From: Acidimicrobiia bacterium | GTDB lineage: Bacteria; Actinomycetota; Acidimicrobiia; Spongiisociales; ZC4RG35 | Direction: 5' to 3' | DNA: 64,000 nt | NCBI GenBank assembly: GCA_035461175.1 | Contig: DATHVR010000030.1 | Span: 9,392-73,391 of the forward strand | Part shown: in pieces, positions 1 through 64,000 of the stretch | Layout: each line of letters opens with the position of its first letter | Position numbering within the stretch: position 1 is the stretch's first letter | Program-made: the position numbers and the translations under genes | The notes under the pieces: model-generated | The model's input: only the letters and a program-made list of their open reading frames with translations | What the model was told of the DNA's origin: nothing | Databases searched by the model: none

Positions 1-655
1 CCTGCTGGGTGCCGTGGCGGGCGAGACCGAGCGGATCCTGATCGGGACCATGGTGACCCCCGTGCCGCGACGCCGTCCCTGGGTGCTGGCCCGCCAGGCG
101 ACCACCGTCGACCACCTGAGCAACGGTCGCCTCGTCCTCGGTGTGGGGATCGGGTTTCCGCCGGACATCGAGTTCGGAACCTTCGACGAGCCGGTTGAGG
201 CCCGGCGCCGCGCCGACATGCTCGATGAGGGCCTGGCTGTGATGCAAGGGATCTGGAGAGGCAAACCCTTCTCTTTCGCGGGGAGGCACTACCGGGTCGC
301 CGAGAGGATCTTCGCCCCCGAGCCGGTCGGTGCGGTACCGATCTGGGTGGCGGGGATGTGGCCCAACCGTCGTCCCTTTCGCCGGGCCGCCGCCTACGAC
401 GGTGTGTTCCCGATGGCCGAAGACATGCATCCACTCACCCCGTCGGAGGTCGCCGAGATCGTCGTGTACGTCCGGCGCCACCGGGCGGACGACGGGCCGT
501 TCGACGTCACTATTGGCGGACCGCCCCTGTCGCCGGGGGAACTGGAGGAGTACCGGGCCGCCGGCGTCACCTGGTATCAGGTCGGGCCGGATCCCCGGGG
601 GGAATCCCCCGAGGAGACGAGGGGTTGGATCGCCGCCGGACCCCCCCGCTCGTAG
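1..655 (+). CDS. LLM-class F420-dependent (luciferase-like) oxidoreductase, C-terminal part (5' end outside window)
   Basis: ORF 14..655 is open to the window start. The motifs GRLVLGVGIGF and GKPFSFAGRHY are typical of the luciferase-like monooxygenase family. Confidence 0.7.
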   Translation, partial: LLGAVAGETERILIGTMVTPVPRRRPWVLARQATTVDHLSNGRLVLGVGIGFPPDIEFGTFDEPVEARRRADMLDEGLAVMQGIWRGKPFSFAGRHYRVAERIFAPEPVGAVPIWVAGMWPNRRPFRRAAAYDGVFPMAEDMHPLTPSEVAEIVVYVRRHRADDGPFDVTIGGPPLSPGELEEYRAAGVTWYQVGPDPRGESPEETRGWIAAGPPRS

Positions 656-891
656 CTCGGTCGACGACGATGCCCGCATTCTGATTGTCTCCAGGGCCGC
701 TCGGTCGTCATGCTCGTGTCTGTCAAGGCTGGGGGGCACATGATTGAACGCCAGAAGCTCGAGAGGCTGTCTTCGTCGAGGCGAGGGAGTAGCGGTGTCG
801 CAACCGTCCTTCAGGTGCCGCATCTTGCGCCCGACGGCGGCGGGTAGCGAAGAACCCGTTTGTCGGGTCAGGGGCTTGCGACAATGGATGA

Positions 892-1546
892 ATGGCATCA
901 GCGAGGCGACCAACCTGTGCGAGGATCCTTCACGCGTTGCGCTGTGTGGGAGCGGCGGGAGTGGATCGGATTTCTGCCGCCTCCGATCTGGCCCGGGACG
1001 AGGTCGATCGGTGGCTGCATGCGCTGAGCGTCGACGGGCTGGCAAGCCTCGACCCCGGACCTTTCGGGGGCTGGAGCCTGACCGATGCCGGTCGGGCGGC
1101 TGACGACGAGTGGCTGGCCCAAGAGCTCGACGCTCCCGGCGCCCGCACAGCGGTCCTCAACTGCTACCGGCAGTTCCTCGGCCTGAACCCCGAGCTGCTC
1201 CAGGTTTGCAGCGACTGGCAGATGCGATCCTTTGGTGGCTCTCCCAGCCTCAACGACCACACCGACCCCCGACTACGACGCCCGGGTGCTGTCGCGGCTC
1301 TTTCGCCTGGATGACGGCGTTCAGGCTCTGCTCTCCGAGCTCGCCGGTCGGCTTCCCCGGTTCGGCGTCTACCGCAGCCGCCTTTCTTCGGCGGTTGAGG
1401 AGGTGATGGCGGGCAACCACGCCTACCTGGCCGACGGGCTCGAGTCCTACCACACCGTCTGGTTCCAGTTGCACGAGGACCTCCTCACCACCCTGGGCAT
1501 CTCTCGCGAGGAGGAGAGGCGGGATACAAACGGTCCCGGCATCTGA
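892..1546 (+). pseudogene. Hypothetical protein with a winged-helix-like N-terminus; apparent +1 frameshift in a C5 run near 1246-1256
   Basis: ORFs 892..1314 and 1232..1546 overlap and together read as one protein (…SLNDHTDP / PDYDARVLSRLF…). The frame switches inside gacccccgac. Confidence 0.4.
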
Positions 1547-1559
1547 CGCTCGCCGGGGC

Positions 1560-2147
1560 ATGTCGACAACTAGCTTGAGGATCATGGCCAAGCTGATATA
1601 CGCCGCCATCGTCTCACTGGACGGCTTCATCGAGAACGATTCGGGAGGCTTCGAGTGGGCCCTGCCCGATCCCGAGACTCACGCCTTCGTGAACGAACTC
1701 GAACGACCGCTGGGAACCTATCTCTACGGGCGGCGCATGTACGAGACGATGGCAGGCTGGCAGACGGTGGGTCAGCCGGGTGAACCAGATGTCTCGCCCG
1801 AGGAACTCGAATTCGCCGAGGTATGGCGAGCGGCCGACAAGGTCGTCTACTCCCGCACCCTCCCCGAGGTGGTGACACCCCGCACGCGTCTCGAGCGTGA
1901 GTTCGATCCCGAGGCGGTCCGGCAGATGAAGGACGACGCCGAGCAGGATCTGTCCGTCAGCGGCCCCGGTCTGGCCCAGCACGCCTTCGTCGCCGGGTTG
2001 GTGGACGAGATCCACCTGTTCGTGTTCCCGTTGATCGTCGGAGGGGGACGGCCGGGCCTGCCCCAGGGTCTCCGGGTGGATCTGGAGCTGCTCGAGGAAC
2101 GGCAGCTCGGTAGCGGCGTCGTCCACATGCGCTACGCCCGGAGCTGA
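1560..2147 (+). CDS. Dihydrofolate reductase family protein (RibD C-terminal domain, YwjB-like)
   Basis: AKLIYAAIVSLDGF is the typical N-terminus of bacterial RibD_C / DHFR-like proteins; about 190 aa. Confidence 0.7.
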   Translation: MSTTSLRIMAKLIYAAIVSLDGFIENDSGGFEWALPDPETHAFVNELERPLGTYLYGRRMYETMAGWQTVGQPGEPDVSPEELEFAEVWRAADKVVYSRTLPEVVTPRTRLEREFDPEAVRQMKDDAEQDLSVSGPGLAQHAFVAGLVDEIHLFVFPLIVGGGRPGLPQGLRVDLELLEERQLGSGVVHMRYARS

Positions 2148-2302
2148 CCGCGTCGGCGCCAGGGGCTGATCCGTCTCGAAGCAAGTGATCTTCCGCGGCC
2201 GTCGAGGAGCCACGAGACAGTTTCCACGCGACCAGAGCCGACACGAAAAAGACCGGGCGACGTATGTTTGGGAATCGTGGAGTGGACTGAAGCACGGAAT
2301 GG

Positions 2303-2584
2303 ATGAGTGGAGAGAGGCCCTACGGGGCTACATCCTGCCGCTCGAGGTCGTCTTTCTCTGTGGCGGCGCTGGGGATGCTGGGCGTCGTGATCGTGGGACG
2401 CAGGCGCCAACCGTCGGTGCTTCCCTCTCCACATGCATGGGTGCTCGGGACGATGCTGGTGGTGAGTGGATTCGTCGCCCTCGCATCCCGATTGTGGATC
2501 TTGGCGGCGGCGATGGCGTTCCTCATGGTCGCCCTGGCTCTGGCGGTGGTGCCGCCGAGGGCAGCCCATCCGACCGAGGAGTAG
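2303..2584 (+). CDS. Small hypothetical membrane protein (2 predicted TM helices)
   Basis: Hydrophobic ORF lying between convergent genes; no homology recognised. Confidence 0.25.
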   Translation: MSGERPYGATSCRSRSSFSVAALGMLGVVIVGRRRQPSVLPSPHAWVLGTMLVVSGFVALASRLWILAAAMAFLMVALALAVVPPRAAHPTEE

Positions 2585-2617
2585 TCGAGAAGGTCGGGTG
2601 TGGTCGGCGAGGTCGGT

Positions 2618-3265
2618 TCAAGCCCCCAGGGCGGCGAGCGCTTCCGGGATCGGAGTGTCGCCGCCCACCACCTCGAAGACCTTGCCCCGGGTGGCGTCCT
2701 CGTCGAGGCAGGCGGTCAGGACGGCGGCAATGTCGGCCCGGGGCACGTCGCCGCGGGGTACGTGCCGGGCGAGGTGGACCCGACCTGTGGGCGGCGCGTC
2801 GGTGAGACGTCCCGGCCGCACCACGGTCCAATTGAGGTCCGAGCCCATCAGGTAGGCGTCGGCGCGGGACTTGGCCCGCACGTAGACCGAGAACACCGAG
2901 TCGTCGGCGGGAGGATCATCCGTGCCCATGGCCGACACCATCAGGAACCGGCGGGCACCCCCTTCCCGGGCGGCGTCGACGCATTTGACTGCCCCGCCGT
3001 AGTCGACGGTCTCCTTGCGGGCGGCGCCCGAGCCGGGTCCCGCCCCGGCCGCGAACACGACGGCATCACATCCCTCCATGGCCTCGGCGAGTCGAGCCGT
3101 GTCGACCGCCTCGAGATCAACTACGAGCGGCGTCATTCCCACCGCCTCCAGGTCGCCGGACTGGTCCGGGTCGCGGATCAGTCCGAGCACCTCGTGCTCC
3201 GGTGACGCCAACTCTCCGAACAGAAGCCCTATCTGACCGTGGCCTCCGGCCACTACTACTCGCAT
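2618..3265 (-). CDS. NAD(P)H-binding NmrA/SDR-like protein (atypical SDR, epimerase/dehydratase fold)
   Basis: N-terminal MRVVVAGGHGQIG Rossmann motif; about 215 aa. Confidence 0.7.
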   Translation of the reverse strand: MRVVVAGGHGQIGLLFGELASPEHEVLGLIRDPDQSGDLEAVGMTPLVVDLEAVDTARLAEAMEGCDAVVFAAGAGPGSGAARKETVDYGGAVKCVDAAREGGARRFLMVSAMGTDDPPADDSVFSVYVRAKSRADAYLMGSDLNWTVVRPGRLTDAPPTGRVHLARHVPRGDVPRADIAAVLTACLDEDATRGKVFEVVGGDTPIPEALAALGA

Positions 3266-3274
3266 GGGTCCACC

Positions 3275-3847
3275 CTAGGCCCGAAGATCGAGTCTCATCA
3301 GTACCCGGGGAAAGCCGTTGAGGACCGAGTCGGTGTCGGCGGCTTTCGTGAAGCCGGCTCGCTCGAACAGCCCGCGGGTGCCCACGTATGCCATGGTCAG
3401 GTCGACCTTCTCGCCGCGGTTGTCGACCGGGTAGCCCTCGATAGCGGGCGCCCCGTTGTCGCGGGCGAAGTCGACCGCGCCCGCCAGCAGGTGGTGGGAG
3501 ATGCCCTGGCCCCGGTGACCCGGCCGGACCCGGATGCACCACACCGACCACACGTCGAGGTCGTCGACATGGGGGATCTTGCGGTTGCGGGCGAAGGCGG
3601 TGTCGGCACGCCGGGCCACTGCGGCCCAGCCCACCACCTCCTCTTCCTCGTAGGCGAGGACGCCGATCGGGCCTTGGTCGATGAGTTGCCTGATTCGTTC
3701 GCCCCGGGCGGGGCCGATCAGTTCCCGGTTCTCCTTCGACGGTACGCGGTAACTGAGGCACCAGCACACGTTGGCGTCAGGCCGCTTGGGCCCGACCATG
3801 GTCTTGACGTCGTCGAAGCGGTCGGCGGGTCGGATCTCAATGGCCAT
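3275..3847 (-). CDS. GNAT family N-acetyltransferase
   Basis: RGQGISHHLL…FARDNG is an acetyl-CoA-binding motif A/B pattern. Confidence 0.7.
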   Translation of the reverse strand: MAIEIRPADRFDDVKTMVGPKRPDANVCWCLSYRVPSKENRELIGPARGERIRQLIDQGPIGVLAYEEEEVVGWAAVARRADTAFARNRKIPHVDDLDVWSVWCIRVRPGHRGQGISHHLLAGAVDFARDNGAPAIEGYPVDNRGEKVDLTMAYVGTRGLFERAGFTKAADTDSVLNGFPRVLMRLDLRA

Positions 3848-4074
3848 ATCAGATGGATACCACAGACGGCTGAAAGACTCCGGCGCGCCAGAGCGCCCTA
3901 CCGGCGGTCTTCGGCGTCAGTCGATCGATTCCTCGGGCATCCGCGAGTACCACTCGTGGAACTCCGAGCACCGGCCGTCCGGGTCGAGGCGAAGCAGCCA
4001 GATGTTGTCGAAGACGCCGCGGGCCTCGCCGCGTTCCGGTTAAAAGAGGTGGGTTCGCGACCCATGGCGGATCC

Positions 4075-4674
4075 TCAGAAGTCGATGCGCATCACCGATC
4101 GGCGCTTGGTCGGCCGACTCACCTCGGTGAGGCCGGCAGCCAGGAAGGTGGCCGGGGTGCCGACGTGGAGTTCCTCGTCGATCACGTTCTTGGTGGTAGT
4201 CGGGTAGGCCTCCAGGGCTCGCACCCCCTGTGCGCGGGCGAAGTCGACCGCGGCCCTGGCCATGGTCCGGCTGATTCCTTGCTTGCGGTAACCGGCGCGG
4301 GTGAAGAGACAGGTCACCGCCCAGACGCTGTCGTCTTGCTTGTCCTCGTCCCGGCCTTCCCAGGGGACCCGGAAGACGCGCACCAGGCCGGTATATGCCG
4401 GGCGTGGCTCCACCGCGCACCATCCGACCGGTTCGCCGTTGAGGTAGGCGACGAGGCCGCTGGTGGTGTCGGAGTCGGGGTTGTCGCAGTCGGTCTGCTC
4501 ACGGAGCCGAAAGGCGCGCTCTTCTCTGGGGACGGATCCGAACGACTCCCGCGGCGCCAGTTTGTAGCGCTGGCACTGGCAGACGTGGCCCGTCCCACGA
4601 GAGCCGAATATCGCCTGCAGGTCTTCACACGCAGCTCGGTTGGCGGGGACGATCGAGAGGTCGCGGTCGGTCAT
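4075..4674 (-). CDS. GNAT family N-acetyltransferase (paralog of the upstream gene)
   Basis: RKQGISRTMARAAVDFARAQG parallels the adjacent GNAT gene. Confidence 0.7.
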   Translation of the reverse strand: MTDRDLSIVPANRAACEDLQAIFGSRGTGHVCQCQRYKLAPRESFGSVPREERAFRLREQTDCDNPDSDTTSGLVAYLNGEPVGWCAVEPRPAYTGLVRVFRVPWEGRDEDKQDDSVWAVTCLFTRAGYRKQGISRTMARAAVDFARAQGVRALEAYPTTTKNVIDEELHVGTPATFLAAGLTEVSRPTKRRSVMRIDF

Positions 4675-4991
4675 GCTGTGATTCTGGCCGCGGTTGCGGA
4701 CGGGTCGTGTCCTATTTCAGGAGGCACCTTGCGGGGCTCCGACCGAGGCGAGAGTGCAGGTGAACGCGTCTGGGGCGGTTGGTTGCACTTTCGTCGGGGT
4801 GAGGGTGACGAGTGAGCAGGCGCCCGCGCTCAGCGCGGTGCGATGCCCTCTCGTCGGGCCACCTTGGCGGCGGGCGTCGAATCGTCGACGACTCCGGAGC
4901 CCCCGCGGCGTGGATCCTGGCCGATCGGGCCGGCAATCGCGTGTGCATCGCTGCCTGGCCCGACGGGGCACCATCACCCGACGCCGCGGAC

Positions 4992-5741
4992 TCAGGCAGC
5001 CCCGCCACCGAAGCCGGCTGATCGGGCGGACAGCCTGAAGAGCCGGCGGGCGACGAGGATTGCGAACACAGCCCAGGGGAGCAGCGACGCCAGGGCGAAG
5101 ACCAATCCCACCGTGCCGAAGTTCGAAGGCACCGCCATCAGGACGGCGGCCGCCAGCCCCCACAGGGCCGTGGCTCTCGAGAACACCGTGGAGCGAAGCA
5201 TCAGGATGGCGAAGATCAGCAGCGTCGCCAGGTTGAAGAAGTAGTAGATGTCGAAGGCGGTGCCCATCCAGGTGGCGAGCATCCCGTCGCCCACGGCCAC
5301 CAACGCCACCTGTTCGGCGGGGCCGGCCCGACCGTATGAGTCGGCGAGTGCGAGCATCTCGACCGGGCGGGGCGAGGCCATGTACGCCGCCATCCCCAGG
5401 ACCCCGAACGCCAGGGCGACGACCACACCGGAACGGCTCACTTTCCACAAGACGACGGCCAGCGCGAAGTAGAGAAGGAACGCCAGCAGGTTGCTGACGA
5501 TGTACATCGCGTCGAGAGCGAGCATCCCCCGCGCGGGGTTGGCGATGAGCAGTTCGAAGAACTCAACAGTCGTCTCGGGTGGTGGCCAGGCCACATATAC
5601 CGCCATCTGGATGACGATCAGGACGACGCTCGCCACCGCCGACCACACCCCCACCATCAGGAGGCCCTTCCACTGGCTGTGCTCGGATATCGGGTCGCTC
5701 GTCGCGTCGATATCAGTGGTGGGTACAGCAACCTGTGCCAT
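4992..5741 (-). CDS. Hypothetical integral membrane protein (about 6 TM helices)
   Basis: ORF 4992..5975 trimmed to Met at 5741 (MAQVAVPTTD…). Strongly hydrophobic. Confidence 0.5.
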   Translation of the reverse strand: MAQVAVPTTDIDATSDPISEHSQWKGLLMVGVWSAVASVVLIVIQMAVYVAWPPPETTVEFFELLIANPARGMLALDAMYIVSNLLAFLLYFALAVVLWKVSRSGVVVALAFGVLGMAAYMASPRPVEMLALADSYGRAGPAEQVALVAVGDGMLATWMGTAFDIYYFFNLATLLIFAILMLRSTVFSRATALWGLAAAVLMAVPSNFGTVGLVFALASLLPWAVFAILVARRLFRLSARSAGFGGGAA

Positions 5742-5844
5742 GTGGTCACCGTAAGCAGCGGGTATTTCCCGGCCAGGGCACAAAGACCCGTCGCCCCTCC
5801 GCTTCTGCGGCCCATTTGCTCGACTCCGGTGCGATAGTTGAGCG

Positions 5845-6330
5845 ATGCCCCTCTCCGACATCCTTGAGACTGCACGTTTGGTCCTGCCTCCGCTCGAAGT
5901 CACGGACGCGAGCGAAATGGTCGGCGTGCTCTCCGACCCTGATCTGTATACGTTCACCGGTGGAGAGCCCCCCACCCTGGATGGTCTCGAGGATCAGTAC
6001 CGCCACCTGGTGGCTGGATCTCCCCGTCCAGGAGAAGACTGGCACAACTGGATTCTCCGTTTCGGGGAAGTTGCGGTCGGATTTGTCCAGGCGACCGTGC
6101 TGGGTGAGACGGCTGAACTGGCATGGGTGGTGGGGCTGCGATGGCAGCAGCGCGGCTTCGCGAGCGAGGCGTCTCTGGCCGTGGGTGACTGGCTCCGGGA
6201 CCAAGGTGTGGTCAGGTTGACTGCTCACATCCATCCGGAGCACCAGGCCTCGATGGCGGTTGCCACCCGACTCGGCCTTCGGCCCACGGATGAGTTCGAC
6301 GCCGAGGGGGAGCAAAAGTGGACATCGTGA
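5845..6330 (+). CDS. GNAT family N-acetyltransferase (RimJ/RimL-like)
   Basis: ARLVLPPLEVTDASEM…QQRGFASEA is the pattern of RimL-type acetyltransferases. Confidence 0.7.
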   Translation: MPLSDILETARLVLPPLEVTDASEMVGVLSDPDLYTFTGGEPPTLDGLEDQYRHLVAGSPRPGEDWHNWILRFGEVAVGFVQATVLGETAELAWVVGLRWQQRGFASEASLAVGDWLRDQGVVRLTAHIHPEHQASMAVATRLGLRPTDEFDAEGEQKWTS

Positions 6331-6814
6331 CGGTGGACCGACCGAGGTGGTAGCCCTTCGGTTGGAGCGACTGAGCATCGCCTACCAAAGCCGCTGCTCC
6401 GGCGGTGCTCTCCATCTGTCGCCGGTACTGGAAAGTCCACATGGCCCCGGCGTTTCGGTTCACAATCAGGGCTTCGGGGTAGTGGTGGCCGAGGGTGATC
6501 TCAAGCTGCACCATCCTGAGCGCAGACCGAATTTGCATTCGCCGTGCTCGAGGATGTGCCCTCCGTTCGCGGGCGAGGGGCTGCCCGACCGTGACGGGGT
6601 CGGGGGCACCGCCAACGCCACCCGATACCACGGTGTGCCGACGCGGGCCGCCGTTTGGTCGAGGAGCGGCGCCGGTCCGTCGTGGTGGTTGCGCCTCGCC
6701 GGGACGAAGCCGAGCTGTGGATCTATCCCTGATCCTGTCCGACTAGCGCTGACAGGAGCAGCGGCGCCTGCGACCAGCGACGCAGTTCTAAGCCTTGGCC
6801 AAATCGTCTCCGCT

Positions 6815-7489
6815 CTAGTCCGTACGTTCGGCCCGGCCGAGGGCATCGGCCAGTCCCCCGACGGCGTCGCTGTGGACCACGGCAAGCACTTCGTCCCCCT
6901 CCTCAATCATCAGGCGGCCGTGCCCGGCGAGAAGATCACCATCGCGAATGACCGCCACGATCACGCACTCGTCGGCCAGTTCGAGCTCCGAGACGGCCTG
7001 ACCCACCGCAGGTGCCCCGGCGGACACGGTCTCCTCCACCAACGAATACTGGCCGCGCTTGAGCTTGAGTAGCGTCGTCATCTCTCCGAGTGACATCTCC
7101 TCGGCCACCAGATGAGCCAAAAGGTCGGCCTGGTCGAGGGCTACGTCAACACCCATGTCCGGCTTAAAGAGCCAGGCGTTGCGAGGGTCCACGATGCGGG
7201 CGATCACCCGAGGGATATGGAACTCGAAGTGTGCCAGCGAAGCGATGACGAGGTTGGTCTCGTCCGTGCCGGTTACGGCTGCCACCACCTCGACCGAACG
7301 GATCCCCGCTCGCTCGAGGACGCGGGCGTCAGTCCCGGACCCTTCGATCACCTCTCCCCGCTCACTGAGGGAACCGGCCTTCACAGGATCGGACTCGACA
7401 ACACGTACCTCGTGGCCGCCTTCTGTCAGGAGCCCGGCGAGGCGACTCCCCACTTTGCCTCCTCCCACTATCAAAACCGAGGTGGTCAT
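6815..7489 (-). CDS. trkA: Trk system potassium uptake protein TrkA (CeoB/CeoC-like), RCK N+C domains
   Basis: VLIVGGGKVGSRLAGLL Rossmann motif plus an RCK_C segment. Confidence 0.85.
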   Translation of the reverse strand: MTTSVLIVGGGKVGSRLAGLLTEGGHEVRVVESDPVKAGSLSERGEVIEGSGTDARVLERAGIRSVEVVAAVTGTDETNLVIASLAHFEFHIPRVIARIVDPRNAWLFKPDMGVDVALDQADLLAHLVAEEMSLGEMTTLLKLKRGQYSLVEETVSAGAPAVGQAVSELELADECVIVAVIRDGDLLAGHGRLMIEEGDEVLAVVHSDAVGGLADALGRAERTD

Positions 7490-7495
7490 GACGCC

Positions 7496-8143
7496 CTACT
7501 CTCCGATCAGTTCTTCCAGGCGGGAGGCCGCTCCTGTCGCCACGACTAGATACACGATGTCGCCGGTATGCATGGGGGAGTTCCCATCCGGGATGAAGGT
7601 ACGTCCACCCCGACTGACGGCGGTGACGGCCAGTTCTCCCGGTACCTCGAGCTCCCGGCAAGGCCGACCATCGAGGCGGGCAGGGACGGTCACCTGATTC
7701 AGGTCTACCTGGCCGCCGCCGAGGCTGAAGACGGTGGCGACATCACGGGCCTGGAGAGCCTCGGATAGCCGACCGATACCCCACACGACCGGAGAGATAG
7801 TGACGACACCCAGGCGGCGATAGAGGTCCGCCTGTCTGGGGTCATACATGCGCGCCACCACCCTCGGGACCTGGAATCGTACGACCGCAGCCCGAGCTAC
7901 GACCGAGTTGACTTCATCGTTCCCGGTCACTGCCGCCAGGGCCTCGGTCCGCTCGATCCCGGCGGTCAAGAGCACCTTGCGATCGATGCCGAATCCCACG
8001 ATTTGCTCACCCGAGAAGCCGGCCGGCAGTCGATCGAAGGCCGCAGGGTCGGAATCGACCACCGTGACAGAATGACCCTCGAGGGCGAGCTGGTGGGCGA
8101 GGCCCGAACCTACCCGGCCGCAGCCGATCACGATCACTCGCAT
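7496..8143 (-). CDS. trkA: Trk system potassium uptake protein TrkA paralog
   Basis: MRVIVIGCGRVGSGLAHQL. The start ATG overlaps the stop of the upstream ATPase (ATGA). Confidence 0.85.
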   Translation of the reverse strand: MRVIVIGCGRVGSGLAHQLALEGHSVTVVDSDPAAFDRLPAGFSGEQIVGFGIDRKVLLTAGIERTEALAAVTGNDEVNSVVARAAVVRFQVPRVVARMYDPRQADLYRRLGVVTISPVVWGIGRLSEALQARDVATVFSLGGGQVDLNQVTVPARLDGRPCRELEVPGELAVTAVSRGGRTFIPDGNSPMHTGDIVYLVVATGAASRLEELIGE

Positions 8144-10902
8144 CAGGTCTTCCCCTTCTTTCTCGAGATTGCCTTGCGTGCCTCGTCGATCAGGGGAAGC
8201 AGGGGGATGCCCATAAGGAGCCACAGCCACCCGACGGGCGGGAAGGGGGCCGTACCGATCACGGCCTGCAGCGGCGGGAGATACACGATCAGCAAGATAA
8301 CGACTATCTCCGAAGCTACACCCCACCACAGGAGACGATTGCCCCCCAGACCCGTAGTCCGCAACGAGAGGCTACGGGAGCGCTGGGCGAAGAGGTTGCC
8401 AATCTGGGTGGCGACCACCATCGCCAGGGCCATGGCAGTCGCCGAGCTATACACAGCGCCGTCGGAAGGTAGATCGAGCCATCCCGAGTAGCCGGCAAGT
8501 CGGTAAGCCCCGAAGAAGGCGAGCATCACGGCCGCCGCCTGGGCCGGTCCCAGCCACAAGTAGGCGCGGCCGAGGAGCCGACGGTCAATCAGGTGTTCGG
8601 ATCGGCGACGTGGCGGCTGCTCCATGACCCCGGCTTCGGCGGGCTCCGCACCCAAAGCGAGGGCTGGGGCCAGGTCCGTGCCGAGATCGATGGCAAGGAT
8701 GTGCATCACGTCGAGCGCCAGCGGGATCCTGCCCCCAGAGAAGGCGAAGAGGATGAAGGGAACCGCCTCGGGGGTGTTGGAGGTGAGGATGTAGGTGGTG
8801 AACTTGCGGATGTTGGCGTACACCGCCCGCCCCTCCTCGACGGCGGCCACGATGGAGGCGAAGTTGTCGTCGAGAAGGATCACATCGGCCGCCTCCTTTG
8901 CCACATCGGTTCCTGTGACTCCCATCGCCACCCCGATGTCGGCTCGTTTGAGTGCGGGGGCGTCGTTGACGCCGTCGCCGGTCACGGCAACGACGTGGCC
9001 CTTTTGCTGTAGGGCGGCCACCACTCGCAGCTTCTGGTCGGGCGTGGCTCGCGCGAACAGAACTTCGCCTTCCAGTGCGTTTGCCAACTGTGCGTCATCG
9101 AGGATTTCGAGGTCGGGTCCGTTGATGATCTCGACCTCACCTTGAACCAGTCCGATCCGACGACCGACGGTCTCCGCCGTCAGTCCGTAGTCACCGGTGA
9201 TCATCACCGTGCGGATGCCCCCTCGGTGGCATTGCTCTACTGCGTCCGCCACCTCGGGGCGAGGTGGATCTTCCATCGCAACCAGGCCGAGGAATTCCAG
9301 ACTCCGCTCCAGGAGATCCGGATCGGGTTCGGTCGTCTGCCCCTCCGACCACACGTTCGATAGATCGCGGCGTGCAACTCCGAGGACGCGGAGTCCCTGC
9401 CGTGCATAGTGTTCCATTCTGGCCTCGAGGCCGGCGCGGAGCTCAAGATCCGTGCCCTGTCCCCGAACGGACTCGGCTCGTTCTAGCAGTTCGGCGGGCG
9501 CACCCTTGACCATGAGAGTGGGGATCCCGCCGACTGGGTGGATGCTGCTCATGCGTTTACGCAGCGAGTCGAATGGTAACTCGGACAGGCGCGGCGACTC
9601 GACCTCGAGCCGATCGAGATCGATGCCGGCCTTGCGTGCAGCTACCAGGAGGGCGCCCTCGGTGGGATCCCCGACGATCGACCATCGCTGGTGGTCCTCG
9701 TCGGGCTCCCGCAGCCGGGCATTGCTGGCAAGCGAAGCAGTCACCAGCAACTCGTGCAGCTGATAGTCGGGCGGCGGCGCAATGGCACCACTCGGGCCGT
9801 ATCCCACCCCCTCCACCTCGTACTCTCGGTCGGCGACGGCGATCCAGCGAACGGTCATCTCGTTCTGCGTGAGGGTGCCGGTTTTGTCCGTGCAGATGAC
9901 GGTGGTCGACCCGAGTGTCTCAACCGCCGATAGCCGCTTGACCAGGGCCTGTCTGTGGACCATGCGCTGGGTTCCCATCGCCAGGGCGAGTGTCACCGTG
10001 GGCAGGAGGCCCTCCGGCACGAAGGCAACGATCATCCCGAGGGCGAAGACGAAGCCGCGCTCGAACGACAGGCCGCCGAGCGACAGGGCGAGGATAAAGA
10101 AGAGGATTCCGATGCCGACGGCTATGGCACTCACGGTGTAGCTGACCCGCTTCAACTCGAGTTGGAGGGGACTGAGAGCTTGCTCGATCTCGCTGGTCAG
10201 AGCCGCCACCCGGCCGAACTCCGTGTCGGCCCCCGTGGCGGTGACCACCGCTTTTCCCCGGCCGGCGGCGACGCTGGTGCCGGCGAAGACCCGGTTGGGG
10301 AGCTCGGTGCGGGCTCGTCCATCGGTATCGCATGCCTCGGCCGCTTTCCGCACCGGGCGTGATTCGCCGGTCAGGGTGGACTGGTCGACTCGTAGCGACA
10401 GATGCTCCACGAGGCGGGCATCAGCGGATATCCGGTCGCCTTCCTCGAGCAGCACTACGTCTCCCGGGACCAGGGTTTCGGCCGGCACACGAGTAGCCAG
10501 TCCGTCCCGGAGCACGGTTGCGGACTGGGGGAGCAATTTGCGGAGAGCCTCTGTCGCCTGGTCGGCCCGGTATTCCTGCCACGAACTGAAGACGCCATTG
10601 ATTAGGTTGACGACCCAGATGGCCACCCCCAGTTGCGGGAGTCCGGCAACAAAGGCGATGACACCGCCAATCCAGAGCAACAGCGCCATCATGTGGACGA
10701 AGTTGGCCCCGTACCGCAGCAGAGCGGACTCGCGAGGGGGTTCGGGAATGGAGTTCGGTCCCTCTCGTTCGAAGCGCCGGGTCGCCTCGGCCGAGGCCAG
10801 ACCCCCCGGTCCGGTATCCAAACGACCGTAGACCTCTTCCGGTGGGAGGCTGGAGAGTTCCCCACCGGGAGTTATGTCGCTCGTGAGGGGTGGGATCGTC
10901 AC
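8143..10902 (-). CDS. Cation-transporting P-type ATPase (P2-type, CtpF/CtpE-like)
   Basis: 919 aa with DKTGTLT phosphorylation motif, TGES, GDGVNDAPAL and about 10 TM helices. GTG start. Confidence 0.9.
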   Translation of the reverse strand: MTIPPLTSDITPGGELSSLPPEEVYGRLDTGPGGLASAEATRRFEREGPNSIPEPPRESALLRYGANFVHMMALLLWIGGVIAFVAGLPQLGVAIWVVNLINGVFSSWQEYRADQATEALRKLLPQSATVLRDGLATRVPAETLVPGDVVLLEEGDRISADARLVEHLSLRVDQSTLTGESRPVRKAAEACDTDGRARTELPNRVFAGTSVAAGRGKAVVTATGADTEFGRVAALTSEIEQALSPLQLELKRVSYTVSAIAVGIGILFFILALSLGGLSFERGFVFALGMIVAFVPEGLLPTVTLALAMGTQRMVHRQALVKRLSAVETLGSTTVICTDKTGTLTQNEMTVRWIAVADREYEVEGVGYGPSGAIAPPPDYQLHELLVTASLASNARLREPDEDHQRWSIVGDPTEGALLVAARKAGIDLDRLEVESPRLSELPFDSLRKRMSSIHPVGGIPTLMVKGAPAELLERAESVRGQGTDLELRAGLEARMEHYARQGLRVLGVARRDLSNVWSEGQTTEPDPDLLERSLEFLGLVAMEDPPRPEVADAVEQCHRGGIRTVMITGDYGLTAETVGRRIGLVQGEVEIINGPDLEILDDAQLANALEGEVLFARATPDQKLRVVAALQQKGHVVAVTGDGVNDAPALKRADIGVAMGVTGTDVAKEAADVILLDDNFASIVAAVEEGRAVYANIRKFTTYILTSNTPEAVPFILFAFSGGRIPLALDVMHILAIDLGTDLAPALALGAEPAEAGVMEQPPRRRSEHLIDRRLLGRAYLWLGPAQAAAVMLAFFGAYRLAGYSGWLDLPSDGAVYSSATAMALAMVVATQIGNLFAQRSRSLSLRTTGLGGNRLLWWGVASEIVVILLIVYLPPLQAVIGTAPFPPVGWLWLLMGIPLLPLIDEARKAISRKKGKT

Positions 10903-11238
10903 AGGCAGCCGGGCGGAGAGGACACCGTCCGAACTGTAGGACTCGACGAGCCCGCGCAGCCTTCGCCGGCCATCCCGGCTTTAAGCCTTTGCGCCACCGC
11001 CGTCGAGAAGCGTCCCGAAAATCTGATCTGAGTCGCCAGCGGCACGATGTGGGCCTGGTGGCGCATGTCGACGGATGGCATGCCATTTCCCCGGATCGCC
11101 CGGCCGGCTCGCGTCAGAGGTGAGGGCTTTGCCACTGGTGTGAAGAGATGGGAGGGAATCCAGCCGGAGTCGAGATGAGTGTCGGCATGGGCCCGCACGA
11201 CCTCGACTGGTTCCTCCACGAGGTTGCGGATCGCCATC
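10899..11238 (-). CDS. Small hypothetical ORF translationally coupled to the P-type ATPase (possible decayed regulator)
   Basis: Its reading frame ends in TGA overlapping the ATPase GTG (GTGA). Upstream in the same frame is an AraC-HTH2-like stretch FNPARHFGRRFQRELK with no start codon. Speculative. Confidence 0.2.
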
Positions 11239-11314
11239 TCGGGATGGGCTCTTTTCAGTTCACGTTGGAAGCGCCGGCCGAAATGGCGGGCGGGATTGAA
11301 CCGGGCGTGAGCGC

Positions 11315-11962
11315 CTACTGGCTGTTGCCCGCGGCCGGAATGCCACCCCCTTGCTTGAGGATCGTCGCCATGTGCATCAGGTTCCAGCTCATGGTCTCCA
11401 GAGTCTGGTTGGTGAACTCGTTCTCGCGGCCGCCCGAGTCGGGATCCAGATAAGACGGACCCGGTCCCGCCTCGCCCACCCAGCCGGTGTCGGCCTGGGG
11501 AGGGATGGTGAAGCCGATGTGCTGGAGCGAGTAGAGCAGGTTCATCCCGCAGTGCTTGAGGCCGTCTTCGTTCCCCGACACCAGACACCCGCCAACCCGG
11601 CCGTAATAGATGTACTGGCCACGGTCGTTGGTCATACCGGAGCTGCTGTAGAGACGCTCCACGACGCGTGTGCAGACCGAGGATTTGTCGCCTAACCAGA
11701 TCGGTGTTCCGAGCACGAGGATGTCCGCCGCCAACACCCTCTCGAAGATTTCCGGCCAGGCGTCGTCCTCCCACCCTTCCTCCCGCATGTCGGGCGACAT
11801 CCCCGGCGCGATCGGATTGTCGACGGCTCGGATCACCTCCGTGGACACCCCCTGGGCCTGCATGATCCCGATCGAGCGGTCGATCAAGCCCTGGGTATGG
11901 GATGTCAGGGGGCTGGGCTTGAGGGTGCAGTTGATGAAGAGGGCACTGAGGTCGGTGGGCAT
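11315..11962 (-). CDS. Flavodoxin-like fold NAD(P)H-dependent FMN reductase family protein
   Basis: LVLGTPIWLG… is typical of the NADPH-dependent FMN reductase / flavodoxin_2 fold. Confidence 0.6.
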   Translation of the reverse strand: MPTDLSALFINCTLKPSPLTSHTQGLIDRSIGIMQAQGVSTEVIRAVDNPIAPGMSPDMREEGWEDDAWPEIFERVLAADILVLGTPIWLGDKSSVCTRVVERLYSSSGMTNDRGQYIYYGRVGGCLVSGNEDGLKHCGMNLLYSLQHIGFTIPPQADTGWVGEAGPGPSYLDPDSGGRENEFTNQTLETMSWNLMHMATILKQGGGIPAAGNSQ

Positions 11963-12172
11963 GGCGCTCCAGTCCGGCTACCAGCCGATTATGCGTGAGA
12001 CGGGGGCGCTGTGGAGATCTAGGTCCGCACGACCGGAACCGGGCCGGTTTTTCCGTGCAAACTGTTCCGGCTGAGGCAGGTGGCGAGTCGGGAACGGCGC
12101 CGGCAGGGTGAAAGCCCCCCGGAGCGGACAGAGGCGGCTGCTCCGGGAGGCTGCGGTCATCGCCCGCTGGGT

Positions 12173-12820
12173 CTACTCCGCCAGGGCGTCGAGCCACTCA
12201 CCCCAGTAGTAACGCCACCGTTCGACGTCCTCGGGGTCGGCAAGGCGCTCGTGGCTCACGGTGAGCCTGACTCGGCCCTCGCCAGCCGGATCGATCGAGA
12301 ACAGGGCACTGCCCCCACCGAGGGCTATACGCGGGTTGCGTGATCTCGGCCTGGAGCGGATCTCGGTGTCGAGTCCGGGGAACAGGTCGGCGTGGGCGTC
12401 CTCGTCGAGGAGCAGCGCCTTCAGTTCCTCCGGGTCGAGATCGAGGGTCTTCGACTTGCTGAGGGTGAAGGTTCCGTCGGGCCGCTGATGCGGCAGCCGC
12501 CTCCCCGTGATCCTCTCGAAACCGAGAGTGACGGTCTGAGCCCACCATCCGTCGACTCCCACCTCGTCGGCCAGATACGAGGCGATGGCACCGTGGTCGG
12601 CACCGGCCACCGGCGACGCCTCGAGCAGGTCACACCATTCGTTCCAGGTACGACCGGTCTCCTCGCGGACGGTGTCGTCGGCGACCTCGGGCGCGGACAC
12701 CCACTCGCGGTGTCGGCCTTCGCCTGCCGAGATCAGATGCCGGCGGGCGGCGCTGTAGCGCTCACCGGTCTTTTCCATACGCGCCCGGATCCGGTGCTTG
12801 AAGGATTCCTGTCGGGTCAT
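12173..12820 (-). CDS. Conserved hypothetical protein (DUF4287-like N-terminal region)
   Basis: ORF trimmed to MTRQESFKHR… The GRTWNEWCDLLE…GWWAQTVTLGFE pattern resembles DUF4287. Confidence 0.45.
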   Translation of the reverse strand: MTRQESFKHRIRARMEKTGERYSAARRHLISAGEGRHREWVSAPEVADDTVREETGRTWNEWCDLLEASPVAGADHGAIASYLADEVGVDGWWAQTVTLGFERITGRRLPHQRPDGTFTLSKSKTLDLDPEELKALLLDEDAHADLFPGLDTEIRSRPRSRNPRIALGGGSALFSIDPAGEGRVRLTVSHERLADPEDVERWRYYWGEWLDALAE

Positions 12821-13017
12821 TTCAACTGTCCTTCCACGACCACGGCGCACCTCCCACCCGCGCTGGCTGTCCGCGTGGCCGGGTTCAGTCGTCCGACCCT
12901 TGCCGAGCACTCGTGGTCCCCTTTGCCTTCCGGGTCGACGGCGCGGGCGTCGATGCGAAGGTTGGGCGTGGCAAGCCGCCTCCGGTCATCCTATCGGAAG
13001 TCGTCCCGTCGGGCGGC

Positions 13018-13629
13018 TCAGGCCGGACCTTCCGAGAACTCGCCCGCGTCTTCGAAGCTCTCCCGGGCCTCGCGCAGGGCTATGACCGCGATTAGCAGTC
13101 CGGCCAGGGGATCCGCCCACCACCAGTCCCAGACTGCGTTCAGGAGCAGGCCTGCCAGCGTGGCCGTCGACAGCCACCCGTCGAGAAACGTCATCTCCGC
13201 CTCGGCCGCGAACGGCTCGTCACCCAGATCCACCGCCACCCGGCGCTTGGCGATCGCCAGCGCGAACATCACTACGGCAGTGATGGCGAGATAGACGATC
13301 CCTGGCCATGATTCCGACGCTTCTCTCCCCGTCCACAGGTCGCGTACGGCCGCAACTCCGAGGGCAACCGCCAGCAGCACGAACGCCACACCCACCAGTC
13401 GCAAGGCCCTGCGGGTGCGGTGAGGGTGTTCCTCGCCGCGGAGATGCCACACCACGACCACGCTGGCGAAGATCTCGATCACCGAGTCCGTTCCGAATCC
13501 GACCAGCGCCAGCGAGCCGGCGGCGACGCCCAGCGCAATGGTGAGGACGGCCTCGCCGGCGTTCCAGGCGATGGTGGCGTACTGGAGCCGAAGAGCACTT
13601 CGACGCAGACGGGGGGATCGAACGGTCAC
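13018..13629 (-). CDS. Cation diffusion facilitator-like transporter (short, TM domain only)
   Basis: 203 aa with 5-6 TM helices and the TDSVIE…HLRGEEH pattern of CDF TM regions. Confidence 0.5.
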   Translation of the reverse strand: MTVRSPRLRRSALRLQYATIAWNAGEAVLTIALGVAAGSLALVGFGTDSVIEIFASVVVVWHLRGEEHPHRTRRALRLVGVAFVLLAVALGVAAVRDLWTGREASESWPGIVYLAITAVVMFALAIAKRRVAVDLGDEPFAAEAEMTFLDGWLSTATLAGLLLNAVWDWWWADPLAGLLIAVIALREARESFEDAGEFSEGPA

Positions 13630-13665
13630 GAGGGAAGTATTCCCGTCAGCCGGAGGTGTGAGTAA

Positions 13666-14358
13666 TCATCCGACCGATCGGCGTGAGTACAACATCGAGT
13701 TGCCCGACTTGCCCACTATCTCGATGGCCCCGACATGGCGCAGGCAGTAAGTCATCTGCTGGGCCAGTCGCCGCCCGCATCCGAGATCCGAGGCCAGGTC
13801 GGCGGTCGTGAACTCGGTCGGGAGCCCGACGGGAAGCAGGGCGGCCAGGGTTGCCGGCGATTCGAGGACGACCCGGTCGACCACCTCGACCAGGCGCCGC
13901 TCCTCGACCACCCATCCCCGCCGGCGCCAGGCCTTGGTGCCATCGAAGCGGCGTACCTCCTCCTCCCGGGTCAGCAGCACCTCGATGGTCAGCCCGGGAT
14001 GTGAGATCAGAGTGGGAAAGCTGACCAGTTCCCCGAAGATGTCCACCACCGTGCCTCGCTTGGGCGAGAGGCGGCGGGAGACGATGGCACCACCGTCGTC
14101 GATCTTCAGGATCCGCTTTTCGACGGGGATGGGGTGGACGATGCGGAGCTGGTGGTAGTCGAGCAGCCGGTCGAGCTTGCGCTTCATGGAGGCGAAGCCC
14201 TGGGTCTGGATCTCGATCAGGGTTTCGCCGCGGACGATGTCGACCACGAAGCCTTCGACCGGTTCTTCGATCCGGTCTCCCTCCTCGGCGTACCAGCGCT
14301 TGAGGGCCGCATGCAGGGGTTTTTCCCGCAGGGTTCCCACATGCGGTCGAGATGACAT
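13666..14358 (-). CDS. Conserved hypothetical protein, possible PD-(D/E)XK-fold nuclease-like
   Basis: LHAALKRWY…GFVVDIVRGETLIEIQTQ gives a D…E-x-Q/K arrangement. Family not identified. Confidence 0.45.
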   Translation of the reverse strand: MSSRPHVGTLREKPLHAALKRWYAEEGDRIEEPVEGFVVDIVRGETLIEIQTQGFASMKRKLDRLLDYHQLRIVHPIPVEKRILKIDDGGAIVSRRLSPKRGTVVDIFGELVSFPTLISHPGLTIEVLLTREEEVRRFDGTKAWRRRGWVVEERRLVEVVDRVVLESPATLAALLPVGLPTEFTTADLASDLGCGRRLAQQMTYCLRHVGAIEIVGKSGNSMLYSRRSVG

Positions 14359-14415
14359 CGAGTCCGATGTTATGGCGCTCGGAGCAGGCCCCGGCGCAAC
14401 TACCTCGCTGACCGC

Positions 14416-14937
14416 TCAGCCGAATCGGTGGCGGGTGTGACTGAAAGAGCCCTTGCCGAAGGCCAGAACCTTGGAGGGCCGCACCCGGTAGACATGGGCA
14501 GGCCCCCCGACATCGTTGAAGAAACCCTCTTGGGCCGGTTCGAAGCGCCAGCGGCCATCCCACTTGGTCGACCAAAGGTCGGCGGCCCGCTGGAGCTCGG
14601 CAGGGTTGGTGACCCTTTCGGCTCGACCCTCGATCATCACGTCCAAGCCTTCTTCCCACCCACCGTCGCCGGTGGTGAGGACGACGTTGGGATTGGTGGC
14701 CAGGTTGACGGTCTTCTGCTCCTCGGGACCCGTGCAGAAGTAGGCGGCGCCGTCCATCCACACCGACACCAGCGGTGTCACGTGCGGCCGGCCGTCGGCG
14801 CGGACCGTGGATAACCAGGACAGCTGGGCATCCTCGATCATCCGACGGGTCGTCGCCCAATCGGTGGCGGTGGCCTCGGGATCGCTGAAGCGGGGGTCGA
14901 GTGAGGTAGTGGGTTCGGGGGGAGTGGCGTTGGTCAT
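14416..14937 (-). CDS. Pyridoxamine 5'-phosphate oxidase family protein (PPOX class F420-dependent)
   Basis: Trimmed to MTNATPPEP. The PHVTPLVSVWMDGAAYF split-barrel pattern is present. Confidence 0.7.
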   Translation of the reverse strand: MTNATPPEPTTSLDPRFSDPEATATDWATTRRMIEDAQLSWLSTVRADGRPHVTPLVSVWMDGAAYFCTGPEEQKTVNLATNPNVVLTTGDGGWEEGLDVMIEGRAERVTNPAELQRAADLWSTKWDGRWRFEPAQEGFFNDVGGPAHVYRVRPSKVLAFGKGSFSHTRHRFG

Positions 14938-14950
14938 GACCTCTAGACGT

Positions 14951-15316
14951 TCAGGGCCGGAGGAACTCATCGGGCTCGAGGCCCAGCTCGATCAGCCGGG
15001 CCTCGAGCAGGCGGACGAGAAGTTCCCTCGGCAGGCAGCGGTCGGCGGGGAACTTGAGCGCTCCCTTCGACCATTCGTAGCCGTCGAGTTCACCCGCCAT
15101 CTCGGTGAGGACCGATCCCGAGTGCGGCAGGTAGCTGCAGTGATTCTTGGCGTAGGTGTACCCGGCCACGGCCTTCTCTCCGATCTTCAGCGCGGGCGCG
15201 GTGTACGAAATCCCCTCCTCGGCCTCGGGAAGCAGTCCGGTGAGCAGGGAGCGGAGCTCGGTCAGGGTGCTCCGCTGTGGTTCGGGTGCTCCGGCCAGGA
15301 ACTCGTCTACGGTCAT
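14951..15316 (-). CDS. DUF1801 (YdhG-like) domain protein
   Basis: TVDEFLAGAPEPQRSTLTELR…ISYTAPALKIGEKAVAGY is a typical DUF1801 sequence. Confidence 0.65.
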   Translation of the reverse strand: MTVDEFLAGAPEPQRSTLTELRSLLTGLLPEAEEGISYTAPALKIGEKAVAGYTYAKNHCSYLPHSGSVLTEMAGELDGYEWSKGALKFPADRCLPRELLVRLLEARLIELGLEPDEFLRP

Positions 15317-15490
15317 TGCGTCCTCTCAATCGGTCGAATGGACGCTACCGGGCGGGATCTGTCCACCACCGGTCTCCGCCAGGGCGATTCCCGCCTTCCG
15401 GCCGGGGGCGCGGCCCCCGTGGGGTGGGGTCACGTTCTCCAGCGGGACGCCGGAACGGGAAAGCAACCACGCCACCACCGAGTTCGAATT

Positions 15491-15933
15491 TCACATTTCG
15501 CCGGACCCCGCCTCATCCCGGCCCCAGATCCTCGGCGGCACCCGCTCGACGAGTTCGAGGAGGAGGTCGGCCCGGGCGGGATCGGTGCTGACGGTACGGG
15601 CCCTCCCACGGCGTGGGAGAGGTCGGCGATGACGCCGTCGCGCCAGCGGCGCACCTCGTAGCGGAATGGTCGAAACCGGGCGAGCCGGCGATCGAACACG
15701 GGTCCCTCCAGCACGACGCCCCGGGTGGCGATGTCGGTGTCCGGGCTCGGCCAGGCGTTCTCGATGATGAACGAGCCTTCGGCGGTGCCGACTTCGAGTG
15801 CCGTGTGGTAGAGATCGAGTGGGGGGCGTTTCTCGCTGCAAGCCACCAGGGCCTCGTATATGCGGCCGTTGAAGCGGATTTAGCCGACGCCACCCGCTCC
15901 GAGCGGTATCCAATACAGGTCGATGCGAGATCA
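15491..15933 (-). pseudogene. Disrupted gene of unknown family (in-frame TAA at 15880..15882 plus probable frameshift)
   Basis: The minus-strand reading is …IDLYWIPLGAGGVG * IRFNGRIYEALVACSEKRPPLDLYHTALEVGTAEGSFIIENAWPSPD… The C-terminus drifts into low-complexity sequence. Confidence 0.3.
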
Positions 15934-16035
15934 GGGACCACTCATGACCCCAAGATATCGGCCCGGCCTGGGCAGAGGTCGCCACCCGTAAGATCCGCCG
16001 GTGCGCGTCTACCCACTCCCTGACGACGGTGGCCG

Positions 16036-17247
16036 GTGGCGGTGAACCTACCGGGCGACTTCCGGGTCCGGTCCCTGACCGGGGCGGTCTACGTCCCCTC
16101 GCTGCTCTTCGCCATCGGCCAAGGCGCCGCCATTCCGATGCTGCCGCTGCTCGCCCTCGATCTGGGGCTGTCGGTGCCGTTGGCCGGGGTGATTGTGGCT
16201 GCCCGAGCTTTCGGCACTCTGCTCTTCGATGTGCCCGCCGGCGTCCTGGTCGCCCGCCTGGGCGAGAAACCGACCATGCTGATCGGGACCGGGCTCCTGG
16301 TCGGGGCCGCCATTGGGGTGGGGGCAGGCCCTTCGCCTTGGATGCTGGCGGTGCTGGTCGTGGTGATGGGGGCGGCCTCTTCGATCTGGCACCTCGCCCG
16401 GCTCACGTATGCCGCCGAGGTCACCCCACCCGCCCACCGGGGACGGGTGATGTCGATGCTGGGTGGGTTGGGACGGATCGGGTCGGTGCTCGGGCCTCTC
16501 GCCGGCGGCGCCGCCGTCGAGTTCCTCGGTCTGGCGGCCGCCTTCTACCTCCAGGCCGCCTTCGCCGTGGTCGCCTTCCTGACTCTGGCCGTCCGCACCG
16601 AGGCGCTGGATCACGCCGTCGCAGTGCCGCCGCGACTGACCCGGCACCTGTTGCGCCACGTCGCAGGCGAGAAGCGTCTGATGTCGACCGTGGCCGTGGT
16701 GTCGGTGGTGATCCAGGTTTTGCGCTCCGCCCGGGAGGCGTATATCCCCCTGTGGGGAGATGCCATCGCGCTGTCGGCGGGCCAGATCGCCCTCGTCTTC
16801 GCAGTGATGTCGGCGGCGGAAGTCGCCACCTTCTACCCGGCCGGGGTCCTCAGTGACCGCCTGGGCAGGAAGTGGTCGGCGATCCCCTGCATGGCCCTGC
16901 TCTCGGTGGGCATCGCCCTGGTGCCGCTCACACAGTCCCTGGTCCCGCTGGTCGGAGCCGCCATCGTCATCGGGATCGGCAATGGCCTGGGAGCTGGAAT
17001 CCAGATGACGCTGGGGTCGGACCTCGCCCCGGCCGACGCCCGGGCTCCGTTCCTCGGCATGTGGCGGCTCGGCGCCGATGCCGGGGGAGTGGCCGGCCCT
17101 TCGATCATCGCCGGGGCGGCGTCGGCGGTTGGTCTCGCCTTCGCCGCCTTTCTCCTGACGGGGGTGGGAGCAGCCGGCATCGTCGTGATGGCCGCTTTCG
17201 TGCCCGAGACCCTCCAACAGAGGGCCCGGGGCGACCAGCCAGGCTAG
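16036..17247 (+). CDS. MFS transporter
   Basis: 403 aa with 12 TM helices and the MFS signature GEKPTMLIGTGL / DRLGRK. Confidence 0.85.
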   Translation: MAVNLPGDFRVRSLTGAVYVPSLLFAIGQGAAIPMLPLLALDLGLSVPLAGVIVAARAFGTLLFDVPAGVLVARLGEKPTMLIGTGLLVGAAIGVGAGPSPWMLAVLVVVMGAASSIWHLARLTYAAEVTPPAHRGRVMSMLGGLGRIGSVLGPLAGGAAVEFLGLAAAFYLQAAFAVVAFLTLAVRTEALDHAVAVPPRLTRHLLRHVAGEKRLMSTVAVVSVVIQVLRSAREAYIPLWGDAIALSAGQIALVFAVMSAAEVATFYPAGVLSDRLGRKWSAIPCMALLSVGIALVPLTQSLVPLVGAAIVIGIGNGLGAGIQMTLGSDLAPADARAPFLGMWRLGADAGGVAGPSIIAGAASAVGLAFAAFLLTGVGAAGIVVMAAFVPETLQQRARGDQPG

Positions 17248-17778
17248 GCGCGGTTGGCGTCGCGGATCCGGGACCTCTCGCCGGCGTCGATCCCGGCGGC
17301 CGCCAGTATCTCGGCCAGTACATCGGACTTGGCCTCGACGTATTCGCCGATGTCGGAAGTCCCGTTCCGCCAGGCCGAGTTTCAGTCGGCCATAACGGTC
17401 CCGCAGGTCGGGTCGGGAACGGAGCACCGCCCGCCCGAGATGATTGCGAAGGGCCAGGCTGTCGGCCACCGTGACGTAGACGTTGCGGCGCACCCCGTCG
17501 TCGGGCGGAGTCATTGCCTGTCTGTCCTCGATCCCCAGGTCTCCCAGGTGGCGGTAGCCCACCGCCTCCAGCGCCCGTATCGCCTCGGGCACCCGCTCGG
17601 CGGCGACGACGACATCGACGTCGATCACCGGTTTGGCGGCCAGCCCGGGGACCGAGGTGCTGCCGACGTGCTGGATCGCCAGGACCACGACGCCGTTCAG
17701 GGCGTCGCCGAGCTGAGCCCGCATCGCTTCGAACCGTTCTGCCCAGCCCGGGTCATTGGGAACCACCTCGATGCGCAT
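17244..17778 (-). pseudogene. GrpB family protein (UPF0157) with apparent 1-nt frameshift near 17355
   Basis: The N-terminal region (HVGSTSVPGLAAKPVIDV) lies in the frame of ORF 16048..17850. The canonical C-terminus (TSDIGEYVEAKSDVLAEILAAAG…RA*) lies in the +1 frame. The stop CTA at 17244-17246 overlaps the MFS stop TAG at 17245-17247. Confidence 0.55.
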
Positions 17779-17982
17779 CGGACGAGTCTGCCCGCTCTCC
17801 CGCCGTCCGACCAAAGCGTTTTGTGGGCCGGATATGGCATTTGGAGGCACAGTTCCGACCCATAGAACGGTCGCTGGTGAGAAAAATCTGGTGGAGGTGT
17901 CGATTTCGGCGACGTCCGTTCGTCTAGAAGGTGAGCGAGCACCCCGGTACCGTGCCGGGGGCTGACCAGAGAGGAGACGCTC

Positions 17983-18336
17983 ATGAGCCAGTACCTACTG
18001 TCGGTATGGGGTGACCCGGCCGAGCTGGAGCAGGTTCCGCCCGAAATGATGGAACAGGCATACGCCGACGTCGACAAGTTCAACACCAAGTTGCAGGACC
18101 AGGGGGCGTGGGTCTTCGCCGGTGGCCTCCACACCCCCGACACCGCCACGGTGGTCCGTAAGGGTGAGGACGGGGAGGTGCTGGTCACCGACGGCCCCTT
18201 CGCCGAGGCGAAAGAACAGATCGGCGGCTTCTGGATCATCGAGGCCGAAGACCTGGACGCCGCCCTGGCGTGGGCTCGCGAGGCGACCGTGGCCTGCCAG
18301 GCCCCGGTGGAGGTGCGCCCGTTCCAGGAAGAGTGA
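17983..18336 (+). CDS. YciI-like (DGPF domain) protein
   Basis: MSQYLLSVWGDP…GGFWIIEAEDLDAALAWA is the classic YCII-related domain sequence. Confidence 0.8.
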   Translation: MSQYLLSVWGDPAELEQVPPEMMEQAYADVDKFNTKLQDQGAWVFAGGLHTPDTATVVRKGEDGEVLVTDGPFAEAKEQIGGFWIIEAEDLDAALAWAREATVACQAPVEVRPFQEE

Positions 18337-18344
18337 ACTGAGGT

Positions 18345-19562
18345 ATGCCCGGCTTCGACGCGACCCAGATCGAAGCGGTTTTCCGGGAGGAGTCGGGACG
18401 GGCGGTGGCGATCCTGGCCCGCCGATGCGGCGACATATCCCTCGCCGAGGAGGCGGTCCAGGACGCCTTCGCCGAGGCCGTTGAGCGCTGGCCACGATCG
18501 GGAATCCCGCCCAGTCCGGCCGGATGGATCATCACCACGGCGCGCAACCGCGCCATCGACCGGATCCGGCGGGAATCCACCCGAGAGTCGCGTCAGGCCG
18601 AGGCGGCCCTCCTGTTGGGCCCAGAAGACGAAAGCGACTCCGGCCCGATGATCGACGATCGGCTTCGGCTGCTGTTCACGTGCTGCCACCCGGCGCTGTC
18701 TTCGGAGGCGCGGGTGGCCCTCACCCTGCGGCTCCTGGGAGGGCTGCAGACACCGGAGATCGCCCGGGCTTTCCTGGTCCCCGAGTCCACTATGGCCCAG
18801 CGCCTGGTGCGGGCGAAGAAGAAGATCCGGGCCGCCAACATCCCCTACCGGGTCCCGGACGAGGCCGAACTCCCCGACCGATTGGTGGCGGTCCTCGCCG
18901 TCGTCTACCTGATCTCCAACGAGGGCCACATCGCCACCTCCGGGGAGGAGCTCACCCGTGACGATCTCGCCGCCGAAGCGATTCGGCTGGGTCGGTTGCT
19001 GGTCGAGTTGATGCCCGACGAGCCGGAAGCGGTCGGTCTGCTGGCGCTGATGCTTCTGACCCAGGCCCGTCGTCCGGCGCGGGTAAGCGATGACGGCACT
19101 CTGGTGGCGCTGGCCGACCAGAAGCGATCGTTGTGGGACCGGAAGATGATCGCCGAGGCCCACGCCCTGGTCCGGGCCTGCCTCCGACGCAACCATCCCG
19201 GTCCGTATCAGATCCAGGCGGCCATCGCCGCCGTGCATGCCGACGCCCGCTCGGCCGGGGCGACCGATTGGGGGCAGATCGTGTCCCTCTACGACCAGCT
19301 GCTGGTATTCAGCGACTCGCCGGTGGTCAGGCTCAATCGCGCCGTGGCCGTGGCCGAGTTGGATGGCCCGGAGCCGGCCTTGGCCGCGCTCGACCCGCTC
19401 CCTCTCGATCGCTACCACCTCTACCACGCCACCAGGGCCTCCTTGCTCGAGCGATTGGGCCGCCAGCGGGAGGCCGCCGCGGCGTACTCGCGGGCGCTGG
19501 AGCTCACCACCAATCAGGCCGAGATCGACCATCTCGAGCAGAAACGAAGCCGGTTGGTCTAG
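18345..19562 (+). CDS. ECF-type RNA polymerase sigma-70 factor with long C-terminal extension (YciI-associated type)
   Basis: Sigma-70 regions 2 and 4 ([11 protein letters not shown]; [15 protein letters not shown]) are followed by an extension of about 230 aa. It starts 9 nt after the YciI-like gene. Confidence 0.85.
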
Positions 19563-20476
19563 CCCGACCGCGGCCGGGTCACGGCTCCCCGGGTCTGGAC
19601 CAGAAGGACTCCCAGCGATACCAGCACGATGCCGGAAATTTCGCCCGAGCCCAGCGGCTCGCGCAGAAAGATCCAGGCGAGAAGGGCGATCTGGATCAGC
19701 ATGGTGTTGTTGATGGCAGACGACTCCACAGCGGACAGATCGCGCAGGGAGTAGTTCCACATCGTGAAGGCCAGGGCAGTGTTGAACACCGCCAGCCATG
19801 CGATGATCAGGGCCGCCCGCCACGAGATCTCGGGGATGCCCTCCACCACCAGGCCGGTGACGATCAATGCCACGGCTCCGATCCCCATGCTCATCACGGT
19901 CACCACGGTCGGGGCCACGGTGGCCGTTCGATTGATCTGACGTCCCATCAGAGCGGCGGCGACGTTTGCCAGCAATCCGATCAGCGCCGCCACCATCCCC
20001 GCGGTCGTCGCTCCGAGATCGCCCGAGAAGTACAGCCAGGCTCCCGCCACCACGGCCAGCGCCCCGACCACCTGCCGGCCTGAGGGGTGCTCGCCCAGTG
20101 TCCTGGCGCCCAGACCGGCCACCAACAGCGGCGACAGGGACAAGACCAGGCTGGTGGTGGCGGCGGGCTGATTGTCGATGGCCACGAACTGGGCTCCCTG
20201 GGTGACCGCGTAGAAGACCAGACCCAACCCCCCGACCCGGGCCAGAGTCGACCGGTCGAGGCTGCGAATCGAACCTCGCGCCGCGGGTTTCGACGCCAGC
20301 CAGGCGGCGAGCACGACGGTGGCCAACCCGTAGCGGAGGGCGGCAAAGGTGAGCGGCTCCAGCGCCTCGTCGTCGAGGCCCCATCGGATCAGAACCCACG
20401 ACGAGCTCCAGAGGAAGGTGACGGCCAGGGCCGCAGTGAGGGCACGGCTGTGGGACGGGTTGATCCGATCGGGCAT
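19559..20476 (-). CDS. EamA/DMT family transporter
   Basis: 305 aa with 10 TM helices and duplicated EamA halves. Its stop overlaps the sigma-factor stop by 4 nt (convergent). Confidence 0.8.
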
Positions 20477-20655
20477 GATCTGCGTCCTCCACCGTCGCTG
20501 TCACCCGGGGGTCGTCTTGCTTTCCGGGCGTGCCTGGCCGCCGTAGATGCCGGGCCCGAGTGCTTCCGAAGACTATGCGGGCGAGCGGAAGAGTACGCTT
20601 CAGGCATGAACCTCCGCCTCACGTCGATTGTGTCCCTTCCATCAGGAAGGCTGTG

Positions 20656-20973
20656 ATGGAGGCACCGCTGGATCCGGAGCCGCAGCTGGAAGTGAGCTGG
20701 GAGGACGCGCCCGGGATCCGGAGGGTAAAGATCGCCGGCGAGATCGATCTGGTCTGTGTCGAGGAACTGGCGGCGGCACTCGAGGCCGACCGTTCCCGGC
20801 TGGTGGTCGACCTGACCGAAGTCTCGTTTCTCGATCTGACCGGTCTCCGCTGCCTGACCGACGCCGCCGCCGACTGCGAGGTGACGTTGATCCCGAGTTC
20901 GACGGTCCGGCGGCTGCTGGAAATCACCGATACGACCGGATACTTCGTGCTATCAGGGTTTGAAAAACCCTGA
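20656..20973 (+). CDS. STAS domain anti-sigma factor antagonist
   Basis: Trimmed to MEAPLDP (RBS aggaagg). The VDLTEVSFLDLTGLRCL STAS motif is present. Confidence 0.7.
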   Translation: MEAPLDPEPQLEVSWEDAPGIRRVKIAGEIDLVCVEELAAALEADRSRLVVDLTEVSFLDLTGLRCLTDAAADCEVTLIPSSTVRRLLEITDTTGYFVLSGFEKP

Positions 20974-20994
20974 TGCTGGGAAGCTGACACTCGA

Positions 20995-21369
20995 ATGCCC
21001 TCGTCGACCGCGCCAAATGCCTCAAGAGACTTTCCTCCCGAACCCCGATCCGCCCGCCATGTTCGGGCTTTTGTGAGGTCGACACTCACCGACGTTCCGG
21101 ACCTCGATGACATCGTCCTCGCCGCCTCGGAGCTGGCGGCCAACGTGATCCGGCACGCGAGGACCGACTTCACGGTGGAGATCCGCCTTCAATCCGATGG
21201 TGGAATCCGGCTGGAGGTGTCGGACGGTTCTTCGGTGCTGCCTGCGATCAAGGATCTGACCCAGTCTTACCGTGGGCTACGGATGGTCGAGTCGCTTTCG
21301 CGCGACTGGGGATACGAGGCCACCGACACCGGCAAGACGGTCTGGGTCGAGTTCAGCCCGCCGGACTGA
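20995..21369 (+). CDS. Anti-sigma regulatory factor (RsbW-like serine kinase, HATPase_c_2)
   Basis: ASELAANVIRHA is typical of RsbW/SpoIIAB-type kinases. Gene is adjacent to the STAS gene. Confidence 0.65.
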   Translation: MPSSTAPNASRDFPPEPRSARHVRAFVRSTLTDVPDLDDIVLAASELAANVIRHARTDFTVEIRLQSDGGIRLEVSDGSSVLPAIKDLTQSYRGLRMVESLSRDWGYEATDTGKTVWVEFSPPD

Positions 21370-21790
21370 TCGTCTCGGCGGAGTATCCGACCTCCTGAAG
21401 CACCCAGGTGTTGCCGTCGGGATCGACGATGTCGGCGAAGGATTCGTAGTTCCCGCGCTCGGGATGCGGGCCGGGCGCCCAGTCCGAGTCAGGTCCCATG
21501 TGTTTGATCTCGCCCACCTCCACCCCGCGGCTCACCAGCTCGGAGCGAGCTGCCTCGATGTCGCTCACCACCAGATACAGCCCCCGGTACGAGCCCGGCT
21601 GGGCGTCGGTTATCCCCACTCCGAAGGTGATCGAGCAGGAAGAACCGGGCGGCGTCAATTGGACGACGCGGAACGCATCGCCCGCCTGGTGGTCGACGTC
21701 GAGGTGGAACCCCATCTTTTCCTCATAGAACTGCTTGGCCCGGTCGACGTCGCTGACGGGGAGCAGGACCAGTTCGAGGCGGTATTCCAT
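21353..21790 (-). CDS. VOC family (glyoxalase/bleomycin resistance fold) protein
   Basis: MEYRLELVLLPVSDVDRAKQFYEE…GFHLD is a typical VOC N-terminus. Confidence 0.75.
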   Translation of the reverse strand: MEYRLELVLLPVSDVDRAKQFYEEKMGFHLDVDHQAGDAFRVVQLTPPGSSCSITFGVGITDAQPGSYRGLYLVVSDIEAARSELVSRGVEVGEIKHMGPDSDWAPGPHPERGNYESFADIVDPDGNTWVLQEVGYSAETISPAG

Positions 21791-21901
21791 TTCTTCTCCT
21801 TCTTCGACCAATCGTTACAGACCGGGTCTGGTCCCGGAACTCATCGGTACCAGCCATGTTGGCCCGTCCCGGCGAGCGCCGTCGGGTTAGGGTCGGTTTC
21901 C

Positions 21902-23425
21902 GTGGATCGCTTGCGGGTGGCCGAACTCTGCGCCTCGACCTCGTTGTTCACCGACCTGGGGACGGGACAGCCCCAGGAGCATGGGCTGGCCACCTGTCTC
22001 GTGGCGATGCGCCTGGCCGACGCAGTCGGAGTGGGAGTCGAGACCGCCCGGGCGACCTTCTACACCTCGCTACTTCGCTTCATCGGCTGCACAGCCGACG
22101 CTCACATGGCGGCCGAGACGGGCGGCGACGAGATCCGGCTCTTTGCCCGGGCTGCTCCCGTCTTCATGGGCTCGATGAGAGAAGAGATGGCGCGGATGCT
22201 GCCTCTGATGGCCGAGAGCGATTCGATCCCTCACCGTCTGAAGGCGTTGGTGGCCATGCTCGCCGACCCGGCTTCGAAGGATCGACTGCTCGAAGCCCAC
22301 TGCGAGGTGGCGACGCGACTGGCGACACGGATCGGGCTGGGCCGGGCGGTGATCGACTCGTTGGATGCGGCTTATGCCCGCTGGGATGGACGCGGGTTCC
22401 CGTCGGGACTGGCCGGGGAGGAAATCCCGGTTCCCATCCGGATCGCCATCGTCGCCCGCGACATCGAGCTGTGGGCGCGAGATGAGGGAGAAACCTCCGC
22501 CCGCCAGGTGTTGGAGCGCCGACGGGGGAGGGCCTACGCCCCCGAGGTGGTCGACGCCGCCCTGGAGACCGGGATCCATCATCTGCGCGCCCACGATGGG
22601 GCGCTGTGGGATCAGGTCCTGGCGCTGGAGCCGACGCCGTGGGAGACGCTGACCGGCCCCGAGATCGATCGCGGCCTGGAGGCGCTGGGCGACTTCGCCG
22701 AACTGAAGTCCCCGATGGTGGCCGGGCGCTGGCGGCGGGTGCGAGATCTGCTCGGCGCGCTTGACGACGAGTTCGCTCCCGGGGAGCGGCGGATCATGGA
22801 GCGAGCGGCGACCGTGTTCGACGTGGGGATAGTGGGCGTCCCGGTTCGCATCTGGGAGGCGGCCGAGCCCGGAACGGCGGGGTGGGAGCTGATCCGTCTC
22901 CATCCCCTGTGGACCCGTCGCGCTCTGGAGCACTGCACCGGGATGGAACCGGTGGCGGTGACGGCGGGACTCCACCACGAGCGCCAGGACGGCAGCGGCT
23001 ACCCGGGCGGGATCCGCGGTGACCTCGACCGGGTAGCGGGACGGCTGGCGGCAGCCGTCCTGTACGACGAACTGACCGGCGGGAGTCCCGGCAAGGAGCC
23101 CGCGTCGCCGGCGGAGGCGGCGGAGCAGATGAGCGAATTGGCCTCGGCGGGATGCCTGCCCACCGAGGCTGTGGCAAGAGTGCTGGCCGCGGCGGGGCAG
23201 GGTCACCAGATCGAGATCGATCGCCCGGCCGGCCTGACCGAGCGCGAGGTCGACGTGCTCCGTCTTCTCGCCAACGGGATGACCAACCGCCAGATCGCAA
23301 CCGCACTGGGTATCTCGGCGAAGACGGTCGGCACTCACGTCGAACACATCTACGCCAAGGCCGGTGTCCGGACGCGGGCGGCGGCCACCCTGTTCGCGAT
23401 CGAGGAGCGAGTGGTGGTCCGGTGA
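21902..23425 (+). CDS. LuxR-family transcriptional regulator with two HD (HD-GYP-like) phosphohydrolase-type domains
   Basis: The C-terminus is a LuxR/GerE HTH (LTEREVDVLRLLANGMTNRQIATALGISAKTVGTHVEHIYAKAG). Two HD-related repeats sit upstream (HHERQDGSGYPGG). The GTG/TTG start is uncertain. Confidence 0.65.
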   Translation: MDRLRVAELCASTSLFTDLGTGQPQEHGLATCLVAMRLADAVGVGVETARATFYTSLLRFIGCTADAHMAAETGGDEIRLFARAAPVFMGSMREEMARMLPLMAESDSIPHRLKALVAMLADPASKDRLLEAHCEVATRLATRIGLGRAVIDSLDAAYARWDGRGFPSGLAGEEIPVPIRIAIVARDIELWARDEGETSARQVLERRRGRAYAPEVVDAALETGIHHLRAHDGALWDQVLALEPTPWETLTGPEIDRGLEALGDFAELKSPMVAGRWRRVRDLLGALDDEFAPGERRIMERAATVFDVGIVGVPVRIWEAAEPGTAGWELIRLHPLWTRRALEHCTGMEPVAVTAGLHHERQDGSGYPGGIRGDLDRVAGRLAAAVLYDELTGGSPGKEPASPAEAAEQMSELASAGCLPTEAVARVLAAAGQGHQIEIDRPAGLTEREVDVLRLLANGMTNRQIATALGISAKTVGTHVEHIYAKAGVRTRAAATLFAIEERVVVR

Positions 23426-23452
23426 TCGGGTGAATGCCCGCTGGAATCCGGG

Positions 23453-23512
23453 TGAGGGCCGCGTTCTCGAGAGAGTTTTGTACCGCCCTGGTACAGCCGA
23501 ACCTCAGGTTCG
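23453..23512. repeat. Interspersed palindromic repeat, family B copy 1 (about 55 bp, MITE/REP-like)
   Basis: cgttctcgagagagttttgtaccgccctggtacagccgaacctcaggttcgg. Related copies lie at 39128-39245. It sits between convergent gene ends. Confidence 0.6.
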
Positions 23513-23515
23513 GAT

Positions 23516-24292
23516 TCAGACCAGGTCGATGAGGTCGGCGATCGAGTCGACGATCCGGCTGGGTTGGTAGGGGAAGCGGGCCACCTCCTCGGCCCGGGTC
23601 GAGCCGGTCAGGACCAGGAAGGTGCGCAGGCCCGCCTCGATCCCGGCGACGACGTCGGTGTCCATTCGGTCTCCCACCATGGCCGTCGTCTCCGAGTGGG
23701 CACCGATCCGGTTGAGGGCGCCGCGAAACATCATCGGGTTGGGCTTTCCGACGAAATACGGGTCCTGGCCGGTGGCGCGGGTGATCAGTGCCGCCACCGA
23801 GCCGGTGGCGGGGATCGGCCCTTCGGGGGAAGGTCCAGTGGCGTCGGGGTTGGTGGCGATGAACCGGGCCCCTTCCTCGATATGTCGGATCGCCTCGGTG
23901 ATCGCCTCGAACGAATAGGTGCGGGTCTCTCCCAGCACCACGAAGTCCGGTGTCTTGTCGGTCAGGGTGAAGCCCGCCTCGTGCAGGGCGGTGGTGAGTC
24001 CGGCTTCGCCGATCACGAAGGCCGACGCTCCCGGCATCTGGTCGGCCAGAAACTGGGCGGTGGCGAGAGCCGAGGTCCAGATGTGATCCTCGGACACCGT
24101 CAGGCCGGCGTATCCGAGTCGGGCCGACAGGTCGCGCTGGGTGAAGATGGAGTTGTTGGTGAGGATCAGGAAGGGCCGACCGCGTTCGGTGAGCCGGGTG
24201 AGGAACTCGGCGGCGCCGGGGATCGGGGTGCCCTCACGGACCAGGACTCCGTCCATGTCGGTCAGCCAGGTCTCGATGGGGGTCTCGTCCAC
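23516..24292 (-). CDS. HAD-IIA family hydrolase (NagD-like)
   Basis: LTDMDGVL…LILTNNS…GKPNP…VGDRMDTD are the HAD motifs I-IV. Confidence 0.85.
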   Translation of the reverse strand: MDETPIETWLTDMDGVLVREGTPIPGAAEFLTRLTERGRPFLILTNNSIFTQRDLSARLGYAGLTVSEDHIWTSALATAQFLADQMPGASAFVIGEAGLTTALHEAGFTLTDKTPDFVVLGETRTYSFEAITEAIRHIEEGARFIATNPDATGPSPEGPIPATGSVAALITRATGQDPYFVGKPNPMMFRGALNRIGAHSETTAMVGDRMDTDVVAGIEAGLRTFLVLTGSTRAEEVARFPYQPSRIVDSIADLIDLV

Positions 24293-24391
24293 GGCCGCCA
24301 GGCTACCCCGTACCTGCGGTGCCGAGCCAGGACTCGGTGGGGGCTTCGAAGCTGCCCAACAGTCGAACGGCTCCCTCGGGAACCTACACGG

Positions 24392-25183
24392 TTACTGGGT
24401 CACCTCGGTCGCGATCGCCCGCAATCGAGTGGCGAGAGAGGCTTGGCCGTCGATGGTCACCTCGTCGCCGGCGGCCCGTCCCCACAGCCAGCGATCGAGG
24501 GTCCAGGCCGGTGCCCGCACGGTGCAATCGGGTCGCGCCGTGTCGGATTCCAGCACGGCGGCGTCGAGATCGTAGGTGTTGCCGGACTGGGGAGAAGTGC
24601 CCCGGAACCTACCGAAGCGGAGCAGCCAGCGGCCGTCGAAGTCGGCGGTCTCCAGCCCGAGGGTCGCCGGCTCGGGATCGAACTCTCCCCACGATGGGCT
24701 GCCACCGATCATGACGTTCAAGATCTCGTCGACACCGTCGGCGGCGATTCGGGGCTCCACGGAGCGGATGTCGGCACCGGCGGTCAGCTCAGCGTCGACA
24801 CGGTGGATCAAGGCTTCATGAGCTTGTCTTCGGCGGATGAAGCCGACGGTCTGATCCTCCGTCCACGTCCAGGCCTCTTCCCCATCCTCCGCGTCGGCCA
24901 ATGCCGTTCGGAGCGCCCGGTGAGCCGCGTCGAAGAATTCGAGGGTCTGCTTGCGGTCGCCGGGACGCACCGGGGAGTCGATCGAGTCGGGTCCTGCCGG
25001 GCGCCGGCCCACGACCTCTGCCCAGAATCTCTGCACCTCGGCCAAATGCCAGAGAAGGTCATCGGCCGACCACTGATCGCATGTCGGCACGGTGCGGTCG
25101 GCGCCGGCGTATTCGATCACTTCCCGGAATCGGTCGCTCTCGACGGCTAGAACCCGATCGAGCTCGGTTGGAGCAGGTGACAT
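24392..25183 (-). CDS. Mycothiol-dependent maleylpyruvate isomerase N-terminal domain (DinB-like, TIGR03083) family protein
   Basis: WSADDLLWHLAEVQRFW is the characteristic N-terminal motif. Confidence 0.7.
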   Translation of the reverse strand: MSPAPTELDRVLAVESDRFREVIEYAGADRTVPTCDQWSADDLLWHLAEVQRFWAEVVGRRPAGPDSIDSPVRPGDRKQTLEFFDAAHRALRTALADAEDGEEAWTWTEDQTVGFIRRRQAHEALIHRVDAELTAGADIRSVEPRIAADGVDEILNVMIGGSPSWGEFDPEPATLGLETADFDGRWLLRFGRFRGTSPQSGNTYDLDAAVLESDTARPDCTVRAPAWTLDRWLWGRAAGDEVTIDGQASLATRLRAIATEVTQ

Positions 25184-25392
25184 TGGATCCGGAATCTAGG
25201 CGCCCGGCCCCTGCGATGTCGCCATGTCGCCCGGAATTCTCTGCTGCCGAGTCGGGTTGGAGGACGGCTCTCCCGCCAGGCTAACCCGGGACCGACACGA
25301 CCAAAATTGGCCACCGCCCCAATTGAACCCGTGACAAGTGGCCTGGTTGCGACCACCATGTAGGAACGCCCCCTATCAAGGAGCAACAAGAT

Positions 25393-25671
25393 ATGGCAGT
25401 CGCAATCGTTACTTATCTGGTGATCGGCCTCTTGGTCGGCATGCTGGTCCGCCTCGCCCGATCCGAGACCTCCAGCCTGGCCGGGGTGGCCGGAGTCGGT
25501 GGTGCCGGTGGTGTCATCGGCGGGGTGGCGGCCAACCTGCTGTTCTCGGACGAGATCCAACTCGACGTCTACGGGTGGGTGGGAGCGGCCATTCTCGCCA
25601 TCATCGCGGTACTCGTGATCCGCACCCGTCCGACCACGACCACGACCACCGAGACGACCACCGTCGAGTGA
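25393..25671 (+). CDS. GlsB/YeaQ/YmgE family stress-response membrane protein
   Basis: 92 aa with 3 TM segments, Gly-rich GVGGAGGVIGG, and a Thr-rich tail. Confidence 0.65.
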   Translation: MAVAIVTYLVIGLLVGMLVRLARSETSSLAGVAGVGGAGGVIGGVAANLLFSDEIQLDVYGWVGAAILAIIAVLVIRTRPTTTTTTETTTVE

Positions 25672-25777
25672 GATTCCATTCCGCCTTCCCGGGCGGAACT
25701 GGTTGAATTGAGGGCCCCGTCGGAACCCGACGGGGCCCTTCCACGTCTCTTTCATTCGCGTCGATCGAGGTGACCAC

Positions 25778-26776
25778 ATGCTGACTCGTGTCCTTGCCGT
25801 GCTCGTTGTCGCCATCCTGGCGGCTGGGTGCGGAGACGACGGCGCCGGCTCTTCGTCATCCCTGCCTTCCGCCACCGGTCCCACGCCGACGGTGGGAACG
25901 CCCCCGACTATGGGGACGCCTTCATCCCCGACAACCTCCTCTGCGGCGCCTCCCTCGACTGTGGCTTCGACCACCGCCCCCGCCGACCTGCAGGGGGCGG
26001 CCCAGGCCGCGTTCGAGGAGTGGGTGGGGATGCTGGCGGCCGGCGACCACCAGGGTGCCTGGGAGGCGATGGCCCCCACCTCGCGGGCGGCGGTGGGCGA
26101 GAATCTCTTCTTCGACAGCATGGTGTACGAGATGGCGGAGGGCTGGGGTTCGTGGTCGACGGGCGAAGACACCACCTACCGACTCGAGACCGACGAGAAC
26201 GGTCGCGTCCTGCTCTGGGTGAGCGGCACCATCAGCCCCGAGGGGATGACCGAGACCAGGGAGGTGGCGGTTCCCGTGGTCGAGACCGACTCCGGGCTGC
26301 TGGTGTCCCCGTTCGAGGAGTTCGGCAACGTGGCCGAGGCGGTAGACGAGGAGATCTCCGGGAGTGCCGCCCCCGCCGTGCCCGCCGACTCGGGGGAGGG
26401 TCGCCGGGTGGTGTACTCCAACTCCGACCAGCGGGTGTGGCTCATGGCCGAGGACGGCTCGGTGGTGGACTCGTACCTCGTCTCGGGCAAGGCGGGCGTG
26501 CCCGCCCCCGGCACCTACGAGGTCTACTCCCGCTCCGAGGTCGCCTACGCCGGCCACGACGACATCACCATGCGCTACATGGTCCGCTTCGCCCACGGCG
26601 AGAACCTCCCGATCGGTTTCCATTCCATCCCTAACGACGGCAACGGCGCCCCCCTGCAGTCCGAGGAGCAGCTGGGCGAGTACCACAGCGCCGGCTGTGT
26701 CCGCCAGAGCCTGGGCCACGCCGCTTTCCTCTACGACTGGGCGGTGGAAGGAACCACGGTCGTGGTGCTCGCATGA
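25778..26776 (+). CDS. Lipoprotein with C-terminal L,D-transpeptidase (YkuD) catalytic domain
   Basis: Lipobox LAAGCG, a Pro/Thr/Ser-rich linker, and C-terminal GFHSIP…YHSAGCVRQ (catalytic His/Cys). Confidence 0.7.
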   Translation: MLTRVLAVLVVAILAAGCGDDGAGSSSSLPSATGPTPTVGTPPTMGTPSSPTTSSAAPPSTVASTTAPADLQGAAQAAFEEWVGMLAAGDHQGAWEAMAPTSRAAVGENLFFDSMVYEMAEGWGSWSTGEDTTYRLETDENGRVLLWVSGTISPEGMTETREVAVPVVETDSGLLVSPFEEFGNVAEAVDEEISGSAAPAVPADSGEGRRVVYSNSDQRVWLMAEDGSVVDSYLVSGKAGVPAPGTYEVYSRSEVAYAGHDDITMRYMVRFAHGENLPIGFHSIPNDGNGAPLQSEEQLGEYHSAGCVRQSLGHAAFLYDWAVEGTTVVVLA

Positions 26777-26784
26777 CCACCAAG

Positions 26785-26890
26785 GTGCAGATACGCCCCG
26801 TCATGGGGGGCAATTGCACGTTGGATTGGAGACGGACCCGGTGTTGCTGACCGACGTGCAGATACGGCCCGTCACGGTGGGTAACTGCCC
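26785..26890. promoter_or_regulatory. Two tandem 35-bp dyad-containing repeats (period 71 bp) upstream of the Nfo-PolDom gene; candidate operator
   Basis: Copy 1 (26785..26819) is GTGCAgatacgCCCCgtcatGGGGggcaatTGCAC. Copy 2 (26856..26890) is GTGCAgatacggCCCgtcacggtGGGtaacTGCCC. Confidence 0.4.
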
Positions 26891-26925
26891 GTCGGTTTCG
26901 CCGGCGAGGTACGTACTCTTCCGGC

Positions 26926-28722
26926 ATGATCACGGTTGGGATCTCCCAGCTTCCTCCCGACGGCGTCTCCGACGCCGGTTTTCTCGACGATTTGGTCGAA
27001 CAGGGGTTCAACGCCCTGGAGCTTCCCTTCGTCACCGACTTTCCCTGGAAGGAGAAGCGGTGCGCCGAGTTCGGGAAGGTGGCGGCCGAACGCGGGATCC
27101 GGCTGTCCGTTCACGCCCCCTATTTCGCCACCCTGACACCCGAGGATGCCGAGCGTGGAGCCCAGTGCCTGGCGGCGCTGGAGCACACGATGAAGCTGGG
27201 GATGGCACTGGGGGCCCCGATCATCGTCGCCCACGGCGGCTCTACCCACGGTGAACCGGCCGAGGTGCTTTTAGACCGGATCTCGGAGCGGCTGGAACGG
27301 GTGGCCCCCAAGGTCGAGAATCTGGGGGTGGGATTGGGGCTGGAGACGGCGGGAAAGGAAGGGGCGTGGGGGACCCTGGGCGACATCGCCCTCGCCGCCG
27401 CCCGGTTTTCGTTCGTGCGTCCCGTGGTGGACTGGGCCCACCTCCATGCCGCCACCGGGGGCGGCCTCACCTCCCGGGAGGCTTTCGCCCAAGTCTTCGC
27501 CTTTTTGGGGTCGGAATTCCCGGGCTGGATAATCGACCCGCTCCACTGCCACTTCACCGACAATCTGGTCGGCCCCAAGGGAGAGGTGAAGCACCTCCCC
27601 TACGGGGACGGGACCCTGCGGGTGGGGCCGCTCGTGGAGGCGGCCCAGGAGGCGGGAACCAGCCTCAATCTGGTGTCGGAAGCGCGCGAGAGGGAGAGTC
27701 ACCAGGAGATCCTGGCCGAGATCCGTGCCACCGAGCAGAAGCGGGAGACGGCCGACACCTCCCGGCCGCTGGGATCGGGTCGGGTGGATTTCCCTGCTCC
27801 GATCCGGGCCGAGCGGGAAGCCGATCGCTACCGGCCCCGCACCGCCTCGCCGCTCACCCTCTCCAACCTCGATAAGCCGTTCTTCCCCGAGGGTTACACC
27901 AAGGGCGACCTGATCCAGTACTACGCCTCAGTAGCCGACGTGCTCCTTCCCCACCTCGCCGGTCGCCCGCTCTCCATGTCCCGCTACCCCGACGGGATCG
28001 GCGGCCCCCAGTTCTATGAGAAGCGGGCTCCCGGCCACCAACCCGACTGGATGCCCACCACTCCGGTTCCCTCCGACTCCCAGGGGGGTCAGATCGAGTT
28101 CATGCTGGCCGATCGGCGTGAGGCGCTGATGTGGTTCGCCAACATGGGCTGTGTCGAGGTCCATCCCTTCCATTCCCGGGCGGGGTCGCTCGAGACCCCC
28201 GACTACGCCATCTTCGACCTCGACCCCGCCGAGGGCGCCGAATGGGAGCAGGTGGTGGCGGGTGCTCACCTTATCCATGTGGCGCTGGGTCAACTGGGGA
28301 TGGTCGGGGTGCCGAAGCTGTCCGGAAGCAGGGGAATCCACGTCTACGTGCCGATCGAGGCCCGCTTCGGCTACGAGCGGGTGCGGCGGTTCGTGGGCGA
28401 GGTGGGCCGCTACCTGGTGGCGGCCAATCCCGACGACCTGACGATGAAATGGGACAAGCCGAAGCGGCGGGGGAAGGTGTTCATCGACCACAACCGCAAC
28501 GCCTCGGGCCAGACGATCGCCTCCGTGTACTCGGTGCGTCCCCGACCCGGTGCACCGGTGTCAGTCCCGATGCGCTGGGACGAGGTGGCGGCCATGCGCA
28601 ACGGCGACATCACCATCGCCAACCTGTGGGAGCGCCTCCAGCGCCATGGAGACCTCTTCGCCCCGATCCTGGGTCCCAGGCACCCCCTGGAGCCCGCCGA
28701 GGAGGCGCTGGGTCTGTCATGA
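26926..28722 (+). CDS. Fusion protein: Endonuclease IV (Nfo, AP endonuclease family 2) TIM-barrel domain + LigD-type NHEJ primase-polymerase (PolDom) domain
   Basis: Residues 1-280 carry the Nfo metal-site pattern (HAPYF, HGGS, LETAG, VDWAHLHA, HCHFTDN, LVSE). Residues about 300-598 carry LigD Pol motifs (LSNLDKPFFPEGYTKGDLIQYY, FDLDP, SGSRGIHVYV, KVFIDHNRNASGQTIASVYSVRP). It is a single uninterrupted ORF. Confidence 0.8.
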   Translation: MITVGISQLPPDGVSDAGFLDDLVEQGFNALELPFVTDFPWKEKRCAEFGKVAAERGIRLSVHAPYFATLTPEDAERGAQCLAALEHTMKLGMALGAPIIVAHGGSTHGEPAEVLLDRISERLERVAPKVENLGVGLGLETAGKEGAWGTLGDIALAAARFSFVRPVVDWAHLHAATGGGLTSREAFAQVFAFLGSEFPGWIIDPLHCHFTDNLVGPKGEVKHLPYGDGTLRVGPLVEAAQEAGTSLNLVSEARERESHQEILAEIRATEQKRETADTSRPLGSGRVDFPAPIRAEREADRYRPRTASPLTLSNLDKPFFPEGYTKGDLIQYYASVADVLLPHLAGRPLSMSRYPDGIGGPQFYEKRAPGHQPDWMPTTPVPSDSQGGQIEFMLADRREALMWFANMGCVEVHPFHSRAGSLETPDYAIFDLDPAEGAEWEQVVAGAHLIHVALGQLGMVGVPKLSGSRGIHVYVPIEARFGYERVRRFVGEVGRYLVAANPDDLTMKWDKPKRRGKVFIDHNRNASGQTIASVYSVRPRPGAPVSVPMRWDEVAAMRNGDITIANLWERLQRHGDLFAPILGPRHPLEPAEEALGLS

Positions 28723-29384
28723 GAGGAACGATCGGAGCCGAGCTTCGTCACGTGTTGAGCCGGGCCTCGTTGCTCGACGCCGTGTTCGGCCCTCTGGCAT
28801 TCGCCGTCGCCAATGCCCTCGCCGGAACGGGGACGGCGGTGGCGGTAGGGCTGGGCACGGCGCTGGCGGTGGTGCTGTGGCGCCTGATCAGAGGCGGTTC
28901 GCTCACCTATGCGATCGGCGGTGTCGGCGGGACGGTGATTGCCTCGCTGCTGGTGGGCGTAACCGGCCGGGCCGAGGACTATTTCCTACCCGGGATCCTC
29001 TCCGGTGCCGCCATGGCGGCCGTACTGATCATCAGCCTGATGGTCCGCTACCCGCTCGTGGCCGTCGCCTCCTCGGTGACCCGACAGTGGCCGCTCGGCT
29101 GGTATCTCCATCCCCGGATCCGGCCCGCCTATATGGCCGCCACCTGGATCTGGGCCGGGTTCTTCGGTCTCCGTGCCCTCGGTCAGTACCTCCTGTACCG
29201 GGAGGGGTCGGTCGAGGTCCTGGCCACGGTTCGAGTGGTGACGGGTTGGCCGGCGCTCATAGGCCTTCTCGTGATCACCTACCTGGTGGGGCGATGGCGG
29301 TTGGAGTCGCTTGCCGGCCCGTCGGTGGAGGAGTGGGAGGCCGACCAGCCCCCGCCGTGGCAGGGTCAGGAGCACGGCTTCTGA
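28719..29384 (+). CDS. DUF3159 family membrane protein
   Basis: ATG overlaps the upstream stop (ATGA). About 5 TM helices. Confidence 0.6.
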   Translation: MRGTIGAELRHVLSRASLLDAVFGPLAFAVANALAGTGTAVAVGLGTALAVVLWRLIRGGSLTYAIGGVGGTVIASLLVGVTGRAEDYFLPGILSGAAMAAVLIISLMVRYPLVAVASSVTRQWPLGWYLHPRIRPAYMAATWIWAGFFGLRALGQYLLYREGSVEVLATVRVVTGWPALIGLLVITYLVGRWRLESLAGPSVEEWEADQPPPWQGQEHGF

Positions 29385-29439
29385 GGTAGCGTCTCCCTCA
29401 GCTTGTTTTCTCGAGCGAAGGAGCGGGTAACAGTCCCTG

Positions 29440-30378
29440 ATGCCGCCGGAAACGCACAACGTCGCGGTCTTTGCCCCCAGCCTGCTCATCACCGTCACGG
29501 TCGAGTCGGGCGGAGATGACTACGACGAGATCCACTTCCACATGGGTGGCCAGGGCTACTGGGTCGCTCGGGGGATCAGGGAACTGGGGGAGAGGCCGAT
29601 CCTCACTGCTCCCGTCGGAGGGGAGCCTGGTCAGGTGATTCGGGGCCTGGTGGCATCGACCGGTCTCGACTTCTCGCCGGTCCAGATCGCCGGTCCCTCC
29701 CCCGGATACGTCCACGACCGCCGCCATGGTGAGAGAAGGGTCCTCGCCACGTCCCGTTCGCCGGATCTCGACCGGCACGAAACCGACGACCTCTATGCCC
29801 GGACCCTCCAGCACTCGGTGACCGCCGGCGTCTGTGTCATCACCGGCCGGCGGGATGAAGACCGTCTCTCCGTGGACCTGTACCGCCGGCTGGGAACCGA
29901 CTGTGCCGCCGCCGGCGTCACCTCGGTCGGCGATTTCCACGGTGACGAGCTGACGGCCTTCCTGGAGGGAGGACCGCTCGGCCTGCTCAAGGTGAGCGAT
30001 GAGGATCTGGCCCGCGACGGATTGTTGGGTGAGGGCGCGCCGGATGCTGAGGTTTGGGAGGCCATCGACCACCTGTGCGACTCCGGTGCCCGGACCGTCG
30101 TCGTCTCCCGGGGCCGCGACGGCGCCCTGGGGCGATTCGGAGTCAGGCGGGTGAAGGCGGTTCCCCCGGCCTTCGAGGTGGTCGACCCGGCGGGTTCGGG
30201 CGACTCCATGACGGCCGCCCTCGCCGTCGCCACCGTGCGCGGGCTCGACCCCGAGGACACGCTGCGTCTGGCCTGCGCCGCCGGGGCGGCCAATGTCACC
30301 CGGCACGGTCTGGGCAGCGCCCCGGTCGACCTCGTCGCCCGGGTGGTCCCACTGATCGAGATCCAAGGAGAGGAGTGA
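29440..30378 (+). CDS. PfkB family carbohydrate/nucleoside kinase (ribokinase-like)
   Basis: C-terminal DPAGSGDSMTAALA matches the PfkB signature 2. Confidence 0.75.
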   Translation: MPPETHNVAVFAPSLLITVTVESGGDDYDEIHFHMGGQGYWVARGIRELGERPILTAPVGGEPGQVIRGLVASTGLDFSPVQIAGPSPGYVHDRRHGERRVLATSRSPDLDRHETDDLYARTLQHSVTAGVCVITGRRDEDRLSVDLYRRLGTDCAAAGVTSVGDFHGDELTAFLEGGPLGLLKVSDEDLARDGLLGEGAPDAEVWEAIDHLCDSGARTVVVSRGRDGALGRFGVRRVKAVPPAFEVVDPAGSGDSMTAALAVATVRGLDPEDTLRLACAAGAANVTRHGLGSAPVDLVARVVPLIEIQGEE

Positions 30379-30384
30379 GTCGAG

Positions 30385-31206
30385 ATGGAAGCCGAACGGT
30401 TGGAGGTCGACACCAGGGCACGACCCCGCCACACCCCTCGCCGGGTGTTGCTCACCAACGACGACGGTATCGGATCGAAGGGCCTGTACGAGCTGGCCAC
30501 GGCGCTGGCAGGCGACCACGAAGTGGTCGTGGTCGCCCCCCAGGACGAACGCAGCGGCTCCGGAACAGGTATCGGCTACTTCGATCCCGTCCAGGGCGTG
30601 GGGGTCACCTCCTCCTGGGTGGCGGGTAGCCCGGCGCACGCTATCGACGGTCCGCCGGGGCTGGCGGTCATGTCGGCGATGCTGGGGGCGTTCGGCGACC
30701 TTCCGGATGTGGTCGTTTCGGGGATCAATCCCGGGATCAACACCGGCCACTCCGTGCTGCACTCGGGGACGGTCGGCGCCGTCCTCACCGCCCGGACCTT
30801 CGGATGTGACGGGGTGGCGGTCAGCCTGGCCTCCGGCGACAGTTGGCACTGGAAGACGGCGGCGGAGATCGCCCTCCCGGTGATCCGGTGGGTGCTGGAG
30901 CGCCCGGTACCCCAGCCGACGACCATCAATCTGAATGTGCCGGGGATGGAGATGGACGACGTGCGGGGAGTTCGCTGGGCGGATCTCGACGTCTTCGGAT
31001 ACTTCCGGGTGGCGGCGACAGACGATCCCGGGGAGCGACTCCAGTTCGAGGTCGGGCCACCCGAAGCGGGTCTCGATCCGGCCTCCGACACCGCCCTCGT
31101 CTCGGGTGGCTACGCCACGGTCACTCCGCTGGCCACGGTCCAACCGGCAGCCTTTCCCGATTCCCCACCTCCCGGTTGCGAACGGTTTGAACGCAGGGGC
31201 GAATAG
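30385..31206 (+). CDS. surE: 5'/3'-nucleotidase SurE
   Basis: RVLLTNDDGIGSKGL is the SurE N-terminal signature. Confidence 0.85.
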   Translation: MEAERLEVDTRARPRHTPRRVLLTNDDGIGSKGLYELATALAGDHEVVVVAPQDERSGSGTGIGYFDPVQGVGVTSSWVAGSPAHAIDGPPGLAVMSAMLGAFGDLPDVVVSGINPGINTGHSVLHSGTVGAVLTARTFGCDGVAVSLASGDSWHWKTAAEIALPVIRWVLERPVPQPTTINLNVPGMEMDDVRGVRWADLDVFGYFRVAATDDPGERLQFEVGPPEAGLDPASDTALVSGGYATVTPLATVQPAAFPDSPPPGCERFERRGE

Positions 31207-31218
31207 CCTCCAACGAGG

Positions 31219-32055
31219 ATGGAACGGCTGGTCGATCTCGTACGCGACGGCGGTGTGGCCGTGCTCACTGGCGCGGGCGTCTCCACCGATTCCGGCATCC
31301 CCGATTACCGGGGTGATCCGAACCGGGTTCGGCGTCCGCCCATCACCTACCGGGAGTTCGTCACGGACGTCCAGGGCCGGCGCCGCTACTGGGCTCGCAG
31401 CCACCTCGGTTGGAGGCGAATCACCGACGCCGTCCCCAACACCTCCCACCAAGCCGTCGCCAACCTCGAGGCCGCGGGATTGGTAGGTCCGGTGATCACC
31501 CAGAACGTGGACGGGCTTCACACCGCCGCCGGGTCACGGCGGGTGCTCGAACTCCACGGCTCGCTCCATCGCACCCTGTGCCTCGGATGCGGGGATCGTC
31601 GCTCCCGGCTGGAGCTGCACCACCGGCTCTCCGCCGCCAATCCCCGCTTCGATGAGGAGGAAGTCGAGTTCGCTCCGGACGGCGACGCCGTCATCTCCGA
31701 CGGGCTCACCACCCGCTTTCGGGTGGTCGACTGCCTGGGCTGTGGCGGGCTGCTCAAACCCGATGTGATCTTCTTCGGCGAGAACATCCCTCGCCCACGT
31801 GTGGAAGAGGCCTACCGCCTGGTCGCGGCCGCCACGTCATTGCTGGTGCTGGGTTCCTCCCTGACGGTCATGTCCGGCTACCGGTTTGTCCTCGCCGCTC
31901 ACGCCGCTTCGATCCCGGTGGCGATCGTGAACCGGGGACCCACCCGGGGCGACCAGCTGGCCGATGTCCGTATCGAGGGAGGGCTCGCCCCGGTGATGGC
32001 GGCGCTGGCCCGAACCGTCGGAGGCCCGGCCGGGAGATACCCTCTCACGGGGTGA
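31219..32055 (+). CDS. NAD-dependent protein deacylase, Sir2 (sirtuin/CobB) family
   Basis: GAGVSTDSGIPDYRG, HG, and CxxC…CxxC zinc-ribbon motifs. Confidence 0.85.
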   Translation: MERLVDLVRDGGVAVLTGAGVSTDSGIPDYRGDPNRVRRPPITYREFVTDVQGRRRYWARSHLGWRRITDAVPNTSHQAVANLEAAGLVGPVITQNVDGLHTAAGSRRVLELHGSLHRTLCLGCGDRRSRLELHHRLSAANPRFDEEEVEFAPDGDAVISDGLTTRFRVVDCLGCGGLLKPDVIFFGENIPRPRVEEAYRLVAAATSLLVLGSSLTVMSGYRFVLAAHAASIPVAIVNRGPTRGDQLADVRIEGGLAPVMAALARTVGGPAGRYPLTG

Positions 32056-32074
32056 GATACACAGGAGGAATCGC

Positions 32075-33094
32075 GTGCGCCTGGGGATGATCGGTCTGGG
32101 ACGGATGGGGGCCAACATGTCCCGGCGGATCGCCGGCGACGGGCACGAGGTGGTCGGGTTCGACATCGACCCCGGTGTTCGGAGCGAACTCGAGGGCGAG
32201 GGAGTGATCGCGGCGGCATCTTCCCTGGAGGACCTGGTCGGGGCCCTGGATGCTCCCCGCAACATCTGGATGATGCTCCCGGCTGCCATCGTCGATCCGG
32301 TCATCGACGATCTCGTGCCCATGCTCGAGCCGGGTGACTGTCTGATCGACGGCGGCAACAGCTATTACCGGGACGACATCGACCGGGCACAGCGAATCAC
32401 GCCGACCGGAGTCCACTACCTCGACGTCGGGGTGTCGGGGGGTGTGTGGGGATTGGACCGCGGCTACTCGCTCATGATCGGAGGCGGCCCCGAGGCGGTG
32501 GCCCGTCTCGCCCCCGTTTTCCGTTCGCTTGCCCCCGGGGTGGGGGCCGCCCCCCGGACCCCCGGCCGGACGGGGGACCCGGCTCCCGAGGAGGAGGGCT
32601 GGCTCCACTGCGGGCCGTCCGGAGCGGGCCATTTCGTCAAGATGGTCCACAACGGGATCGAATACGGGATGATGGCCTCCTTCGCCGAGGGGTTCGCCAT
32701 CCTCGAGCGGGCCGACGTGGGCGACGAGGATCGCCCGGCGGATGCCGAGACCTTCCCGCTGCGTGAGCCCGAGTACTACCGCTTCGACTTCGACCTCGAC
32801 CGGATCGCCGAGGTGTGGCGCCGGGGGGCGGTGGTCGGTTCGTGGCTACTCGACCTGACCGCGGCTGCCCTCCACGCCGACTCCGACCTCGACGACTACG
32901 CCGGGCACGTGTCCGACTCGGGCGAGGGACGATGGACGCTCCAGGCCGCCATCGACGAGGGTGTTCCCGCCAACGTCATCGCCTCCGCCCTCCACCAGCG
33001 TTTCAGCTCCCGCGACCAGGGCGACTACGGCGACAAGCTCCTCTCGGCCATGCGCGAGCAATTCGGCGGCCACGAGGAAAGAGGTACTGAGTAG
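32075..33094 (+). CDS. gnd: Decarboxylating 6-phosphogluconate dehydrogenase-like (short Gnd/YqeC type)
   Basis: MRLGMIGLGRMGANM NAD-binding motif and a 6PGD C-terminal domain. Confidence 0.8.
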   Translation: MRLGMIGLGRMGANMSRRIAGDGHEVVGFDIDPGVRSELEGEGVIAAASSLEDLVGALDAPRNIWMMLPAAIVDPVIDDLVPMLEPGDCLIDGGNSYYRDDIDRAQRITPTGVHYLDVGVSGGVWGLDRGYSLMIGGGPEAVARLAPVFRSLAPGVGAAPRTPGRTGDPAPEEEGWLHCGPSGAGHFVKMVHNGIEYGMMASFAEGFAILERADVGDEDRPADAETFPLREPEYYRFDFDLDRIAEVWRRGAVVGSWLLDLTAAALHADSDLDDYAGHVSDSGEGRWTLQAAIDEGVPANVIASALHQRFSSRDQGDYGDKLLSAMREQFGGHEERGTE

Positions 33095-33122
33095 CGAGTG
33101 GTGAGTGGTGGGTCACCTCACC

Positions 33123-33170
33123 GTTTTCGCGACAGAATTGCGCGCCATAGCGCGCAATTCTGTCGCGAGA
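33123..33170. repeat. Interspersed palindromic repeat, family A copy 1 (about 48 bp near-perfect palindrome; candidate bidirectional terminator)
   Basis: ttttcgcgacagaattgcgcgccatagcgcgcaattctgtcgcgagaa. Copy 2 is at 49383..49430. It lies between convergent gnd and desaturase stops. Confidence 0.65.
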
Positions 33171-33220
33171 ATCCTTCTGGACCTCCGTCCTCCGTCCTCC
33201 GACCTCTGACCTCTGACCTG

Positions 33221-34117
33221 TCAGGCCATTCCGAAGCGGGCTTCGAAGCGCTCGGCCTTGGTCATGATCTCGCCCGGGAGGGCCATCAGCTTCTCCTGGA
33301 GCTCGGAGGCGGTGGCGTCGAGGCCATCGAGCTCGGGGATGCCCCATTGCCTGAGCAGGGGCATGACGATCGAGTCGTGGTGGATGCGCAGGTTGTACAC
33401 CCCCGCCTTGGCGATGTCGATCGAACGGCGCAGGAAGCCCGGGATCCCCACCCCGGGCATCTGGAAGTTCTTGAAGGTGCGATAGATCCCCTCCAGGGCG
33501 ATAGTGGGCTGGAGTTCGATCATCGACTGCATCACGCCCTTGTAGAACATGAAGTGGTGGTTCTCGTCGGCGGCGATGTTGCGCATCAACTCGAAGGCGG
33601 TCTCGTCCTCGGTGATCTTGCCCGTGTTGCGATGTGATACCCGGGTGGCGAGTTCCTGGGCCGAGGTGTAGGCGAACAACTCGGCGACGTGACTGAAGTC
33701 GGGCTCGTAGCCGGCGGTCATCGTGGCCATGCGGTCGTCCTCGAGTTCGACCGGGTCACAGTTGCGGCTGGTGAGCAGGTAGGACCGGATGGCGATGGCG
33801 TGCTGGCCCTCCTCGGCGGTCCACAGCCCGTTCCACTCCTTCCACACCGAGCCCTCGGGGAGGTTGGTGTCGAGGATCTGGTGGTAGTAGGGGAGGTTGT
33901 CCTCGGTGAGCAGGTTGAGGACGAGGGAGGTGCGAGCCCGTTCGTTGATGGTGGCCTGAGACTCCTCCCACGGCTCCTTGACGAAGTTCCTCCCCATCTC
34001 CCAGGGGATGAAGTCGTGGAAGTACCAATGCTTGCGCCGTTCCCGATGCTCGGCGAGAAGACGGGCGACGGTGGGCTCGAGGGCCTCGACGAGTTCGAGA
34101 TGTTGGTTGGCGGCCAT
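33221..34117 (-). CDS. Acyl-ACP desaturase (DesA1/DesA2-like soluble di-iron desaturase)
   Basis: ORF 33221..34864 trimmed to MAANQHLEL (SD gaggagg). Di-iron motifs EENRH-like (TEDNLPYYH…AEEGQHAIAIR, AADENHHF). Confidence 0.85.
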   Translation of the reverse strand: MAANQHLELVEALEPTVARLLAEHRERRKHWYFHDFIPWEMGRNFVKEPWEESQATINERARTSLVLNLLTEDNLPYYHQILDTNLPEGSVWKEWNGLWTAEEGQHAIAIRSYLLTSRNCDPVELEDDRMATMTAGYEPDFSHVAELFAYTSAQELATRVSHRNTGKITEDETAFELMRNIAADENHHFMFYKGVMQSMIELQPTIALEGIYRTFKNFQMPGVGIPGFLRRSIDIAKAGVYNLRIHHDSIVMPLLRQWGIPELDGLDATASELQEKLMALPGEIMTKAERFEARFGMA

Positions 34118-34219
34118 GGGGCCTCCTCGTGTGGGAGATGTTGTCCCTAAGACCCTGCCCCACTTCCAATGGTTACATTCATGTCTTCGCGAGTCGTCAA
34201 GTTTCGATACGGTAAGCGG

Positions 34220-35227
34220 ATGGATCTCTACGCCCGGGTCAACATTCTCGACGGACGCGCCGTGCGGTTGCCGCGCGGCGACGTCCACGATGCCATCGCT
34301 CTCCACAACGATCCCTTCGAGCGGGTCATGAACTGGTTCCAGCAAGGAGCCGACCACGTCCACGTCGTCGATCTGGATGCCGCCGCCTTCGGTGACTACA
34401 AGAATCGGCCCCTGATCGACCGGATCCTGGAGGAATCCACCGGCGAAGTACAGCTGGCCGGCGGCATCCGCTCCCACGTCGAGGCGGCCCGTCTCCTGGA
34501 CCAGGGGGCGTGGCGGATCGTGATGGGAACCGCGGCCATCGAAGACCAGAACATGGTGTGGGACTTGTGCCGCGACTTCCCCGGGCGGATCGTCGTCTCC
34601 CTCGACGTCCGCCCCGACGAGGAGGTGGCGACCCGGGGGTGGACCAAGAACTCGGGCCGATACCTGGAGGAGGTCCTGATCGAGATGTCCTCCGCCGGGG
34701 CCGCCGCCTTCTTCGTCAGCGAGGTGGGCCGCGACGTCATCACGGAGACCACCAACATCCAGATCCTGGCCGAGGCCCTGGCCACCGTCGAAGAGCCGAT
34801 CGTGGCCGCCGGGGGAGTCCGCGACCTCGAGGACCTGCGCCGCCTGCTCTCGCTCTCGATCCACGAGCGCCAGGTCGACGGCGTGGTGGTGGGCCGCGAG
34901 GTTACCCAGGGCCGGTTCACACTGAGCGAGGCCAAGGAAATCATTGCCGCCGGCCCGCCCCGCGTCCCGATCGAAATCTCCGAGCCACGCCAGGAGACCC
35001 GCTCCACTCTGCCGCCGCTGATGGCCGATGCCGCTGCGGCCTACATGCGGGTGGCCGAGATCTCAGAACAGGCGGCCGGCCAGGCCCGAACCGCCGCCCA
35101 CCACATGCAGGAGGGCGACGGAAGCACCGGGGCCGCCCATGCCTTCGCCGTCCAGGGCCATCTGGCCTCCGCCCTGGAGCAGATCGAGAACCTGGCCAAG
35201 GCGCACGCCAAGGGGACCCAGCCCTGA
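34220..35227 (+). CDS. HisA/HisF-family TIM-barrel protein with about 100-aa Ala-rich C-terminal extension
   Basis: MDLYARVNILDGRAVRL…VHVVDLDAA is HisA-like. It is not in a his operon. Confidence 0.6.
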   Translation: MDLYARVNILDGRAVRLPRGDVHDAIALHNDPFERVMNWFQQGADHVHVVDLDAAAFGDYKNRPLIDRILEESTGEVQLAGGIRSHVEAARLLDQGAWRIVMGTAAIEDQNMVWDLCRDFPGRIVVSLDVRPDEEVATRGWTKNSGRYLEEVLIEMSSAGAAAFFVSEVGRDVITETTNIQILAEALATVEEPIVAAGGVRDLEDLRRLLSLSIHERQVDGVVVGREVTQGRFTLSEAKEIIAAGPPRVPIEISEPRQETRSTLPPLMADAAAAYMRVAEISEQAAGQARTAAHHMQEGDGSTGAAHAFAVQGHLASALEQIENLAKAHAKGTQP

Positions 35228-35234
35228 GGGAGGC

Positions 35235-36791
35235 TCAGTCGAGCCGGGTTCGGGACTGCTCCCGCAGGTAGCTGCGCAGGTACCAGGGGCCGCCGCCGCC
35301 CGCCCCTGACGTGCCCGACCCCTTCCATCCGCCGAAGCTCTGGATGTCCGGCCACGCCCCGGTGGTGGCACCGGCTTCCCGGTTGACGTAGGTGGTGCCC
35401 GCCTCGATGCGATCGAAGAAGTCCTGGATCTCGTCGTCGGACCGGGAGAAGAGGCCGGCGGTGAGGCCGAAGGGGGTGTCGTTGGCCTTTTCCAGTGCCT
35501 CCTCGAACGAGTCGACCGGGCCCACGACCACGAAGGGAACGAACAGTTCCTGGCTCCAGACATAGGAGTCCTCGGGTGCGGCCACGACGGTGGGGGCGAC
35601 ATAGGTCCCCTTGCCGAACTCGTCGTCGGTGAGTCGCTCGCCGCCCACCAGCACCTCGCCGCCCTTCGCCTTGACGTCGGTCACGGCCTCCTCGAAGCGC
35701 TTGACGGCGGTCTCGTCGATCACAGGGCCGGTGAAAACGTCCCGTTCGAGCGGGTTGCCGACCTTCAACTCGGAGGAACGCTTGCGCAGCCTGTCGACGA
35801 AGTCGTCATAGACGGAGCGGTCGACGTAGACCCGGGAGCTGGCCGAGCACTTCTGGCCCGAGAACCCGAAGGCGCCCCGCACCACCCCCTCGGCGGCCCG
35901 ATCCAGATCGGCCGAGGCGGTGACGATGACCGGGTTCTTTCCGCCCATCTCGGCTACCAGCGGCTTGGGCCGCTTCTCCCGCACCGTCCGGTACAGGTAC
36001 ATGCCCACGTCGTAGGAGCCGGTGAAGGTGAGCCCGTCGACGTCGTCGTGGTGGGCGAGACGATCCCCCACTTCGTCGCCACCGGTGACGATGTGCAGGG
36101 CGCCGGCGGGAAGTCCGGCCTCTTTCAGCACCCGGTAGAACTCGAGTGACATCAGGGCGCCCTGGTTGGAGGGCTTGATCACGACCGTGTTCCCGGCCAG
36201 GAGGGCACCGATCGAGGGACCCGAGGCGAGAGCCATCGGGAAGTTGAAGGGAGCGATCACCCCCCAGGTTCCGTAGGGCCGCAACACCGACGTGTTCTGT
36301 TCCCTGTCCGACAGCGACGACAGCGGGATCTCGAAGCCGTCGTGCTCGGTGATCTGGCGGGCGTAGTAGCGGAAGAACTCGACCGTCTCGGCCACGTCGC
36401 CGAGTGCCTCCAACCGGCTCTTTCCCACCTCGAAGGCCATCAGGGCCGCCAGGTCGAAGGTGCGCTTCTCCATGATGTCGGCACCCGCCAGCATCAGATC
36501 ACGGCGCTCCTGCCACGGCGTGCCCGCCCACTCCACCTCGAAGGCGGCGGCGGCGGCGACGGCGTCGTCCACATCCTCGGCGCGGGCCTGGGCGTAGCGG
36601 CCGACGACGATGTCCCGATCGATCGGAGAGCGCTCCTCGAACCACTCGTCGGAGGTGCGTTCTTCGCCGTTCACGATCAGGGCGTGGTCCTTGCCGAGTT
36701 GGTCCTGCACCCGCTCCACGGCGGCGTCGTATGCGGACTGGAGTTCCTCGTTGTCGGCGGACATGGTGGCGTAGGTGATCTTGAAGGCCAT
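35235..36791 (-). CDS. Aldehyde dehydrogenase family protein (1-pyrroline-5-carboxylate dehydrogenase-like)
   Basis: Trimmed to MAFKITYATM. ALDH Glu/Cys active-site regions are present (FTGSYDVG…ELGGKNP, GQKCSASSR). Confidence 0.8.
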   Translation of the reverse strand: MAFKITYATMSADNEELQSAYDAAVERVQDQLGKDHALIVNGEERTSDEWFEERSPIDRDIVVGRYAQARAEDVDDAVAAAAAFEVEWAGTPWQERRDLMLAGADIMEKRTFDLAALMAFEVGKSRLEALGDVAETVEFFRYYARQITEHDGFEIPLSSLSDREQNTSVLRPYGTWGVIAPFNFPMALASGPSIGALLAGNTVVIKPSNQGALMSLEFYRVLKEAGLPAGALHIVTGGDEVGDRLAHHDDVDGLTFTGSYDVGMYLYRTVREKRPKPLVAEMGGKNPVIVTASADLDRAAEGVVRGAFGFSGQKCSASSRVYVDRSVYDDFVDRLRKRSSELKVGNPLERDVFTGPVIDETAVKRFEEAVTDVKAKGGEVLVGGERLTDDEFGKGTYVAPTVVAAPEDSYVWSQELFVPFVVVGPVDSFEEALEKANDTPFGLTAGLFSRSDDEIQDFFDRIEAGTTYVNREAGATTGAWPDIQSFGGWKGSGTSGAGGGGPWYLRSYLREQSRTRLD

Positions 36792-36867
36792 TCGATCCTC
36801 CTGGTTTTGAGCGCACTTCCCACAGTAACGAAGGCGCAACCCTGTCGGTCGGGGTAGGTTGACGTCC

Positions 36868-39108
36868 ATGCCCGACGTCGCTTATCGCACCTGTCCGCTG
36901 TGCGAGGCCACCTGTGGTCTCGAGATTACGCTCGAGAACGGCGCCGTCAAGCGCATCCGTGGCGATCGCCACAACGTGTTCTCCGGAGGATTCATCTGTC
37001 CCAAGGGCACCACGCTGGGGCGACTCCACGCCGATCCCGATCGTCTCCGGTCTCCCCGCATTCGCCGGGGTGGCGAGGGGTGGGAGGAGGTGTCGTGGGC
37101 CGAGGCTTTCGCCTTCATCGAGAGCCGCTACCGGGCGGTGGTGGAGGCCGGGGGGCGGCAGGCGGCGGCGGCGTATCTGGGCAACCCCAACGTGCATTCC
37201 CTCGACAACGGGCTGGCGGTCCGTCCCTTCGTCAAGGCTCTCGCCACCCCCAACGTGTTCTCGGCCTCCACCGTCGACCAGATGCCCAAGCACGTCGCCT
37301 GCGGCTACATGTTCGGGCACCCGGCCACCATCCCCGTCCCCGACATCGATCGCACCGATCATCTGCTGATCCTCGGGGCCAACCCCTACGAGTCCAACGG
37401 CAGTCTCGCCACCGCCCCCGATTGGCCCGGCCGGCTCGAGGCACTGCGAGAGCGGGGCGGCACCCTGGTGGTGGTGGATCCCCGCCGGACCCGTACCGCT
37501 CGCGGGGCCGACCGCCACGTTCCCATCCGCCCCGGCACCGATGCCGCCTTGCTGGTGGCAATGGTCAACCACCTGTTCGCCATCGACGCCGTCGACCCGG
37601 CCGCCTTGGAGATCGCCGACGGCGTCGAGGAGGTGGCCGAGGCGGTGCGCGAGTTCACCCCCGAGTCCGTCGCTGCCTACTGCGGCGTCGATGCCGGCAC
37701 CGTCCGGTCACTCGCCGAGGAACTGGCGGCAGCCGAGCGAGGCGTCGTCTACGGGCGGATCGGAACGCACACCGTCGAGCACGGCACCCTGGCCGCCTGG
37801 GCGGTGGACGTTCTCAACATCCTGACCGGCAACTTCGATCGTCCCGGCGGCGCCATGTTCCCCCGTCCCCCCCATCTCTCCCCACGGCGCAAGGTCCGTT
37901 CCTTCGAAGTGGGCCGCTGGCGATCCCGGGTGCGGGACCTGCCCGAGGTGATGGGGGAGTTGCCGGTGATCACCCTGGCCGACGAGATCCTCACCGAGGG
38001 CGAGGGCCGGGTACGGGCCCTGTTCGTGGTGGGAGGCAACCCGGTTCTCACCAACCCCGACGCGGGGCGGCTGGAGGAGGCGCTGGCGTCGCTCGACCTC
38101 ATGGTCTCGGTGGACCCCTATCTGAACGAGACCTCCCGCTTCGCCGACGTCATCCTTCCCCCGCCGTCGGCCCTGGAACGTCCCCACTATGACCTCGCCT
38201 TCACCGGTCTCAGCGTACGCAACTACGCCATGTTCTCTCCCGTCGTCTTCCCGGCCGGGGGTCCGTCGGAGTTCGACATCCTCGTCACCCTGGCTGCCAT
38301 CGTGTCGGGGGCGGGAGCGGATCTCGATCCGGCCGGGCTGGCCCGGGCCAACCTGGAGCGCCCGATCGCGGCAACGGCGGCCGCGCTGGGACGGGAGGTG
38401 GACGAGATCCGGGCCGAGCTGGATCGGTGGGAGGATCCCCGTCTCGCCACGCTCGACCTTATGCTGCGAACCGGCCCCTACGGCGACGCCTTCGGTGCCC
38501 GGCCCGACGGGATCTCGCTCGCCACCCTGGCCGAGCATCCCCACGGTCTCGATCTGGGGCCATTGGAGCCGCGGCGGGAGGAGGCGGTGTCGACGCCGTC
38601 GGGACGGGTGCAGATCGCCCCGTCCGCCATCGTCGCCGACCTTCCCCGGCTCGTCCGGGCCCTGCACCACCCCGATCCCGGAGGAATGCTGATGATCGGT
38701 CGCCGGCAAGTACGCACGGCGAATTCGTGGCTGGGCAACATCGCGGTGCTGGTCCAGGGGCGCAACCGCTGCACACTCCAGATCCACCCCGACGACGCCC
38801 GACGGCTGGGCCTGGAACCGGGAGGAATGGCCGAGGTCACCACGGAGGTGGGCAAGACCACTATTCCGGTGGAGGTGACCGAAGACATCCGCCCGGGGGT
38901 GGTCAGCATCCCCTACGGATGGGGCCACGACGTCGACGGCGTCGAATTGTCGGTGGCCCGCCGCCATCCCGGCGTCAACGTCAACCTGCTCACCTCCACC
39001 GACCGCTTCGACCCCCTGTCGGGCAACGCCGCCCTCAACGCCGTCCCCGTCACCGTCGGCCCTGCCACCCAAAAAGAAAGGGCGAACCTGAAGACAGCGC
39101 GAACCTGA
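36868..39108 (+). CDS. Molybdopterin (Mo-bisMGD) oxidoreductase family protein, formate-dehydrogenase-like
   Basis: N-terminal 4Fe-4S motif CPLCEATCG…CPKG and MopB domains. The 3' end, encoding …RANLKTART*, is built from 17-bp tandem repeats. Confidence 0.8.
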   Translation: MPDVAYRTCPLCEATCGLEITLENGAVKRIRGDRHNVFSGGFICPKGTTLGRLHADPDRLRSPRIRRGGEGWEEVSWAEAFAFIESRYRAVVEAGGRQAAAAYLGNPNVHSLDNGLAVRPFVKALATPNVFSASTVDQMPKHVACGYMFGHPATIPVPDIDRTDHLLILGANPYESNGSLATAPDWPGRLEALRERGGTLVVVDPRRTRTARGADRHVPIRPGTDAALLVAMVNHLFAIDAVDPAALEIADGVEEVAEAVREFTPESVAAYCGVDAGTVRSLAEELAAAERGVVYGRIGTHTVEHGTLAAWAVDVLNILTGNFDRPGGAMFPRPPHLSPRRKVRSFEVGRWRSRVRDLPEVMGELPVITLADEILTEGEGRVRALFVVGGNPVLTNPDAGRLEEALASLDLMVSVDPYLNETSRFADVILPPPSALERPHYDLAFTGLSVRNYAMFSPVVFPAGGPSEFDILVTLAAIVSGAGADLDPAGLARANLERPIAATAAALGREVDEIRAELDRWEDPRLATLDLMLRTGPYGDAFGARPDGISLATLAEHPHGLDLGPLEPRREEAVSTPSGRVQIAPSAIVADLPRLVRALHHPDPGGMLMIGRRQVRTANSWLGNIAVLVQGRNRCTLQIHPDDARRLGLEPGGMAEVTTEVGKTTIPVEVTEDIRPGVVSIPYGWGHDVDGVELSVARRHPGVNVNLLTSTDRFDPLSGNAALNAVPVTVGPATQKERANLKTART

Positions 39109-39245
39109 AGACAATGCGAACCTGAGGTTCGGCTGTACCGCCACGGTGCAAAAGTCTCTCGAGAACGAGGGGCGGTCGGTCCATGCCCATGAACCTGAGA
39201 GAGTTCTGTACCGCCTCGGTACAAAAGAACCTGAGGTTCGCGTTA
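39082..39245. repeat. Repeat cluster: 3 x 17-bp tandem (gcgaacctgaagaca) plus two inverted copies of family-B palindromic repeat
   Basis: The reverse complement of 39128-39180 matches 23462-23512. A second copy at 39190-39245 is in direct orientation. Confidence 0.6.
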
Positions 39246-39258
39246 GCCTCCCCGGAGC

Positions 39259-40560
39259 ATGAGCGAGGAGATCAGGCCGGATCGGCTCGGGTTCGAGACC
39301 CTTGCATTGCACGCCGGGGTCGAGCCCGATCCCCGCACCGGCGCCTCCAACGTCCCCATCTACCTCTCCTCGTCGTTCGTGTTTGAGGATGCCGACCACG
39401 CCGCCTCCCTCTTCAACCTCGAGATACCAGGCCACATCTACAGCCGCATCTCCAACCCGACCGTGGCCGCCTTCGAGGAGCGGATGGCGGCGCTGGAGGG
39501 CGGCGTCGGCGCGGTGGCCACGGCCTCGGGCCAGGCCGCCCTGGTGCTGGTGGCCACCACCCTGTGTGAGTCCGGGAGCCACATCGTCGCCTCCAAGTCG
39601 CTGTACGGGGGGACGATCAACTTCTTGGCCCACACCCTGCCCCGCTTCGGGATCACCACCACCTTCGTCGATCCGGCCCGCCCTGAGGCGGTGGAGGAGG
39701 CGGTCACCGACGCCACGCGTTTCGTCCTGGCGGAGACTGTGGGCAATCCCACCATGCGGGTGGCCGATCTCCCGGCGCTGGCCGAGGTGTCCCACCGCCA
39801 CGGTCTCCCCCTCGTGGTCGACAACACCTTTCCCACCCCCTACTTGTGCCGACCGGTCGAATGGGGAGCCGACATCGTCTTCCATTCGGCCACCAAGCAC
39901 ATCTCGGGTCATGGCTCGGTGATCGGGGGAGTGGTGGTGGACGGCGGCGGCTTCGACTGGCAAGCCTCGGGTCGGTTCCCGTCCCTGACCGAGCCCTATG
40001 CCCCCTATGGCGGGATCGTCTTCACCGACCAGTTCGGAACCGCCGCCTTCGCCGCTCGGGCGCGAGCGGAGGGAATCCGTGACTTCGGAGCATGCATGTC
40101 GCCCGAGGTGGCCTATCGCCTTCTGGAGGGTCTGGAAACGCTGCCGGCACGGATGGACCGCCACGTGGCCAACGCCGTCCGGGTGGCCAGGTACCTGGCT
40201 TCGGCCGAGGGAGTCGCCTCTGTCTCCTACCCGGGCCTCGACTCCCACCCCGATCACGATCTGGCGGCCCGGCTGCTGCCGCAGGGAGCGGGCTCGATCA
40301 TGTCGTTCGTCCTTACCGGAGGGCGCGATGCCGGGCGTCGCTGCATCGAGTCCCTGCGCCTCTTCTCCCACCTCGCCAATGTCGGCGACTCCCGATCGCT
40401 GGTGATCCACCCGGCCAGCACCACCCACGCCCAGCTCGGCCCCCAGGCGATGGCGGCGGCCGGCATCGACGCCGGGCTGGTGCGACTGTCGGTGGGCCTG
40501 GAGGACCCCGATGACCTCATCGCCGATCTCGCCCGCGGGCTGCGGGCCGCCACCCGGTGA
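39259..40560 (+). CDS. metY: O-acetylhomoserine aminocarboxypropyltransferase (sulfhydrylase) MetY
   Basis: PLP-dependent Cys/Met metabolism family; NPTVAAFEERMAALEGG…HSATKHISGHG. Confidence 0.9.
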   Translation: MSEEIRPDRLGFETLALHAGVEPDPRTGASNVPIYLSSSFVFEDADHAASLFNLEIPGHIYSRISNPTVAAFEERMAALEGGVGAVATASGQAALVLVATTLCESGSHIVASKSLYGGTINFLAHTLPRFGITTTFVDPARPEAVEEAVTDATRFVLAETVGNPTMRVADLPALAEVSHRHGLPLVVDNTFPTPYLCRPVEWGADIVFHSATKHISGHGSVIGGVVVDGGGFDWQASGRFPSLTEPYAPYGGIVFTDQFGTAAFAARARAEGIRDFGACMSPEVAYRLLEGLETLPARMDRHVANAVRVARYLASAEGVASVSYPGLDSHPDHDLAARLLPQGAGSIMSFVLTGGRDAGRRCIESLRLFSHLANVGDSRSLVIHPASTTHAQLGPQAMAAAGIDAGLVRLSVGLEDPDDLIADLARGLRAATR

Positions 40561-41315
40561 CGGTCTACGTCCACACCGGAGGAAAACCCGATGCCGAGGG
40601 GCCCCCGGTGGTCTTCCTCCACGGTGCCGGCGGCGATCATACGGTGTGGCGGTTCCAGACCCGCCGGCTGGCACATCACGGCTATCACGTCCTTGCTCCC
40701 GATCTGCCCGGCCACGGCGGGAGCGATGGCGAACCGCGGGAATCGATCGAGGCTTGGAGTGATTGGTTCCTGTCGTTTCTCGACGAGCGATTGGATCGGC
40801 CGGCGACGGTCCTGGGCCATTCCATGGGAGGGTTGATCGCCATGCAATCCGCCGTCCACCATCCCGACCCTTTCGAGCGGCTGGTGCTGGTGGGCAGCGG
40901 GCGCTCGATGCCGGTCCATCCCCGCTTGGTGGAGGCGGCTCGCCACGATCCCGCCCTGGCGGCCGCGCTGATCTCGGGGTGGTCACTGCCCGCCGCCGAT
41001 CGCGGCGGCCACCCCGAGCCGGGCACCTGGCAAAAGGGCGGGATCGAGTGGCTGATCACCCGCAGCCGACCCGGTGTCCTGGCGACTGATCTGGCCGCCT
41101 GTTCGGCCTGCGATGTGCTGGTCGAGGAGATCCAGGTCCCGACCGAGGTCGTGATCGGATCCGACGACCGGATGGTGGGCCGCCGAGCCGGCGAGCAGCT
41201 GGCAGCCGCCATCCCCGGAGCCGCCTTTCACCTGATCGAAGGGGCCGGTCACGATCCGATGGTGCAGATGCCCCGGACTTTCAACCGGCTGCTCGACTCG
41301 TTCCTCGGCGTCTGA
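40557..41315 (+). CDS. Alpha/beta hydrolase
   Basis: GHSMGG nucleophile elbow. The GTG start overlaps the metY stop (GTGA). Confidence 0.75.
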   Translation: MTVYVHTGGKPDAEGPPVVFLHGAGGDHTVWRFQTRRLAHHGYHVLAPDLPGHGGSDGEPRESIEAWSDWFLSFLDERLDRPATVLGHSMGGLIAMQSAVHHPDPFERLVLVGSGRSMPVHPRLVEAARHDPALAAALISGWSLPAADRGGHPEPGTWQKGGIEWLITRSRPGVLATDLAACSACDVLVEEIQVPTEVVIGSDDRMVGRRAGEQLAAAIPGAAFHLIEGAGHDPMVQMPRTFNRLLDSFLGV

Positions 41316-41352
41316 CGGGAAGGTCGAGGCCCGGTACCGTGTTGGCCTCACC

Positions 41353-42507
41353 ATGAGCCAGAGCAGCGACTCCAACCTGGGACGGGTCAAGACCCGTACC
41401 CACACCCTCGAGGGACCTTTCCGCGTCCAGGGTGGCGGGGTGCTCTCCCAGGTGATCCTGGCGTACGAGCAATACGGGGAGGTGAACGAGGCAGGAGACA
41501 ACGTCATCCTGCTCTTCCACGCCCTCACCGGCAGCCAGCACGCCGCCGGCTGGAACCACACCGTGCCCGACCTGGCGGTGGAATGGACCGAGGAGTGCCA
41601 GGAAGGATGGTGGGACGGGTTCATCGGACCCGGCAAGGCGCTCGACACCGACCGCTTCGCCGTGTTCTGCGTCAACTACCTGGGCGGGTGCTACGGATCC
41701 ACCGGGCCGGCCTCGGTTGACCCCGAGACCGAGCGTCCGTACGGTTCCCGCTTCCCCGAGATCGCCCTCACCGACATCGTCGATTCCCAGATGCAGATGC
41801 TGGAAGAGATGGGCATCTCCCGCCTTCACGCCGTGATCGGAGGATCGGTCGGCGGAATGATGGCCGTGGTCGCCGCCACCCGCTATCCCGATCGGGTCGA
41901 CCTGGTGATTCCGATCGCCGCCGGGCTGGCGGTCACCTCGCTGCAGGTGATCCACAATTTCGAGCAGATGTTCGCAATCGTCTCCGATCCCGACTTCAAG
42001 GGCGGCGACTACTACGGGGGTCCCGGTCCCCAGCTCGGGCTCGCCCACGCTCGCATGATCGGGCACAAGACATTCGTCTCGCTCGATGCCCTCCGCCGGC
42101 GGGCCCGCGACGAGGTCATCCAGAACGAGGACCTGGGCGGGTATCGGGTGGGGCACTCGCTGGAGTCGTACATGCTCCATCAGGGCCAGAAGTTCGTGGA
42201 GCGCTTCGATGCCAATACCTACCTGCGGGTGATGGAGGTGTGGCAGCGCTTCGACCTGGAGGCAGAGGTGGGAGCACCGATTCCGGAGTTGCTCGCCCGT
42301 TGTCGGGAACAGGCATGGCTGGTGCTCACCATCGACAGCGATGTTTGCTTCTACCCCGACGAGCAACGAGACATGGTGGCGGCGCTCCGGGCCTCCAATG
42401 TCCCGGTGCGGTGGTTCACGGTCCACTCGGACAAGGGCCATGACTCGTTCCTGATCGAGCCCTGGCTGTACGAGGCGCTGCTCAGGGACATCCTCGCCGT
42501 ACCCTGA
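41353..42507 (+). CDS. metX: Homoserine O-acetyltransferase MetX
   Basis: FHALTGSQHAAGW and GGSVGGMMA are MetX signatures. Confidence 0.9.
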   Translation: MSQSSDSNLGRVKTRTHTLEGPFRVQGGGVLSQVILAYEQYGEVNEAGDNVILLFHALTGSQHAAGWNHTVPDLAVEWTEECQEGWWDGFIGPGKALDTDRFAVFCVNYLGGCYGSTGPASVDPETERPYGSRFPEIALTDIVDSQMQMLEEMGISRLHAVIGGSVGGMMAVVAATRYPDRVDLVIPIAAGLAVTSLQVIHNFEQMFAIVSDPDFKGGDYYGGPGPQLGLAHARMIGHKTFVSLDALRRRARDEVIQNEDLGGYRVGHSLESYMLHQGQKFVERFDANTYLRVMEVWQRFDLEAEVGAPIPELLARCREQAWLVLTIDSDVCFYPDEQRDMVAALRASNVPVRWFTVHSDKGHDSFLIEPWLYEALLRDILAVP

Positions 42508-42551
42508 GGCCGAATAGGGACCTTCCCCCATAGACAGATGGACGACGGCGG

Positions 42552-43217
42552 ATGATGCTCGAACCCATGCCAGATATCTTGACCAACGCGGGCGCGCCCC
42601 TTATCGGGTACCTGTTGGGAGCGGTGCCGTTCGCCCTCCTCATCGGGAGGATGCTCGGTATCGACCTGCGGACCGAGGGGACCGGCAACGTCGGAGCCGG
42701 CAACCTCACCAAACTGGCCGGGCTCCCTTACGGGGCGGCGGCGGCGATCCTGGATGGACTCAAGGGTCTGCTGCCGGTCCTGGTGGCCCGCCGCCTTGGC
42801 CTGGCCGACGGCGTGGCGGCCGCCGGTGGTGTGGCCGCCGTGATCGGCCACAACTGGTCGATCTACCTGCGCTCCCGCTCCGGGCGGGGGATGGCGACCT
42901 CGGTCGGAGTCCTGGTTGGGCTGGCGCCTTCGCTGATGGTCTGGACCGGGCTGTGGGCCGTGATCGGCTGGTGGATCGGAGGCGGTCTGGGCGGTTTCGT
43001 CGGCTGGGCGTTGCTTGGTCCGGTGGCGGTTATGGCGGGATATCCCCGGCCGGTGGTCATGACCGCCTTCACGCTCTCCCTGATCGTGCTCCTCCGCCGC
43101 GCTCAGGGGCAGGACGGAGACTCGTTCGAGTGGCGGGATGTGGCGGAGCGGGTGGTCTGGGACACCGATCGACCGGAGACGCTGGAGGACGGAAGAGCGG
43201 AAAGACCGGTCCGGTGA
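42552..43217 (+). CDS. plsY: Glycerol-3-phosphate acyltransferase PlsY
   Basis: GTGNVGAGN motif; about 5 TM helices. Confidence 0.85.
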   Translation: MMLEPMPDILTNAGAPLIGYLLGAVPFALLIGRMLGIDLRTEGTGNVGAGNLTKLAGLPYGAAAAILDGLKGLLPVLVARRLGLADGVAAAGGVAAVIGHNWSIYLRSRSGRGMATSVGVLVGLAPSLMVWTGLWAVIGWWIGGGLGGFVGWALLGPVAVMAGYPRPVVMTAFTLSLIVLLRRAQGQDGDSFEWRDVAERVVWDTDRPETLEDGRAERPVR

Positions 43218-44112
43218 GAAAAAGCTGGGCCGTGGCCATCGGTCTGGTGATCGCCGCCGCCTATCTGGCGGCGTTCATCTTCTTCATCGAACCCGAGGAT
43301 CTTCCTGCGCCGACTACCTGGACCATCGTGCTCCTGGGAGCGGCGGTGGTTGCCCAGCTCGCCGGTGTATGGATGTTCGGTGAACTGTTTCGCCAGGGCC
43401 TGGCTGCCATCGGACGCCGCGTCTCTGGCTGGCTTGGCTTTCGGGCGGCGCTGGTGGGCGCCACGGTCGCCCGGTTGTTGCCGGCGGGAGGGGCCGTCAC
43501 ACCTCTGGCCATGTCGTGGACGGTCAAGAGCCGCGTGCCTCACGCCAGCGGGGCGGCGATCCGCGCCACTGCCCTCAACTACGGCGCCCTGCTCGTCATC
43601 ACCGGTATCGGTCTGCTTCTCGCCGACGGGATGCGAAACTGGTCGGGCCGGATGCGGATAGTGGGGGCGGGTTCCCTGCTGATAGGAGGCGTGGTGCTCG
43701 CGATCGGGACCCGCCTCGGAGCGGTGTTACGCCGCCTGCCCCACCGTATTGCCGACCGGTTCCGGCACTCCACGGTCGATCTCGCCCTCGACCCGCGCGG
43801 CCACGGCCTGGTCTGGGGAAGGATCCTGACCGAGACTGCGGTACTCGGCCTGGTGCTGGTCGTGTTCGAGATCGAACTTGCCCCGATGCAACTGGCCGCC
43901 GCCTTCGGTATGTCCCAGCTGGCGGCGGGCATCCCCGGCACCCCGGGCGGGGCCGGATTTGCCGAAGCGGGGCTGGTGGGAGGTCTCGCCCTGTTCGGGG
44001 TTGGCGCCTCCACCGCCCTGGCACCGGTCCTGGTCTTCCGCATCGTCTCCTACTGGCTTCCGGCCGGAGCGGGGCTCCTAGCCGGCACTGCCGCCTTTCT
44101 CCGGGCCGGAGC
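43214..44112 (+). CDS. Flippase-like (lysyl-PG synthase TM region / UPF0104) membrane domain; reading frame continues into bcp with no stop
   Basis: GTG overlaps the plsY stop (GTGA). About 8 TM helices. There is no in-frame stop before the Bcp Met at 44113. Confidence 0.5.
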
Positions 44113-44566
44113 TAGCGTCGAGCCGATGAAAGCCAATTTCGACCTTCACGACCAAGACGGCAATCGGGTTACTTCCGACGACTACGCCGGAAAGCGCCTG
44201 ATCATGTTCTTCTATCCCAAGGCGATGACGGCTGGATGTACCACCGAGGCCTGCGACTTCCGCGATTCCTACGAGGAGTTGCTCGAGGCCGGTTATGAGA
44301 TCGTCGGGGTCAGCCCCGACGCCCCCGAGGACAACGCCGAGTTCCGCAAGAAGGAAGGGCTGCCCTTCCCGCTCCTGTCCGACCAGGACCATGCCTTGGC
44401 CGACCAGCTCGGCGCCTGGGGGACGAAGAAGCTCTACGGCAAGGAGGTCGAGGGTCTGATCCGCTCTACCTTCGTGATCGGCCCCGAGGGCGAGGTCGAA
44501 GAGGTATATCGCAACGTCAAGGCCACCGGCCACGTCGAACGGCTCAAGAAGGACCTGCTGACCTGA
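44113..44566 (+). CDS. bcp: Thiol peroxidase Bcp (peroxiredoxin), possibly expressed as a fusion with the upstream membrane domain
   Basis: FFYPKAMTAGCTTEAC is the peroxidatic-Cys motif. GGAG lies 14 nt upstream of the ATG. Confidence 0.8.
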
Positions 44567-44591
44567 TCGGAAGCGGGTTGCCCCGGGGCGG

Positions 44592-45359
44592 CTAGCGGCC
44601 CGGGCCGGGTGGGCCGGCGAAGACCTGGGCGATCTCCATCCAGCGCCGGGCCAGACCACCCTCCATCACCAGGTGAGTGTCGGCGAGATTGCGCCGCTGG
44701 GTCACCACCAGGCATAAGTCCTCGACCGGGCCGGTGATCGAGGCGTTTTCTTCGTCGTTCCACACCCGGATCGTCCCCGATGGGCCCCGCAGTGCCACCC
44801 GCACCCGTTGGTCGGGGATCTCCAACCCTCGATTCGAGAACGACCAGGAGAAGGTCCGCACTCCGAGGTCGGCGATGTGGAAGAGGCGGTCTGTCACGGG
44901 AAGGGAGGCGCCGAGGGCATCGGCGACGTCGGTGCCGTGGGCCCAGGTCTCCATCAGCCGGGCCACCACCGACGAGCGGGCCCGCATCGGTGGCCCGTAC
45001 CAGGGGAGCCGCTGCTCGGGGTCGACTCGGGCGAAGGCAGCGATCAGATCGGCCCGGGCCTTTTGCCACCACCCCAGGGTGTTGGGGCCATCGAGGGCCC
45101 GGTGGCGGTGGAGCTCGGCCACGTCGCCGGTGAGCGCCTCGATGTCGCGGTTCACCTGCTCGACGAAGGCATCGGGGTCGGACGCGGCGAGAGCGGCTCG
45201 CTCGTCGAAGTAGGCGAGGTGGCCGATCTGGTCCCGAATCGTCCACGGCTCGGCTGGAGTAATCGCCTCCCAACCGGCCGAATCCAGGCCTTCGATCAGC
45301 CTCATCAGCGCCTCGGTCTCGGCGGAGAGATCCGCCAGCAGCTCTGCGATCGTGCTCAT
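44592..45359 (-). CDS. TIGR03084-type DinB-like (maleylpyruvate isomerase N-terminal domain) protein
   Basis: Trimmed to MSTIAELLADL. WTIRDQIGHLAYFDE pattern. Confidence 0.65.
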   Translation of the reverse strand: MSTIAELLADLSAETEALMRLIEGLDSAGWEAITPAEPWTIRDQIGHLAYFDERAALAASDPDAFVEQVNRDIEALTGDVAELHRHRALDGPNTLGWWQKARADLIAAFARVDPEQRLPWYGPPMRARSSVVARLMETWAHGTDVADALGASLPVTDRLFHIADLGVRTFSWSFSNRGLEIPDQRVRVALRGPSGTIRVWNDEENASITGPVEDLCLVVTQRRNLADTHLVMEGGLARRWMEIAQVFAGPPGPGR

Positions 45360-45769
45360 CCCAGGTCCTCGTTGACGACCGCCATGGTGGCATGGAGGCG
45401 GGCGACATGGACCGCTTCGGCCCACACGTCGGCCTGGGTGAACACCAGCGTCCGTCCCGGCTTCACGACTTCTCCGCGACACCTGAGTTCCTCACCCCTG
45501 CCCGGCCGCAGCAGCTGGATCGACAGGTCAGAGGTCAATACCGATTGTCCCGGCTGCACCACGGTCGAGGCGGCGCCGCCGGCAGTGTGGTCGGCCATCG
45601 TGGTGATCACCCCGGCGTGGAGATAGCCGTGCTGCTGGAGGTGGCGCGGTTCAACCCGCAAGCGCGTCTCGACCCAGCCCGGGCCGGCATCTGCCAGTTC
45701 GTAGCCGACCTCCCGGATGAAGGGGGCGAGGGCGAAGACCGCTTGGACCCGGGACATCGCCTGGTTCAT
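45356..45769 (-). CDS. PaaI family hotdog-fold thioesterase
   Basis: HGYLHAGVITTMADHTAGGAA is the PaaI/4HBT motif. Confidence 0.75.
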   Translation of the reverse strand: MNQAMSRVQAVFALAPFIREVGYELADAGPGWVETRLRVEPRHLQQHGYLHAGVITTMADHTAGGAASTVVQPGQSVLTSDLSIQLLRPGRGEELRCRGEVVKPGRTLVFTQADVWAEAVHVARLHATMAVVNEDLG

Positions 45770-46212
45770 CGACTACGCAGGGGCCATACGAGCTGGATGC
45801 CAGGCTCGTCGTGGGCGGTGCCGGGCCATAGCCGGGCCCAGGGGTGACCGGCCGCATCGGAGCCGACGTCCCGCTGCATCTCGTCCAGGGCGGTAACCAG
45901 CCCCGCCACGTCCCCGTCGTGCCACCGGCTGGCAGCCTTACCACCGGGAAGGATCGTCGAACGCAGAGTCGGCACCGAGTGCGCACCGGTGAGCGGGATC
46001 CCGATATCGACCGCTATGGGCTCGGCCCGGTCGGTGAAACGCACAAAAGGTGCGCCGGCGGTGGGCACACGAGCAGCGGTGACTGCGGCCCGGACCCGGG
46101 CGAGTCCCTGCTCCACGACCTGGGCGAATCGGTCCACGGAGGTTGATCGTCCCAGGGCGACTGCCGGCACCGGCTCGACCTCGATCACCTCGATCTGGCC
46201 CGCCCGGCTCAT
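45766..46212 (-). CDS. GyrI-like small-molecule-binding domain protein
   Basis: 148 aa with weak similarity to AraC effector-binding / GyrI-like domains. Confidence 0.4.
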   Translation of the reverse strand: MSRAGQIEVIEVEPVPAVALGRSTSVDRFAQVVEQGLARVRAAVTAARVPTAGAPFVRFTDRAEPIAVDIGIPLTGAHSVPTLRSTILPGGKAASRWHDGDVAGLVTALDEMQRDVGSDAAGHPWARLWPGTAHDEPGIQLVWPLRSR

Positions 46213-46230
46213 TCCTGTGTTCCTTGCCCG

Positions 46231-46329
46231 ACCACCCTCATGATTCCCCCATCACCACCGTGCTCATTCCCCCACCACAACCGTCATGATTCCCCTTCCA
46301 CCACCGTCATGACTCCCCCACCACCACCG
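46231..46329. repeat. Tandem repeat, about 5 copies of a 21-23-bp unit duplicating the 3' end (last codons + stop) of the downstream carboxylase gene
   Basis: On the minus strand each unit reads …acggtggtggtgggggaatcATGA. Each copy forms a mini-ORF of the form MTVVVGES*, echoing the gene C-terminus …VLVVVGES*. Confidence 0.7.
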
Positions 46330-48306
46330 TCATGATTCCCCCACCACCACCAGTACCGCCTCGGCGGCGACCTGGTCTCCCGCTCCGGCGTGGATGGCGG
46401 TGACCACCCCGCCGTGGGGGGCGCGCAGTGAGTGCTCCATCTTCATCGCCTCCAGCACCACCAGCACCTGGCCTTCCTCCACCGTGTCGCCTTCCTCGAC
46501 CGTCACCCGTATCACCTTCCCGGGCATGGGGGCGTGGAGCGAGCCCGGGTCCTCTTCGTGCTCGGTGTCGGGGAACCGGGGCTTCTCGGTGAGTTGCACC
46601 GGACCTTCGGGGCCGTCGACGTAGATGGTGTCGCCCGACTGATGCACCCGATACCAGCCCAGCAAGCCCTCGAGCTCCAGGCCGACCCGGTCCTCGCTCG
46701 CTTCCAGCAGGCGAGCGTTATCGTATCCGTCGACGGTGAGGCGGCCGGAGCGGTCGAAGCTGTATCCGACCTCGATTTCCCCATGGCTGCCGGCGAAGTC
46801 GATCCGCTGGGGCTGTGAGGGCACGTTGCGCCAGCCGCTGGGGAGGGTGCCCAGTGCTCTGGCCTGGTGCCGGTGCCGGACCTGGGCGGCGAGAGCGGCC
46901 GCCACCGCCGCCCGCCGCTCCCCGTCGGCGTCGACCAATGGAGCGCTGAGGGCGGAGGGCTCGTGGCGCTCCAGAAAGTGGGTGTCGATCTCGCCCGCCA
47001 GGAACTCGGGATGGCGGAGGATGCGAACCAGCAGGTCCCGGTTGGTGACCGATCCGTGCACCGCCGCCCGTTCCAGGCTGCGGGCGAGGAGGATGGCCGC
47101 CTCGGCGCGGGTGGGAGCCCACGCCACCACCTTGGCCAACATCGGGTCGTAGTAGACGCTGATCTCCGAGCCGCTCTCGACCCCGCTGTCCACCCGCAGG
47201 CCCTCGGCCGCCGGGACCTCGAAGCGATCCAGGGTTCCCGTCACGGGCAGGAAGCCCGCCGAGGGGTCCTCGGCATACAGGCGGGCCTCGATGGCGTGAC
47301 CGACGAGGGAGGGACGCAGGGCGGCTTCGGGCAGCGGCTCGCCCATCGCCACCGTCAGTTGCAGACGCACCAGATCGAGGCCGGTCACCATCTCGGTGAC
47401 GGGGTGCTCGACCTGAAGCCGGGTGTTCATCTCCAGGAAGTAGAACTCGCCCTCCTGGTACAGGAACTCGACGGTGCCCGCCCCGACATAGTCGACGGCG
47501 CGGGCAGCGGCGACGGCCGCCTCACCCATCCGGGTGCGGGTGGCTTCGTCGATCACCGGCGAGGGGGCCTCCTCGATGATCTTCTGGTGGCGACGCTGGA
47601 TCGAACACTCACGCTCGAACAGCGACACGGTCTCCCCGGCTGTGTCGGCGAAGATCTGGATCTCGATGTGGCGAGGCGCCTCCAGGTACTTCTCCAGGAA
47701 CAAGGTGTCGTCGCCGAAGGCGGCTCCTGCCTCCCGGCGGGCGGCCTCGATCGCCTCGTCCAGTTCCTCCGGTTCGGCGACGATTCGCATGCCTTTGCCG
47801 CCTCCGCCGGCCGAGGCCTTGACCAGTACCGGGTAGCCGATCCTGGTTGCCAGCTCGGCCGCCTCGGCCGGATCTGAACCGGTGAGATCGAAGCCGGCCA
47901 GCGTGGGGACCCCGGCCGCTTCCATCAGGCGTTTGGAGGCGAGCTTGGAACCCATCACCTCGATGGCGGTGGCCGGAGGGCCGATCCAGATCAGCCCCGC
48001 CTCCTCCACGGCCCGGGCGAAAGAGGCGTTCTCGGCCAGGAATCCGTAACCGGGGTGGACGGCGTCGGCGCCGAGGCGCCGGGCGGCGGCCACCACCGCC
48101 TCGATGTCGAGATAGGTTTCGGCCGGGGAGTTGCCGGTCAGGGCCGCGGCCGAGTCGGCCTCACGGACGAAAGGGGCGCTGCGGTCGGCCTCGGAGTAGA
48201 CGGCGGCGGTGGCGATACCCATCCGGCGGCAGGTGGCGAAGATGCGTCGGGTGATCTCGCCCCGATTGGCGACGAGGAGCCTGGTGATGGTCGATTGCTG
48301 GGCCAT
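46330..48306 (-). CDS. Acyl-CoA carboxylase alpha subunit (biotin carboxylase + biotin carboxyl carrier domains)
   Basis: Trimmed to MAQQSTITRLLVANRGEI. ATP-grasp motifs and C-terminal EAMKME biotinylation site. Confidence 0.9.
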   Translation of the reverse strand: MAQQSTITRLLVANRGEITRRIFATCRRMGIATAAVYSEADRSAPFVREADSAAALTGNSPAETYLDIEAVVAAARRLGADAVHPGYGFLAENASFARAVEEAGLIWIGPPATAIEVMGSKLASKRLMEAAGVPTLAGFDLTGSDPAEAAELATRIGYPVLVKASAGGGGKGMRIVAEPEELDEAIEAARREAGAAFGDDTLFLEKYLEAPRHIEIQIFADTAGETVSLFERECSIQRRHQKIIEEAPSPVIDEATRTRMGEAAVAAARAVDYVGAGTVEFLYQEGEFYFLEMNTRLQVEHPVTEMVTGLDLVRLQLTVAMGEPLPEAALRPSLVGHAIEARLYAEDPSAGFLPVTGTLDRFEVPAAEGLRVDSGVESGSEISVYYDPMLAKVVAWAPTRAEAAILLARSLERAAVHGSVTNRDLLVRILRHPEFLAGEIDTHFLERHEPSALSAPLVDADGERRAAVAAALAAQVRHRHQARALGTLPSGWRNVPSQPQRIDFAGSHGEIEVGYSFDRSGRLTVDGYDNARLLEASEDRVGLELEGLLGWYRVHQSGDTIYVDGPEGPVQLTEKPRFPDTEHEEDPGSLHAPMPGKVIRVTVEEGDTVEEGQVLVVLEAMKMEHSLRAPHGGVVTAIHAGAGDQVAAEAVLVVVGES

Positions 48307-48392
48307 GGCAGGACCGGAACGGTAGCGGCCGGTCGCAGCGCTATGTCTCCGAGTCGGATAGGTTGGGGGTGAAAGCGAGAGGAGACCAGTCC

Positions 48393-48716
48393 ATGACCTA
48401 TCAGCTTCGACCGATCGAGACCCGGATCCTGGCGATGCGACAGGCGGGGCTGAGCGACGCCGAGATCGGCACGAAGGTGCGCAAGAGCCCGTCCCGAGTG
48501 GCGATGATCGCCGATTGGGCCCAGCACCCGGCGCGCGGCTCGGGTTTGAAGCGCGAGGACGAGGTCCTGTCTCCTGTGGCCAAGAGGGTCCTGGCGATGC
48601 GGGCCGAAGGCCAGTCGCACGCCGAGATCGGCGATCGTCTCCGGCGCGGCCCTCGCTATGTACGTCAGGTCGAAGGCCTGGCCCACTTCCGCCGGTACCG
48701 GGAACTCCTGGGTTGA
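48393..48716 (+). CDS. Small protein with two tandem LuxR/GerE-type HTH repeats
   Basis: Internal duplication: ETRILAMRQAGLSDAEIGTKVRKSPSRV and AKRVLAMRAEGQSHAEIGDRLRRGPRYV. RBS gagaggag. Confidence 0.45.
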   Translation: MTYQLRPIETRILAMRQAGLSDAEIGTKVRKSPSRVAMIADWAQHPARGSGLKREDEVLSPVAKRVLAMRAEGQSHAEIGDRLRRGPRYVRQVEGLAHFRRYRELLG

Positions 48717-49378
48717 CCACACCCGAGCCGTCCCCGCCCCGGCGGGGGATAGGAGTAGGCACCGCGCTGCTGGTGGCGATGGTGCTGGGGTTGGTGGCCG
48801 TCATCGGTCTCACGGTGTGGGGGATCCGCAACATCGCCGACGCCGTGCCGACTCCCGCCGATCTGTCGGCGGCCCTGGAGCCGGAGCCATATCAGGAGAT
48901 CGGCCCCACCGTCGTCCGTTCGGTTCGTGACCTGGCCAACCTGACCACGATCGAACTGGTCGAGTACACGATCGTCGAGAAGGGGACCGATGCCGGATTC
49001 CTGGCCTGGGCCCGGGGCGACAGCCTGGAGTTGTTCGCCGTGGCCCGGATCGGAGCCGGGGTCGACCTCGGCTCCGTCAACGTCCGTTCCTTCGACCTGT
49101 CTGAGGACGGGGTGGTGGAAATGGTGGTGCCGGCGGCCGAGATCCAGTACGTGGCGGTCGACAATGAAGCTACCCAGATCCTCGATCGCTCCACCGGCTT
49201 GTTCACCAAGGGCGACCCCCGGCTCGAGTCGGATGCCCGGCGGGTGGCTGAGGAGATCCTCCAGCAGGCCGCCATCGAGGAGGGAATCCTCGACACCGCC
49301 GAGGAGAACGCCTCCGAGGTCATCACCAACTTCCTGCTCAGCCTCGGCTACCGCGACGTGATCATCGAGTTCGAATAG
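48713..49378 (+). CDS. DUF4230 family protein (N-terminal TM anchor)
   Basis: Possible TTG start overlapping the upstream stop (TTGA). The later ATG/GTG starts cannot be ruled out. Confidence 0.55.
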   Translation: MTTPEPSPPRRGIGVGTALLVAMVLGLVAVIGLTVWGIRNIADAVPTPADLSAALEPEPYQEIGPTVVRSVRDLANLTTIELVEYTIVEKGTDAGFLAWARGDSLELFAVARIGAGVDLGSVNVRSFDLSEDGVVEMVVPAAEIQYVAVDNEATQILDRSTGLFTKGDPRLESDARRVAEEILQQAAIEEGILDTAEENASEVITNFLLSLGYRDVIIEFE

Positions 49379-49382
49379 ATCC

Positions 49383-49430
49383 TTTTCGCGACAGAATTGC
49401 GCGCCATGGCGCGCAATTCATGCGCGAAAA
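49383..49430. repeat. Interspersed palindromic repeat, family A copy 2
   Basis: ttttcgcgacagaattgcgcgccatggcgcgcaattcatgcgcgaaaa. It overlaps the last 3 codons of the minus-strand DUF385 gene. Confidence 0.65.
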
Positions 49431-49855
49431 CGGTGGGGGTCGGCCTCGTCCATGCGGAGGAACTCGGTCACGTTGGCGAGGCGGAGGATGGGTCGGGCGG
49501 CTGCCGGCATGTGGGCCATTCCTTCCTCGGTCGAGACGAGCCGGGGATTGTCGAGGTGGACCTCCTGGCTCCGGCGTCGGATGGTGCAGGTACCGGCTGC
49601 CATCACGTTCTTGACCCAGTCGGCGTCGGATCCGTAGGTGAGGGCGAACATGAATCCGTGCTCGGCCTCTAAGACATTCAGGGGGATGGCGTACTCCCGG
49701 CCCGTTCGGCGACCGGAGTGCCTGAGTATGCAGAAGCCCGGCGCCCATCCGGCGAAGAGCCGGACGATGGGGTTGGTGACGTAACGGTTGAACCGTGCGA
49801 TGGCCCGGGGAATCGGCACAGCCTGATTATCGACCCATGACCCAGAACTCACCAC
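49418..49855 (-). CDS. Deazaflavin (F420H2)-dependent nitroreductase family protein (DUF385)
   Basis: ARFNRYVTNPIVRLFAGWAPGF…HSGRRTGREYAIPL is characteristic of the family. Confidence 0.75.
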   Translation of the reverse strand: MVSSGSWVDNQAVPIPRAIARFNRYVTNPIVRLFAGWAPGFCILRHSGRRTGREYAIPLNVLEAEHGFMFALTYGSDADWVKNVMAAGTCTIRRRSQEVHLDNPRLVSTEEGMAHMPAAARPILRLANVTEFLRMDEADPHRFRA

Positions 49856-49879
49856 CCGTTACGGCGAGCGGAGCGAGCC

Positions 49880-51478
49880 TCACATGCGGAAGACGCCGAA
49901 TTCGGAGGTTCCCTTGACCGGGGCGGAGTGGGTGGCGGAGAGGGCGATGCCCAGCACGGTGCGGGTGTCGCGGGGGTCGATCAGGCCGTCGTCGCGGACC
50001 AGGGCGGTGGAGAAGTAGGCCTGCTCCTCGTGTTCGATCTGCGCCTCGATGAGGGCGGTGCGCTGGGCGTCCGCTTCCTCGTCGTAGGGGATGCCGCGTG
50101 CTTCCGCCGCCGCCCGCCCGATGATCGACATCACTCCCGCCAGCTGTTTGGGCCCCATCACCGCCACTTTGTGGTTGGGGTAGCCGAAGACGAATCGGGG
50201 GTCGTAGCTGCGGCCCGACATGCCGTAGTTGCCGGCCCCGTAGGAGACCCCGGTCATGAGCGAGATGTGGGGGACGGTGGAGTTGCTGACGGCATTGACC
50301 ATCTTGGCGCCGTCCTTGATCATTCCCCGCTGCTCGTACTGCTTGCCGACCATGTAGCCGGTGGTGTTGTGGCTGAAGATGATCGGGACGTCGTAGCGAT
50401 TGCACAGCTGGATGAATTCGGTCGCCTTCTGGGCCTCCTCGGAAAACAGGACGCCCTGCTGGTTGGCGATGACGCCGACCGGGAAGCCGTGGATCGAACC
50501 CCAGCCACACAGCAGCGAGATCCCGTATAGAGCCTTGTACTCCTCGAACCGGGACCCGTCCAGCACCCGGGCCAGGATCTCGCGCTGATCGAAGGGAATC
50601 CGCAGATCGGGAGGGATCGCCCCCAGGATCTCGTCGGGGTCGTAGAGAGGCTCGTCGGCGGGCATGGTGGGCCCGTACCCCTGCTTGCGCCAATTGAGGT
50701 GGGCGACGATGTCGCGTCCCATCCTGATCGCCTCGTACTCATCTCGGGCGAAGTAGTCGGACAGGCCCGAGATCTTGGAGTGCATCTCGGCGCCGCCCAG
50801 CTCCTCGTCGGTCGATTCCTCCCCCGTGGCCATCTTGACCAGGGGCGGGCCGCCCAGGAACACCTTCGCCTGCTGGTCGACCATCACGGCGTAGTCGCAC
50901 ATGCCGGGGACGTAGGCGCCGCCGGCGGTGGAGCTGCCGAAGACCAGGGCGATGGTGGGTACACCCGCCGCCGACATCTGTGTCAGGTTGCGGAACCACT
51001 TGCCGCCGGTGAGGAAAACCTCGGCCTGATCGGGGAGGTCGGCCCCGCCCGACTCGACCAGGTTGATGAGGGGCATCCGGTTCTCGCGGGCGATGTCCTG
51101 GGCACGGAGGCTCTTGCGCAGCGAGTAGCGGTTGGAGGATCCCGCCTGGGAGGTGGGGTCGTTGGCGGAAATGACACACTCGACCCCTTTGACCACCCCG
51201 ATCCCGGTGACGGCGTTGGCTCCGAGGGGTTTGTCGGATCCCCAGGCGGCCAGGGTCGACAGCTCGAGGAAGGGGGCGTCACGGTCGACCAGCAGCTCGA
51301 TTCGTTCCCGGGCCAGAAGTTTGCCCCGGTCCCGGTGGCGCTGGACGTACTTCTCGCCGCCTCCCATCCGGGCCTCGGCCAGCAGCTTCTCGAACTCCTC
51401 GAGGCGTTCCAGCATCGCGGTCCGGTTGGACCGGTACTCCTCCGAACGCGGATCGAGTCTGCTGCTGATCGGCTGCAT
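49880..51478 (-). CDS. Acyl-CoA carboxylase beta subunit (carboxyltransferase; methylcrotonoyl-/propionyl-CoA carboxylase type)
   Basis: ORF 49880..52030 trimmed to MQPISSRLD. Two carboxyltransferase domains. Confidence 0.9.
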   Translation of the reverse strand: MQPISSRLDPRSEEYRSNRTAMLERLEEFEKLLAEARMGGGEKYVQRHRDRGKLLARERIELLVDRDAPFLELSTLAAWGSDKPLGANAVTGIGVVKGVECVISANDPTSQAGSSNRYSLRKSLRAQDIARENRMPLINLVESGGADLPDQAEVFLTGGKWFRNLTQMSAAGVPTIALVFGSSTAGGAYVPGMCDYAVMVDQQAKVFLGGPPLVKMATGEESTDEELGGAEMHSKISGLSDYFARDEYEAIRMGRDIVAHLNWRKQGYGPTMPADEPLYDPDEILGAIPPDLRIPFDQREILARVLDGSRFEEYKALYGISLLCGWGSIHGFPVGVIANQQGVLFSEEAQKATEFIQLCNRYDVPIIFSHNTTGYMVGKQYEQRGMIKDGAKMVNAVSNSTVPHISLMTGVSYGAGNYGMSGRSYDPRFVFGYPNHKVAVMGPKQLAGVMSIIGRAAAEARGIPYDEEADAQRTALIEAQIEHEEQAYFSTALVRDDGLIDPRDTRTVLGIALSATHSAPVKGTSEFGVFRM

Positions 51479-51550
51479 CGCCGGGCAGGGTAGTGGCGAT
51501 CGCCGACCGGGCGGCTGCGGGAACCGGCCGGCGGACCCATCCGGTAAGTT

Positions 51551-52006
51551 GTGCCGATGGAAGAAATTCTCACCAGACTCCGGCCGCTGATCGGGACTGA
51601 GATCGGCACCAGCGACTGGTTCACGATCGACCAGGAGCGGATCCAGGCATTTGCCGACGCCACCGAAGACCACCAGTGGATCCATGTCGATCCCGATCGC
51701 GCCGCCGCGGGTCCGTTCGGCACCACGATCGCTCACGGTTTCCTGACCCTGTCGCTGACGGTCGGTCTCACGGCCGATCTGGAGCTCGACATGGGGTCGC
51801 CGAAGATGGCGATCAACTATGGGCTCGACCGGGTCCGCTTCACCGGTCCGGTCCCGTCGGGAACCCGAATCCGGGCCCGGGTGGAACTGGCCGATGTGCA
51901 TGAGGCCGGCGGCGGCATCCAGGTCAAGCGGCTGGTCACGATCGAGCGGGAAGGCGAGAAGGGTCCGGCGATGGTGGCCGAGACCTTGTCTCGCTACTAC
52001 TACTGA
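51551..52006 (+). CDS. MaoC-like (R)-specific enoyl-CoA hydratase/dehydratase
   Basis: Hotdog fold with FADATEDHQWIHVD motif. Confidence 0.8.
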   Translation: MPMEEILTRLRPLIGTEIGTSDWFTIDQERIQAFADATEDHQWIHVDPDRAAAGPFGTTIAHGFLTLSLTVGLTADLELDMGSPKMAINYGLDRVRFTGPVPSGTRIRARVELADVHEAGGGIQVKRLVTIEREGEKGPAMVAETLSRYYY

Positions 52007-52033
52007 CACGCAGTCCCCGCCCCTTGTCAATTC

Positions 52034-52066
52034 AGGTTGACAGATCCAGGTCTGTCAACCTAGGAT
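52034..52066 (+). promoter_or_regulatory. Candidate sigma-A-type promoter (TTGACA-18-TAGGAT) embedded in a 10-bp inverted repeat (AGGTTGACAG-N8-CTGTCAACCT); probable leaderless start
   Basis: -35 TTGACA at 52037-42 and -10 TAGGAT at 52061-66. The ATG at 52074 lies about 8 nt downstream of the -10. Confidence 0.45.
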
Positions 52067-52073
52067 GACGGAT

Positions 52074-52280
52074 ATGAGCGATCCGTTCGATGTGCAGACC
52101 GCGGTGGCCTCCGACGATCCCGCGGACGGACTGGAGTCGGTCAAGGCCTTGCGCAAGCTGGCCGACGCCCTCGAAGAGCGGTACGTGGCGGCCGCACGCC
52201 GCACCGGTTGGACCTGGCAGCAGATCGGCGACGCCCTCGGGGTGACCCGCCAGGCGGTCCACAAGAAGCATGGGCGGTAG
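52074..52280 (+). CDS. Small HTH-containing protein (possibly leaderless; alternative ATG at 52065)
   Basis: C-terminal GWTWQQIGDALGVTRQAVHKKHGR is an HTH-like segment. Confidence 0.45.
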   Translation: MSDPFDVQTAVASDDPADGLESVKALRKLADALEERYVAAARRTGWTWQQIGDALGVTRQAVHKKHGR

Positions 52281-52283
52281 CCG

Positions 52284-52763
52284 GTGTTCGAGAGGTTCGA
52301 CGACTCGGTGAAGAGAGTGGTGGTGCGAGCCCAGGAACTCTGCATTGCCCGGGCCGACGAGGTGATCGGTTCCGAGCACCTGCTGTTGGCCGCCGCCGAG
52401 GCGTCCAATCCGGTCCTGCTATCGGTGGGGCTGGCTGCGGACGTCCTGCAGGAGGCCTGGGATCGACTCGAGTCGGATGCGCTCGCGGCCGTGGGTGTCG
52501 ACGCCGCGCTGGCACCGCCATGGCGAGCGCGCTGGAGCCGCCGCCGTCACATCCCGTTCTCGGGCTCGGCCAAGGAAGCGCTCAAGGGTGCGCTCAGGGA
52601 AGCTCTGGACCGGGGCGAACGGCAGATCCGGATCGAGCACCTGATCCTGGCGCTGACCGTGCAGCCACCTCACGACCGCGCGGTGCGAATCCTGCGGCGC
52701 GCCGGGATGCCGTCTTCCAGCCTGCGGGCGGCGCTGGTCGAGGAACTCAAGAGGGCTTCTTGA
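52284..52763 (+). CDS. Clp amino-terminal (Clp R) domain protein, stand-alone
   Basis: MFERFDDSVKRVVVRAQELCIARADEVIGSEHLLLAAAE closely matches the ClpC/ClpB N-domain repeat. Confidence 0.75.
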   Translation: MFERFDDSVKRVVVRAQELCIARADEVIGSEHLLLAAAEASNPVLLSVGLAADVLQEAWDRLESDALAAVGVDAALAPPWRARWSRRRHIPFSGSAKEALKGALREALDRGERQIRIEHLILALTVQPPHDRAVRILRRAGMPSSSLRAALVEELKRAS

Positions 52764-52797
52764 AGTAGCTTCGCCGATCGAGGGCGGACCCCGCCGC

Positions 52798-54087
52798 CTA
52801 CGTGTCAGCTGTCGACTCCGGCAGGCCCACGCGGCGGGCAAAGTCGAGCAGATACTTCTTGTCGACTTCCGCCAGGTCGGAGCGCTCGATGGAGGAAATC
52901 ACCTCGGCCGCCTCGGTCTTTAGGGCTGCGGTGCGGCCCTCGAAGTCGGCCCCTTCCACCACCCCGATCAGCGAGGCGAAGGTCTCGATCAGGGCGTGGA
53001 GGGCGTGGGGCTCGCCGGCGGCATTGATTCGGAGCTCGCGGAAGGCGGCATGAACGTAGTCGGAGTGGGACCAGGCCCGGGGTAGGTAGATCCGGGTGCC
53101 GTTCTCGCTGCTGTGGATGCGGCCGGGGATGTCACGCATCAGGAGCCGCTGCATCGGCGCCCCCAGATGGCGGATCACGTCGGCGCCGGTGGTGGCATCG
53201 TTCATCGAGGGAGACAGGGCCCGCAGCGCCACGTCCACCAGTTGACGAATACCGTAAGAGGGATCGGTGGAGATGGTCCTGGTGCGGTTGACATCGATGG
53301 CAGAGGCGATAGCCGCCGTGGCCTTCTCATCGGCCTGGGGCCACACCCGCGCCGCCACCTCGTCGCGGGTGATGAAGTCGCCGATCCGAAGGTCGACCCG
53401 GACCACCTAATCGGGGGTAAGTGCCGCCGCCATCCGATCGACGTCGATCGACCCGACCCAACCCGACTTGGCGACGTACACCAGTGAGCCGGGATCATTG
53501 GCGGGCGGGGTGAGTCCCTCGGCGGGGGGCACTTCCCTCTCGGGGAGGGCATTGATGGACGCCACGGTTTCGTCGGCGAGACGGCGGATGATGGTGTCGA
53601 TACGCATGCTGCGCATGACCCGATCGATGAAATACACGATGAGAACCATCGAGATCACGCCGAGGGTCACGGCCAGGGTGGCCGAGAAGTCGTGGCGGGA
53701 GAAGGGGATCTCTTCGGTGCCGTGAACGTCGGAGAGGACGAGGAGGGAGTAGACGAAGGTGCCCACCGACGTGCCGATCGTGACCTGCTGATACCGGTCC
53801 CGCAAAAGGCCTTGGGTCACCCGGGGCGACAGTTGGGATGTGGCCAACTGCACCACCACCGCCGTCATGGAGAAGACGACGCCGGCGACGGTGACGGTGG
53901 CCGTGGCGACGGTGGAGAGAATCGCCCGGGTGGAGTCGACCGTGGTCGGCAGCAGCCAGGACGAGTCGGCCGGCACCACCCCGTCCATCCACCGAGCTCC
54001 CCAGGCGAGCAGCCCCAGGCCGATGATGAGGGTGATCGGCACGAGGAAGAGGCTGTCCCGGATGCGCTCGTAGATCGAGGTGATCAA
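52798..54087 (-). pseudogene. DUF2254-like membrane protein interrupted by an in-frame TAG (53407..53409)
   Basis: ORFs 53407..54087 and 52798..53406 are in the same frame, separated only by TAG (…AAALTPD * VVRVDLRIGDF…). Together they would give about 429 aa. Confidence 0.5.
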
Positions 54088-54097
54088 GGTCGGTTCC

Positions 54098-54781
54098 TCA
54101 CGGCGCCAGGCTCCGTCCGCCTCCGACCACGAATACGTGCCCGGTGATGTAGCCGGGCCGGACCATCCACGCCACCAGGTCGGCGATCTCTTCCGGCTCG
54201 CCCATCCTTCCCAGGGGGATGTTGGACACCATCTTCTGGCGGATCTCCTCGGGGATCGCCATCGACATCTCGGTGGCGATCAAACCGGGGGCGATGGCGT
54301 TGACGCGCACGCCGGGAGCCAATTCCAGCGCCAGGGCCCGGGTCAGTCCCACCACGCCCCCCTTGGACATCGAATAGTTGAACTGGCCGAAGTTGCCCAG
54401 GTAGGCGCGGGAGGCGAGGTTGACGATCGAGCCGCCCGCCGTCATTCGGGGTGCCAGTGCCTGGCAGAGCCGGTAGGGGGCGCCCAGGTTCACATCGAGA
54501 ACGGCAGCCACGTCGGCTTCGGTGAGGTTGACGAGCCGGGCGTCACGGGTGATTCCGGCGTTGTTAACGACCACCTCGAGTCGGCGGTTGCCGATGACGT
54601 CGGCGACGGCGGCGATGCCCTCGGGGCGGGTGAGGTCGACCTGGACGGGCTCGAAGCTGGTCTCGGCCAGGGCGTCACCGATGTCGACACCGATGACGGC
54701 AAAGCCTTCTGCTTCCAGCCGCTCGCCGATCGCCCGGCCGATTCCCCGGGCGGCTCCGGTCACCACGGCCAGGCTGGTCAT
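54098..54781 (-). CDS. SDR family oxidoreductase (FabG-like 3-oxoacyl-ACP reductase)
   Basis: TGAARGIGRAI, NNAG, and S…YxxxK motifs. Confidence 0.85.
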   Translation of the reverse strand: MTSLAVVTGAARGIGRAIGERLEAEGFAVIGVDIGDALAETSFEPVQVDLTRPEGIAAVADVIGNRRLEVVVNNAGITRDARLVNLTEADVAAVLDVNLGAPYRLCQALAPRMTAGGSIVNLASRAYLGNFGQFNYSMSKGGVVGLTRALALELAPGVRVNAIAPGLIATEMSMAIPEEIRQKMVSNIPLGRMGEPEEIADLVAWMVRPGYITGHVFVVGGGRSLAP

Positions 54782-55212
54782 GGCAGCGCCTTTCCGAGAT
54801 GAGCGGCGTCGAGGCGGACCACCTCTCCGGTGGGACCGGCCGGATGCAAGAGGTGGCCGACCCAGCGGGCCACCGTCTCGGCCGGGGTGTCATCGCCGAC
54901 GGCAATCACGTTCACCACCGCTCCCTTGCGGCTCAACTCGATGGCGGCGGTGCGGGCGGCGGACAGGAGGCCGGTGGCGACCATCGCCGAAAGGGCACCG
55001 CGGCGGCCCAGCAGGTCGTCGCCGTGAACGATGTAGACGATCGGGCTCCCGGCCACGGCCGCCTCCTGGCTGGCGGTGAAGGCCGAAATCAGCGCCCCCC
55101 GGGCCGCCTCCCAATCCGTCACCCGGTCCGAGGCTTCGAATACCAGGCCGGAGCGGGGCAGGCCGAGTGGCTCGAGGTGCTCTTGCAGCCGGGGCGAGAC
55201 GAGCAGACGCAT
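54778..55212 (-). CDS. SDR-like Rossmann-fold protein lacking a canonical Gly-rich motif
   Basis: Trimmed to MRLLVSPRLQ; 144 aa. Confidence 0.4.
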   Translation of the reverse strand: MRLLVSPRLQEHLEPLGLPRSGLVFEASDRVTDWEAARGALISAFTASQEAAVAGSPIVYIVHGDDLLGRRGALSAMVATGLLSAARTAAIELSRKGAVVNVIAVGDDTPAETVARWVGHLLHPAGPTGEVVRLDAAHLGKALP

Positions 55213-55217
55213 CGAGC

Positions 55218-56405
55218 TCACGATACGACCACGGCCCCCGCTGCCACGAGTCGATCGATCTCCTTCTGGTCGGCGCCGAGCTCGGCCAGCACTTCCCGAG
55301 TGTCCCCGCCCAGCACCGGAGCCGGTCGGGTGGCGAGGGCCGGTTGGCCGTCGATCCGCAGCGGCGAGCCGATCCCGCGCACCGGGCCGGCCCGGGGATG
55401 TTCGGTTTCGATCAGCATCTCGTTGTGGCACACCTGGGGATCGGCGGTCACCGAGGCCAGATCGAGCAGGCGGCCCACCGGCAGCCCGGCCGCCTCCAGG
55501 CGGGTTACCCACTCCTCCGCGGTTCGCCGGCGGAAGATCCCTTCCAGCTCCGCCACCAGCCGGACACGATCGTCCATCCGCTCCTGGTTGGTCGGGTAGC
55601 GCTCGGCCAGATCGGGTCGTTCCAGCTCCCGGCACAGGATCTGAAAATGCCGGTCGGAGACGATGGCCAGGGCGAAGTGGCCGTCGGAGGCGGCGAATAT
55701 CTGGTTGGGGGCGAGGAAGGGCGAGGCGGTCCCGGTTCGCTCCGGCTGCTCCTCTCGAGCGAAGTACAGCGCCCACCATCCCGATTGGACCGAGAGAAGT
55801 CCGTCGCGCAGCGATACGTCGACCCGCCGGCCCCGGCCGGTTCGTTCCCTCTCCACCAGGGCGGCACACACGGTGAGGGCGGCGTTGGTGGCAGCCACGT
55901 AGTCGCCGATCGTGGTGGCGGTCTTCTGGGGCGGATCGCCGGGGTGGCCGGTGAGCGAGACCATCCCCGACTCGGCCTGGAAGATCACGTCGATTCCCGC
56001 CCGGTCGGCGTAAGGGCCGTCGGATCCGAAGGCCGACACCACGGCGTAAACCACCGCCGGGTTCATCCGCCGCAGACCGGCCTCGTCGTATCCCATCCGC
56101 TCCATCGCCCCCGAGCGCAGGTTGTTGACGACGACGTCGGCTCCTTCCACCAGTCGGTCGAGCCAGGGGCGGGCGTCGGGGTGTTTGGGATCGATCGCCA
56201 GCGAGCGCTTGCCCCGGTTTACCGCCATGAAGAAGACCGACTCCCCGCCCAGGTACGGGCCGAAGCCGCGTCCCAGGTCTCCGGCGGGGGGCTCGATCTT
56301 GACCACCTCGGCTCCCAGGTCGGCCAGCAGCATCCCGGCGTAGGGTGCCGCGATCAGGTTGCCGAACTCGACCACCCGGACGCCGGAGAGGGGGCCGGCG
56401 GTCAC
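55218..56405 (-). CDS. CoA-transferase family III (CaiB/BaiF) protein
   Basis: [35 protein letters not shown] is the family signature. The GTG start overlaps the thiolase stop (GTGA). Confidence 0.85.
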
Positions 56406-57610
56406 GCCACCTCGACGATGGCAGCGATTCCCTGCCCGACCCCGATGCACATCGTGACGAGACCGTAGCGCCCGCCGCGGCGCCGCAACTCGTGGACCAG
56501 CGTCGTGAGGATCTTGGCGCCGGACGCGCCCAGCGGATGTCCGAGGGCGATCGCCCCGCCGTTGACATTGACGACGGAGGGGTCGAGGCCCAGTTCATCG
56601 ATCACCGCCAGCGACTGGGCGGCGAAGGCCTCGTTGAGTTCGATCAGGTCCAGGTCTTCCACCTTCAGGCCGGCTCGCTCCAGGACGAGACGGGTGGCCG
56701 GCACCGGTCCGATCCCCATGATGTCGGGGTCGACTCCGGCGGCGGCCGATGCGACGATACGGGCCATCGGAGTCAGGTCGTGGCGGGCGATACCCGCTTC
56801 GGTGGCGAGCAGCACGGCGGCGGCGCCGTCGTTCATCTGGGATGAATTCCCGGCGGTCACCGTGCCGCCCGAGCGGAACACCGGCCGTAGTCCGCCCAGC
56901 GCCTGCATCGAGGTGTCGGATCGGGGACCCTCGTCCACCTCGACCAGGCGCTGTTGGCGTCCCCGGTGGTCGGCGGGGGCTTCGATGGGCACGATCTCGG
57001 CGTCGAAGCGGCCCGATTCGATGGCGGCCAGTGCCCGGCGATGCGACTCGAGGGCGAATTCGTCCTGAGCCTGGCGTCCGATGTGCCACCGCTCGGCCAC
57101 CTCCTCGGCCGTCTCGCCCATCGCCAGGCAGCCGTGCAGGGTGCTCATGCGGGGATTGACCAGCCGCCAGCCGAGGGTGGTGTCGGCTACTTCGGGTGTT
57201 CCGGTCGGGAACGCGCGGTCGGGTTTCATCATCACGAACGGTGCCCGGCTCATCGATTCGGATCCTCCCGCCACCATCACCTCGCCCCAACCCGCGGCGA
57301 GGGCATGGGCGGAGGTCACCGCCGCCTGCAATCCCGAACCGCACAGCCGGTTGACGGTCATGCCCGGAACGGTGTCGGGTAGCCCGGCCAAAAGCGCCGC
57401 CATCCGGCCCACGTTGCGGTTGTCCTCGCCCGCCTGATTGGCCGCTCCCCAGACGACGTCGGCCACGGCCGAAGGGTCGAGACCGGGGTTGCGCTGCACC
57501 AGTGCGGAGATCGCATGGGAAGCCAGGTCGTCGGGCCGGACATGGGCCAGAACGCCGCCCAGCTTGCCGACGGGAGTGCGGCAGGCGTCGGCGATGAAGA
57601 TGTCGGTCAT
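56402..57610 (-). CDS. Acetyl-CoA C-acyltransferase (thiolase)
   Basis: Trimmed to [16 protein letters not shown]. Motifs [11 protein letters not shown] and [15 protein letters not shown]. Confidence 0.9.
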
Positions 57611-57707
57611 GGGGCGATTCTCGCACCGCTCGCGAAAAGTTGCCCTGTTCGCGCTCAACTGACCGCGCAGAGTGGCCGATAGCACCCCGACAGGCAAGAG
57701 GTGAGAA

Positions 57708-58517
57708 ATGAATCTCTCGGGGACACTTTCAGATTGGACGGTCGGCGATCTCCTCAACGTGATGAAGGTCACGCAGAAGACGGCCAGCCTGCACATCAAG
57801 GGAACGCGCCGCGGCACCATCCACTTCCACGAAGGTCGCGTGGTGGGGGCGGCCCTCGAGGGAGACCCACTCGTCTCGGAGGGTGAGGAGGCCCGCACCG
57901 CCGCCGCCGACACCCTCTACATCTTGTCCAAGGTCGACCAGGGGACCTTCGAAATGGGTCCGTTCGAAGGCGTGGAGTCCACCGGTTGGGACGTGGAGAG
58001 CTTGCTTACGGACCTCGACGGACTCCGCAGCCTGGAAGATGATCTGACCGGGGCGGGTCTGGTGGACCGCTCCCTCATGCTCCGCGACGAGATCGAGGCC
58101 CCGGTCACGGTGACGGTCGACGATTGGTGGGCGCTGGCATCGCTGGTCTCGGCTCTCTCGTTCGAACAGCTCGAAGAGGTGTTCGGACGGGGCCGGGCCC
58201 TGCGTCTGCTCCACTCACTCTGGCGGATGGGGCTCGTCGAGATCATCTCCGAGCCCGAGCCGGTCGATCTCGAGCTGCCGGCCGAGCCCGAGGAAGAGGT
58301 GCTGGTGGAGACCGACATCGACGCCGCGGCCGGCGAGGACGAAGATGCCTGGCTCGACGAGATCGCCTCCTCGGCCGAGGTGAGTTCCGGGGCGCCGGTC
58401 GTCCACGTCGCCGCCGAGGCCCGGCGGGTGATGGGTGTGGCCGCACCTGCCTCCACCGTCCTGACCGGCTCGGTGCTGGACGAGATGCGACGCCTGCGGG
58501 GGCGCGGCTCCGACTGA
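57708..58517 (+). CDS. DUF4388 domain-containing protein with acidic C-terminal region
   Basis: [28 protein letters not shown] is the DUF4388 signature. Confidence 0.65.
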
Positions 58518-58550
58518 GACGGAGCGGCCAGGGTCCGGTAACGTCGGACC

Positions 58551-59195
58551 ATGACCACCAGTCAGCGGCCCCTGTTCGTCGGCATCGCCGGCGGATCCGG
58601 GTCGGGTAAGACGACCATCGCCTCTGCGCTTCTAGAGGCGGTCTCGGGGGTCGCCCTTCTCCAGCACGATGCCTACTACCGCGACCGGCGCGATCTGGCT
58701 TTCGACGAGCGCTCCCGTCTCAACTACGACCATCCCGACTCGCTCGAGACCGACCTCCTGATCCGTCACCTCGACCTACTGGCTCGAGGGGTGGCGATCG
58801 AGCGACCGGTGTACGACTTTTCCATCCATCTGCGGTCCCCGGAGGTGGTGGTGGTGGAACCGACGCAGGCGGTGCTGGTGGAAGGGATCCTCGTGCTGGC
58901 CGACAAGGCGTTACGCGAGCGACTGGACCTGAAGATCTACGTCGACACCGATCCGGATCTGCGGCTCGCCCGCCGGCTCGATCGGGACATCACCGAACGG
59001 GGCCGGACCGTGGAGTCGGTTCTGGCCCAGTACTTCGAGTCGGTGCGACCGATGCACCTCGAGTTCGTGGAGCCGTCCAAGCGCTACGCCGACCTGATCA
59101 TTCCCGAGGGCTACAACCCGCGGGCCGTACAGACGGTGGTGGAGATGCTGCGGGCCGGGCTGACCATGGTGGACGGGGTGGCGGCGCCGATCTGA
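58551..59195 (+). CDS. udk: Uridine kinase
   Basis: P-loop VGIAGGSGSGKTT and the uridine kinase fold. Confidence 0.9.
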   Translation: MTTSQRPLFVGIAGGSGSGKTTIASALLEAVSGVALLQHDAYYRDRRDLAFDERSRLNYDHPDSLETDLLIRHLDLLARGVAIERPVYDFSIHLRSPEVVVVEPTQAVLVEGILVLADKALRERLDLKIYVDTDPDLRLARRLDRDITERGRTVESVLAQYFESVRPMHLEFVEPSKRYADLIIPEGYNPRAVQTVVEMLRAGLTMVDGVAAPI

Positions 59196-59218
59196 GTCGT
59201 CCATATACTCGCCACCTG

Positions 59219-60049
59219 ATGCCAGTCGAGATCACCCCCGATCACCCCTCGGTGGCCATCCTCGGTGCCGGAGCCATGGGAGAGGCGCTGTTGCGCGGCT
59301 TGCTGGCGGCCGGTTGGGCTTCCGACGAGGTGGGGGCGGCAGTGCGCCGGCCCGAACGGGCCGAGAGAGTGGGCCGGGTAACCGGCTGTCGGGTGACGCT
59401 CGATCCCGCCGACGCCCTGGCCGGGCGCCAGGTGGTGGTGGTCGCCACCAAGCCCCGGGACGTGGCCCGTCTCCTCGACCAGATCCACCAGGCGATCGCC
59501 CCGCCGCAGGTGCTGGTGTCGGTGGCGGCGGGGGTGCCCATAGCTACCTATGAGGGGCGACTGGAGGGAGTGGCGGTGATTCGCGCCATGCCCAACACAC
59601 CTGCCCTGGTGGGAGAAGGGGTGACGGGAATCGCCGCCGGGACCCACGCCGACGATGAATCGGTGGCGGCCGCTACCTCGGTTCTCTCGGCCGTGGGCGA
59701 GGTGCGGCGGATGGACGAGTCCCTCATGGATGCCGTCACCGCCGTCTCCGGGACCGGCCCCGCCTACGTCTTTCTCCTCGCCGAGGCTCTGGTCGAGGCG
59801 GCCATCCGCGAGGGCCTGCCCCGGGACACCGCCGAGACGCTCGTCTATCGGACTGTGCGGGGCGCCGGCCATCTCCTGACCGAGACCGGGCTCACGCCCG
59901 CCGAGTTGCGGGGTCAGGTGACCTCGCCCGGCGGGACCACCGCCGCCGCCATCCACATCCTGGAGGAGAAGGGATTCCGGGCCGTGGTCGAGGATGCGGT
60001 GCGAGCGGCGGCCGAGCGCTCCCGCCAGTTGGGTGAGAACAACCAATGA
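59219..60049 (+). CDS. proC: Pyrroline-5-carboxylate reductase
   Basis: VAILGAGAMGEAL NADP motif plus the ProC C-terminal dimerisation domain (TSPGGTT). Confidence 0.9.
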   Translation: MPVEITPDHPSVAILGAGAMGEALLRGLLAAGWASDEVGAAVRRPERAERVGRVTGCRVTLDPADALAGRQVVVVATKPRDVARLLDQIHQAIAPPQVLVSVAAGVPIATYEGRLEGVAVIRAMPNTPALVGEGVTGIAAGTHADDESVAAATSVLSAVGEVRRMDESLMDAVTAVSGTGPAYVFLLAEALVEAAIREGLPRDTAETLVYRTVRGAGHLLTETGLTPAELRGQVTSPGGTTAAAIHILEEKGFRAVVEDAVRAAAERSRQLGENNQ

Positions 60050-60954
60050 GCCTCTTCACCCGCGGTGTGGTCGGCGTCACCTCCTGGCCCCCGATCGAGC
60101 GGCTGATCACCTCCACCTCGGCCGGGCAGGCCCTGGCCCGTCGCTTCGTCGCCGGCGACACCCGGGCCGAGGCCACCGATGTCGCCCGTCGCCTCAACCA
60201 GGACCGACTCCTCGTGTCGCTCGACCTGATGGGTGAGGCGGTGACGGACCCTGACGGCGTGGCCCGCGCCACCGACGAGTATCTGAAGTGTCTCGAGATG
60301 ATCCCCTCCGAGGGGTTGGAAGCCAACATCTCGGTCAAGCTCACCCAGTTGGGACTGGCCTTCGATCCCGCCCTCGCCGCCCAATCGTTGGACCGTCTCG
60401 CCACTACTGCTCGGGAGGCAGGCACCTCCGTCACCGTGGACATGGAGGACTCCCGCTACACCCAGGCCACCGTCGATCTATACGCCGATGCCCAGGCCCG
60501 CCACGGCAACCTCGGTGTCTGCCTGCAGGCCTACCTCTACCGCACCCCCGCCGACCTCGAGCGGATCCTCCCCCTCGGGGGCCATATCCGGCTGTGCAAG
60601 GGAGCCTATGTCGAGTCACCCGAGGTGGCCCACCAGGGCTCGGACGAGGTCGACGCCGCCTTCGCCCGCCTGCTCATGGTGCTGATGGAGTTCGAAGAGG
60701 TGCGGCCCGCCATCGCCACCCATGATCCCCGGCTGATCGATCTCACCCTCGACCTGGCCGGGCGGCGCTCCGGTGATTACGAGTTCCAGATGCTTTACGG
60801 GGTGCGTCCCGATGAACAGCAGCGCCTGCGTGGGTTCGGCCACGACCTGCGGGTCTATCTCCCCTTCGGCTCCGCCTGGTACCCCTATCTCACCCGCCGC
60901 ATGGCCGAACGCCCCGCCAACGTCGCTTTCTTCCTCCGCGCGCTGGTCAAATAG
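60046..60954 (+). CDS. Proline dehydrogenase (monofunctional PRODH)
   Basis: PutA-type PRODH barrel motifs (LQAYLYRT, DMEDS). Confidence 0.85.
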   Translation: MSLFTRGVVGVTSWPPIERLITSTSAGQALARRFVAGDTRAEATDVARRLNQDRLLVSLDLMGEAVTDPDGVARATDEYLKCLEMIPSEGLEANISVKLTQLGLAFDPALAAQSLDRLATTAREAGTSVTVDMEDSRYTQATVDLYADAQARHGNLGVCLQAYLYRTPADLERILPLGGHIRLCKGAYVESPEVAHQGSDEVDAAFARLLMVLMEFEEVRPAIATHDPRLIDLTLDLAGRRSGDYEFQMLYGVRPDEQQRLRGFGHDLRVYLPFGSAWYPYLTRRMAERPANVAFFLRALVK

Positions 60955-60958
60955 CCAA

Positions 60959-60974
60959 GGGGGGACGACCCCCC
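60959..60974 (+). terminator. GC hairpin (GGGGGG-ACGA-CCCCCC) 5 nt after the PRODH stop; candidate intrinsic terminator
   Basis: Perfect 6-bp G/C stem with a tetraloop. No clear T-tract follows. Confidence 0.4.
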
Positions 60975-60999
60975 TGTAACCCCCCGCCGCCGCTCGTCA

Positions 61000-61312
61000 G
61001 GCCGTCGTGGTGGTCAGGGCCATCCGCCCACCCGTCACGCGTTTGGACCCCGTCTGTCTCTTGGTGGGGCGACTTCGGGGCCGGCTTCGCCTCGCAGACC
61101 CCCGTCTGGTGACGCGTCTTTGGGGTTCGGGGCCGTACCCCGAACAGACGCCGGTCGCCCGACGGCTATCGCTCTGTTTTTGGTCGGGCGACTTCCGACT
61201 TCCGACTTCCGACTTCCGGCTCACCACCCACCACTCATTACCCATCACACCCACGACTCACTACCCACCACACCCACGACTCACCACCCACCACACCCAA
61301 CGACCACCACCG
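61000..61312. repeat. Repeat-rich intergenic region upstream of pspA: GTCACGCGT-containing direct repeats, hairpin GTTCGGGG-CCGTA-CCCCGAAC, 4 x GACTTCC heptad (61190..61217), about 3 x 22-25-bp CACCCACGACTCAC(Y)ACCCACCACA repeats (61221..61312)
   Basis: Direct reading of the sequence. Local GC is lower than the surrounding genes. Confidence 0.6.
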
Positions 61313-61385
61313 CTCACCGCCCGATGCTTGGCGTAGGCACCATGCCTATGCTCTGAGTAACCGCAAAAGAATCCGGGAGACGAGA

Positions 61386-62099
61386 ATGCTCAAGCGAATT
61401 TGGGGCTACATCAAGCAACTCTTCAGGGGGATGGCCGAGTCCGCCATGGACCCCGAGGTGGAGGTCGAGCAGGCCATCCAGGAAGCCCGGGCTGCCGACC
61501 AGCGCCTGCGCAACCAGGCCGCCAAAGTCATCGCCCACCGGACCCAGCTCGAAGCCAAGATCGGGCAGGCCGCCGCCGACCTGGGGGAGGCTCGGGAGAT
61601 GGCCAAGCAGGCTCTGCTCCGGGCGGAGGAAGCCAAGAACTCCTCCGACGCCGAGGGTGTCGACAAATGGACCCGGGCAGCTCAGTCGCTGGCCATGAAG
61701 ATCCAGGCCGCCGAGTCCAACGTCAACGGGCTCAAGGAACAGTACGAGGTAGCACTGCAGCAGTCCGAGGACGCCAAGGACGCGGTGCAACAGAACGCCA
61801 TGCGGGTTCAGGAATTGGCCGCCAAGCGGATGCAGCTCCTGGGCAAGCTGGAGCAGGCCAAGATGCAGGAGGCGGTCAACTCGGCCGTCGAGACGATGTC
61901 GGCCTCCCTCGAGCGTGAGGCTCCTTCCCTCAGCAAGGTCGAGGAGAAGATCGAGGGCCGTCTGGCCAGCGCCAAGGCGCACACCGAGCTGCGCGAGGTG
62001 ACCCCGGCGGGTGCCGAGCAGGAGCTGAAGGAGGCGGTGTCGCTCACGCAGGCCGATGCCAAGCTGGACGAGCTCCGCAAGGAGCTTGGCCTCAGCTGA
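61386..62099 (+). CDS. pspA: PspA/IM30 family protein
   Basis: Coiled-coil N-terminus MLKRIWGYIKQLFRG…QAIQEARA is typical of PspA. Confidence 0.85.
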   Translation: MLKRIWGYIKQLFRGMAESAMDPEVEVEQAIQEARAADQRLRNQAAKVIAHRTQLEAKIGQAAADLGEAREMAKQALLRAEEAKNSSDAEGVDKWTRAAQSLAMKIQAAESNVNGLKEQYEVALQQSEDAKDAVQQNAMRVQELAAKRMQLLGKLEQAKMQEAVNSAVETMSASLEREAPSLSKVEEKIEGRLASAKAHTELREVTPAGAEQELKEAVSLTQADAKLDELRKELGLS

Positions 62100-62132
62100 T
62101 CCCGTCGTAGCGGGCCCGGACAGCGCCATTCG

Positions 62133-62187
62133 AGAAGCCGGGGAAGGCTTCGTGCCGAGATCTGAACGAAACCCTTCCCCGGCTTCT
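62133..62187 (+). terminator. Hairpin with 15-bp perfect stem (AGAAGCCGGGGAAGG / CCTTCCCCGGCTTCT) and 25-nt loop, downstream of pspA
   Basis: Begins 34 nt after the pspA stop. Confidence 0.5.
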
Positions 62188-62204
62188 CCTACACTGCCCT
62201 GCCA

Positions 62205-64000
62205 ATGACGATCACCGAAGACCACACCGATCTCGCCGCAGACTCCGAGGGAGGCGGGCGGCGTCTGCCGGGAGCGGCAGTCATCCTGGAGGCGCTCGGG
62301 ATCCTGTCGGCGGTGGCCACGCTGATGCTCTGGGTCCTGGGGTCGCTTCCCGAACATCCCCACTTCGAGATCGGTCGGGTCGTGTTCGGCAATGTGCCCG
62401 GCCCGGTGGTGGCGGTCTTCTACATCGCGGTGGCGGCGGGGCTGTGGCTCATGTTCCACCTGTTCGCCCTCCGGGCCCGCAACTGGCAACGGGGCAAGGC
62501 GGATCGCCGGACGGGCCGGTGGCGCGAGCGCATCAAGCGCCTCGACGCCGGGTTGCGGATGAAGACGCTTCTTCGCGACAAGCAGGCCGGCCTGATGCAC
62601 TCGATGGTCTACTACGGCTTCATCGTGCTCTTTCTCGGGACCGTCACGCTCGAGATCGACCACCTGCTCCCGGCCGGGCTCAAGTTCCTCCACGGCAACT
62701 TCTACAAGGGCTATTCGGCCATCCTCGACTTCGCCGGGCTCGTCTTCCTGGGAGGCCTGGCCTGGGCCTTCGGCCGTCGCTATCTGCAGCGTCCCTGGCG
62801 GCTCCGGTCGAAGACCAAGCCCGAGGACGGCTGGATCCTCACCACCCTGGCGCTGATCGGGATAACCGGGTTCACCACCGAGGCGGCCCGGATCGCCCTG
62901 GTCGGCCGCCCCGATTTCGAGGTGTGGTCGTTCATCGGCCTGCCCCTCTCCCGGTTGGTCCCCGACGCCTCCGCCGGCACCATCCACCAGGTCTCGTGGG
63001 TGGTCCACGCCATTGCCTTCGTGGCCTTTCTGATCGTCCTGCCCACCACCAAGCTCCGGCACATGTTCACCTCGCCCGCCAACCTCTTCCTCGCCCCCCG
63101 GGAGCGACCCAAGGGCGCCATGCGCGAGATGCCCAACCTGATGGAGGTCGAGGACATCGACACCATCGGTGCGTCGGTGGTGGAGGACCTCACCTGGAAG
63201 CAGATCTTCGACACCGACGCCTGCACCATCTGCGGCCGCTGCACCTCGGTGTGCCCGGCCAACATCACCGGCAAGCCGCTGGATCCCCGTGAAATGGTGC
63301 TCAAGACCGGCGAGGTGGCCTCGCTTACGGCCGGGGTGTCGCCGCCCGTGTCGCTGGACGAGCGCATCACGATCGAAGGGTCGGAATTGTTCCAGCGCGT
63401 CCAGCCGGAGGAGGCGTGGTCATGTACCACCTGCAAGGCATGTGACGAGATCTGTCCCGTGGGAATCGAGATTCTCGATCGCATCCTCGACATGCGCCGC
63501 TATCTCACCCTGATGGAGTCGAACTTCCCCACCGAGCTCGGCAAGGCTTTCGTGGCCATGGAGAACCAGGGGAATCCCTGGGGCCTGAGCCAGGAGCAGC
63601 GGGCCGACTGGACCAAGGAACTCGATTTCGAGGTGCCGGTCCTCGGCGAGGGAGTGACCGAAGCCGAATATCTATGGTTCGTGGGCTGCGCGGGGTCCTT
63701 CGACGACCGCAACACGGCGGTTTCGGTTTCGCTCGCCCGGCTCCTCAGGCGGGCGGGGGTGTCGTTCGCCATCCTCGGTAAGCAGGAGTTGTGCAACGGC
63801 GATCCGGCCCGCCGGGCCGGCAACGAGTACGTGTGGCAGCAGCTGGCACTGCAGAACATCGAGACCTTCGCCGATCTGGGCGTGCGCAAGGTCATCACCC
63901 AGTGCCCCCACTGTTTCAACACTCTCGCCAACGAATATCCCCAGATGGGAGGCGAGTACGAGGTGGTCCACCACACCCAGTTGCTGGCCGAGCTACTCCG
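62205..64000 (+). CDS. Membrane-anchored (Fe-S)-binding reductase, heterodisulfide-reductase-related (NarI-like TM domain + 2x[4Fe-4S] + CCG domains); 3' end beyond window
   Basis: It is absent from the ORF track because no stop occurs before the window end. My own translation gives CTICGRCTSVCP, CTTCKACDEICP, and CCG-type Cys motifs (FVGCAGSFDD, CNGDP, CPHC). Architecture resembles Rv0338c. Confidence 0.75.
   Translation, partial: MTITEDHTDLAADSEGGGRRLPGAAVILEALGILSAVATLMLWVLGSLPEHPHFEIGRVVFGNVPGPVVAVFYIAVAAGLWLMFHLFALRARNWQRGKADRRTGRWRERIKRLDAGLRMKTLLRDKQAGLMHSMVYYGFIVLFLGTVTLEIDHLLPAGLKFLHGNFYKGYSAILDFAGLVFLGGLAWAFGRRYLQRPWRLRSKTKPEDGWILTTLALIGITGFTTEAARIALVGRPDFEVWSFIGLPLSRLVPDASAGTIHQVSWVVHAIAFVAFLIVLPTTKLRHMFTSPANLFLAPRERPKGAMREMPNLMEVEDIDTIGASVVEDLTWKQIFDTDACTICGRCTSVCPANITGKPLDPREMVLKTGEVASLTAGVSPPVSLDERITIEGSELFQRVQPEEAWSCTTCKACDEICPVGIEILDRILDMRRYLTLMESNFPTELGKAFVAMENQGNPWGLSQEQRADWTKELDFEVPVLGEGVTEAEYLWFVGCAGSFDDRNTAVSVSLARLLRRAGVSFAILGKQELCNGDPARRAGNEYVWQQLALQNIETFADLGVRKVITQCPHCFNTLANEYPQMGGEYEVVHHTQLLAELL

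What the first reader, a model, noticed from the sequence alone, without database searches (positions are those of the whole stretch)
17983..23425. Regulatory island: YciI-like + extended ECF sigma factor next to a STAS / RsbW-like partner-switching pair and an HD-domain LuxR regulator
A YciI (DGPF) gene sits 9 nt upstream of a 405-aa ECF sigma factor with a long C-terminal extension. That pairing is conserved in the literature but its mechanism is poorly understood. Directly downstream, after a convergent DMT transporter, lie an anti-sigma antagonist and a putative anti-sigma kinase. Then comes a LuxR regulator carrying two HD/HD-GYP-like domains, possibly sensing a nucleotide second messenger. 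No obvious cognate anti-sigma factor gene is present.
Basis: partly seen in the sequence, partly recalled or inferred. Interest (0 to 1): 0.5.

Follow-up and report, generated by a model that had tools for sequence, protein, structure and literature searches.

The report
Three unrelated regulators, not one island
The region holds a textbook YciI + ECF42 sigma-factor operon with its own conserved promoter, sitting by shared ancestry next to two independent regulatory modules, so it is mostly ordinary rather than a coordinated regulatory island.

Summary
A minus-strand glyoxalase gene (21353-21811) was missed. The LuxR regulator is 507 aa (21902-23425), not 717 aa.

The YciI gene and the 405-aa sigma factor form a typical ECF42 operon: sigma2 + sigma4 + DUF6596/TPR extension, and no anti-sigma gene. 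YciI lies directly upstream in 79 of 80 related loci. A promoter, TGTCGA-N16-TCGT, precedes the operon in at least 68 of 79 loci (0.004 expected per region) and resembles mapped ECF42 promoters of S. meliloti.

The "island" does not hold. Relatives of the RsbW-like protein always keep a STAS partner, but in four independent contexts they have no ECF42, glyoxalase or LuxR neighbour. The LuxR family's conserved neighbour is an alpha/beta-hydrolase that this window lacks. The arrangement recurs only in close relatives that share more than 12 syntenic genes.

The STAS/RsbW pair lacks the phospho-serine and the ATP-binding G1 box. The LuxR protein is a V-cGAP3-like tandem HD-GYP fusion that has lost four of eight metal ligands, so it is probably a sensor rather than an enzyme.

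Verdict: a new member of known kinds. Interest is low to moderate.

The parts
17898..17924 (+). ECF42-type promoter of the yciI-sigma operon: -35 TGTCGA (17898-17903), 16-nt spacer, -10 TCGTC (17920-17924).
   Evidence: It is the only exact TGTCGR-N17-CGTC match in the window. The same TGTCGA-N16-TCGT lies directly upstream of YciI in 61 of 79 orthologous loci, against 0.0044 expected per region, with a spacer of exactly 16 nt in 59 of 61. In 7 further loci it lies upstream of a RibD_C-YciI-sigma operon. The geometry matches the S. meliloti RpoE10 (ECF42) promoters, TGTCGG-N17-CGTC (PMC6180224 Table 1).
17942..17960 (+). GC-rich 8-bp hairpin in the predicted 5' leader, between the promoter and the RBS (GAGGAG, about 17971-17976).
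   Evidence: RNAfold gives z = -2.25 for the window's leader. Comparable hairpins with different stem sequences occur in a third to a half of orthologous leaders, but the set as a whole is weak (median z -0.68). No Rfam match. This is a minor feature of uncertain function.
17983..18336 (+). YCII-related (DGPF) protein, 117 aa; first gene of the operon.
   Evidence: Pfam YCII, E 1.2e-16. The DGPF motif is present (VTDGPFAE). Best solved relative is PA1349 (1s7i), E 5e-17. A homolog lies immediately upstream of the sigma, on the same strand and 0-94 nt away, in 79 of 80 loci.
18345..19562 (+). ECF42-type sigma factor, 405 aa: sigma2 (13-78), sigma4 (110-161), C-terminal extension of about 240 aa (DUF6596 179-278, then TPR-like helices to 404).
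   Evidence: Pfam and NCBIfam. 63-70% identity across Actinomycetota, Chloroflexota and Dormibacterota. All 8000 scored homologs have E <= 1e-20, and the 120 listed share the same architecture. AF2 model: pLDDT 85.6, pTM 0.83, all-alpha. Fold hits are TPR solenoids plus ECF cores (SigL, SigK, SigG1), and no solved structure covers the whole protein.
19559..20476 (-). EamA/DMT transporter, convergent with the sigma gene. It is a bystander, not part of any of the regulatory modules.
   Evidence: Pfam EamA, E 2.1e-34. No homolog near the sigma in any of the 80 loci. It is present only in the close syntenic relatives L092 and L099.
20656..20973 (+). STAS-domain protein (105 aa), partner of the RsbW-like protein. 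The canonical phospho-serine is replaced by Leu (FLDLTG).
   Evidence: Pfam STAS, 26.2 bits. Best solved relatives are the mycobacterial anti-sigma-F antagonist RsfB (8ih8) and 4qtp, where the Ser aligns with Leu. Leu occupies this position in all 7 members of the subfamily, whereas L073 and the reference proteins have Ser. A STAS gene lies directly upstream of the RsbW-like gene in 4 of 4 independent contexts.
20995..21369 (+). Small RsbW-like HATPase_c_2 protein (124 aa). The N-box is present; the G1 box (DxGxG) is replaced by a conserved EVSDGSSxxPA and the ATP lid is short.
   Evidence: Pfam HATPase_c_2, E 1.8e-12. It defines a compact subfamily of 75 clusters (43-94% identical to the query, most 50-68%; mostly about 115-130 aa); every member that carries a source name is from an Acidimicrobiia or Actinomycetota MAG. 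Motif analysis.
21353..21811 (-). Glyoxalase/VOC-family protein (152 aa). Convergent with the RsbW-like gene (17-nt overlap) and divergent from the LuxR gene.
   Evidence: GC3 0.82. Pfam Glyoxalase, E 4.8e-11. 68-73% identical orthologs sit in the same position in L082-87 and L099. No ECF42-type promoter lies upstream of it.
21888..21893 (+). Conserved TAGGGT, a -10-like hexamer 8 nt upstream of the GTG start of the LuxR gene. This is the usual geometry of a leaderless mRNA, so the LuxR gene is probably its own transcription unit.
   Evidence: The hexamer is TAGGGT in 5 of the 6 aligned orthologous intergenic regions and TATGGT in L082; the start region is also conserved. That it is a leaderless-mRNA promoter is inferred from general actinobacterial promoter geometry, not tested here.
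21902..23425 (+). Tandem HD-GYP + LuxR one-component regulator (507 aa): degenerate N-terminal pseudo-HD-GYP (about 6-240), C-terminal HD-GYP-like domain (about 255-415) that keeps HHERQDGSGYP but has lost four of eight metal ligands, and a GerE/LuxR HTH (445-501).
   Evidence: Pfam HD_5 x2 + GerE. V-cGAP3 (5z7c) matches over residues 6-413, E 4e-32. AF2 model: pLDDT 87.7, top fold hit 5z7c with E 3.8e-13 and TM 0.72. Ligand table in PmGH numbering: E185->M, H189->R, H221->F, D305->V, K225->I; D222, H250, H276, H277 and GYP are kept (PMC4159591).

Best explanation
The region is a juxtaposition of three functionally independent regulatory modules on an ordinary chromosomal backbone of an Acidimicrobiia bacterium.

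1. yciI-sigma is a canonical ECF42 operon. The sigma factor has only sigma2 and sigma4, plus a TPR-like C-terminal extension of about 240 aa that packs with the core. According to the ECF42 literature, this extension is required for activity and takes the place of an anti-sigma factor. The holoenzyme most likely recognises the TGTCGA-N16-TCGT promoter in front of its own operon. That would give positive autoregulation and co-expression of the YCII/DGPF protein, which is the group's hallmark neighbour. The recognition step is inferred.

2. STAS + RsbW-like is a self-contained two-gene pair found in Acidimicrobiia. It resembles an anti-sigma/antagonist pair but lacks the phospho-serine and the ATP-binding G1 box. 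It probably works by phosphorylation-independent binding, and its target is unknown.

3. The 507-aa protein is a one-component regulator. A V-cGAP3-like tandem HD-GYP module with a crippled metal site probably binds a cyclic (di)nucleotide rather than hydrolysing it, and controls its LuxR DNA-binding domain.

The three lie side by side only because the whole neighbourhood is inherited in this lineage.
For: Shown for the ECF42 operon:
- ECF42 architecture.
- YciI immediately upstream in 79 of 80 loci.
- The promoter directly upstream of YciI in 61 of 79 loci against 0.0044 expected, with a fixed 16-nt spacer. In 7 more loci it heads a RibD_C-YciI-sigma operon, and 12 of 13 extra motif hits precede a well-formed ORF.
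- The motif resembles experimentally mapped RpoE10 promoters.
- No anti-sigma gene nearby.

Shown for independence of the modules:
- Across 1.49 Mb of ECF42 loci, only 2 of 80 have an adjacent stand-alone RsbW-like gene, 0 of 80 have EamA, and 0 of 80 have the HD-GYP part.
- Four independent contexts of the RsbW-like subfamily (59-62% identity) all keep STAS. None has YciI/ECF42, glyoxalase or HD-LuxR within 7 kb.
- The conserved neighbour of the HD_5-GerE family is a downstream alpha/beta-hydrolase, seen in Acidimicrobiia, Nocardia and others.
- The window's arrangement recurs only in close relatives (HAD protein 85-92% identical) that share more than 12 syntenic genes, including unrelated metabolic ones. 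Even there, L081 lacks the RsbW-glyoxalase block, and L082/83 and L099 lack STAS.
- Five transcription units alternate in orientation. No ECF42 promoter precedes any gene other than yciI.

Residue evidence.
Against: - The sigma and RsbW-like genes are close in the window's own lineage (L083, L092, L099).
- Two more distant loci place an RsbW-like gene directly upstream of YciI-sigma on the same strand. L003 has the RsbW-like gene alone. L073 has a full SpoIIE-STAS-HATPase_c_2 cassette and no ECF42 promoter before YciI.
- Regulation in trans between the modules cannot be excluded from sequence alone.
- Autoregulation is inferred. In S. meliloti, overexpressing RpoE10 did not raise expression of its own operon (PMC6180224).
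- The ligand of the HD-GYP module and the target of the RsbW-like protein are unknown.
Confidence: 0.8

Rival explanations
1. The RsbW-like protein, with or without its STAS partner, is a lineage-specific anti-sigma factor for the ECF42 sigma factor. That would make partner switching the missing regulatory input for ECF42 in Acidimicrobiia.
For: - The RsbW-like gene lies about 1.4 kb downstream of the sigma in the window, L083, L092 and L099.
- L073 has SpoIIE(PP2C)-STAS-HATPase_c_2-YCII-ECF42 on one strand, laid out like rsbU-rsbV-rsbW-sigB, with no ECF42 promoter before YCII.
- L003 has an RsbW-like gene directly upstream of YciI.
- The ECF42 literature expects a protein partner for the TPR extension that has not yet been identified (PMC8999054).
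Against: - 78 of 80 ECF42 loci have no adjacent RsbW-like gene.
- 4 of 4 independent contexts of the window's own RsbW-like subfamily lack ECF42 within 7 kb.
- The L003 and L073 proteins are only about 35% identical to the window's, and L073's STAS has the canonical Ser, so they belong to a different subfamily.
- In the window the genes are separate transcription units with a convergent transporter between them.
- RsbW-type anti-sigma factors are known to act on group-3 sigma factors (established knowledge). The ECF reclassification paper reports no RsbW/STAS partner for any ECF group.
Confidence: 0.06
2. The RsbW-like, glyoxalase and HD-LuxR genes form one functional unit. The LuxR regulator would control the divergently transcribed glyoxalase gene, and possibly the STAS/RsbW pair, in response to a nucleotide signal, independently of ECF42.
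For: - The block HATPase_c_2 -> <- Glyoxalase HD_5-GerE -> recurs in L082-87, L092 and L099.
- Divergent regulator-target gene pairs are common.
- L085-87 carry a second glyoxalase gene downstream of the LuxR gene.
Against: - All of these loci come from close relatives (HAD protein 85-92% identical).
- L081 is equally close and lacks the RsbW-glyoxalase block.
- Family members at about 55% identity have other neighbours and a conserved alpha/beta-hydrolase instead.
- No inverted-repeat operator is present in the 90-nt intergenic region.
Confidence: 0.2
3. The HD-LuxR protein is still an active phosphodiesterase: a "trigger PDE" like PdeL that both degrades and senses a cyclic dinucleotide.
For: - D222, H250, H276, H277 and the full HHExxDGxGYP motif are retained.
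- RpfG is active despite having Phe at the H189 position (PMC4159591).
- Most of the wider family keeps H189 and H221 (33 and 43 of 53, respectively) and may be active.
Against: - The His of the HD dyad (H221) is Phe, and H221A essentially abolished PmGH activity (PMC4159591).
- Four of eight ligands and the catalytic Lys are lost together in the window's protein; the H189, H221, K225 and D305 losses recur throughout its clade of close relatives (P0001-P0007), whereas E185 is lost only in the window protein and P0001.
- DvhD shows that a ligand-deficient HD-GYP domain binds c-di-GMP but does not hydrolyse it (PMC13090378).
Confidence: 0.15

Closest known systems
ECF42 group of ECF sigma factors (S. 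venezuelae Sven_0747/4377/7131, S. meliloti RpoE10, P. putida ECF-10)
   Same: - Only sigma2 + sigma4, plus a C-terminal TPR-containing extension of roughly 200 aa.
- A YCII-related gene next door.
- No anti-sigma gene.
- A TGTCG-type -35 element and a CGT-type -10 element at the same spacing (PMC8999054, PMC6180224).
   Different: Nothing material. The actinobacterial -10 consensus found here is GTTCGT(G/A)TAG rather than the rhizobial CGTC, and the window itself has TCGTC. Assignment by the ECF Hub group HMM could not be run.
V-cGAP3 of Vibrio cholerae (PDB 5z7c); HD-[HD-GYP] phosphodiesterases
   Same: [quoted passage not shown]
   Different: The window protein adds a C-terminal LuxR HTH. 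It has also lost the equivalents of E185, H189, H221, D305 and K225 in the C-terminal domain, so it is probably not an enzyme.
PdeL (YahA) of E. coli: LuxR-HTH + EAL "trigger phosphodiesterase"
   Same: A cyclic-di-nucleotide phosphodiesterase-type domain fused to a LuxR-type DNA-binding domain in one polypeptide. [quoted passage not shown]
   Different: The domain type differs (HD-GYP instead of EAL), and so does the order (HTH at the C-terminus instead of the N-terminus). In this clade the catalytic site is degenerate. No DNA target or ligand is known.
DvhD of Desulfovibrio vulgaris: degenerate HD-GYP c-di-GMP receptor
   Same: An HD-GYP fold that lacks metal ligands and acts as a nucleotide-binding switch. 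It is a structural match to the model (9rbz, TM 0.73-0.74) (PMC13090378).
   Different: DvhD has lost both HD and HH (SQ and MN), is a membrane protein, and signals to the periplasm. The window protein keeps D, H and HH, is soluble, and carries a DNA-binding output.
RsbV/RsbW and SpoIIAA/SpoIIAB partner switching; mycobacterial UsfX with its antagonists RsfA/RsfB
   Same: A STAS gene immediately upstream of a small HATPase_c_2 gene. The best solved relative of the STAS protein is RsfB (8ih8).
   Different: The canonical phospho-Ser is Leu. The G1 box is absent. No PP2C phosphatase and no group-3 sigma gene is nearby. From my own knowledge, not tested here: RsfA of M. tuberculosis is a precedent for an antagonist that is not controlled by phosphorylation.

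Membership tests
ECF42 sigma factors | Only sigma2 and sigma4 regions, with no sigma1 or sigma3. | tested here: met
   Pfam Sigma70_r2 (13-78) and Sigma70_r4_2 (110-161) only. TIGR02937 sigma70-ECF scores 52.9 bits against a cut-off of 42.9.
ECF42 sigma factors | A C-terminal extension of about 200 aa containing TPR-like repeats. | tested here: met
   The extension is about 240 aa. DUF6596 hits at E 1.2e-35. The TPR_2 and TPR_14 hits fall below their cut-offs. The AF2 model is all-alpha, and its top fold hits are TPR solenoids, e.g. TTC0263 (TM 0.66 normalised to the target, rmsd 4.1 A).
ECF42 sigma factors | A YCII-related (DGPF) gene conserved in the neighbourhood. | tested here: met
   A YCII gene lies 8 nt upstream. 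The same arrangement is found in 79 of 80 related loci.
ECF42 sigma factors | No cognate anti-sigma factor gene. | tested here: met
   The neighbours are MFS, GrpB, YCII and EamA. Pfam found no anti-sigma domain within about +/-15 kb. An unrecognisable small anti-sigma factor cannot be formally excluded.
ECF42 sigma factors | A group-specific target promoter (TGTCG-type -35, CGTC-type -10). | tested here: met
   TGTCGA-N17-CGTC at 17898-17924. It is conserved in at least 68 of 79 loci and matches the geometry of the RpoE10 promoters. Recognition by this sigma factor is inferred.
ECF42 sigma factors | Assignment by the ECF Hub/ECFfinder group HMM, or by phylogeny of the core regions. | not testable with these tools
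   No ECF group HMM library is available here.
Phospho-dependent partner-switching module (RsbV/RsbW type) | A STAS antagonist with the conserved phosphorylatable Ser. | tested here: not met
   The STAS fold is present, but the Ser aligns with Leu (FLDLTG) against RsfB, 4qtp and TM1442. This holds in all 7 subfamily members.
Phospho-dependent partner-switching module (RsbV/RsbW type) | A GHKL kinase with an N-box and with G1 (DxGxG) and G2 ATP-binding boxes. | tested here: not met
   The N-box (SELAANVIRHA) and a G2-like RGLRMV are present. The G1 box is replaced by the conserved EVSDGSSxxPA and the lid is shortened.
Phospho-dependent partner-switching module (RsbV/RsbW type) | An associated PP2C phosphatase and a cognate group-3 sigma gene. 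| tested here: not met
   tblastn finds neither in the 64-kb window. Neither is next to the pair in L093-L098. They could be encoded elsewhere in the genome.
Catalytically active HD-GYP phosphodiesterases | The eight metal ligands (PmGH E185, H189, H221, D222, H250, H276, H277, D305). | tested here: not met
   The C-terminal domain reads M, R, F, D, H, H, H, V at these positions, so four of eight are lost, including the His of the HD dyad. K225 is Ile (PMC4159591). The N-terminal domain is degenerate in the whole family.
Catalytically active HD-GYP phosphodiesterases | The HHExxDGxGYP motif. | tested here: met
   HHERQDGSGYP at 358-368 in the C-terminal domain.
HD-[HD-GYP] / V-cGAP3-like tandem architecture | A degenerate N-terminal HD-type domain followed by an HD-GYP domain in one chain. 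| tested here: met
   Aligned to 5z7c over residues 6-413 (E 4e-32). Foldseek gives E 3.8e-13 and TM 0.72 over 447 columns. The defining paper (PMC8177754) could not be read.
LuxR/GerE-type DNA-binding regulators | A C-terminal four-helix GerE HTH domain. | tested here: met
   Pfam GerE, E 8.1e-18. Fold matches to the DNA-binding domains of LiaR, VraR, NarL and DosR have TM 0.8-0.9.

The most novel reading that the evidence does not exclude
In some Acidimicrobiia, the small RsbW-like protein (with or without its STAS partner) is the long-sought protein partner that controls ECF42 activity, for example by binding the TPR extension. That would be a partner-switching input to an ECF sigma factor, as the SpoIIE-STAS-HATPase_c_2-YCII-ECF42 cassette of L073 hints.

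A second, more probable but less striking reading (about 0.3): the large HD-[HD-GYP]-LuxR family are cyclic-dinucleotide-responsive transcription factors, an HD-GYP counterpart of the trigger phosphodiesterase PdeL, and the window's clade has become a pure receptor.
Probability: 0.06. Interest if true: 0.75.

Novelty: new member of a known kind. Interest (0 to 1): 0.28.

Why it matters
The result mainly clears up an over-interpretation. Gene proximity here reflects inherited synteny, not a shared circuit.

Three by-products have some value:
1. A quantified actinobacterial ECF42 promoter consensus, TGTCGAT-N15-GTTCGT(G/A)TAG followed by GGTGAGAG. It heads the operon in at least 68 of 79 loci across several phyla and could be used to predict ECF42 regulons.
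2. A compact Acidimicrobiia subfamily of STAS/RsbW-like pairs that lacks both the phospho-site and the G1 box. This points to phosphorylation-independent partner binding.
3. A widespread, uncharacterised tandem HD-GYP + LuxR family (2130 clusters at E <= 1e-10 among the 8000 candidates scored). One clade of it appears to have changed from enzyme to sensor, which makes it a tractable candidate for a new class of nucleotide-responsive transcription factor.

None of this brings the open question about ECF42, namely what YciI and the TPR extension sense, closer to an answer.

Tried and rejected
- **Strict rhizobial promoter pattern.** TGTCG-N(17-19)-CGTC matched only 2 of 79 orthologous upstream regions. 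I dropped it in favour of an unbiased k-mer analysis, which showed that the -10 element is CGT(G/A) in Actinomycetota.
- **Motif counts across the whole window.** They equal chance (1 found, 1.02 expected; 6 found, 4.63 expected). The motif's significance therefore rests on its position and its conservation, not on its count.
- **ECF42 promoter in front of other genes.** I searched upstream of the glyoxalase, STAS/RsbW and LuxR genes, allowing 1 mismatch, and found none.
- **Metagenome scan with the RsbW-like protein.** It returned one near-identical locus only. I replaced it with a homology search plus context look-ups.
- **Rfam search of the leader.** Only chance-level hits. The leader hairpin is not statistically convincing across loci.
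- **Operator search.** No inverted repeat in the glyoxalase/LuxR intergenic region.
- **Search for a PP2C phosphatase, a second STAS/RsbW pair or a second ECF sigma in the window.** None found.
- **Papers that could not be read.** The primary ECF42 paper (PMC6182237) and the HD-[HD-GYP] paper (PMC8177754) are not held. Statements about them come from reviews that cite them.
- **Mobile island.** Rejected because GC content and skew are flat and the flanking genes are syntenic backbone.

Full report
**1. What is in the sequence**

The window has about 67% G+C and flat composition. I separated real genes from the many spurious ORFs by third-position GC and named them with Pfam and NCBIfam.

| Coordinates | Strand | Gene product |
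|---|---|---|
| 16036-17247 | + | MFS transporter |
| 17254-17778 | - | GrpB (frameshifted) |
| 17983-18336 | + | YCII/DGPF protein |
| 18345-19562 | + | Sigma factor, 405 aa: Sigma70_r2, Sigma70_r4_2, DUF6596, weak TPR |
| 19559-20476 | - | EamA transporter |
| 20656-20973 | + | STAS protein |
| 20995-21369 | + | HATPase_c_2 (RsbW-like) protein |
| 21353-21811 | - | Glyoxalase/VOC protein |
| 21902-23425 | + | HD_5 x2 + GerE (LuxR) protein |
| 23516-24292 | - | HAD hydrolase |

- The glyoxalase gene was missed.
- The LuxR gene was over-extended by about 210 codons that are antisense to the glyoxalase gene. Homologs are 502-516 aa, and the GTG start at 21902 is conserved.
- The YciI-sigma spacer is 8 nt.

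The exact sigma sequence is on record from an NCBI Acidimicrobiia MAG (P0196).

**2. The YciI-sigma pair is a canonical ECF42 operon**

The ECF42 literature describes the group as follows: a TPR-rich C-terminal extension of about 200 residues that is essential for activity, no anti-sigma factor, and a conserved YCII-related neighbour of unknown role (PMC8999054; PMC7826278; PMC6180224). The window's protein fits each point.

- A scan of one genome per species gave 80 loci, 63-70% identical, across Actinomycetota and into Chloroflexota, Dormibacterota and Acidobacteriota.
- A YciI homolog lies immediately upstream on the same strand in 79 of the 80 loci, 0-94 nt away.
- An AlphaFold2 model (pLDDT 85.6, pTM 0.83) is a single compact all-alpha unit. 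Its fold matches are TPR solenoids plus ECF cores. No solved structure covers the full protein.

**3. A conserved promoter**

Upstream of yciI the window reads TGTCGA-N17-CGTC (17898-17924). The three mapped RpoE10 (ECF42) promoters of S. meliloti read TGTCGG-N17-CGTC (PMC6180224 Table 1).

- Counted over the whole window, the motif is no more frequent than chance, so I tested conservation instead.
- The rhizobial pattern fitted only 2 of 79 orthologous regions.
- An unbiased k-mer analysis found TGTCGA in 67 of 80 upstream regions (79 loci plus the window), followed by GTTCGT(G/A)TAG.
- TGTCGA-N16-TCGT occurs directly upstream of yciI in 61 of 79 loci, against 0.0044 expected per region. The spacer is exactly 16 nt in 59 of those 61.
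- Seven of the loci without it carry the same motif in front of a RibD_C-like gene that precedes yciI. Twelve of the 13 further motif hits precede a well-formed ORF.

That the sigma factor recognises this promoter, and so regulates itself, is inferred and not shown. In S. meliloti, overexpressing RpoE10 did not induce its own operon.

No other gene in the window has such a promoter, including the glyoxalase, STAS/RsbW and LuxR genes.

**4. The "island" is not a functional unit**

*Seen from the sigma factor.* Across the 80 loci (1.49 Mb):
- EamA homologs: 0.
- The HD-GYP part of the LuxR protein: 0.
- Glyoxalase homologs: 6.
- In a profile search, stand-alone RsbW-like genes are adjacent to the operon in only 2 loci (L003, L073), and STAS in 1. 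The other HATPase_c_2 hits are mostly large multidomain proteins (three are PP2C fusions), plus one stand-alone gene (L040), all 1-8 kb away.

*Seen from the RsbW-like protein.* It defines a compact subfamily of 75 clusters, 43-94% identical to the query (most 50-68%) and mostly about 115-130 aa; every member with a source name is from an Acidimicrobiia or Actinomycetota MAG. In four independent contexts (L093-95, L096, L097, L098):
- A STAS gene is always immediately upstream.
- There is no YciI/ECF42, glyoxalase or HD-LuxR gene within 7 kb.
- The other neighbours differ every time.

*Seen from the LuxR protein.* The recurrent neighbour of the family is a downstream alpha/beta-hydrolase, found in Acidimicrobiia, Nocardia and others. 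The window lacks it.

*Where the window's arrangement does recur.* It is seen only in L082-87, L092 and L099. These are close relatives: their HAD protein is 85-92% identical. L099 shares more than 12 syntenic genes with the window, including CDF, PNPOx, DUF1801, MFS and GrpB. Even within this group, L081 lacks the RsbW-glyoxalase block, and L082/83 and L099 lack STAS. L088 (56% identity) shares only the right-hand backbone: HAD, YkuD, LigD, SIR2.

The five transcription units alternate in orientation. The LuxR gene has its own conserved TAGGGT 8 nt before its start codon.

**5. The STAS/RsbW pair**

- Against the solved antagonists RsfB (8ih8), 4qtp and TM1442, the canonical phospho-serine aligns with Leu. 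This holds in all seven subfamily members, whereas L073's STAS has Ser.
- The RsbW-like proteins keep the N-box. In place of the DxGxG G1 box they have a strictly conserved EVSDGSSxxPA, and the ATP lid is short.
- No PP2C phosphatase or group-3 sigma gene is in the window.

I infer a phosphorylation-independent binding pair whose target is unknown.

**6. The HD-LuxR protein**

- The best solved relative is the 3'3'-cGAMP phosphodiesterase V-cGAP3 (5z7c), aligned across both HD-type domains: E 4e-32 by sequence, and E 3.8e-13 with TM 0.72 by fold.
- The N-terminal domain is degenerate throughout the family (LLRFxGC, YARWDGRG).
- In the C-terminal domain, using the eight metal ligands defined for PmGH (PMC4159591), the window protein reads:

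| PmGH position | E185 | H189 | H221 | D222 | H250 | H276 | H277 | D305 |
|---|---|---|---|---|---|---|---|---|
| Window protein | M | R | F | D | H | H | H | V |

- K225 is Ile, and the HHExxDGxGYP motif is intact.
- H221A and H189A abolished PmGH activity, although the active enzyme RpfG has Phe at the H189 position.
- The loss of H189 and H221 is confined to the window's clade, P0001-P0007. In the wider family, 43 of 53 keep H221.
- DvhD shows that a ligand-deficient HD-GYP domain can be a pure c-di-GMP receptor (PMC13090378). PdeL shows that a phosphodiesterase domain fused to a LuxR HTH can be a transcription factor, and the review on it suggests HD-GYP proteins might do the same (PMC5052742).
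- An "HD-GYP-LuxR" architecture has so far been mentioned only as unique to one Streptomyces species (PMC6205966).

I infer a nucleotide-sensing one-component regulator. Its ligand and its DNA target are unknown.

**7. What remains open**

L073 carries SpoIIE(PP2C)-STAS-HATPase_c_2-YCII-ECF42 on one strand, with no ECF42 promoter before YCII. L003 has an RsbW-like gene directly upstream of YciI. These are 2 of 80 loci, and their RsbW-like proteins are only about 35% identical to the window's, so they do not rescue the island hypothesis. They do keep a low-probability reading alive: partner switching may feed into ECF42 in some lineages.

**8. Verdict**

The core finding is a new member of a known kind (ECF42 with its YCII partner). 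The neighbouring regulators are independent modules that sit together by descent. Interest is low to moderate (0.28). The most useful products are the promoter consensus and the two under-studied protein subfamilies.

Noticed in passing
window 17254-17778 (-): The GrpB-family gene is disrupted by a frameshift. Its conserved C-terminal stretch (DIGEYVEAKSDVLAEILAAAGI...) continues in another frame, while the original frame runs on for about 600 codons antisense to the MFS gene. The orthologs in L099 and L100 are intact (179-180 aa). It is either a pseudogene or a sequencing error.
   Followed up: partly
window 17925-17960; orthologous leaders in L001-L080: Conservation continues 3' of the -10 element (TAGnnGGTGAGAG). 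An 8-bp GC hairpin (17942-17960) follows. Similar hairpins with different stem sequences occur in a third to a half of orthologous leaders. The feature is statistically weak overall (median z -0.68; window z -2.25) and has no Rfam match.
   Followed up: partly
L004, L023, L027, L030, L043, L044, L071 (about 1 kb upstream of the sigma); L007, L008, L039, L068: The ECF42-type promoter also precedes other genes. It precedes a RibD_C-like gene placed before YciI, giving a three-gene operon. It also precedes extra YCII genes (L008, L068), a VOC/PhnB-like gene (L007) and an SMP-30-like gene just downstream of the sigma (L039). These are candidate regulon members.
   Followed up: partly
L073 6819-11242: A complete partner-switching cassette (SpoIIE/PP2C phosphatase, a STAS protein with the canonical Ser, and HATPase_c_2) lies directly upstream of YCII-ECF42 on the same strand. 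There is no ECF42-type promoter in front of YCII. L003 has an RsbW-like gene alone in the same position.
   Followed up: partly
L082/L083 (upstream of 1559/1955) and L099 7857-7923: In these close relatives the RsbW-like gene has no detectable STAS partner. In L099 it follows EamA after only 66 nt. So the pair is breaking up within the window's own lineage.
   Followed up: partly
L081-L084, L088-L091, downstream of the HD_5-GerE gene; window 23426-23515: The HD_5-GerE family is almost always followed by an alpha/beta-hydrolase gene of about 278 aa on the same strand. The window and L085-87 lack it; L085-87 have an ArsR-type HTH gene plus a second glyoxalase gene instead. The closest clade (P0001-P0007) has also lost the catalytic His residues, although P0002 and P0003 in that clade (L081, L082-84) keep the hydrolase, so the two losses do not coincide strictly.
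   Followed up: partly
window 26926-28722 (+); L088 14679-16478: A 598-aa fusion of an AP_endonuc_2 (xylose-isomerase-like TIM barrel) domain with a LigD primase-polymerase domain. It is conserved in a related Acidimicrobiia MAG.
   Followed up: no
window 42953-44566 (+): A 537-aa fusion of an LPG_synthase_TM membrane domain with a C-terminal AhpC/TSA peroxiredoxin domain.
   Followed up: no
window 33221-34864 (-): A FA_desaturase_2 (acyl-ACP desaturase-like) domain preceded by an N-terminal region of about 250 aa with no Pfam match.
   Followed up: no

What the first reader, a model, noticed from the sequence alone, without database searches (positions are those of the whole stretch)
26785..26890. 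Two tandem dyad-symmetric 35-bp repeats immediately upstream of the Nfo-PolDom gene
Copies at 26785-26819 and 26856-26890 (period 71 bp) each contain nested inverted repeats (GTGCA…TGCAC around CCCC-N5-GGGG). They sit in the 150-bp gap before the fusion gene. This looks like a two-site operator for a dimeric repressor, possibly damage-responsive. It does not match the Cheo box, the mycobacterial SOS box or the RecA-NDp motif.
Basis: seen in the sequence. Interest (0 to 1): 0.55.

Follow-up and report, generated by a model that had tools for sequence, protein, structure and literature searches.

The report
Dispersed palindromes tied to an AbiEi-like nuclease
The two repeats are real, but they are two copies of a 49-bp palindrome family scattered through Acidimicrobiia genomes that always brackets a gene for an AbiEi-like DNA-binding nuclease, so they are probably that protein's binding sites and not a DNA-damage switch for the repair gene beside them.

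Summary
There are two 49-nt dyads, at 26778-26826 and 26849-26897. Each has 23-nt arms and the core GTGCA-N25-TGCAC. They are 80% identical and lie 71 bp apart, filling the gap between the YkuD stop codon and a leaderless-type promoter of the AP-endonuclease/LigD-Prim-Pol gene.

They are not specific to repair genes. A model built only from copies found in other genomes picks out exactly three sites in the 64-kb window: these two and a third at 4747-4795, upstream of a GNAT acetyltransferase gene.

In four divergent Acidimicrobiia contigs the same palindromes bracket a gene for an AbiEi-like protein fused to a Vsr/I-Bth0305I-type nuclease, with 1 to 4 tandem copies on each side. AbiEi and Rv2827c are known to bind one or two tandem pairs of 23-bp inverted repeats, which is the same layout.

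Orthologous Nfo-PolDom promoters carry one or two copies in close relatives (83% or more protein identity). More distant relatives carry none. The third copy is lineage-specific. Copies sit at the edges of strain-variable segments.

Best reading: solo binding sites of an AbiEi-like nuclease, spreading in a REP-like way. The proximal copy covers the -35 position and could repress the gene. Nothing supports damage responsiveness.

The parts
26778..26826 (.). Palindrome copy 1 (rep1). A 49-nt dyad with core GTGCAG-N24-TGCAC at 26785-26819. It starts 2 nt after the YkuD stop codon.
   Evidence: Family model R1 scores it 43.6 bits. The independent model R2, built without any window-clade sequence, scores it 24.4 bits, E about 8e-6. 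DNA fold z = -4.0.
26827..26848 (.). 22-nt spacer between the two copies. It is unrelated to the 22 nt that follow copy 2, but it can be aligned with the inter-copy spacer of L086/L087.
   Evidence: Alignment score 7.5 against a shuffled mean of -3.5, with 0 of 2000 shuffles reaching it; the aligned stretch (26820-26855) also includes the outer arm ends, which inflates the score.
26849..26897 (.). Palindrome copy 2 (rep2), the copy orthologous to the single copy in L081-L085. Its right outer arm (GTCGGTT, 26891-26897) occupies the -35 position of the downstream promoter.
   Evidence: R1 scores it 50.6 bits and R2 29.4 bits, E about 1e-7. The interior GTCACGGTGGGTAACTGC matches 17 of 18 bases with L211 copy u2, GTCACGGTGGGTCACTGC.
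26914..26919 (+). -10-like hexamer TACTCT (TANNNT type), 6 nt before the ATG. This implies a leaderless transcript.
   Evidence: TANNNT ends 6-9 nt before the start codon in 10 of 14 orthologous loci with a clear start, against 0.4% of random positions. The transcription start is inferred, not measured.
26926..28722 (+). Downstream gene: a fusion of an AP_endonuc_2 (Nfo-like TIM barrel) domain and a LigD Prim-Pol domain, 598 aa.
   Evidence: Pfam: PF01261 1.2e-27 and PF21686 1.7e-89. The fusion is widespread in Acidimicrobiia.
25778..26776 (+). Upstream gene: a YkuD L,D-transpeptidase lipoprotein. Together with rep1 it forms a roughly 1064-bp segment (25780-26843) that is absent from the closest relative L081. 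The segment is bounded by the 7-bp direct repeat TGCTGAC (25779-25785 and 26845-26851).
   Evidence: Pfam. blastn of L081 against the window. Junction sequences.
4747..4795 (.). Third family member in the window (core 4754-4788). It lies in the gap upstream of the minus-strand GNAT gene 4075-4674 and is not conserved in close relatives.
   Evidence: Exact core match. R1 scores it 24 bits, E 1.5e-4, and it was not in the training set. R2 scores it 26.8 bits, E about 1e-6. It is absent from the orthologous gaps L219-L226.

Best explanation
Each repeat is a 49-bp DNA dyad: two 23-nt arms around a 1-3-nt centre, with the invariant core GTGCA-N25-TGCAC. The dyads belong to a low-copy palindrome family dispersed in Acidimicrobiia genomes.

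The family's constant partner is a gene for a protein made of an AbiEi-like DNA-binding module (winged helix plus the AbiEi C-terminal domain) fused to a Vsr/I-Bth0305I-type nuclease (Pfam AbiEi_4 + DUF559). That gene is bracketed on both sides by one, two or up to four tandem copies.

AbiEi binds a pair of 23-bp inverted repeats, and Rv2827c binds two tandem pairs. By analogy, the palindromes are most likely the sites recognised by this protein (inferred).

The two window copies are solo sites: no such gene lies within the 64 kb. They fill the gap between the YkuD stop codon and the leaderless-type promoter of the Nfo-PolDom gene. The proximal copy's outer arm lies on the -35 position. If the protein is made elsewhere in this genome, its binding would hinder transcription initiation (inferred, not shown).

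The copies behave more like a REP-like duplicating element than a dedicated operator. They are lineage-specific, vary in number (1-2 here, 1-4 elsewhere) and sit at the edges of segments that differ between close strains.
For: Family membership:
- 23 copies from 11 contigs align without gaps over 49 columns, with GTG..GC.C invariant.
- Dyad covariation is strong: 80% of cells paired against 66% in shuffles, 70 double-change cells against 28, and at most 47% paired when the partners are slid.
- Model R2, built only from the 14 copies that flank AbiEi_4/DUF559 genes, finds exactly rep2 (29.4 bits), 4747-4795 (26.8 bits) and rep1 (24.4 bits) in the window. The next hit scores 12 bits.

Association with the protein:
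- Palindromes lie on both sides of the gene in L078 (4 + 2), L107 (1 + 1), L203 (2 + 2) and L211 (2 + 2).
- These proteins are only 46-67% identical to each other.

Nature of the protein:
- Pfam gives AbiEi_4 at 5.7e-10 plus DUF559/REase_MTES_1575.
- The AF2 model has pLDDT 90.6.
- Top PDB matches are AbiEi 6y8q (E 6e-7) and Rv2827c 1zel (E 5e-5). The C-terminal domain matches 3hrl and the I-Bth0305I nuclease 3r3p (TM-score normalised to the target 0.74-0.79).
- Nuclease-type residues are invariant in 36 homologues.

Layout precedent: AbiEi binds two 23-bp inverted repeats 3 bp apart, and Rv2827c binds two tandem pairs within -1 to -131 (PMC7319586).

DNA-level rather than RNA-level symmetry: G:T and A:C mismatches number 27 and 22.

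Position:
- The element lies 28-29 nt from the ATG in five lineages, while the gap upstream of it diverges.
- A -10-like hexamer sits 6 nt before the ATG.
Against: - No binding experiment exists.
- No AbiEi_4/DUF559 gene lies in the 64-kb window (tblastn), and I could not scan the rest of the genome.
- The arm sequences share nothing with the AbiEi or Rv2827c repeats.
- I could not show that arm sequence covaries with the protein subfamily.
- Upstream of the AbiEi-like genes the palindromes end 42-44 nt before the ATG. That is beside the -35, not over it, which is an odd place for a repressor.
- One of the two copies has been lost in three related lineages, so a two-site mechanism is not essential.
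- In the window clade the interiors keep hairpin potential and are followed by 2-4 T, which also fits a terminator.
Confidence: 0.55

Rival explanations
1. A REP/MIRU-like selfish or structural palindrome with no specific regulatory role. It spreads by duplication and recombination, varies in tandem copy number and only happens to lie next to the Nfo-PolDom promoter. At most it insulates the promoter from upstream transcription.
For: - Tandem copy number varies: 1 copy (L081-L085) against 2 (window, L086/87), and 1 (L075, L077) against 4 + 2 (L078).
- The third window copy lies in a gap segment that has been replaced in relatives with 92% identical GNAT.
- L075, L077 and L078 are about 95% identical up to the palindrome and unrelated after it.
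- The YkuD + rep1 indel lies directly beside rep2.
- Copies start 2-3 nt after the preceding stop codon, or overlap it.
- The same window holds a second, unrelated family of about 47-nt palindromes.
Against: - Density is low: three independent loci in about 0.6 Mb sampled.
- No RAYT-type transposase is associated.
- The consistent bracketing of one particular DNA-binding nuclease gene in four divergent genomes asks for a specific protein partner.
- The arms are conserved while the flanking gap sequence diverges.
Confidence: 0.2
2. Intrinsic terminators or RNA hairpins. The dyads are transcribed as the 3' ends of the YkuD mRNA or the mRNA of the 92-aa upstream gene, and stop or stabilise those transcripts before the next promoter.
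For: - The hairpins are stable (RNA fold of the gap -71.7 kcal/mol, z = -2.4; consensus hairpin).
- rep1 begins 2 nt after the YkuD stop.
- In the window clade the right arm is followed by TTT or TTTT.
- In L083-L085 the element is the only hairpin after the 92-aa gene.
Against: - The terminator scan does not call them.
- L081, L082 and the window already have a canonical terminator after the 92-aa gene.
- Copies in L078, L203 and L211 have no T-run, and the L078 copies have a 23-nt non-pairing interior.
- G:U and A:C mismatches number 27 and 22, so there is no strand bias.
- No Rfam family matches.
Confidence: 0.1
3. One reading: a dedicated two-site operator of a dimeric, DNA-damage-responsive repressor that controls the Nfo-PolDom repair gene and other repair genes.
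For: - Two dyads lie next to, and partly over, the promoter of a repair-type gene.
- The proximal site keeps its position in five related lineages.
Against: - The element is absent from all Nfo-PolDom orthologues at 79% identity or less, including those with the same YkuD neighbour.
- Other family members lie next to GNAT, AbiEi-like, Cys/Met-PLP and a HisA-like/glyoxalase-like fusion, none of which is a recognised repair gene.
- No LexA or PafBC-type motif lies in the gap.
- The one SOS-like box, at 26996-27011, is inside the gene and is not conserved.
- The second site is dispensable.
Confidence: 0.05

Closest known systems
AbiEi / Rv2827c inverted-repeat operators (type IV AbiE toxin-antitoxin systems; Hampton 2018, Beck 2020, PMC7319586)
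   Same: The layout is the same: about 23-bp arms in inverted orientation with a short gap, present as one pair or two tandem pairs within about 130-150 bp upstream of a start codon and next to or over the promoter. The gene that the palindromes flank in other genomes encodes a protein whose best structural matches are AbiEi (6y8q) and Rv2827c (1zel).
   Different: - The repeat sequences show no similarity.
- The associated protein carries an extra Vsr-like nuclease domain and has no AbiEii (DUF1814) toxin partner.
- Palindromes also lie downstream of that gene and as solo copies elsewhere.
- The window copies precede a repair gene, not an AbiEi gene.
REP elements and their RAYT transposases (REPtrons), and BIME clusters
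   Same: Short imperfect palindromes in intergenic DNA, often in tandem clusters. Some copies bracket a gene for a DNA-cleaving protein and other copies are scattered alone. Copy number varies between strains.
   Different: - The bracketed protein is an AbiEi-like winged helix plus a PD-(D/E)XK/Vsr-like nuclease, not a Y1 HUH transposase.
- There is no conserved GTAG tetranucleotide.
- The copies flanking the gene are in the same orientation, not inverted.
- Density is far lower in the DNA sampled.
Free-standing homing endonucleases with a Vsr-like (EDxHD, I-Bth0305I-type) catalytic domain
   Same: The nuclease domain of the associated protein matches I-Bth0305I (3r3p, TM-score normalised to the target 0.79). 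The gene lies in intergenic DNA between conserved genes, shows presence/absence between near-identical strains (L078 against L075 and L077) and coincides with a break in synteny.
   Different: No cleavage, target site or homing has been shown. The gene keeps the same neighbours (glnA, Trans_reg_C, gene, Cys/Met PLP enzyme) in three genomes at about 50% protein identity, which points to long residence rather than recent mobility.
MIRU-type intergenic minisatellites of mycobacteria (from my own knowledge)
   Same: Units of 50-70 bp in tandem within intergenic regions. Copy number differs between close strains and the number of loci per genome is low.
   Different: MIRUs are not defined by a long dyad and have no known dedicated protein gene bracketed by them.

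Membership tests
AbiEi-type inverted-repeat operator | Two inverted repeats of about 23 bp separated by a short gap (3 bp for AbiEi, 13 bp for Rv2827c). | tested here: met
   The arms are 23 nt with a 1-nt gap in rep2. The 49-column gapless family alignment shows dyad covariation. The reference layout comes from PMC7319586.
AbiEi-type inverted-repeat operator | Lies in the promoter of the AbiEi gene itself, giving negative autoregulation. | tested here: not met
   In the window the downstream gene is Nfo-PolDom, and no AbiEi_4/DUF559 homologue lies in the 64 kb. The feature is met for other family copies, upstream of the AbiEi-like genes in L078, L107, L203 and L211.
AbiEi-type inverted-repeat operator | Bound sequence-specifically by an AbiEi-family winged-helix protein. 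| not testable with these tools
   This needs EMSA or footprinting. The only evidence here is genomic association plus the fold of the associated protein.
AbiEi-type inverted-repeat operator | Part of an AbiEi-AbiEii (DUF1814 nucleotidyltransferase) toxin-antitoxin pair. | tested here: not met
   The neighbours of the AbiEi-like genes are glnA, Trans_reg_C, Cys_Met_Meta_PP and a methyltransferase. No DUF1814 gene is present.
REP / RAYT (REPtron) | Imperfect palindromes in intergenic DNA, commonly clustered in tandem. | tested here: met
   Clusters occur in the window (2), L086 (2), L203 and L211 (2 + 2) and L078 (4 + 2). All lie between genes.
REP / RAYT (REPtron) | Tens to hundreds of copies per genome. 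| tested here: inconclusive
   Three independent loci were found in about 0.6 Mb of sampled Acidimicrobiia DNA.
REP / RAYT (REPtron) | An associated Y1 (HUH, IS200/IS605-like) RAYT gene flanked by inverted REPs, with a conserved GTAG/CTAC next to the hairpin. | tested here: not met
   The flanked gene is AbiEi-like plus a Vsr-like nuclease. The flanking copies score best in the same orientation. No GTAG column appears in the alignment.
Intrinsic (rho-independent) terminator | A G+C-rich stem with a short loop, directly followed by a U-run, working as RNA on one strand. | tested here: not met
   The terminator scan does not call the dyads. T-runs of 2-4 occur only in the window clade. G:U and A:C mismatches number 27 and 22.
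LexA SOS box / PafBC RecA-NDp promoter motif | TCGAAC-N4-GTTCGA, or TGTCRGTG-N8-TANNNT, in the promoter region. | tested here: not met
   Neither motif is in 26777-26925, at up to 3 and up to 2 mismatches respectively. The 1-mismatch SOS-like hit at 26996-27011 lies in the coding sequence and is not conserved in orthologues.
Known structured RNA (Rfam) | A score at or above a family's gathering threshold. | tested here: not met
   There are no matches in the window at gathering thresholds. Only chance-level hits (E > 3) appear at 26600-27100.

The most novel reading that the evidence does not exclude
The palindromes are the recognition and cleavage sites of a so far undescribed kind of selfish or domesticated system. 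In it, an AbiEi-type DNA-binding module fused to a homing-endonuclease-type (Vsr/I-Bth0305I) nuclease acts on 49-bp dyads. This would drive their duplication, the scattering of solo copies into intergenic DNA, and gene gain or loss next to them (the YkuD indel; the synteny break in L075/L077/L078). It would be a functional analogue of REP/RAYT built from unrelated parts.
Probability: 0.22. Interest if true: 0.7.

Novelty: new variant of a known kind. Interest (0 to 1): 0.48.

Why it matters
AbiEi_4+DUF559 proteins are numerous in Actinomycetota and have no assigned role. I found no paper that mentions the two domains together.

Linking them to a defined 49-bp palindrome gives a directly testable DNA target for binding and cleavage assays. 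It also gives a candidate explanation for small-scale variation in gene content in uncultured Acidimicrobiia.

For the repair gene itself the message is cautionary. The conspicuous dyads beside it are not evidence of a new DNA-damage regulon.

Tried and rejected
- **Rfam:** nothing at gathering thresholds, and nothing meaningful with permissive E-values.
- **A 71-bp tandem duplication of operator plus promoter:** rejected. Only the 49-nt units are similar, and the 22-nt tails match at about 5 of 22 positions (read).
- **A riboswitch or attenuator in a 5' leader:** rejected. The sequence upstream of the element is not conserved between L081, L082 and L083, and the promoter is of the leaderless type.
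- **An RNA hairpin on the sense strand:** an early count on 7 copies suggested more G:U than A:C mismatches. The bias vanished with 23 copies (27 against 22).
- **Pattern scan of genome contigs** (GACGTGCAG-N24-TGCMCGTC): the pattern was too permissive. It yielded one true member (L107) and did not recover the source genome, so no regulon-wide count was possible.
- **Relatives of the AbiEi-like protein elsewhere:** none in viral contigs and none in plasmids.
- **Covariation of arm sequence with protein subfamily:** not demonstrable. The four proteins are all about 46-67% identical to one another.
- **Short contigs as a sign of assembly breaks at the repeats:** rejected. The contigs extend about 90-126 nt past the palindromes.
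- **A LexA box:** the 1-mismatch hit at 26996-27011 is a by-product of the codons and is not conserved.
- **Exact look-up of the window's Nfo-PolDom protein:** not on record. The source contig is nevertheless in the collection, through the GNAT protein P0241.

Full report
**What is in the sequence.** The 149-nt gap between the stop codon of a YkuD L,D-transpeptidase gene (25778-26776) and the ATG of a 598-aa AP_endonuc_2 + LigD Prim-Pol fusion (26926-28722; Pfam) holds two related units. These are 26779-26827 and 26850-26898: 49 nt each, 80% identical, 71 bp apart. Each unit is a dyad of two 23-nt arms; in copy 2 the arms are 78% complementary with 1 nt between them. The shared 22-mer never appears in 100 shuffles of the window. 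As single strands the units fold better than shuffles, with z = -4.0 and -3.1. Only the 49-nt units are alike. The 22 nt that follow each unit are unrelated, so this is not a plain 71-bp tandem duplication.

**The organism and the promoter.** Homologues of the fusion protein come from Acidimicrobiia MAGs and metagenomes. A GNAT protein of the window is 100% identical to one on a 94.8-kb NCBI contig named 'MAG TPA: Acidimicrobiia bacterium'. The hexamer TACTCT (26914-26919) lies 6 nt before the ATG. A TANNNT hexamer ends 6-9 nt before the start codon in 10 of 14 orthologous loci with a clear start, against 0.4% of random positions. The gene is therefore most likely transcribed as a leaderless mRNA (inferred). 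On that reading the outer right arm of copy 2 (GTCGGTT, 26891-26897) occupies the -35 position.

**Orthologous loci.** Loci encoding Nfo-PolDom proteins 96%, 88% and 84% identical to the window's (L081, L082, L083-L085) carry one copy of the element. It ends 28-29 nt before the ATG, as copy 2 does. L086 and L087 (83%) carry two tandem copies 67 bp apart. Their inter-copy spacer can be aligned with the window's, so the two-copy state is probably ancestral and one copy was lost in three lineages. The arms (GACGTGCAG...TGCACGTCGGTT) and the promoter are conserved, while the gap sequence upstream of the element is not. Eighty more distant orthologous loci (79% identity or less) have no copy. These include L002, L003 and L005, where YkuD lies directly upstream with a 40-50-nt gap. 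Compared with L081, the window has an extra 1064-bp segment (25780-26843) made of YkuD plus copy 1. The segment is bounded by a 7-bp direct repeat, TGCTGAC. I cannot tell whether this is an insertion here or a microhomology deletion in L081.

**The element belongs to a wider family.**
- The geometry GTGCAG-N24-TGCAC recurs in other Acidimicrobiia contigs.
- L078 has four near-identical tandem copies (51-bp period) upstream and two downstream of a gene whose product has AbiEi_4 and DUF559/REase_MTES_1575 domains.
- The near-identical strains L075 and L077 have a single copy at the same spot and lack that gene. The three contigs are about 95% identical up to the palindrome and unrelated after it.
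- L107 was the one true hit of an otherwise noisy genome-collection scan. It has a copy about 44 nt upstream and another just downstream of a homologous gene, 50% identical.
- Two further homologues, P0209 and P0177, were fetched with their flanks as L203 and L211. Both lie in the order glnA, Trans_reg_C, gene, Cys/Met PLP enzyme. Each has two tandem copies upstream and two downstream, 59-60 bp apart.

**How well the family is defined.** In all, 23 copies align without a single gap over 49 columns, with GTG..GC.C invariant. The interior of window copy 2 (GTCACGGTGGGTAACTGC) matches L211 copy u2 (GTCACGGTGGGTCACTGC) at 17 of 18 positions. Dyad covariation is strong: 80% of cells are paired against 66% in shuffles, at most 47% when partners are slid, and 70 cells show changes on both sides against 28.

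**An independent membership test.** I built a covariance model from only the 14 copies that flank AbiEi_4/DUF559 genes, leaving out the window and its clade. Over the whole window with filters off, it finds exactly three places: copy 2 (29.4 bits, E about 1e-7), 4747-4795 (26.8 bits) and copy 1 (24.4 bits). The next hit scores 12 bits. The site at 4747-4795 lies upstream of a minus-strand GNAT gene. It is missing from the orthologous gaps of relatives whose GNAT is 92% and 84% identical, where a different sequence fills the space between conserved flanks. No further copy exists in 525 kb of Nfo-PolDom neighbourhoods. The family is therefore low-copy, and its solo members are lineage-specific.

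**The partner protein.** An AlphaFold2 model of a close homologue (P0121; pLDDT 90.6) best matches the AbiEi antitoxin of S. agalactiae (6y8q, E 6e-7) and Rv2827c (1zel, E 5e-5) over about 200 residues. Its C-terminal domain matches a DUF559 protein (3hrl), the catalytic domain of the homing endonuclease I-Bth0305I (3r3p, TM-score normalised to the target 0.79) and Vsr. Acidic and histidine residues of the nuclease motif are invariant in 36 homologues (D237, E248, D250 and H255). No AbiEii toxin gene is adjacent, so this is not a type IV toxin-antitoxin pair. The literature gives the layout precedent. AbiEi binds two 23-bp inverted repeats 3 bp apart. The Rv2827c promoter has two tandem pairs of 23-bp repeats within -1 to -131, and all are bound (PMC7319586). 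Rv1044, which Pfam classes as AbiEi_4, is also a sequence-specific DNA binder. The repeat sequences themselves show no resemblance to ours.

**DNA site or RNA hairpin?** Across the 23 copies the non-Watson-Crick cells split 27 G:T against 22 A:C, so neither strand is favoured. The L078-type copies have a conserved interior that does not pair. Most copies lack a T-run. The terminator scan does not call the dyads. The window, L081 and L082 already have a canonical terminator after the 92-aa gene upstream. Rfam has nothing. The symmetry is therefore best read as a property of the DNA. The compensatory changes in the arms (GAC..GTC to GGC..GCC in L083, and CCGAC..GTCGG to CCAAG..GTTGG in copy 1) fit either a protein that reads both arms or an extruded hairpin. 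They do not decide between the two.

**Most likely mechanism.** Shown:
- the two repeats are members of a dispersed palindrome family;
- that family brackets AbiEi-like nuclease genes in four divergent genomes;
- the layout equals that of known AbiEi-family operators;
- the proximal copy sits on the -35 position of a leaderless-type promoter and keeps that position in five lineages.

Inferred:
- the AbiEi-like protein binds the palindromes;
- the window's genome encodes such a protein elsewhere;
- binding would reduce Nfo-PolDom transcription.

Three features are more typical of a REP-like duplicating element than of a dedicated operator: variable copy number, lineage-specific solo copies, and position at the edges of strain-variable segments (the YkuD indel, the replaced GNAT gap, the L075/L077/L078 break). 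The two views are compatible if the protein both binds the sites and occasionally acts on them.

**What is not supported.** Nothing indicates damage responsiveness or a repair regulon. No SOS box or RecA-NDp motif lies in the gap. The SOS-like box at 26996-27011 lies inside the gene and is not conserved. The other family members are next to unrelated genes. The genes around the locus are housekeeping and include no AbiEi_4 protein.

**Limits.** I could not scan the whole source genome. Copy number per genome and the presence of the partner gene in this organism therefore remain unknown. E-values from the shortened model calibration are rough. No binding, cleavage or transcript data exist.

**Verdict.** The 'two-site operator' picture is plausible in form, as an AbiEi-type layout, but 'damage-responsive repair operator' is not supported. 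The feature is best filed as a new variant of known kinds: AbiEi-type inverted-repeat sites that behave like REP elements. Interest is moderate, mainly because it gives an uncharacterised protein family (AbiEi_4+DUF559) a concrete DNA target.

Noticed in passing
window 33125-33171 and 49383-49431; L082 3372-3420: A second, unrelated family of about 47-nt near-perfect palindromes (TTTTCGCGACAGAATTGCGCGC-CAT-GCGCGCAATTCTGTCGCGAGAA). It is flanked by T-runs on both strands, like a bidirectional terminator. It occurs twice in the window and at a non-orthologous place in a relative. It has the same arm-plus-3-nt-centre layout as the main family and shares CGCAATTCTG with the L078 copies.
   Followed up: partly
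window 25780-26843: A 1064-bp segment (the YkuD gene plus palindrome copy 1) is present in the window but absent from the closest relative L081. It is bounded by the 7-bp direct repeat TGCTGAC, and the left junction falls exactly on the YkuD start codon. More distant relatives (L002, L003, L005) also have YkuD directly upstream of Nfo-PolDom, so the direction of the event is unclear.
   Followed up: partly
L078 6024-7277; L075 5926-5974; L077 5927-5975: Three strains that are about 95% identical lose all similarity exactly after the palindrome. L078 carries 4 + 2 copies around an AbiEi_4/DUF559 gene. L075 and L077 carry one copy and different downstream genes.
   Followed up: partly
L203 1350-2530; L211 1350-2523; L107 6683-7744: AbiEi_4+DUF559 genes keep the neighbourhood glnA, Trans_reg_C, gene, Cys/Met PLP enzyme in three genomes at about 50% protein identity. 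They have no AbiEii toxin partner, and their fold is AbiEi plus an I-Bth0305I/Vsr-like nuclease. The function is unknown, and I found no paper that mentions both domains.
   Followed up: partly
window 26996-27011: TCGAACAGGGGTTCAA matches the actinobacterial LexA box with one mismatch, 70 nt inside the Nfo-PolDom gene. It arises from the codons V-E-Q-G-F-N and is not kept in orthologues.
   Followed up: yes
window 26901-26908; L081 1604-1611; L082 3976-3983: The spacer between the -35 position and the -10-like hexamer holds a self-complementary 8-mer that differs between lineages: CGCCGGCG in the window and CGGCGCCG in L081 and L082. This could be chance in G+C-rich DNA or a small second site.
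   Followed up: no
L004 about 2880-2975 (upstream of its Nfo-PolDom gene): Three tandem copies of an approximately 33-nt G-rich unit (gggcggtgggtggggtcgggtggcgcggagtcg) lie in the gap before a 78%-identical orthologue. This is another example of repeat expansion in front of this gene.
   Followed up: no
window 17983-19562; L082 1792-3362: A YCII-domain gene followed by an ECF-type sigma factor with a DUF6596 extension lies 7 kb upstream in the window. In L082-L084 the same pair lies directly before the 92-aa membrane protein gene that precedes Nfo-PolDom.
   Followed up: no
L025, L028, L034, L062 (100-150 nt upstream of their Nfo-PolDom genes): Sequences that look like a tRNA gene on the opposite strand (gggtccc...gaatcgaaccc...) lie just upstream of several distant orthologues. 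I read this by eye and did not check it with ARAGORN.
   Followed up: no

Follow-up and report, generated by a model that had tools for sequence, protein, structure and literature searches.

Why should an endonuclease-IV-like domain and a LigD-type polymerase share a polypeptide? The question is raised by an open reading frame at positions 26926..28722 (forward strand, stop codon included) of the window, by which we mean the whole 64,000-nucleotide stretch analysed. Bacterial LigD-family polymerases have mostly been studied as enzymes of non-homologous end joining (NHEJ). To our knowledge, the proposal that some of them act with endonuclease IV in base-excision repair (BER) derives mainly from a single mycobacterial system. 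A preliminary description of the locus had recognised a single-frame fusion of an Nfo (endonuclease IV) domain to a LigD PolDom, and had suggested that Nfo replaces the LigD phosphoesterase (PE) in NHEJ.

The fusion is one genuine, conserved gene of uncultured Acidimicrobiia. The open reading frame list, the Pfam and NCBIfam matches, full-length homologues and an AlphaFold2 model all describe a two-domain protein of 598 residues, as the preliminary description had it. The ATG at 26926 is the earliest start available downstream of the preceding in-frame stop. Third-position GC is 0.84 and the coding score is 216; this score is not independent, because the codon-usage model was partly trained on the fusion reading frame itself. 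No identical record was returned by an exact-sequence look-up of the window protein. Full-length homologues form more than 120 clusters (65–96% identity, ~100% coverage), derived from NCBI, JGI, ENA and Logan assemblies, and both Pfam domains are present in all. The frame is uninterrupted, at 595–610 residues, in 80 independent Acidimicrobiia loci from metagenome-assembled genomes (MAGs). These 80 are the best loci among GTDB species-representative genomes, and each of them matches the window protein from residue 1 or 5 to residues 581–598. Both halves are under constraint; the catalytic residues of each are kept in an alignment of 54 full-length homologues.

The full-length AlphaFold2 model of the protein has a mean pLDDT of 91.6 and a pTM of 0.90. 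Between the last barrel helix (residues 256–275) and the start of the LigD-model matches (residues 294–299) lies an inter-domain linker (residues ~269–293, positions 27730..27804, forward strand). The linker is predicted to be partly structured, with a strand at residues 279–281 and a lowest 10-residue pLDDT block of 71. Sequence conservation continues across it in the homologue alignment. The pTM and the partly structured linker together suggest that the two domains may be held in a fixed arrangement.

Residues 1–268 (positions 26926..27729, forward strand) form an endonuclease-IV-like TIM barrel. The Pfam AP_endonuc_2 match covers residues 21–265 (97.6 bits, E = 1.2e-27). The NCBIfam Nfo model TIGR00587 scored 34 bits, below its cutoff of 129.65, and all PRK01060 sub-models failed (15–16 bits against cutoffs of 244–376). 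Identity to bacterial Nfo is ~19%. Thus, an intact and Nfo-like AP_endonuc_2 barrel is present as first claimed, but it is not a canonical Nfo. Alignment with E. coli Nfo by hhalign, using a sequence identical to 1QTW, gave a probability of 98.1%. Here, Nfo residues H69, H109, E145, D179 and H182 map to H63, H103, E140, D169 and H172 of the window protein; H216, D229, H231 and E261 map to H207, E220, H223 and E252. Hence, all nine putative metal ligands of the trinuclear Nfo site align, in agreement with the earlier statement that these regions are alignable. Eight of the nine are invariant across the 54 full-length fusion homologues. The ninth, H207, is histidine in the window protein and glutamine in 23 of the 54 (43%); one of the metal sites may therefore differ in some members of the family. 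Across the wider TIM family seven ligands are invariant, and H207 and E252 are at least 90% conserved. Residue Y66 corresponds to Nfo Tyr72, a DNA-intercalating residue that inserts into the minor groove beside the first histidine ligand. Tyrosine is found at this position in every one of the 54 fusions and in 49 of 51 members of the family.

Relatives of the barrel were sought with a profile of its family. The profile matched MJ1311 (3WQO) over positions 6–276 with 72.7 bits (E = 2.9e-19) and endonuclease IV with 69 bits (E = 4e-18). Matches to epimerases were far weaker (E = 5e-5); the epimerase check proposed in the preliminary description came out in favour of endonuclease IV. Endonuclease IV also had the top Z-score among structural neighbours. 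TM-scores were 0.70–0.79 for endonuclease IV and 0.60–0.67 for tagatose/psicose epimerases; those of the sugar-type barrels Art22 (0.70) and YcjR (0.72–0.75) overlap the lower endonuclease IV values. When 1.84 billion representatives were searched, the profile recovered 356 clusters at E ≤ 1e-10. The standalone relatives are mostly archaeal and single-domain, and carry the JGI label deoxyribonuclease IV.

Among relatives of known structure, MJ1311 is the closest; it was deposited under the name 'D-tagatose 3-epimerase-like protein' and is listed elsewhere as the M. jannaschii EndoIV homologue (PMC2770678). PF0258 (PfuAPE) of P. furiosus, an archaeal EndoIV homologue of comparable divergence, is a proven AP endonuclease (PMC2770678). 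We infer a tie of the TIM subfamily to PF0258. The N-terminus of protein P0240 resembles the primer-encoded start of PF0258; a search seeded with P0240 returned uncultured archaeal proteins only. No assayed member of the subfamily, fused or free, was found in our literature searches. Judged by its sequence, the N-domain falls within a divergent endonuclease-IV-like group (MJ1311-like) that is mainly archaeal, and it is not a canonical Nfo. Sugar isomerase/epimerase and UvdE identities were each rejected on profile and structure scores. The failed Nfo thresholds, the substitution at H207 and the deposition name of MJ1311 are points against reading the protein as a repair enzyme.

The C-terminal half, residues 294–598 (positions 27805..28719, forward strand), was assigned to the LigD-type primase-polymerases by Pfam, TIGR02778, PDB matches and Foldseek. 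The Pfam model LigD_Prim-Pol (PF21686) aligned to residues 325–578 over profile positions 1–254 of 254 (300.2 bits, E = 1.7e-89, cutoff 27.4). The NCBIfam ligD_pol model TIGR02778 gave 244.2 bits, above its cutoff of 214.7. With TIGR02776 the score was 255 bits, short of the cutoff of 373; the matched part was Pol only (residues 309–583). The motifs quoted previously are all present: FDLDP (D431, D433), SGSRGIHVYV (466–475), KVFIDHNRN (517–525) and SVRP (536–539). The catalytic DxD codons, encoding D431-L432-D433 (positions 28216..28224, forward strand), align with the DLD of the Mtb LigD PolDom and are invariant in 54 of 54 homologues. Residues D521 and S466–H472 also align with Mtb PolDom motifs, and D521, G467, G470 and H472 are equally invariant. 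The earlier claim of an intact LigD PolDom was therefore borne out. A 5′-phosphate pocket is made up of N314, K317, F319, K326, R353 and P355; of these, N314, K317, F319, K326 and P355 align with Prim-PolC residues N20, K23, Y25, K35 and P65, respectively. The pocket does not vary among the 54 homologues save at F319 (phenylalanine in 45, tyrosine in 9).

Sequence matches of the Pol half in the PDB were 5dmu (187 bits), Prim-PolC (177.6 bits) and Mtb PolDom (148.3 bits). The top Foldseek match was Prim-PolC (E = 2.9e-27), and the TM-score against 5DMU, normalised to the target, was 0.90. Loop 3, a C-terminal extension at residues 313–333 of M. smegmatis Prim-PolC, defines a subfamily specialised for short gaps (PMC7442782). 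A Loop 3 of the Prim-PolC type is absent from the window protein; the alignment stops at Prim-PolC residues 295–300, with 8 residues remaining. Tails beyond GDLF are 19–25 residues long in the 54 homologues. Prim-PolC subfamily membership was rejected because Loop 3 is missing. The 598-residue protein has no Pfam match to DNA_ligase_A_M, DNA_ligase_A_C or the LigD_N phosphoesterase (PF13298), and the TIM barrel occupies the region N-terminal to Pol. On these matches, the Pol half is a bona fide LigD-type primase-polymerase.

Gene context was examined in the window and at related loci. Neither Ku nor a ligase was found in the window, so the preliminary statement to that effect holds at tblastn sensitivity. 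The Ku probe, confirmed as Ku-family by a Pfam Ku score of 180 bits, had no match at E ≤ 1e-3 in the window or 90 related loci, a result that speaks for the vicinity only. The LigC probe was negative in the window. Its sole match in the 90 related loci was at L053, to the ligase of a complete, separate PE, ligase and Pol set situated 2.4 kb from the fusion. Hence, the fusion is no simple substitute for the LigD phosphoesterase there. In the other 79 of the best 80 loci, no ligase is linked by gene order or neighbourhood. The idea that Nfo replaces the LigD phosphoesterase thus receives no support from context.

Upstream of the fusion, the window encodes HAD, MDMPI, a small membrane protein and YkuD; downstream are DUF3159, PfkB, SurE and, 2.5 kb away, SIR2. 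None of these neighbours is a repair gene. Across the best 80 loci, no neighbour with a repair role (ligase, glycosylase or other) is conserved. The conserved downstream gene encodes a HisA-like paralogue and shares the strand of the fusion (70 of 80 loci); an aldehyde dehydrogenase gene follows it. In 12 of the 80, a SIR2 gene lies directly downstream of the fusion. Stand-alone TIM relatives P0124 and P0148 have no adjacent polymerase, ligase or Ku.

The preliminary description had also called the architecture undescribed. Our literature searches found no published description, and most subscription papers lay outside their scope, so absence is unproven. The fusion sequences themselves are frequent in databases, a circumstance that the preliminary description had named as counting against its claim. 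The gap lies in the literature and not in the sequence record. Automatic database names for the fusion include 'non-homologous end-joining DNA ligase', 'bifunctional LigD' and 'TIM barrel protein'.

Other Actinomycetota MAGs encode the same TIM subfamily joined to a Pol of the same kind, with the domain order reversed. Identities to the window protein are 42% (Pol) and 39% (TIM) for two such proteins, P0132 and P0271; the three have common motifs missing from the standalone consensus. Since the same pair recurs in reverse order in a second actinobacterial lineage, the pairing appears functional. The reverse-order gene is split into 255 and 345 residues in two assemblies; hence, frameshifted copies exist in that lineage.

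Which known system does the fusion resemble? In mycobacteria, excision repair has been reconstituted with FPG, EndoIV, Prim-PolC and LigC (Plocinski et al., 2017, PMC5663958). In gap repair by Prim-PolC and LigC, mycobacterial EndoIV performed best at 3′-processing, and it co-purifies with LigC (PMC5663958). As with mycobacterial EndoIV, Prim-PolC and LigC (PMC5663958; Brissett et al., 2020, PMC7442782), the fusion would couple EndoIV-type cleaning to 5′-phosphate-anchored Prim-Pol fill-in, and Prim-PolC is the top structural and second-best sequence match of its Pol half. Unlike the mycobacterial set, the fusion has both predicted activities on one polypeptide, its nuclease is of the divergent archaeal type and not a canonical Nfo, its Pol lacks Loop 3 and no LigC gene is adjacent. 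The fusion also resembles bacterial LigD, as which databases name it, in that a LigD-type Pol is covalently joined to a putative 3′-end-processing phosphoesterase. Conversely, it has neither a ligase domain nor a PE (LigD_N) domain, and its end-processing domain adopts an unrelated fold, a TIM barrel with an Nfo-like metal site. Ku is not nearby, unlike for LigD, and a canonical split PE/Lig/Pol set coexists with the fusion at L053. Endonuclease IV (Nfo/Apn1) differs by its low identity to the N-domain, by the models that the N-domain fails, by the glutamine that replaces H207 in 43% of fusions, and by the fused polymerase. The Methanocella paludicola NHEJ polymerase (5DMU) shares the lack of Loop 3 and, unlike the fusion, is a stand-alone protein. 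Its Ku, ligase and PE partners are products of separate genes.

On balance, we consider it probable that the protein is a bifunctional repair enzyme, combining 3′-end cleaning or AP incision with short-gap filling in BER or single-strand-break repair. We infer a scheme of enzymatic activities, substrate, partner ligase and pathway as follows. The N-domain, a putative metallo-phosphodiesterase, would incise at abasic sites or remove 3′-blocking groups (candidates are 3′-phosphate, 3′-phosphoglycolate and 3′-unsaturated aldehyde), leaving a 3′-OH. The Prim-Pol would dock on the 5′-phosphate across the gap and add one to a few nucleotides; like its relatives, it would probably use rNTPs. The remaining nick would be sealed by an ATP-dependent ligase encoded elsewhere in the genome. 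The main substrates would be single-strand gaps from base-excision or single-strand-break repair. The fusion may thus represent a covalent version of the mycobacterial EndoIV to Prim-Pol steps, not an enzyme of Ku-dependent double-strand-break joining; of these two pathways, the former is more likely.

An accessory role in NHEJ is a doubtful competitor. The EndoIV-like domain would heal 3′ double-strand-break ends in place of PE, Pol would carry out templated or microhomology fill-in, and Ku and ligase would come from elsewhere. Nfo has 3′-phosphatase and 3′-diesterase activities, so its chemistry overlaps that of the LigD PE domain. Further, the Pol domain scores above the cutoff of the LigD-pol equivalog-domain model, has the Methanocella NHEJ polymerase as its top PDB sequence match and is free of Loop 3, which limits Prim-PolC to short gaps (PMC7442782). 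The downstream SIR2 gene, in the window and 12 of 80 loci, points the same way. A link between a Sir2 homologue and mycobacterial NHEJ has been described. Against this stand the Ku-negative window and 90 related loci, the L053 operon beside which the fusion is an extra paralogue, and the unlinked ligase in the other 79 loci. By our analysis, excision or single-strand-gap repair would fit at least as well as a PE-replacement role in NHEJ. For a BER assignment specifically, the points against are the missing Loop 3, the Methanocella polymerase as best Pol match and the want of a conserved repair neighbour.

Two further readings concern the barrel. It is unlikely to be a non-nuclease, namely a sugar isomerase/epimerase or a phosphodiesterase like CbiR, in a fusion with a non-repair or regulatory role. 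The Pfam match is to a generic family, MJ1311 bears its epimerase-like name, Foldseek gave epimerases and endonuclease IV similar E-values, and weak CbiR matches occurred below threshold. However, the profile clearly prefers endonuclease IV to epimerases, the nine Nfo ligands and the Tyr72 equivalent are conserved, and a sugar enzyme would not readily account for fusion to a polymerase in two orders. Very unlikely, in our estimate, is UvdE-like excision, with the barrel nicking 5′ of UV photoproducts or bulky lesions and the polymerase synthesising from the nick. UvdE is the N-domain's top single-sequence PDB match (E = 7.8e-4) and several family members have weak Pfam UvdE matches, yet Pfam UvdE (PF03851) gave 11.5 bits against a cutoff of 24, and the family profile scored UvdE at about 40 bits, below endonuclease IV and MJ1311. 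The chance that a chimeric contig or frameshift merged two neighbouring genes is negligible. Split copies occur in the reverse-order lineage; nothing in the Acidimicrobiia suggests an artefact. The junction, for which the preliminary description had asked for a check, is genuine: the frame is full-length in more than 120 clusters and 80 loci, and the linker is conserved.

Returning to the repair enzyme that we favour, a more elaborate version can be offered tentatively, its parts taken jointly. The fusion may be a Ku-independent, single-polypeptide incise/clean-and-fill enzyme, whose rigidly docked N-domain channels the newly formed 3′-OH straight to the Prim-Pol active site, which leaves a short ribonucleotide patch. 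The nuclease domain might then take the roles of both the LigD PE and the upstream-duplex-holding Loop 3 of Prim-PolC, and the pairing might have arisen in both orders, in Actinomycetota, from an archaeal-type EndoIV.

A natural EndoIV-like/Pol fusion is independent, Rosetta-stone-type evidence that both activities act on the same substrate. Conservation in many Acidimicrobiia species, and recurrence elsewhere in reverse, strengthen this reading of the pairing. The protein also offers a compact, testable model for the hand-off from end cleaning to gap filling, and a way into the function of an extensive EndoIV-like family of mostly archaeal members. It further exposes systematic mis-annotation; proteins of this type are named 'DNA ligase' or 'LigD' and have no ligase domain.

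The 149-nt intergenic region immediately 5′ of the fusion gene contains a 49-nt element, identified in a repeat search, in two copies (26779-26827 and 26850-26898; 26779..26898 overall). No sigma-70-like promoter was predicted upstream of the gene by a promoter scan, and Rfam gave zero matches across the entire window. The copies are 80% identical and the second is an imperfect palindrome. A 19-nt core has two occurrences in the window, where 0.04 would be expected, and none in the 94 other loci. The RNA fold z-score is −2.5. The repeats are candidate operators or RNA hairpins, possibly linked to the fusion gene.

The reading frame at 26926-28722 on the forward strand, encoding the 598-residue fusion, is a real gene. 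The first start possible after the upstream stop is the ATG at 26926, third-position GC is 0.84 and the codon-usage score is 216 with a model trained partly on the same frame. At a G+C content of ~67%, long spurious reading frames are common in the window. Antisense frames at 29398-31521 (707 aa) and 33221-34864 (547 aa) on the reverse strand overlap real forward-strand genes, PfkB/SurE and a HisA-like gene respectively, and are typical high-GC artefacts. In the fusion, Pfam AP_endonuc_2 matches residues 21-265 (97.6 bits) and LigD_Prim-Pol matches residues 325-578 (300.2 bits, all 254 model positions). The protein passes the NCBIfam ligD_pol cutoff (244.2 against 214.7) and aligns to whole-LigD NCBIfam models via its Pol part only.

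Homologues were sought among 5.8 billion proteins. More than 120 clusters of full-length homologues were found (65-96% identity, ~100% coverage), all containing both Pfam domains, from NCBI, JGI, ENA and Logan assemblies. Database names include 'non-homologous end-joining DNA ligase', 'bifunctional LigD' and 'TIM barrel protein'. Thus, the architecture is already common as sequence. As a description it is not: a full-text literature search, with most subscription journals outside its reach, found none. Conservation is unbroken across the junction in an alignment of 54 homologues (mean column identity 74%). Hence, the fusion is genuine and chimeric assembly, raised in the preliminary description, is excluded. 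One genome per GTDB species was scanned, and 309 stretches encoding relatives were identified. In the best 80 of these, alignments start at query residues 1-5 and end at 581-598, with 79 extending to at least residue 594. The label is Acidimicrobiia MAG for nearly all of these 80 loci and Acidobacteriota for some Microflora Danica bins; no cultured organism was seen among them. The fusion proteins of bins titled 'uncultured Acidobacteriota bacterium' (L013, L017, L019, L024 and others) group with Acidimicrobiia sequences at 64-68% identity; the titles may be mislabelled.

The C-terminal half is a bona fide LigD-type primase-polymerase. As first described, this domain is intact: the motifs DLD, SGSRGIHVYV and KVFIDHNRN...SVRP are all present, the Pfam match covers the full model, and the catalytic D431, D433 and D521, with the SGxxGxH motif, are invariant in homologues. 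Also invariant are N314, K317, K326, R353 and P355 of the 5'-phosphate pocket, as defined in PMC7442782; position 319 is F or Y. Among PDB sequences, the best match is the Methanocella NHEJ polymerase 5DMU (187 bits), followed by M. smegmatis Prim-PolC (177.6 bits), M. tuberculosis LigD PolDom (148.3 bits) and P. aeruginosa LigD Pol (139.8 bits). A Foldseek search with the full-length model placed Prim-PolC top (E 2.9e-27), then 5DMU. The Prim-PolC subfamily is defined by Loop 3, a C-terminal extension (residues 313-333; Brissett et al., PMC7442782). In the window protein, only 8 residues are left once the alignment has reached Prim-PolC residue 295-300, and homologues have C-terminal tails of 19-25 aa. 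The window protein and its homologues therefore lack Loop 3, and membership of Prim-PolC is rejected. By sequence, the Pol half would be expected to work like its relatives, yet is not a Prim-PolC by the Loop 3 definition.

The N-terminal half was initially described as an intact Nfo domain. This stands for the active site and not for the family model: the fusion scores 34 bits with TIGR00587 (Nfo), against a cutoff of 129.65, but all metal ligands align, and of the specific families nfo fits the fusion and its relatives best throughout. PRK01060 models score 15-16 bits. An exhaustive search over 1.84 billion cluster representatives showed the N-domain family to be of moderate size: 698 clusters lie within E <= 1e-3 and 356 within E <= 1e-10. 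The majority of members are free-standing proteins, 265-300 aa long, labelled 'deoxyribonuclease IV' (JGI) or 'TIM barrel protein' (NCBI). The named relatives are archaeal (Micrarchaeota, Thermoplasmata, Methanobacteriota and Syntropharchaeia). A profile of 51 members was searched against the PDB. It matched MJ1311 over its full length (3WQO; 72.7 bits, E 2.9e-19), S. aureus endonuclease IV (69 bits, E 4e-18), Apn1 (62.5 bits, E 3.7e-16), further bacterial endonuclease IV enzymes (42-57 bits), UvdE (about 40 bits) and tagatose 3-epimerase (E 5e-5). Kiyonari et al. 2009 (PMC2770678) list MJ1311 as the M. jannaschii EndoIV homologue and demonstrate genuine AP-endonuclease activity for P. furiosus PF0258, whose identity to E. 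coli Nfo is just 13.5%.

Using hhalign, the family aligned to E. coli Nfo (a sequence identical to 1QTW) with a probability of 98.1% (E 1.2e-13). Every ligand of the trinuclear site maps onto the window protein: H69 to H63, H109 to H103, E145 to E140, D179 to D169, H182 to H172, H216 to H207, D229 to E220, H231 to H223 and E261 to E252. The DNA-intercalating Y72 maps to Y66. In the wider family, 7 of the 9 putative ligand positions are invariant, and H207 and E252 are conserved at 90% or above. Within the fusion family, the H207 position is Gln in 23 of 54 homologues and the neighbouring H209 position is Gln in 48. The window protein has the HxH form (H207/H209) typical of the stand-alone family, which 6 of the 54 keep. 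By sequence, the N-terminal half thus belongs to a divergent subfamily of archaeal type and is classed as an endonuclease-IV-like metallo-phosphodiesterase with putative activity on DNA. One database protein, P0138 (290 aa), joins the first ~50 residues of a class-III aminotransferase to a barrel of this family and is probably a gene-call or assembly chimera.

The two domains also occur in the reverse order. In proteins from other Actinomycetota MAGs (P0132, P0271 and P0272; 600 aa), Pol spans residues 30-281 and the TIM barrel 347-581, respectively 42% and 39% identical to the window protein. Both fused barrels share the motifs HFTD, YG.G.LR..PL.EA and SEARE, unlike the stand-alone consensus. 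The reverse-order gene (10001-11803 in locus L089; 10001-11802 in L090 and L091) has an rnhB/UPF0102 cluster on one side and comM-dprA-xerC on the other, amid unrelated housekeeping genes (ffh, rpsP, trmD, rplS, lepB, rnhB ... comM, dprA, xerC). In two independent assemblies it is split into 255 and 345 aa with a 4-nt overlap, the break falling within Pol; a frameshift, whether genuine or introduced by sequencing, is the probable cause. The pairing of an endonuclease-IV-like domain with Pol is functional, not accidental. For the full-length window protein, the structural model has a mean pLDDT of 91.6 and a pTM of 0.90. The least confident 10-residue block of the linker has a pLDDT of 71, and predicted short strands occupy 279-281, 294-298 and 301-304. 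Together, these values suggest a fixed arrangement of the two domains. With this model, Foldseek found no PDB chain spanning both halves (query-normalised TM-score <=0.46).

We searched the window and 90 related loci by tblastn. Annotated plasmid records supplied a LigC-type ligase (from Streptomyces) and three full-length LigD proteins as probes; M. tuberculosis Ku, confirmed by Pfam (Ku, 180 bits), was used alongside them. As the preliminary description held, the window has no ligase and no Ku by these probes, the Pol domain being their sole match; nor did Ku match any of the 90 loci. Matches to ligase and to the LigD 3'-phosphoesterase (PE) domain were confined to L053, an Actinomycetota MAG locus; none of the other 79 of the 80 best loci has a ligase close by. 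Here, the fusion (about 9989-11803) has, 2.4 kb upstream, a run of three overlapping genes: one for LigD_N (5098-5688), one for an ATP-dependent ligase (5685-6692) and one for a further LigD_Prim-Pol (6599-7591). At least one carrier thus has a complete canonical PE, ligase and Pol set besides the fusion. This argues against the earlier proposal that the Nfo half merely stands in for a missing phosphoesterase domain.

In one polypeptide, the fusion combines an Nfo-like metal site, including the Tyr72 equivalent, with a polymerase site and its 5'-phosphate pocket; both are intact and the pairing is recurrent. Endonuclease IV incises on the 5' side of AP sites and clears DNA ends of 3'-phosphate, 3'-phosphoglycolate and 3'-unsaturated aldehyde. 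Prim-Pols of the LigD family bind a 5'-phosphate and fill in short gaps with a preference for rNTPs. The mycobacterial enzymes FPG, EndoIV, Prim-PolC and LigC1 act in sequence to repair 8-oxoG in vitro, and EndoIV is the best 3'-processing enzyme and co-purifies with LigC (PMC5663958). The fusion would place the middle two steps, EndoIV and Prim-Pol, on one protein, and the nick would pass to a separately encoded ligase. Because no Ku linkage was found and a full LigD set coexists with the fusion, we lean towards gap repair, in base-excision or single-strand-break repair, over Ku-dependent end joining. The same two observations make a role in end joining rather unlikely, although the lack of Loop 3 and the closeness of the Pol half to an archaeal NHEJ polymerase keep that reading alive. 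LigD, like the fusion, joins a polymerase to a 3'-end healer, but the nuclease fold differs. Neither the component parts nor their chemistries are new, and their combination is an extension of the LigD theme. The fusion offers useful, moderately surprising and directly testable evidence linking Prim-Pols and base-excision repair, and no new principle.

Upstream of the fusion in the window are HAD and MDMPI genes (both reverse strand), a 92-aa membrane protein and YkuD. Downstream, all on the forward strand, are DUF3159, PfkB, SurE, SIR2 and a 6PGDH-like gene; none of these neighbours is a repair gene. Across 80 loci, two neighbours are conserved and no others: a same-strand HisA-like paralogue that lies ~90 nt downstream of the fusion (70 loci) and, beyond it, an aldehyde dehydrogenase (60 loci). 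A ~5.4-kb block lies between this pair and the fusion in the window. The HisA-like paralogue (34169-35227, forward strand; 352 aa) matches His_biosynth at 169 bits, below the HisA equivalog cutoff, has ~100 C-terminal residues beyond that match and shows no link to DNA repair. The SIR2-family deacetylase gene (31219-32055, forward strand) is 2.5 kb downstream of the fusion. SIR2 directly follows the fusion in 12 of the 80 loci, in one case (L001, 11810-12634) 10 nt past the fusion stop. A Sir2 homologue is implicated in mycobacterial NHEJ. In a Dyadobacter chenhuakuii plasmid (NZ_CP099631.1; 3213-6713 in locus L087), the gene after full-length LigD is xth (exodeoxyribonuclease III), 25 nt further on and in the same orientation; this is another LigD-family enzyme beside a nuclease of the AP-endonuclease or 3'-processing kind.

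The intergenic region just upstream of the fusion consists mostly of two copies of a 49-nt element (26779-26827 and 26850-26898; 80% identical, 71 nt apart), the second being an imperfect 23+23-nt palindrome. In the window, the 19-nt core GTGCAGATACGSCCCGTCA is confined to these copies (0.04 expected); it is absent from 94 other loci. RNA folding of the region gives a z-score of -2.5. The two copies could act as paired operators, belong to a small repeat element or form hairpins in the 5'-UTR.
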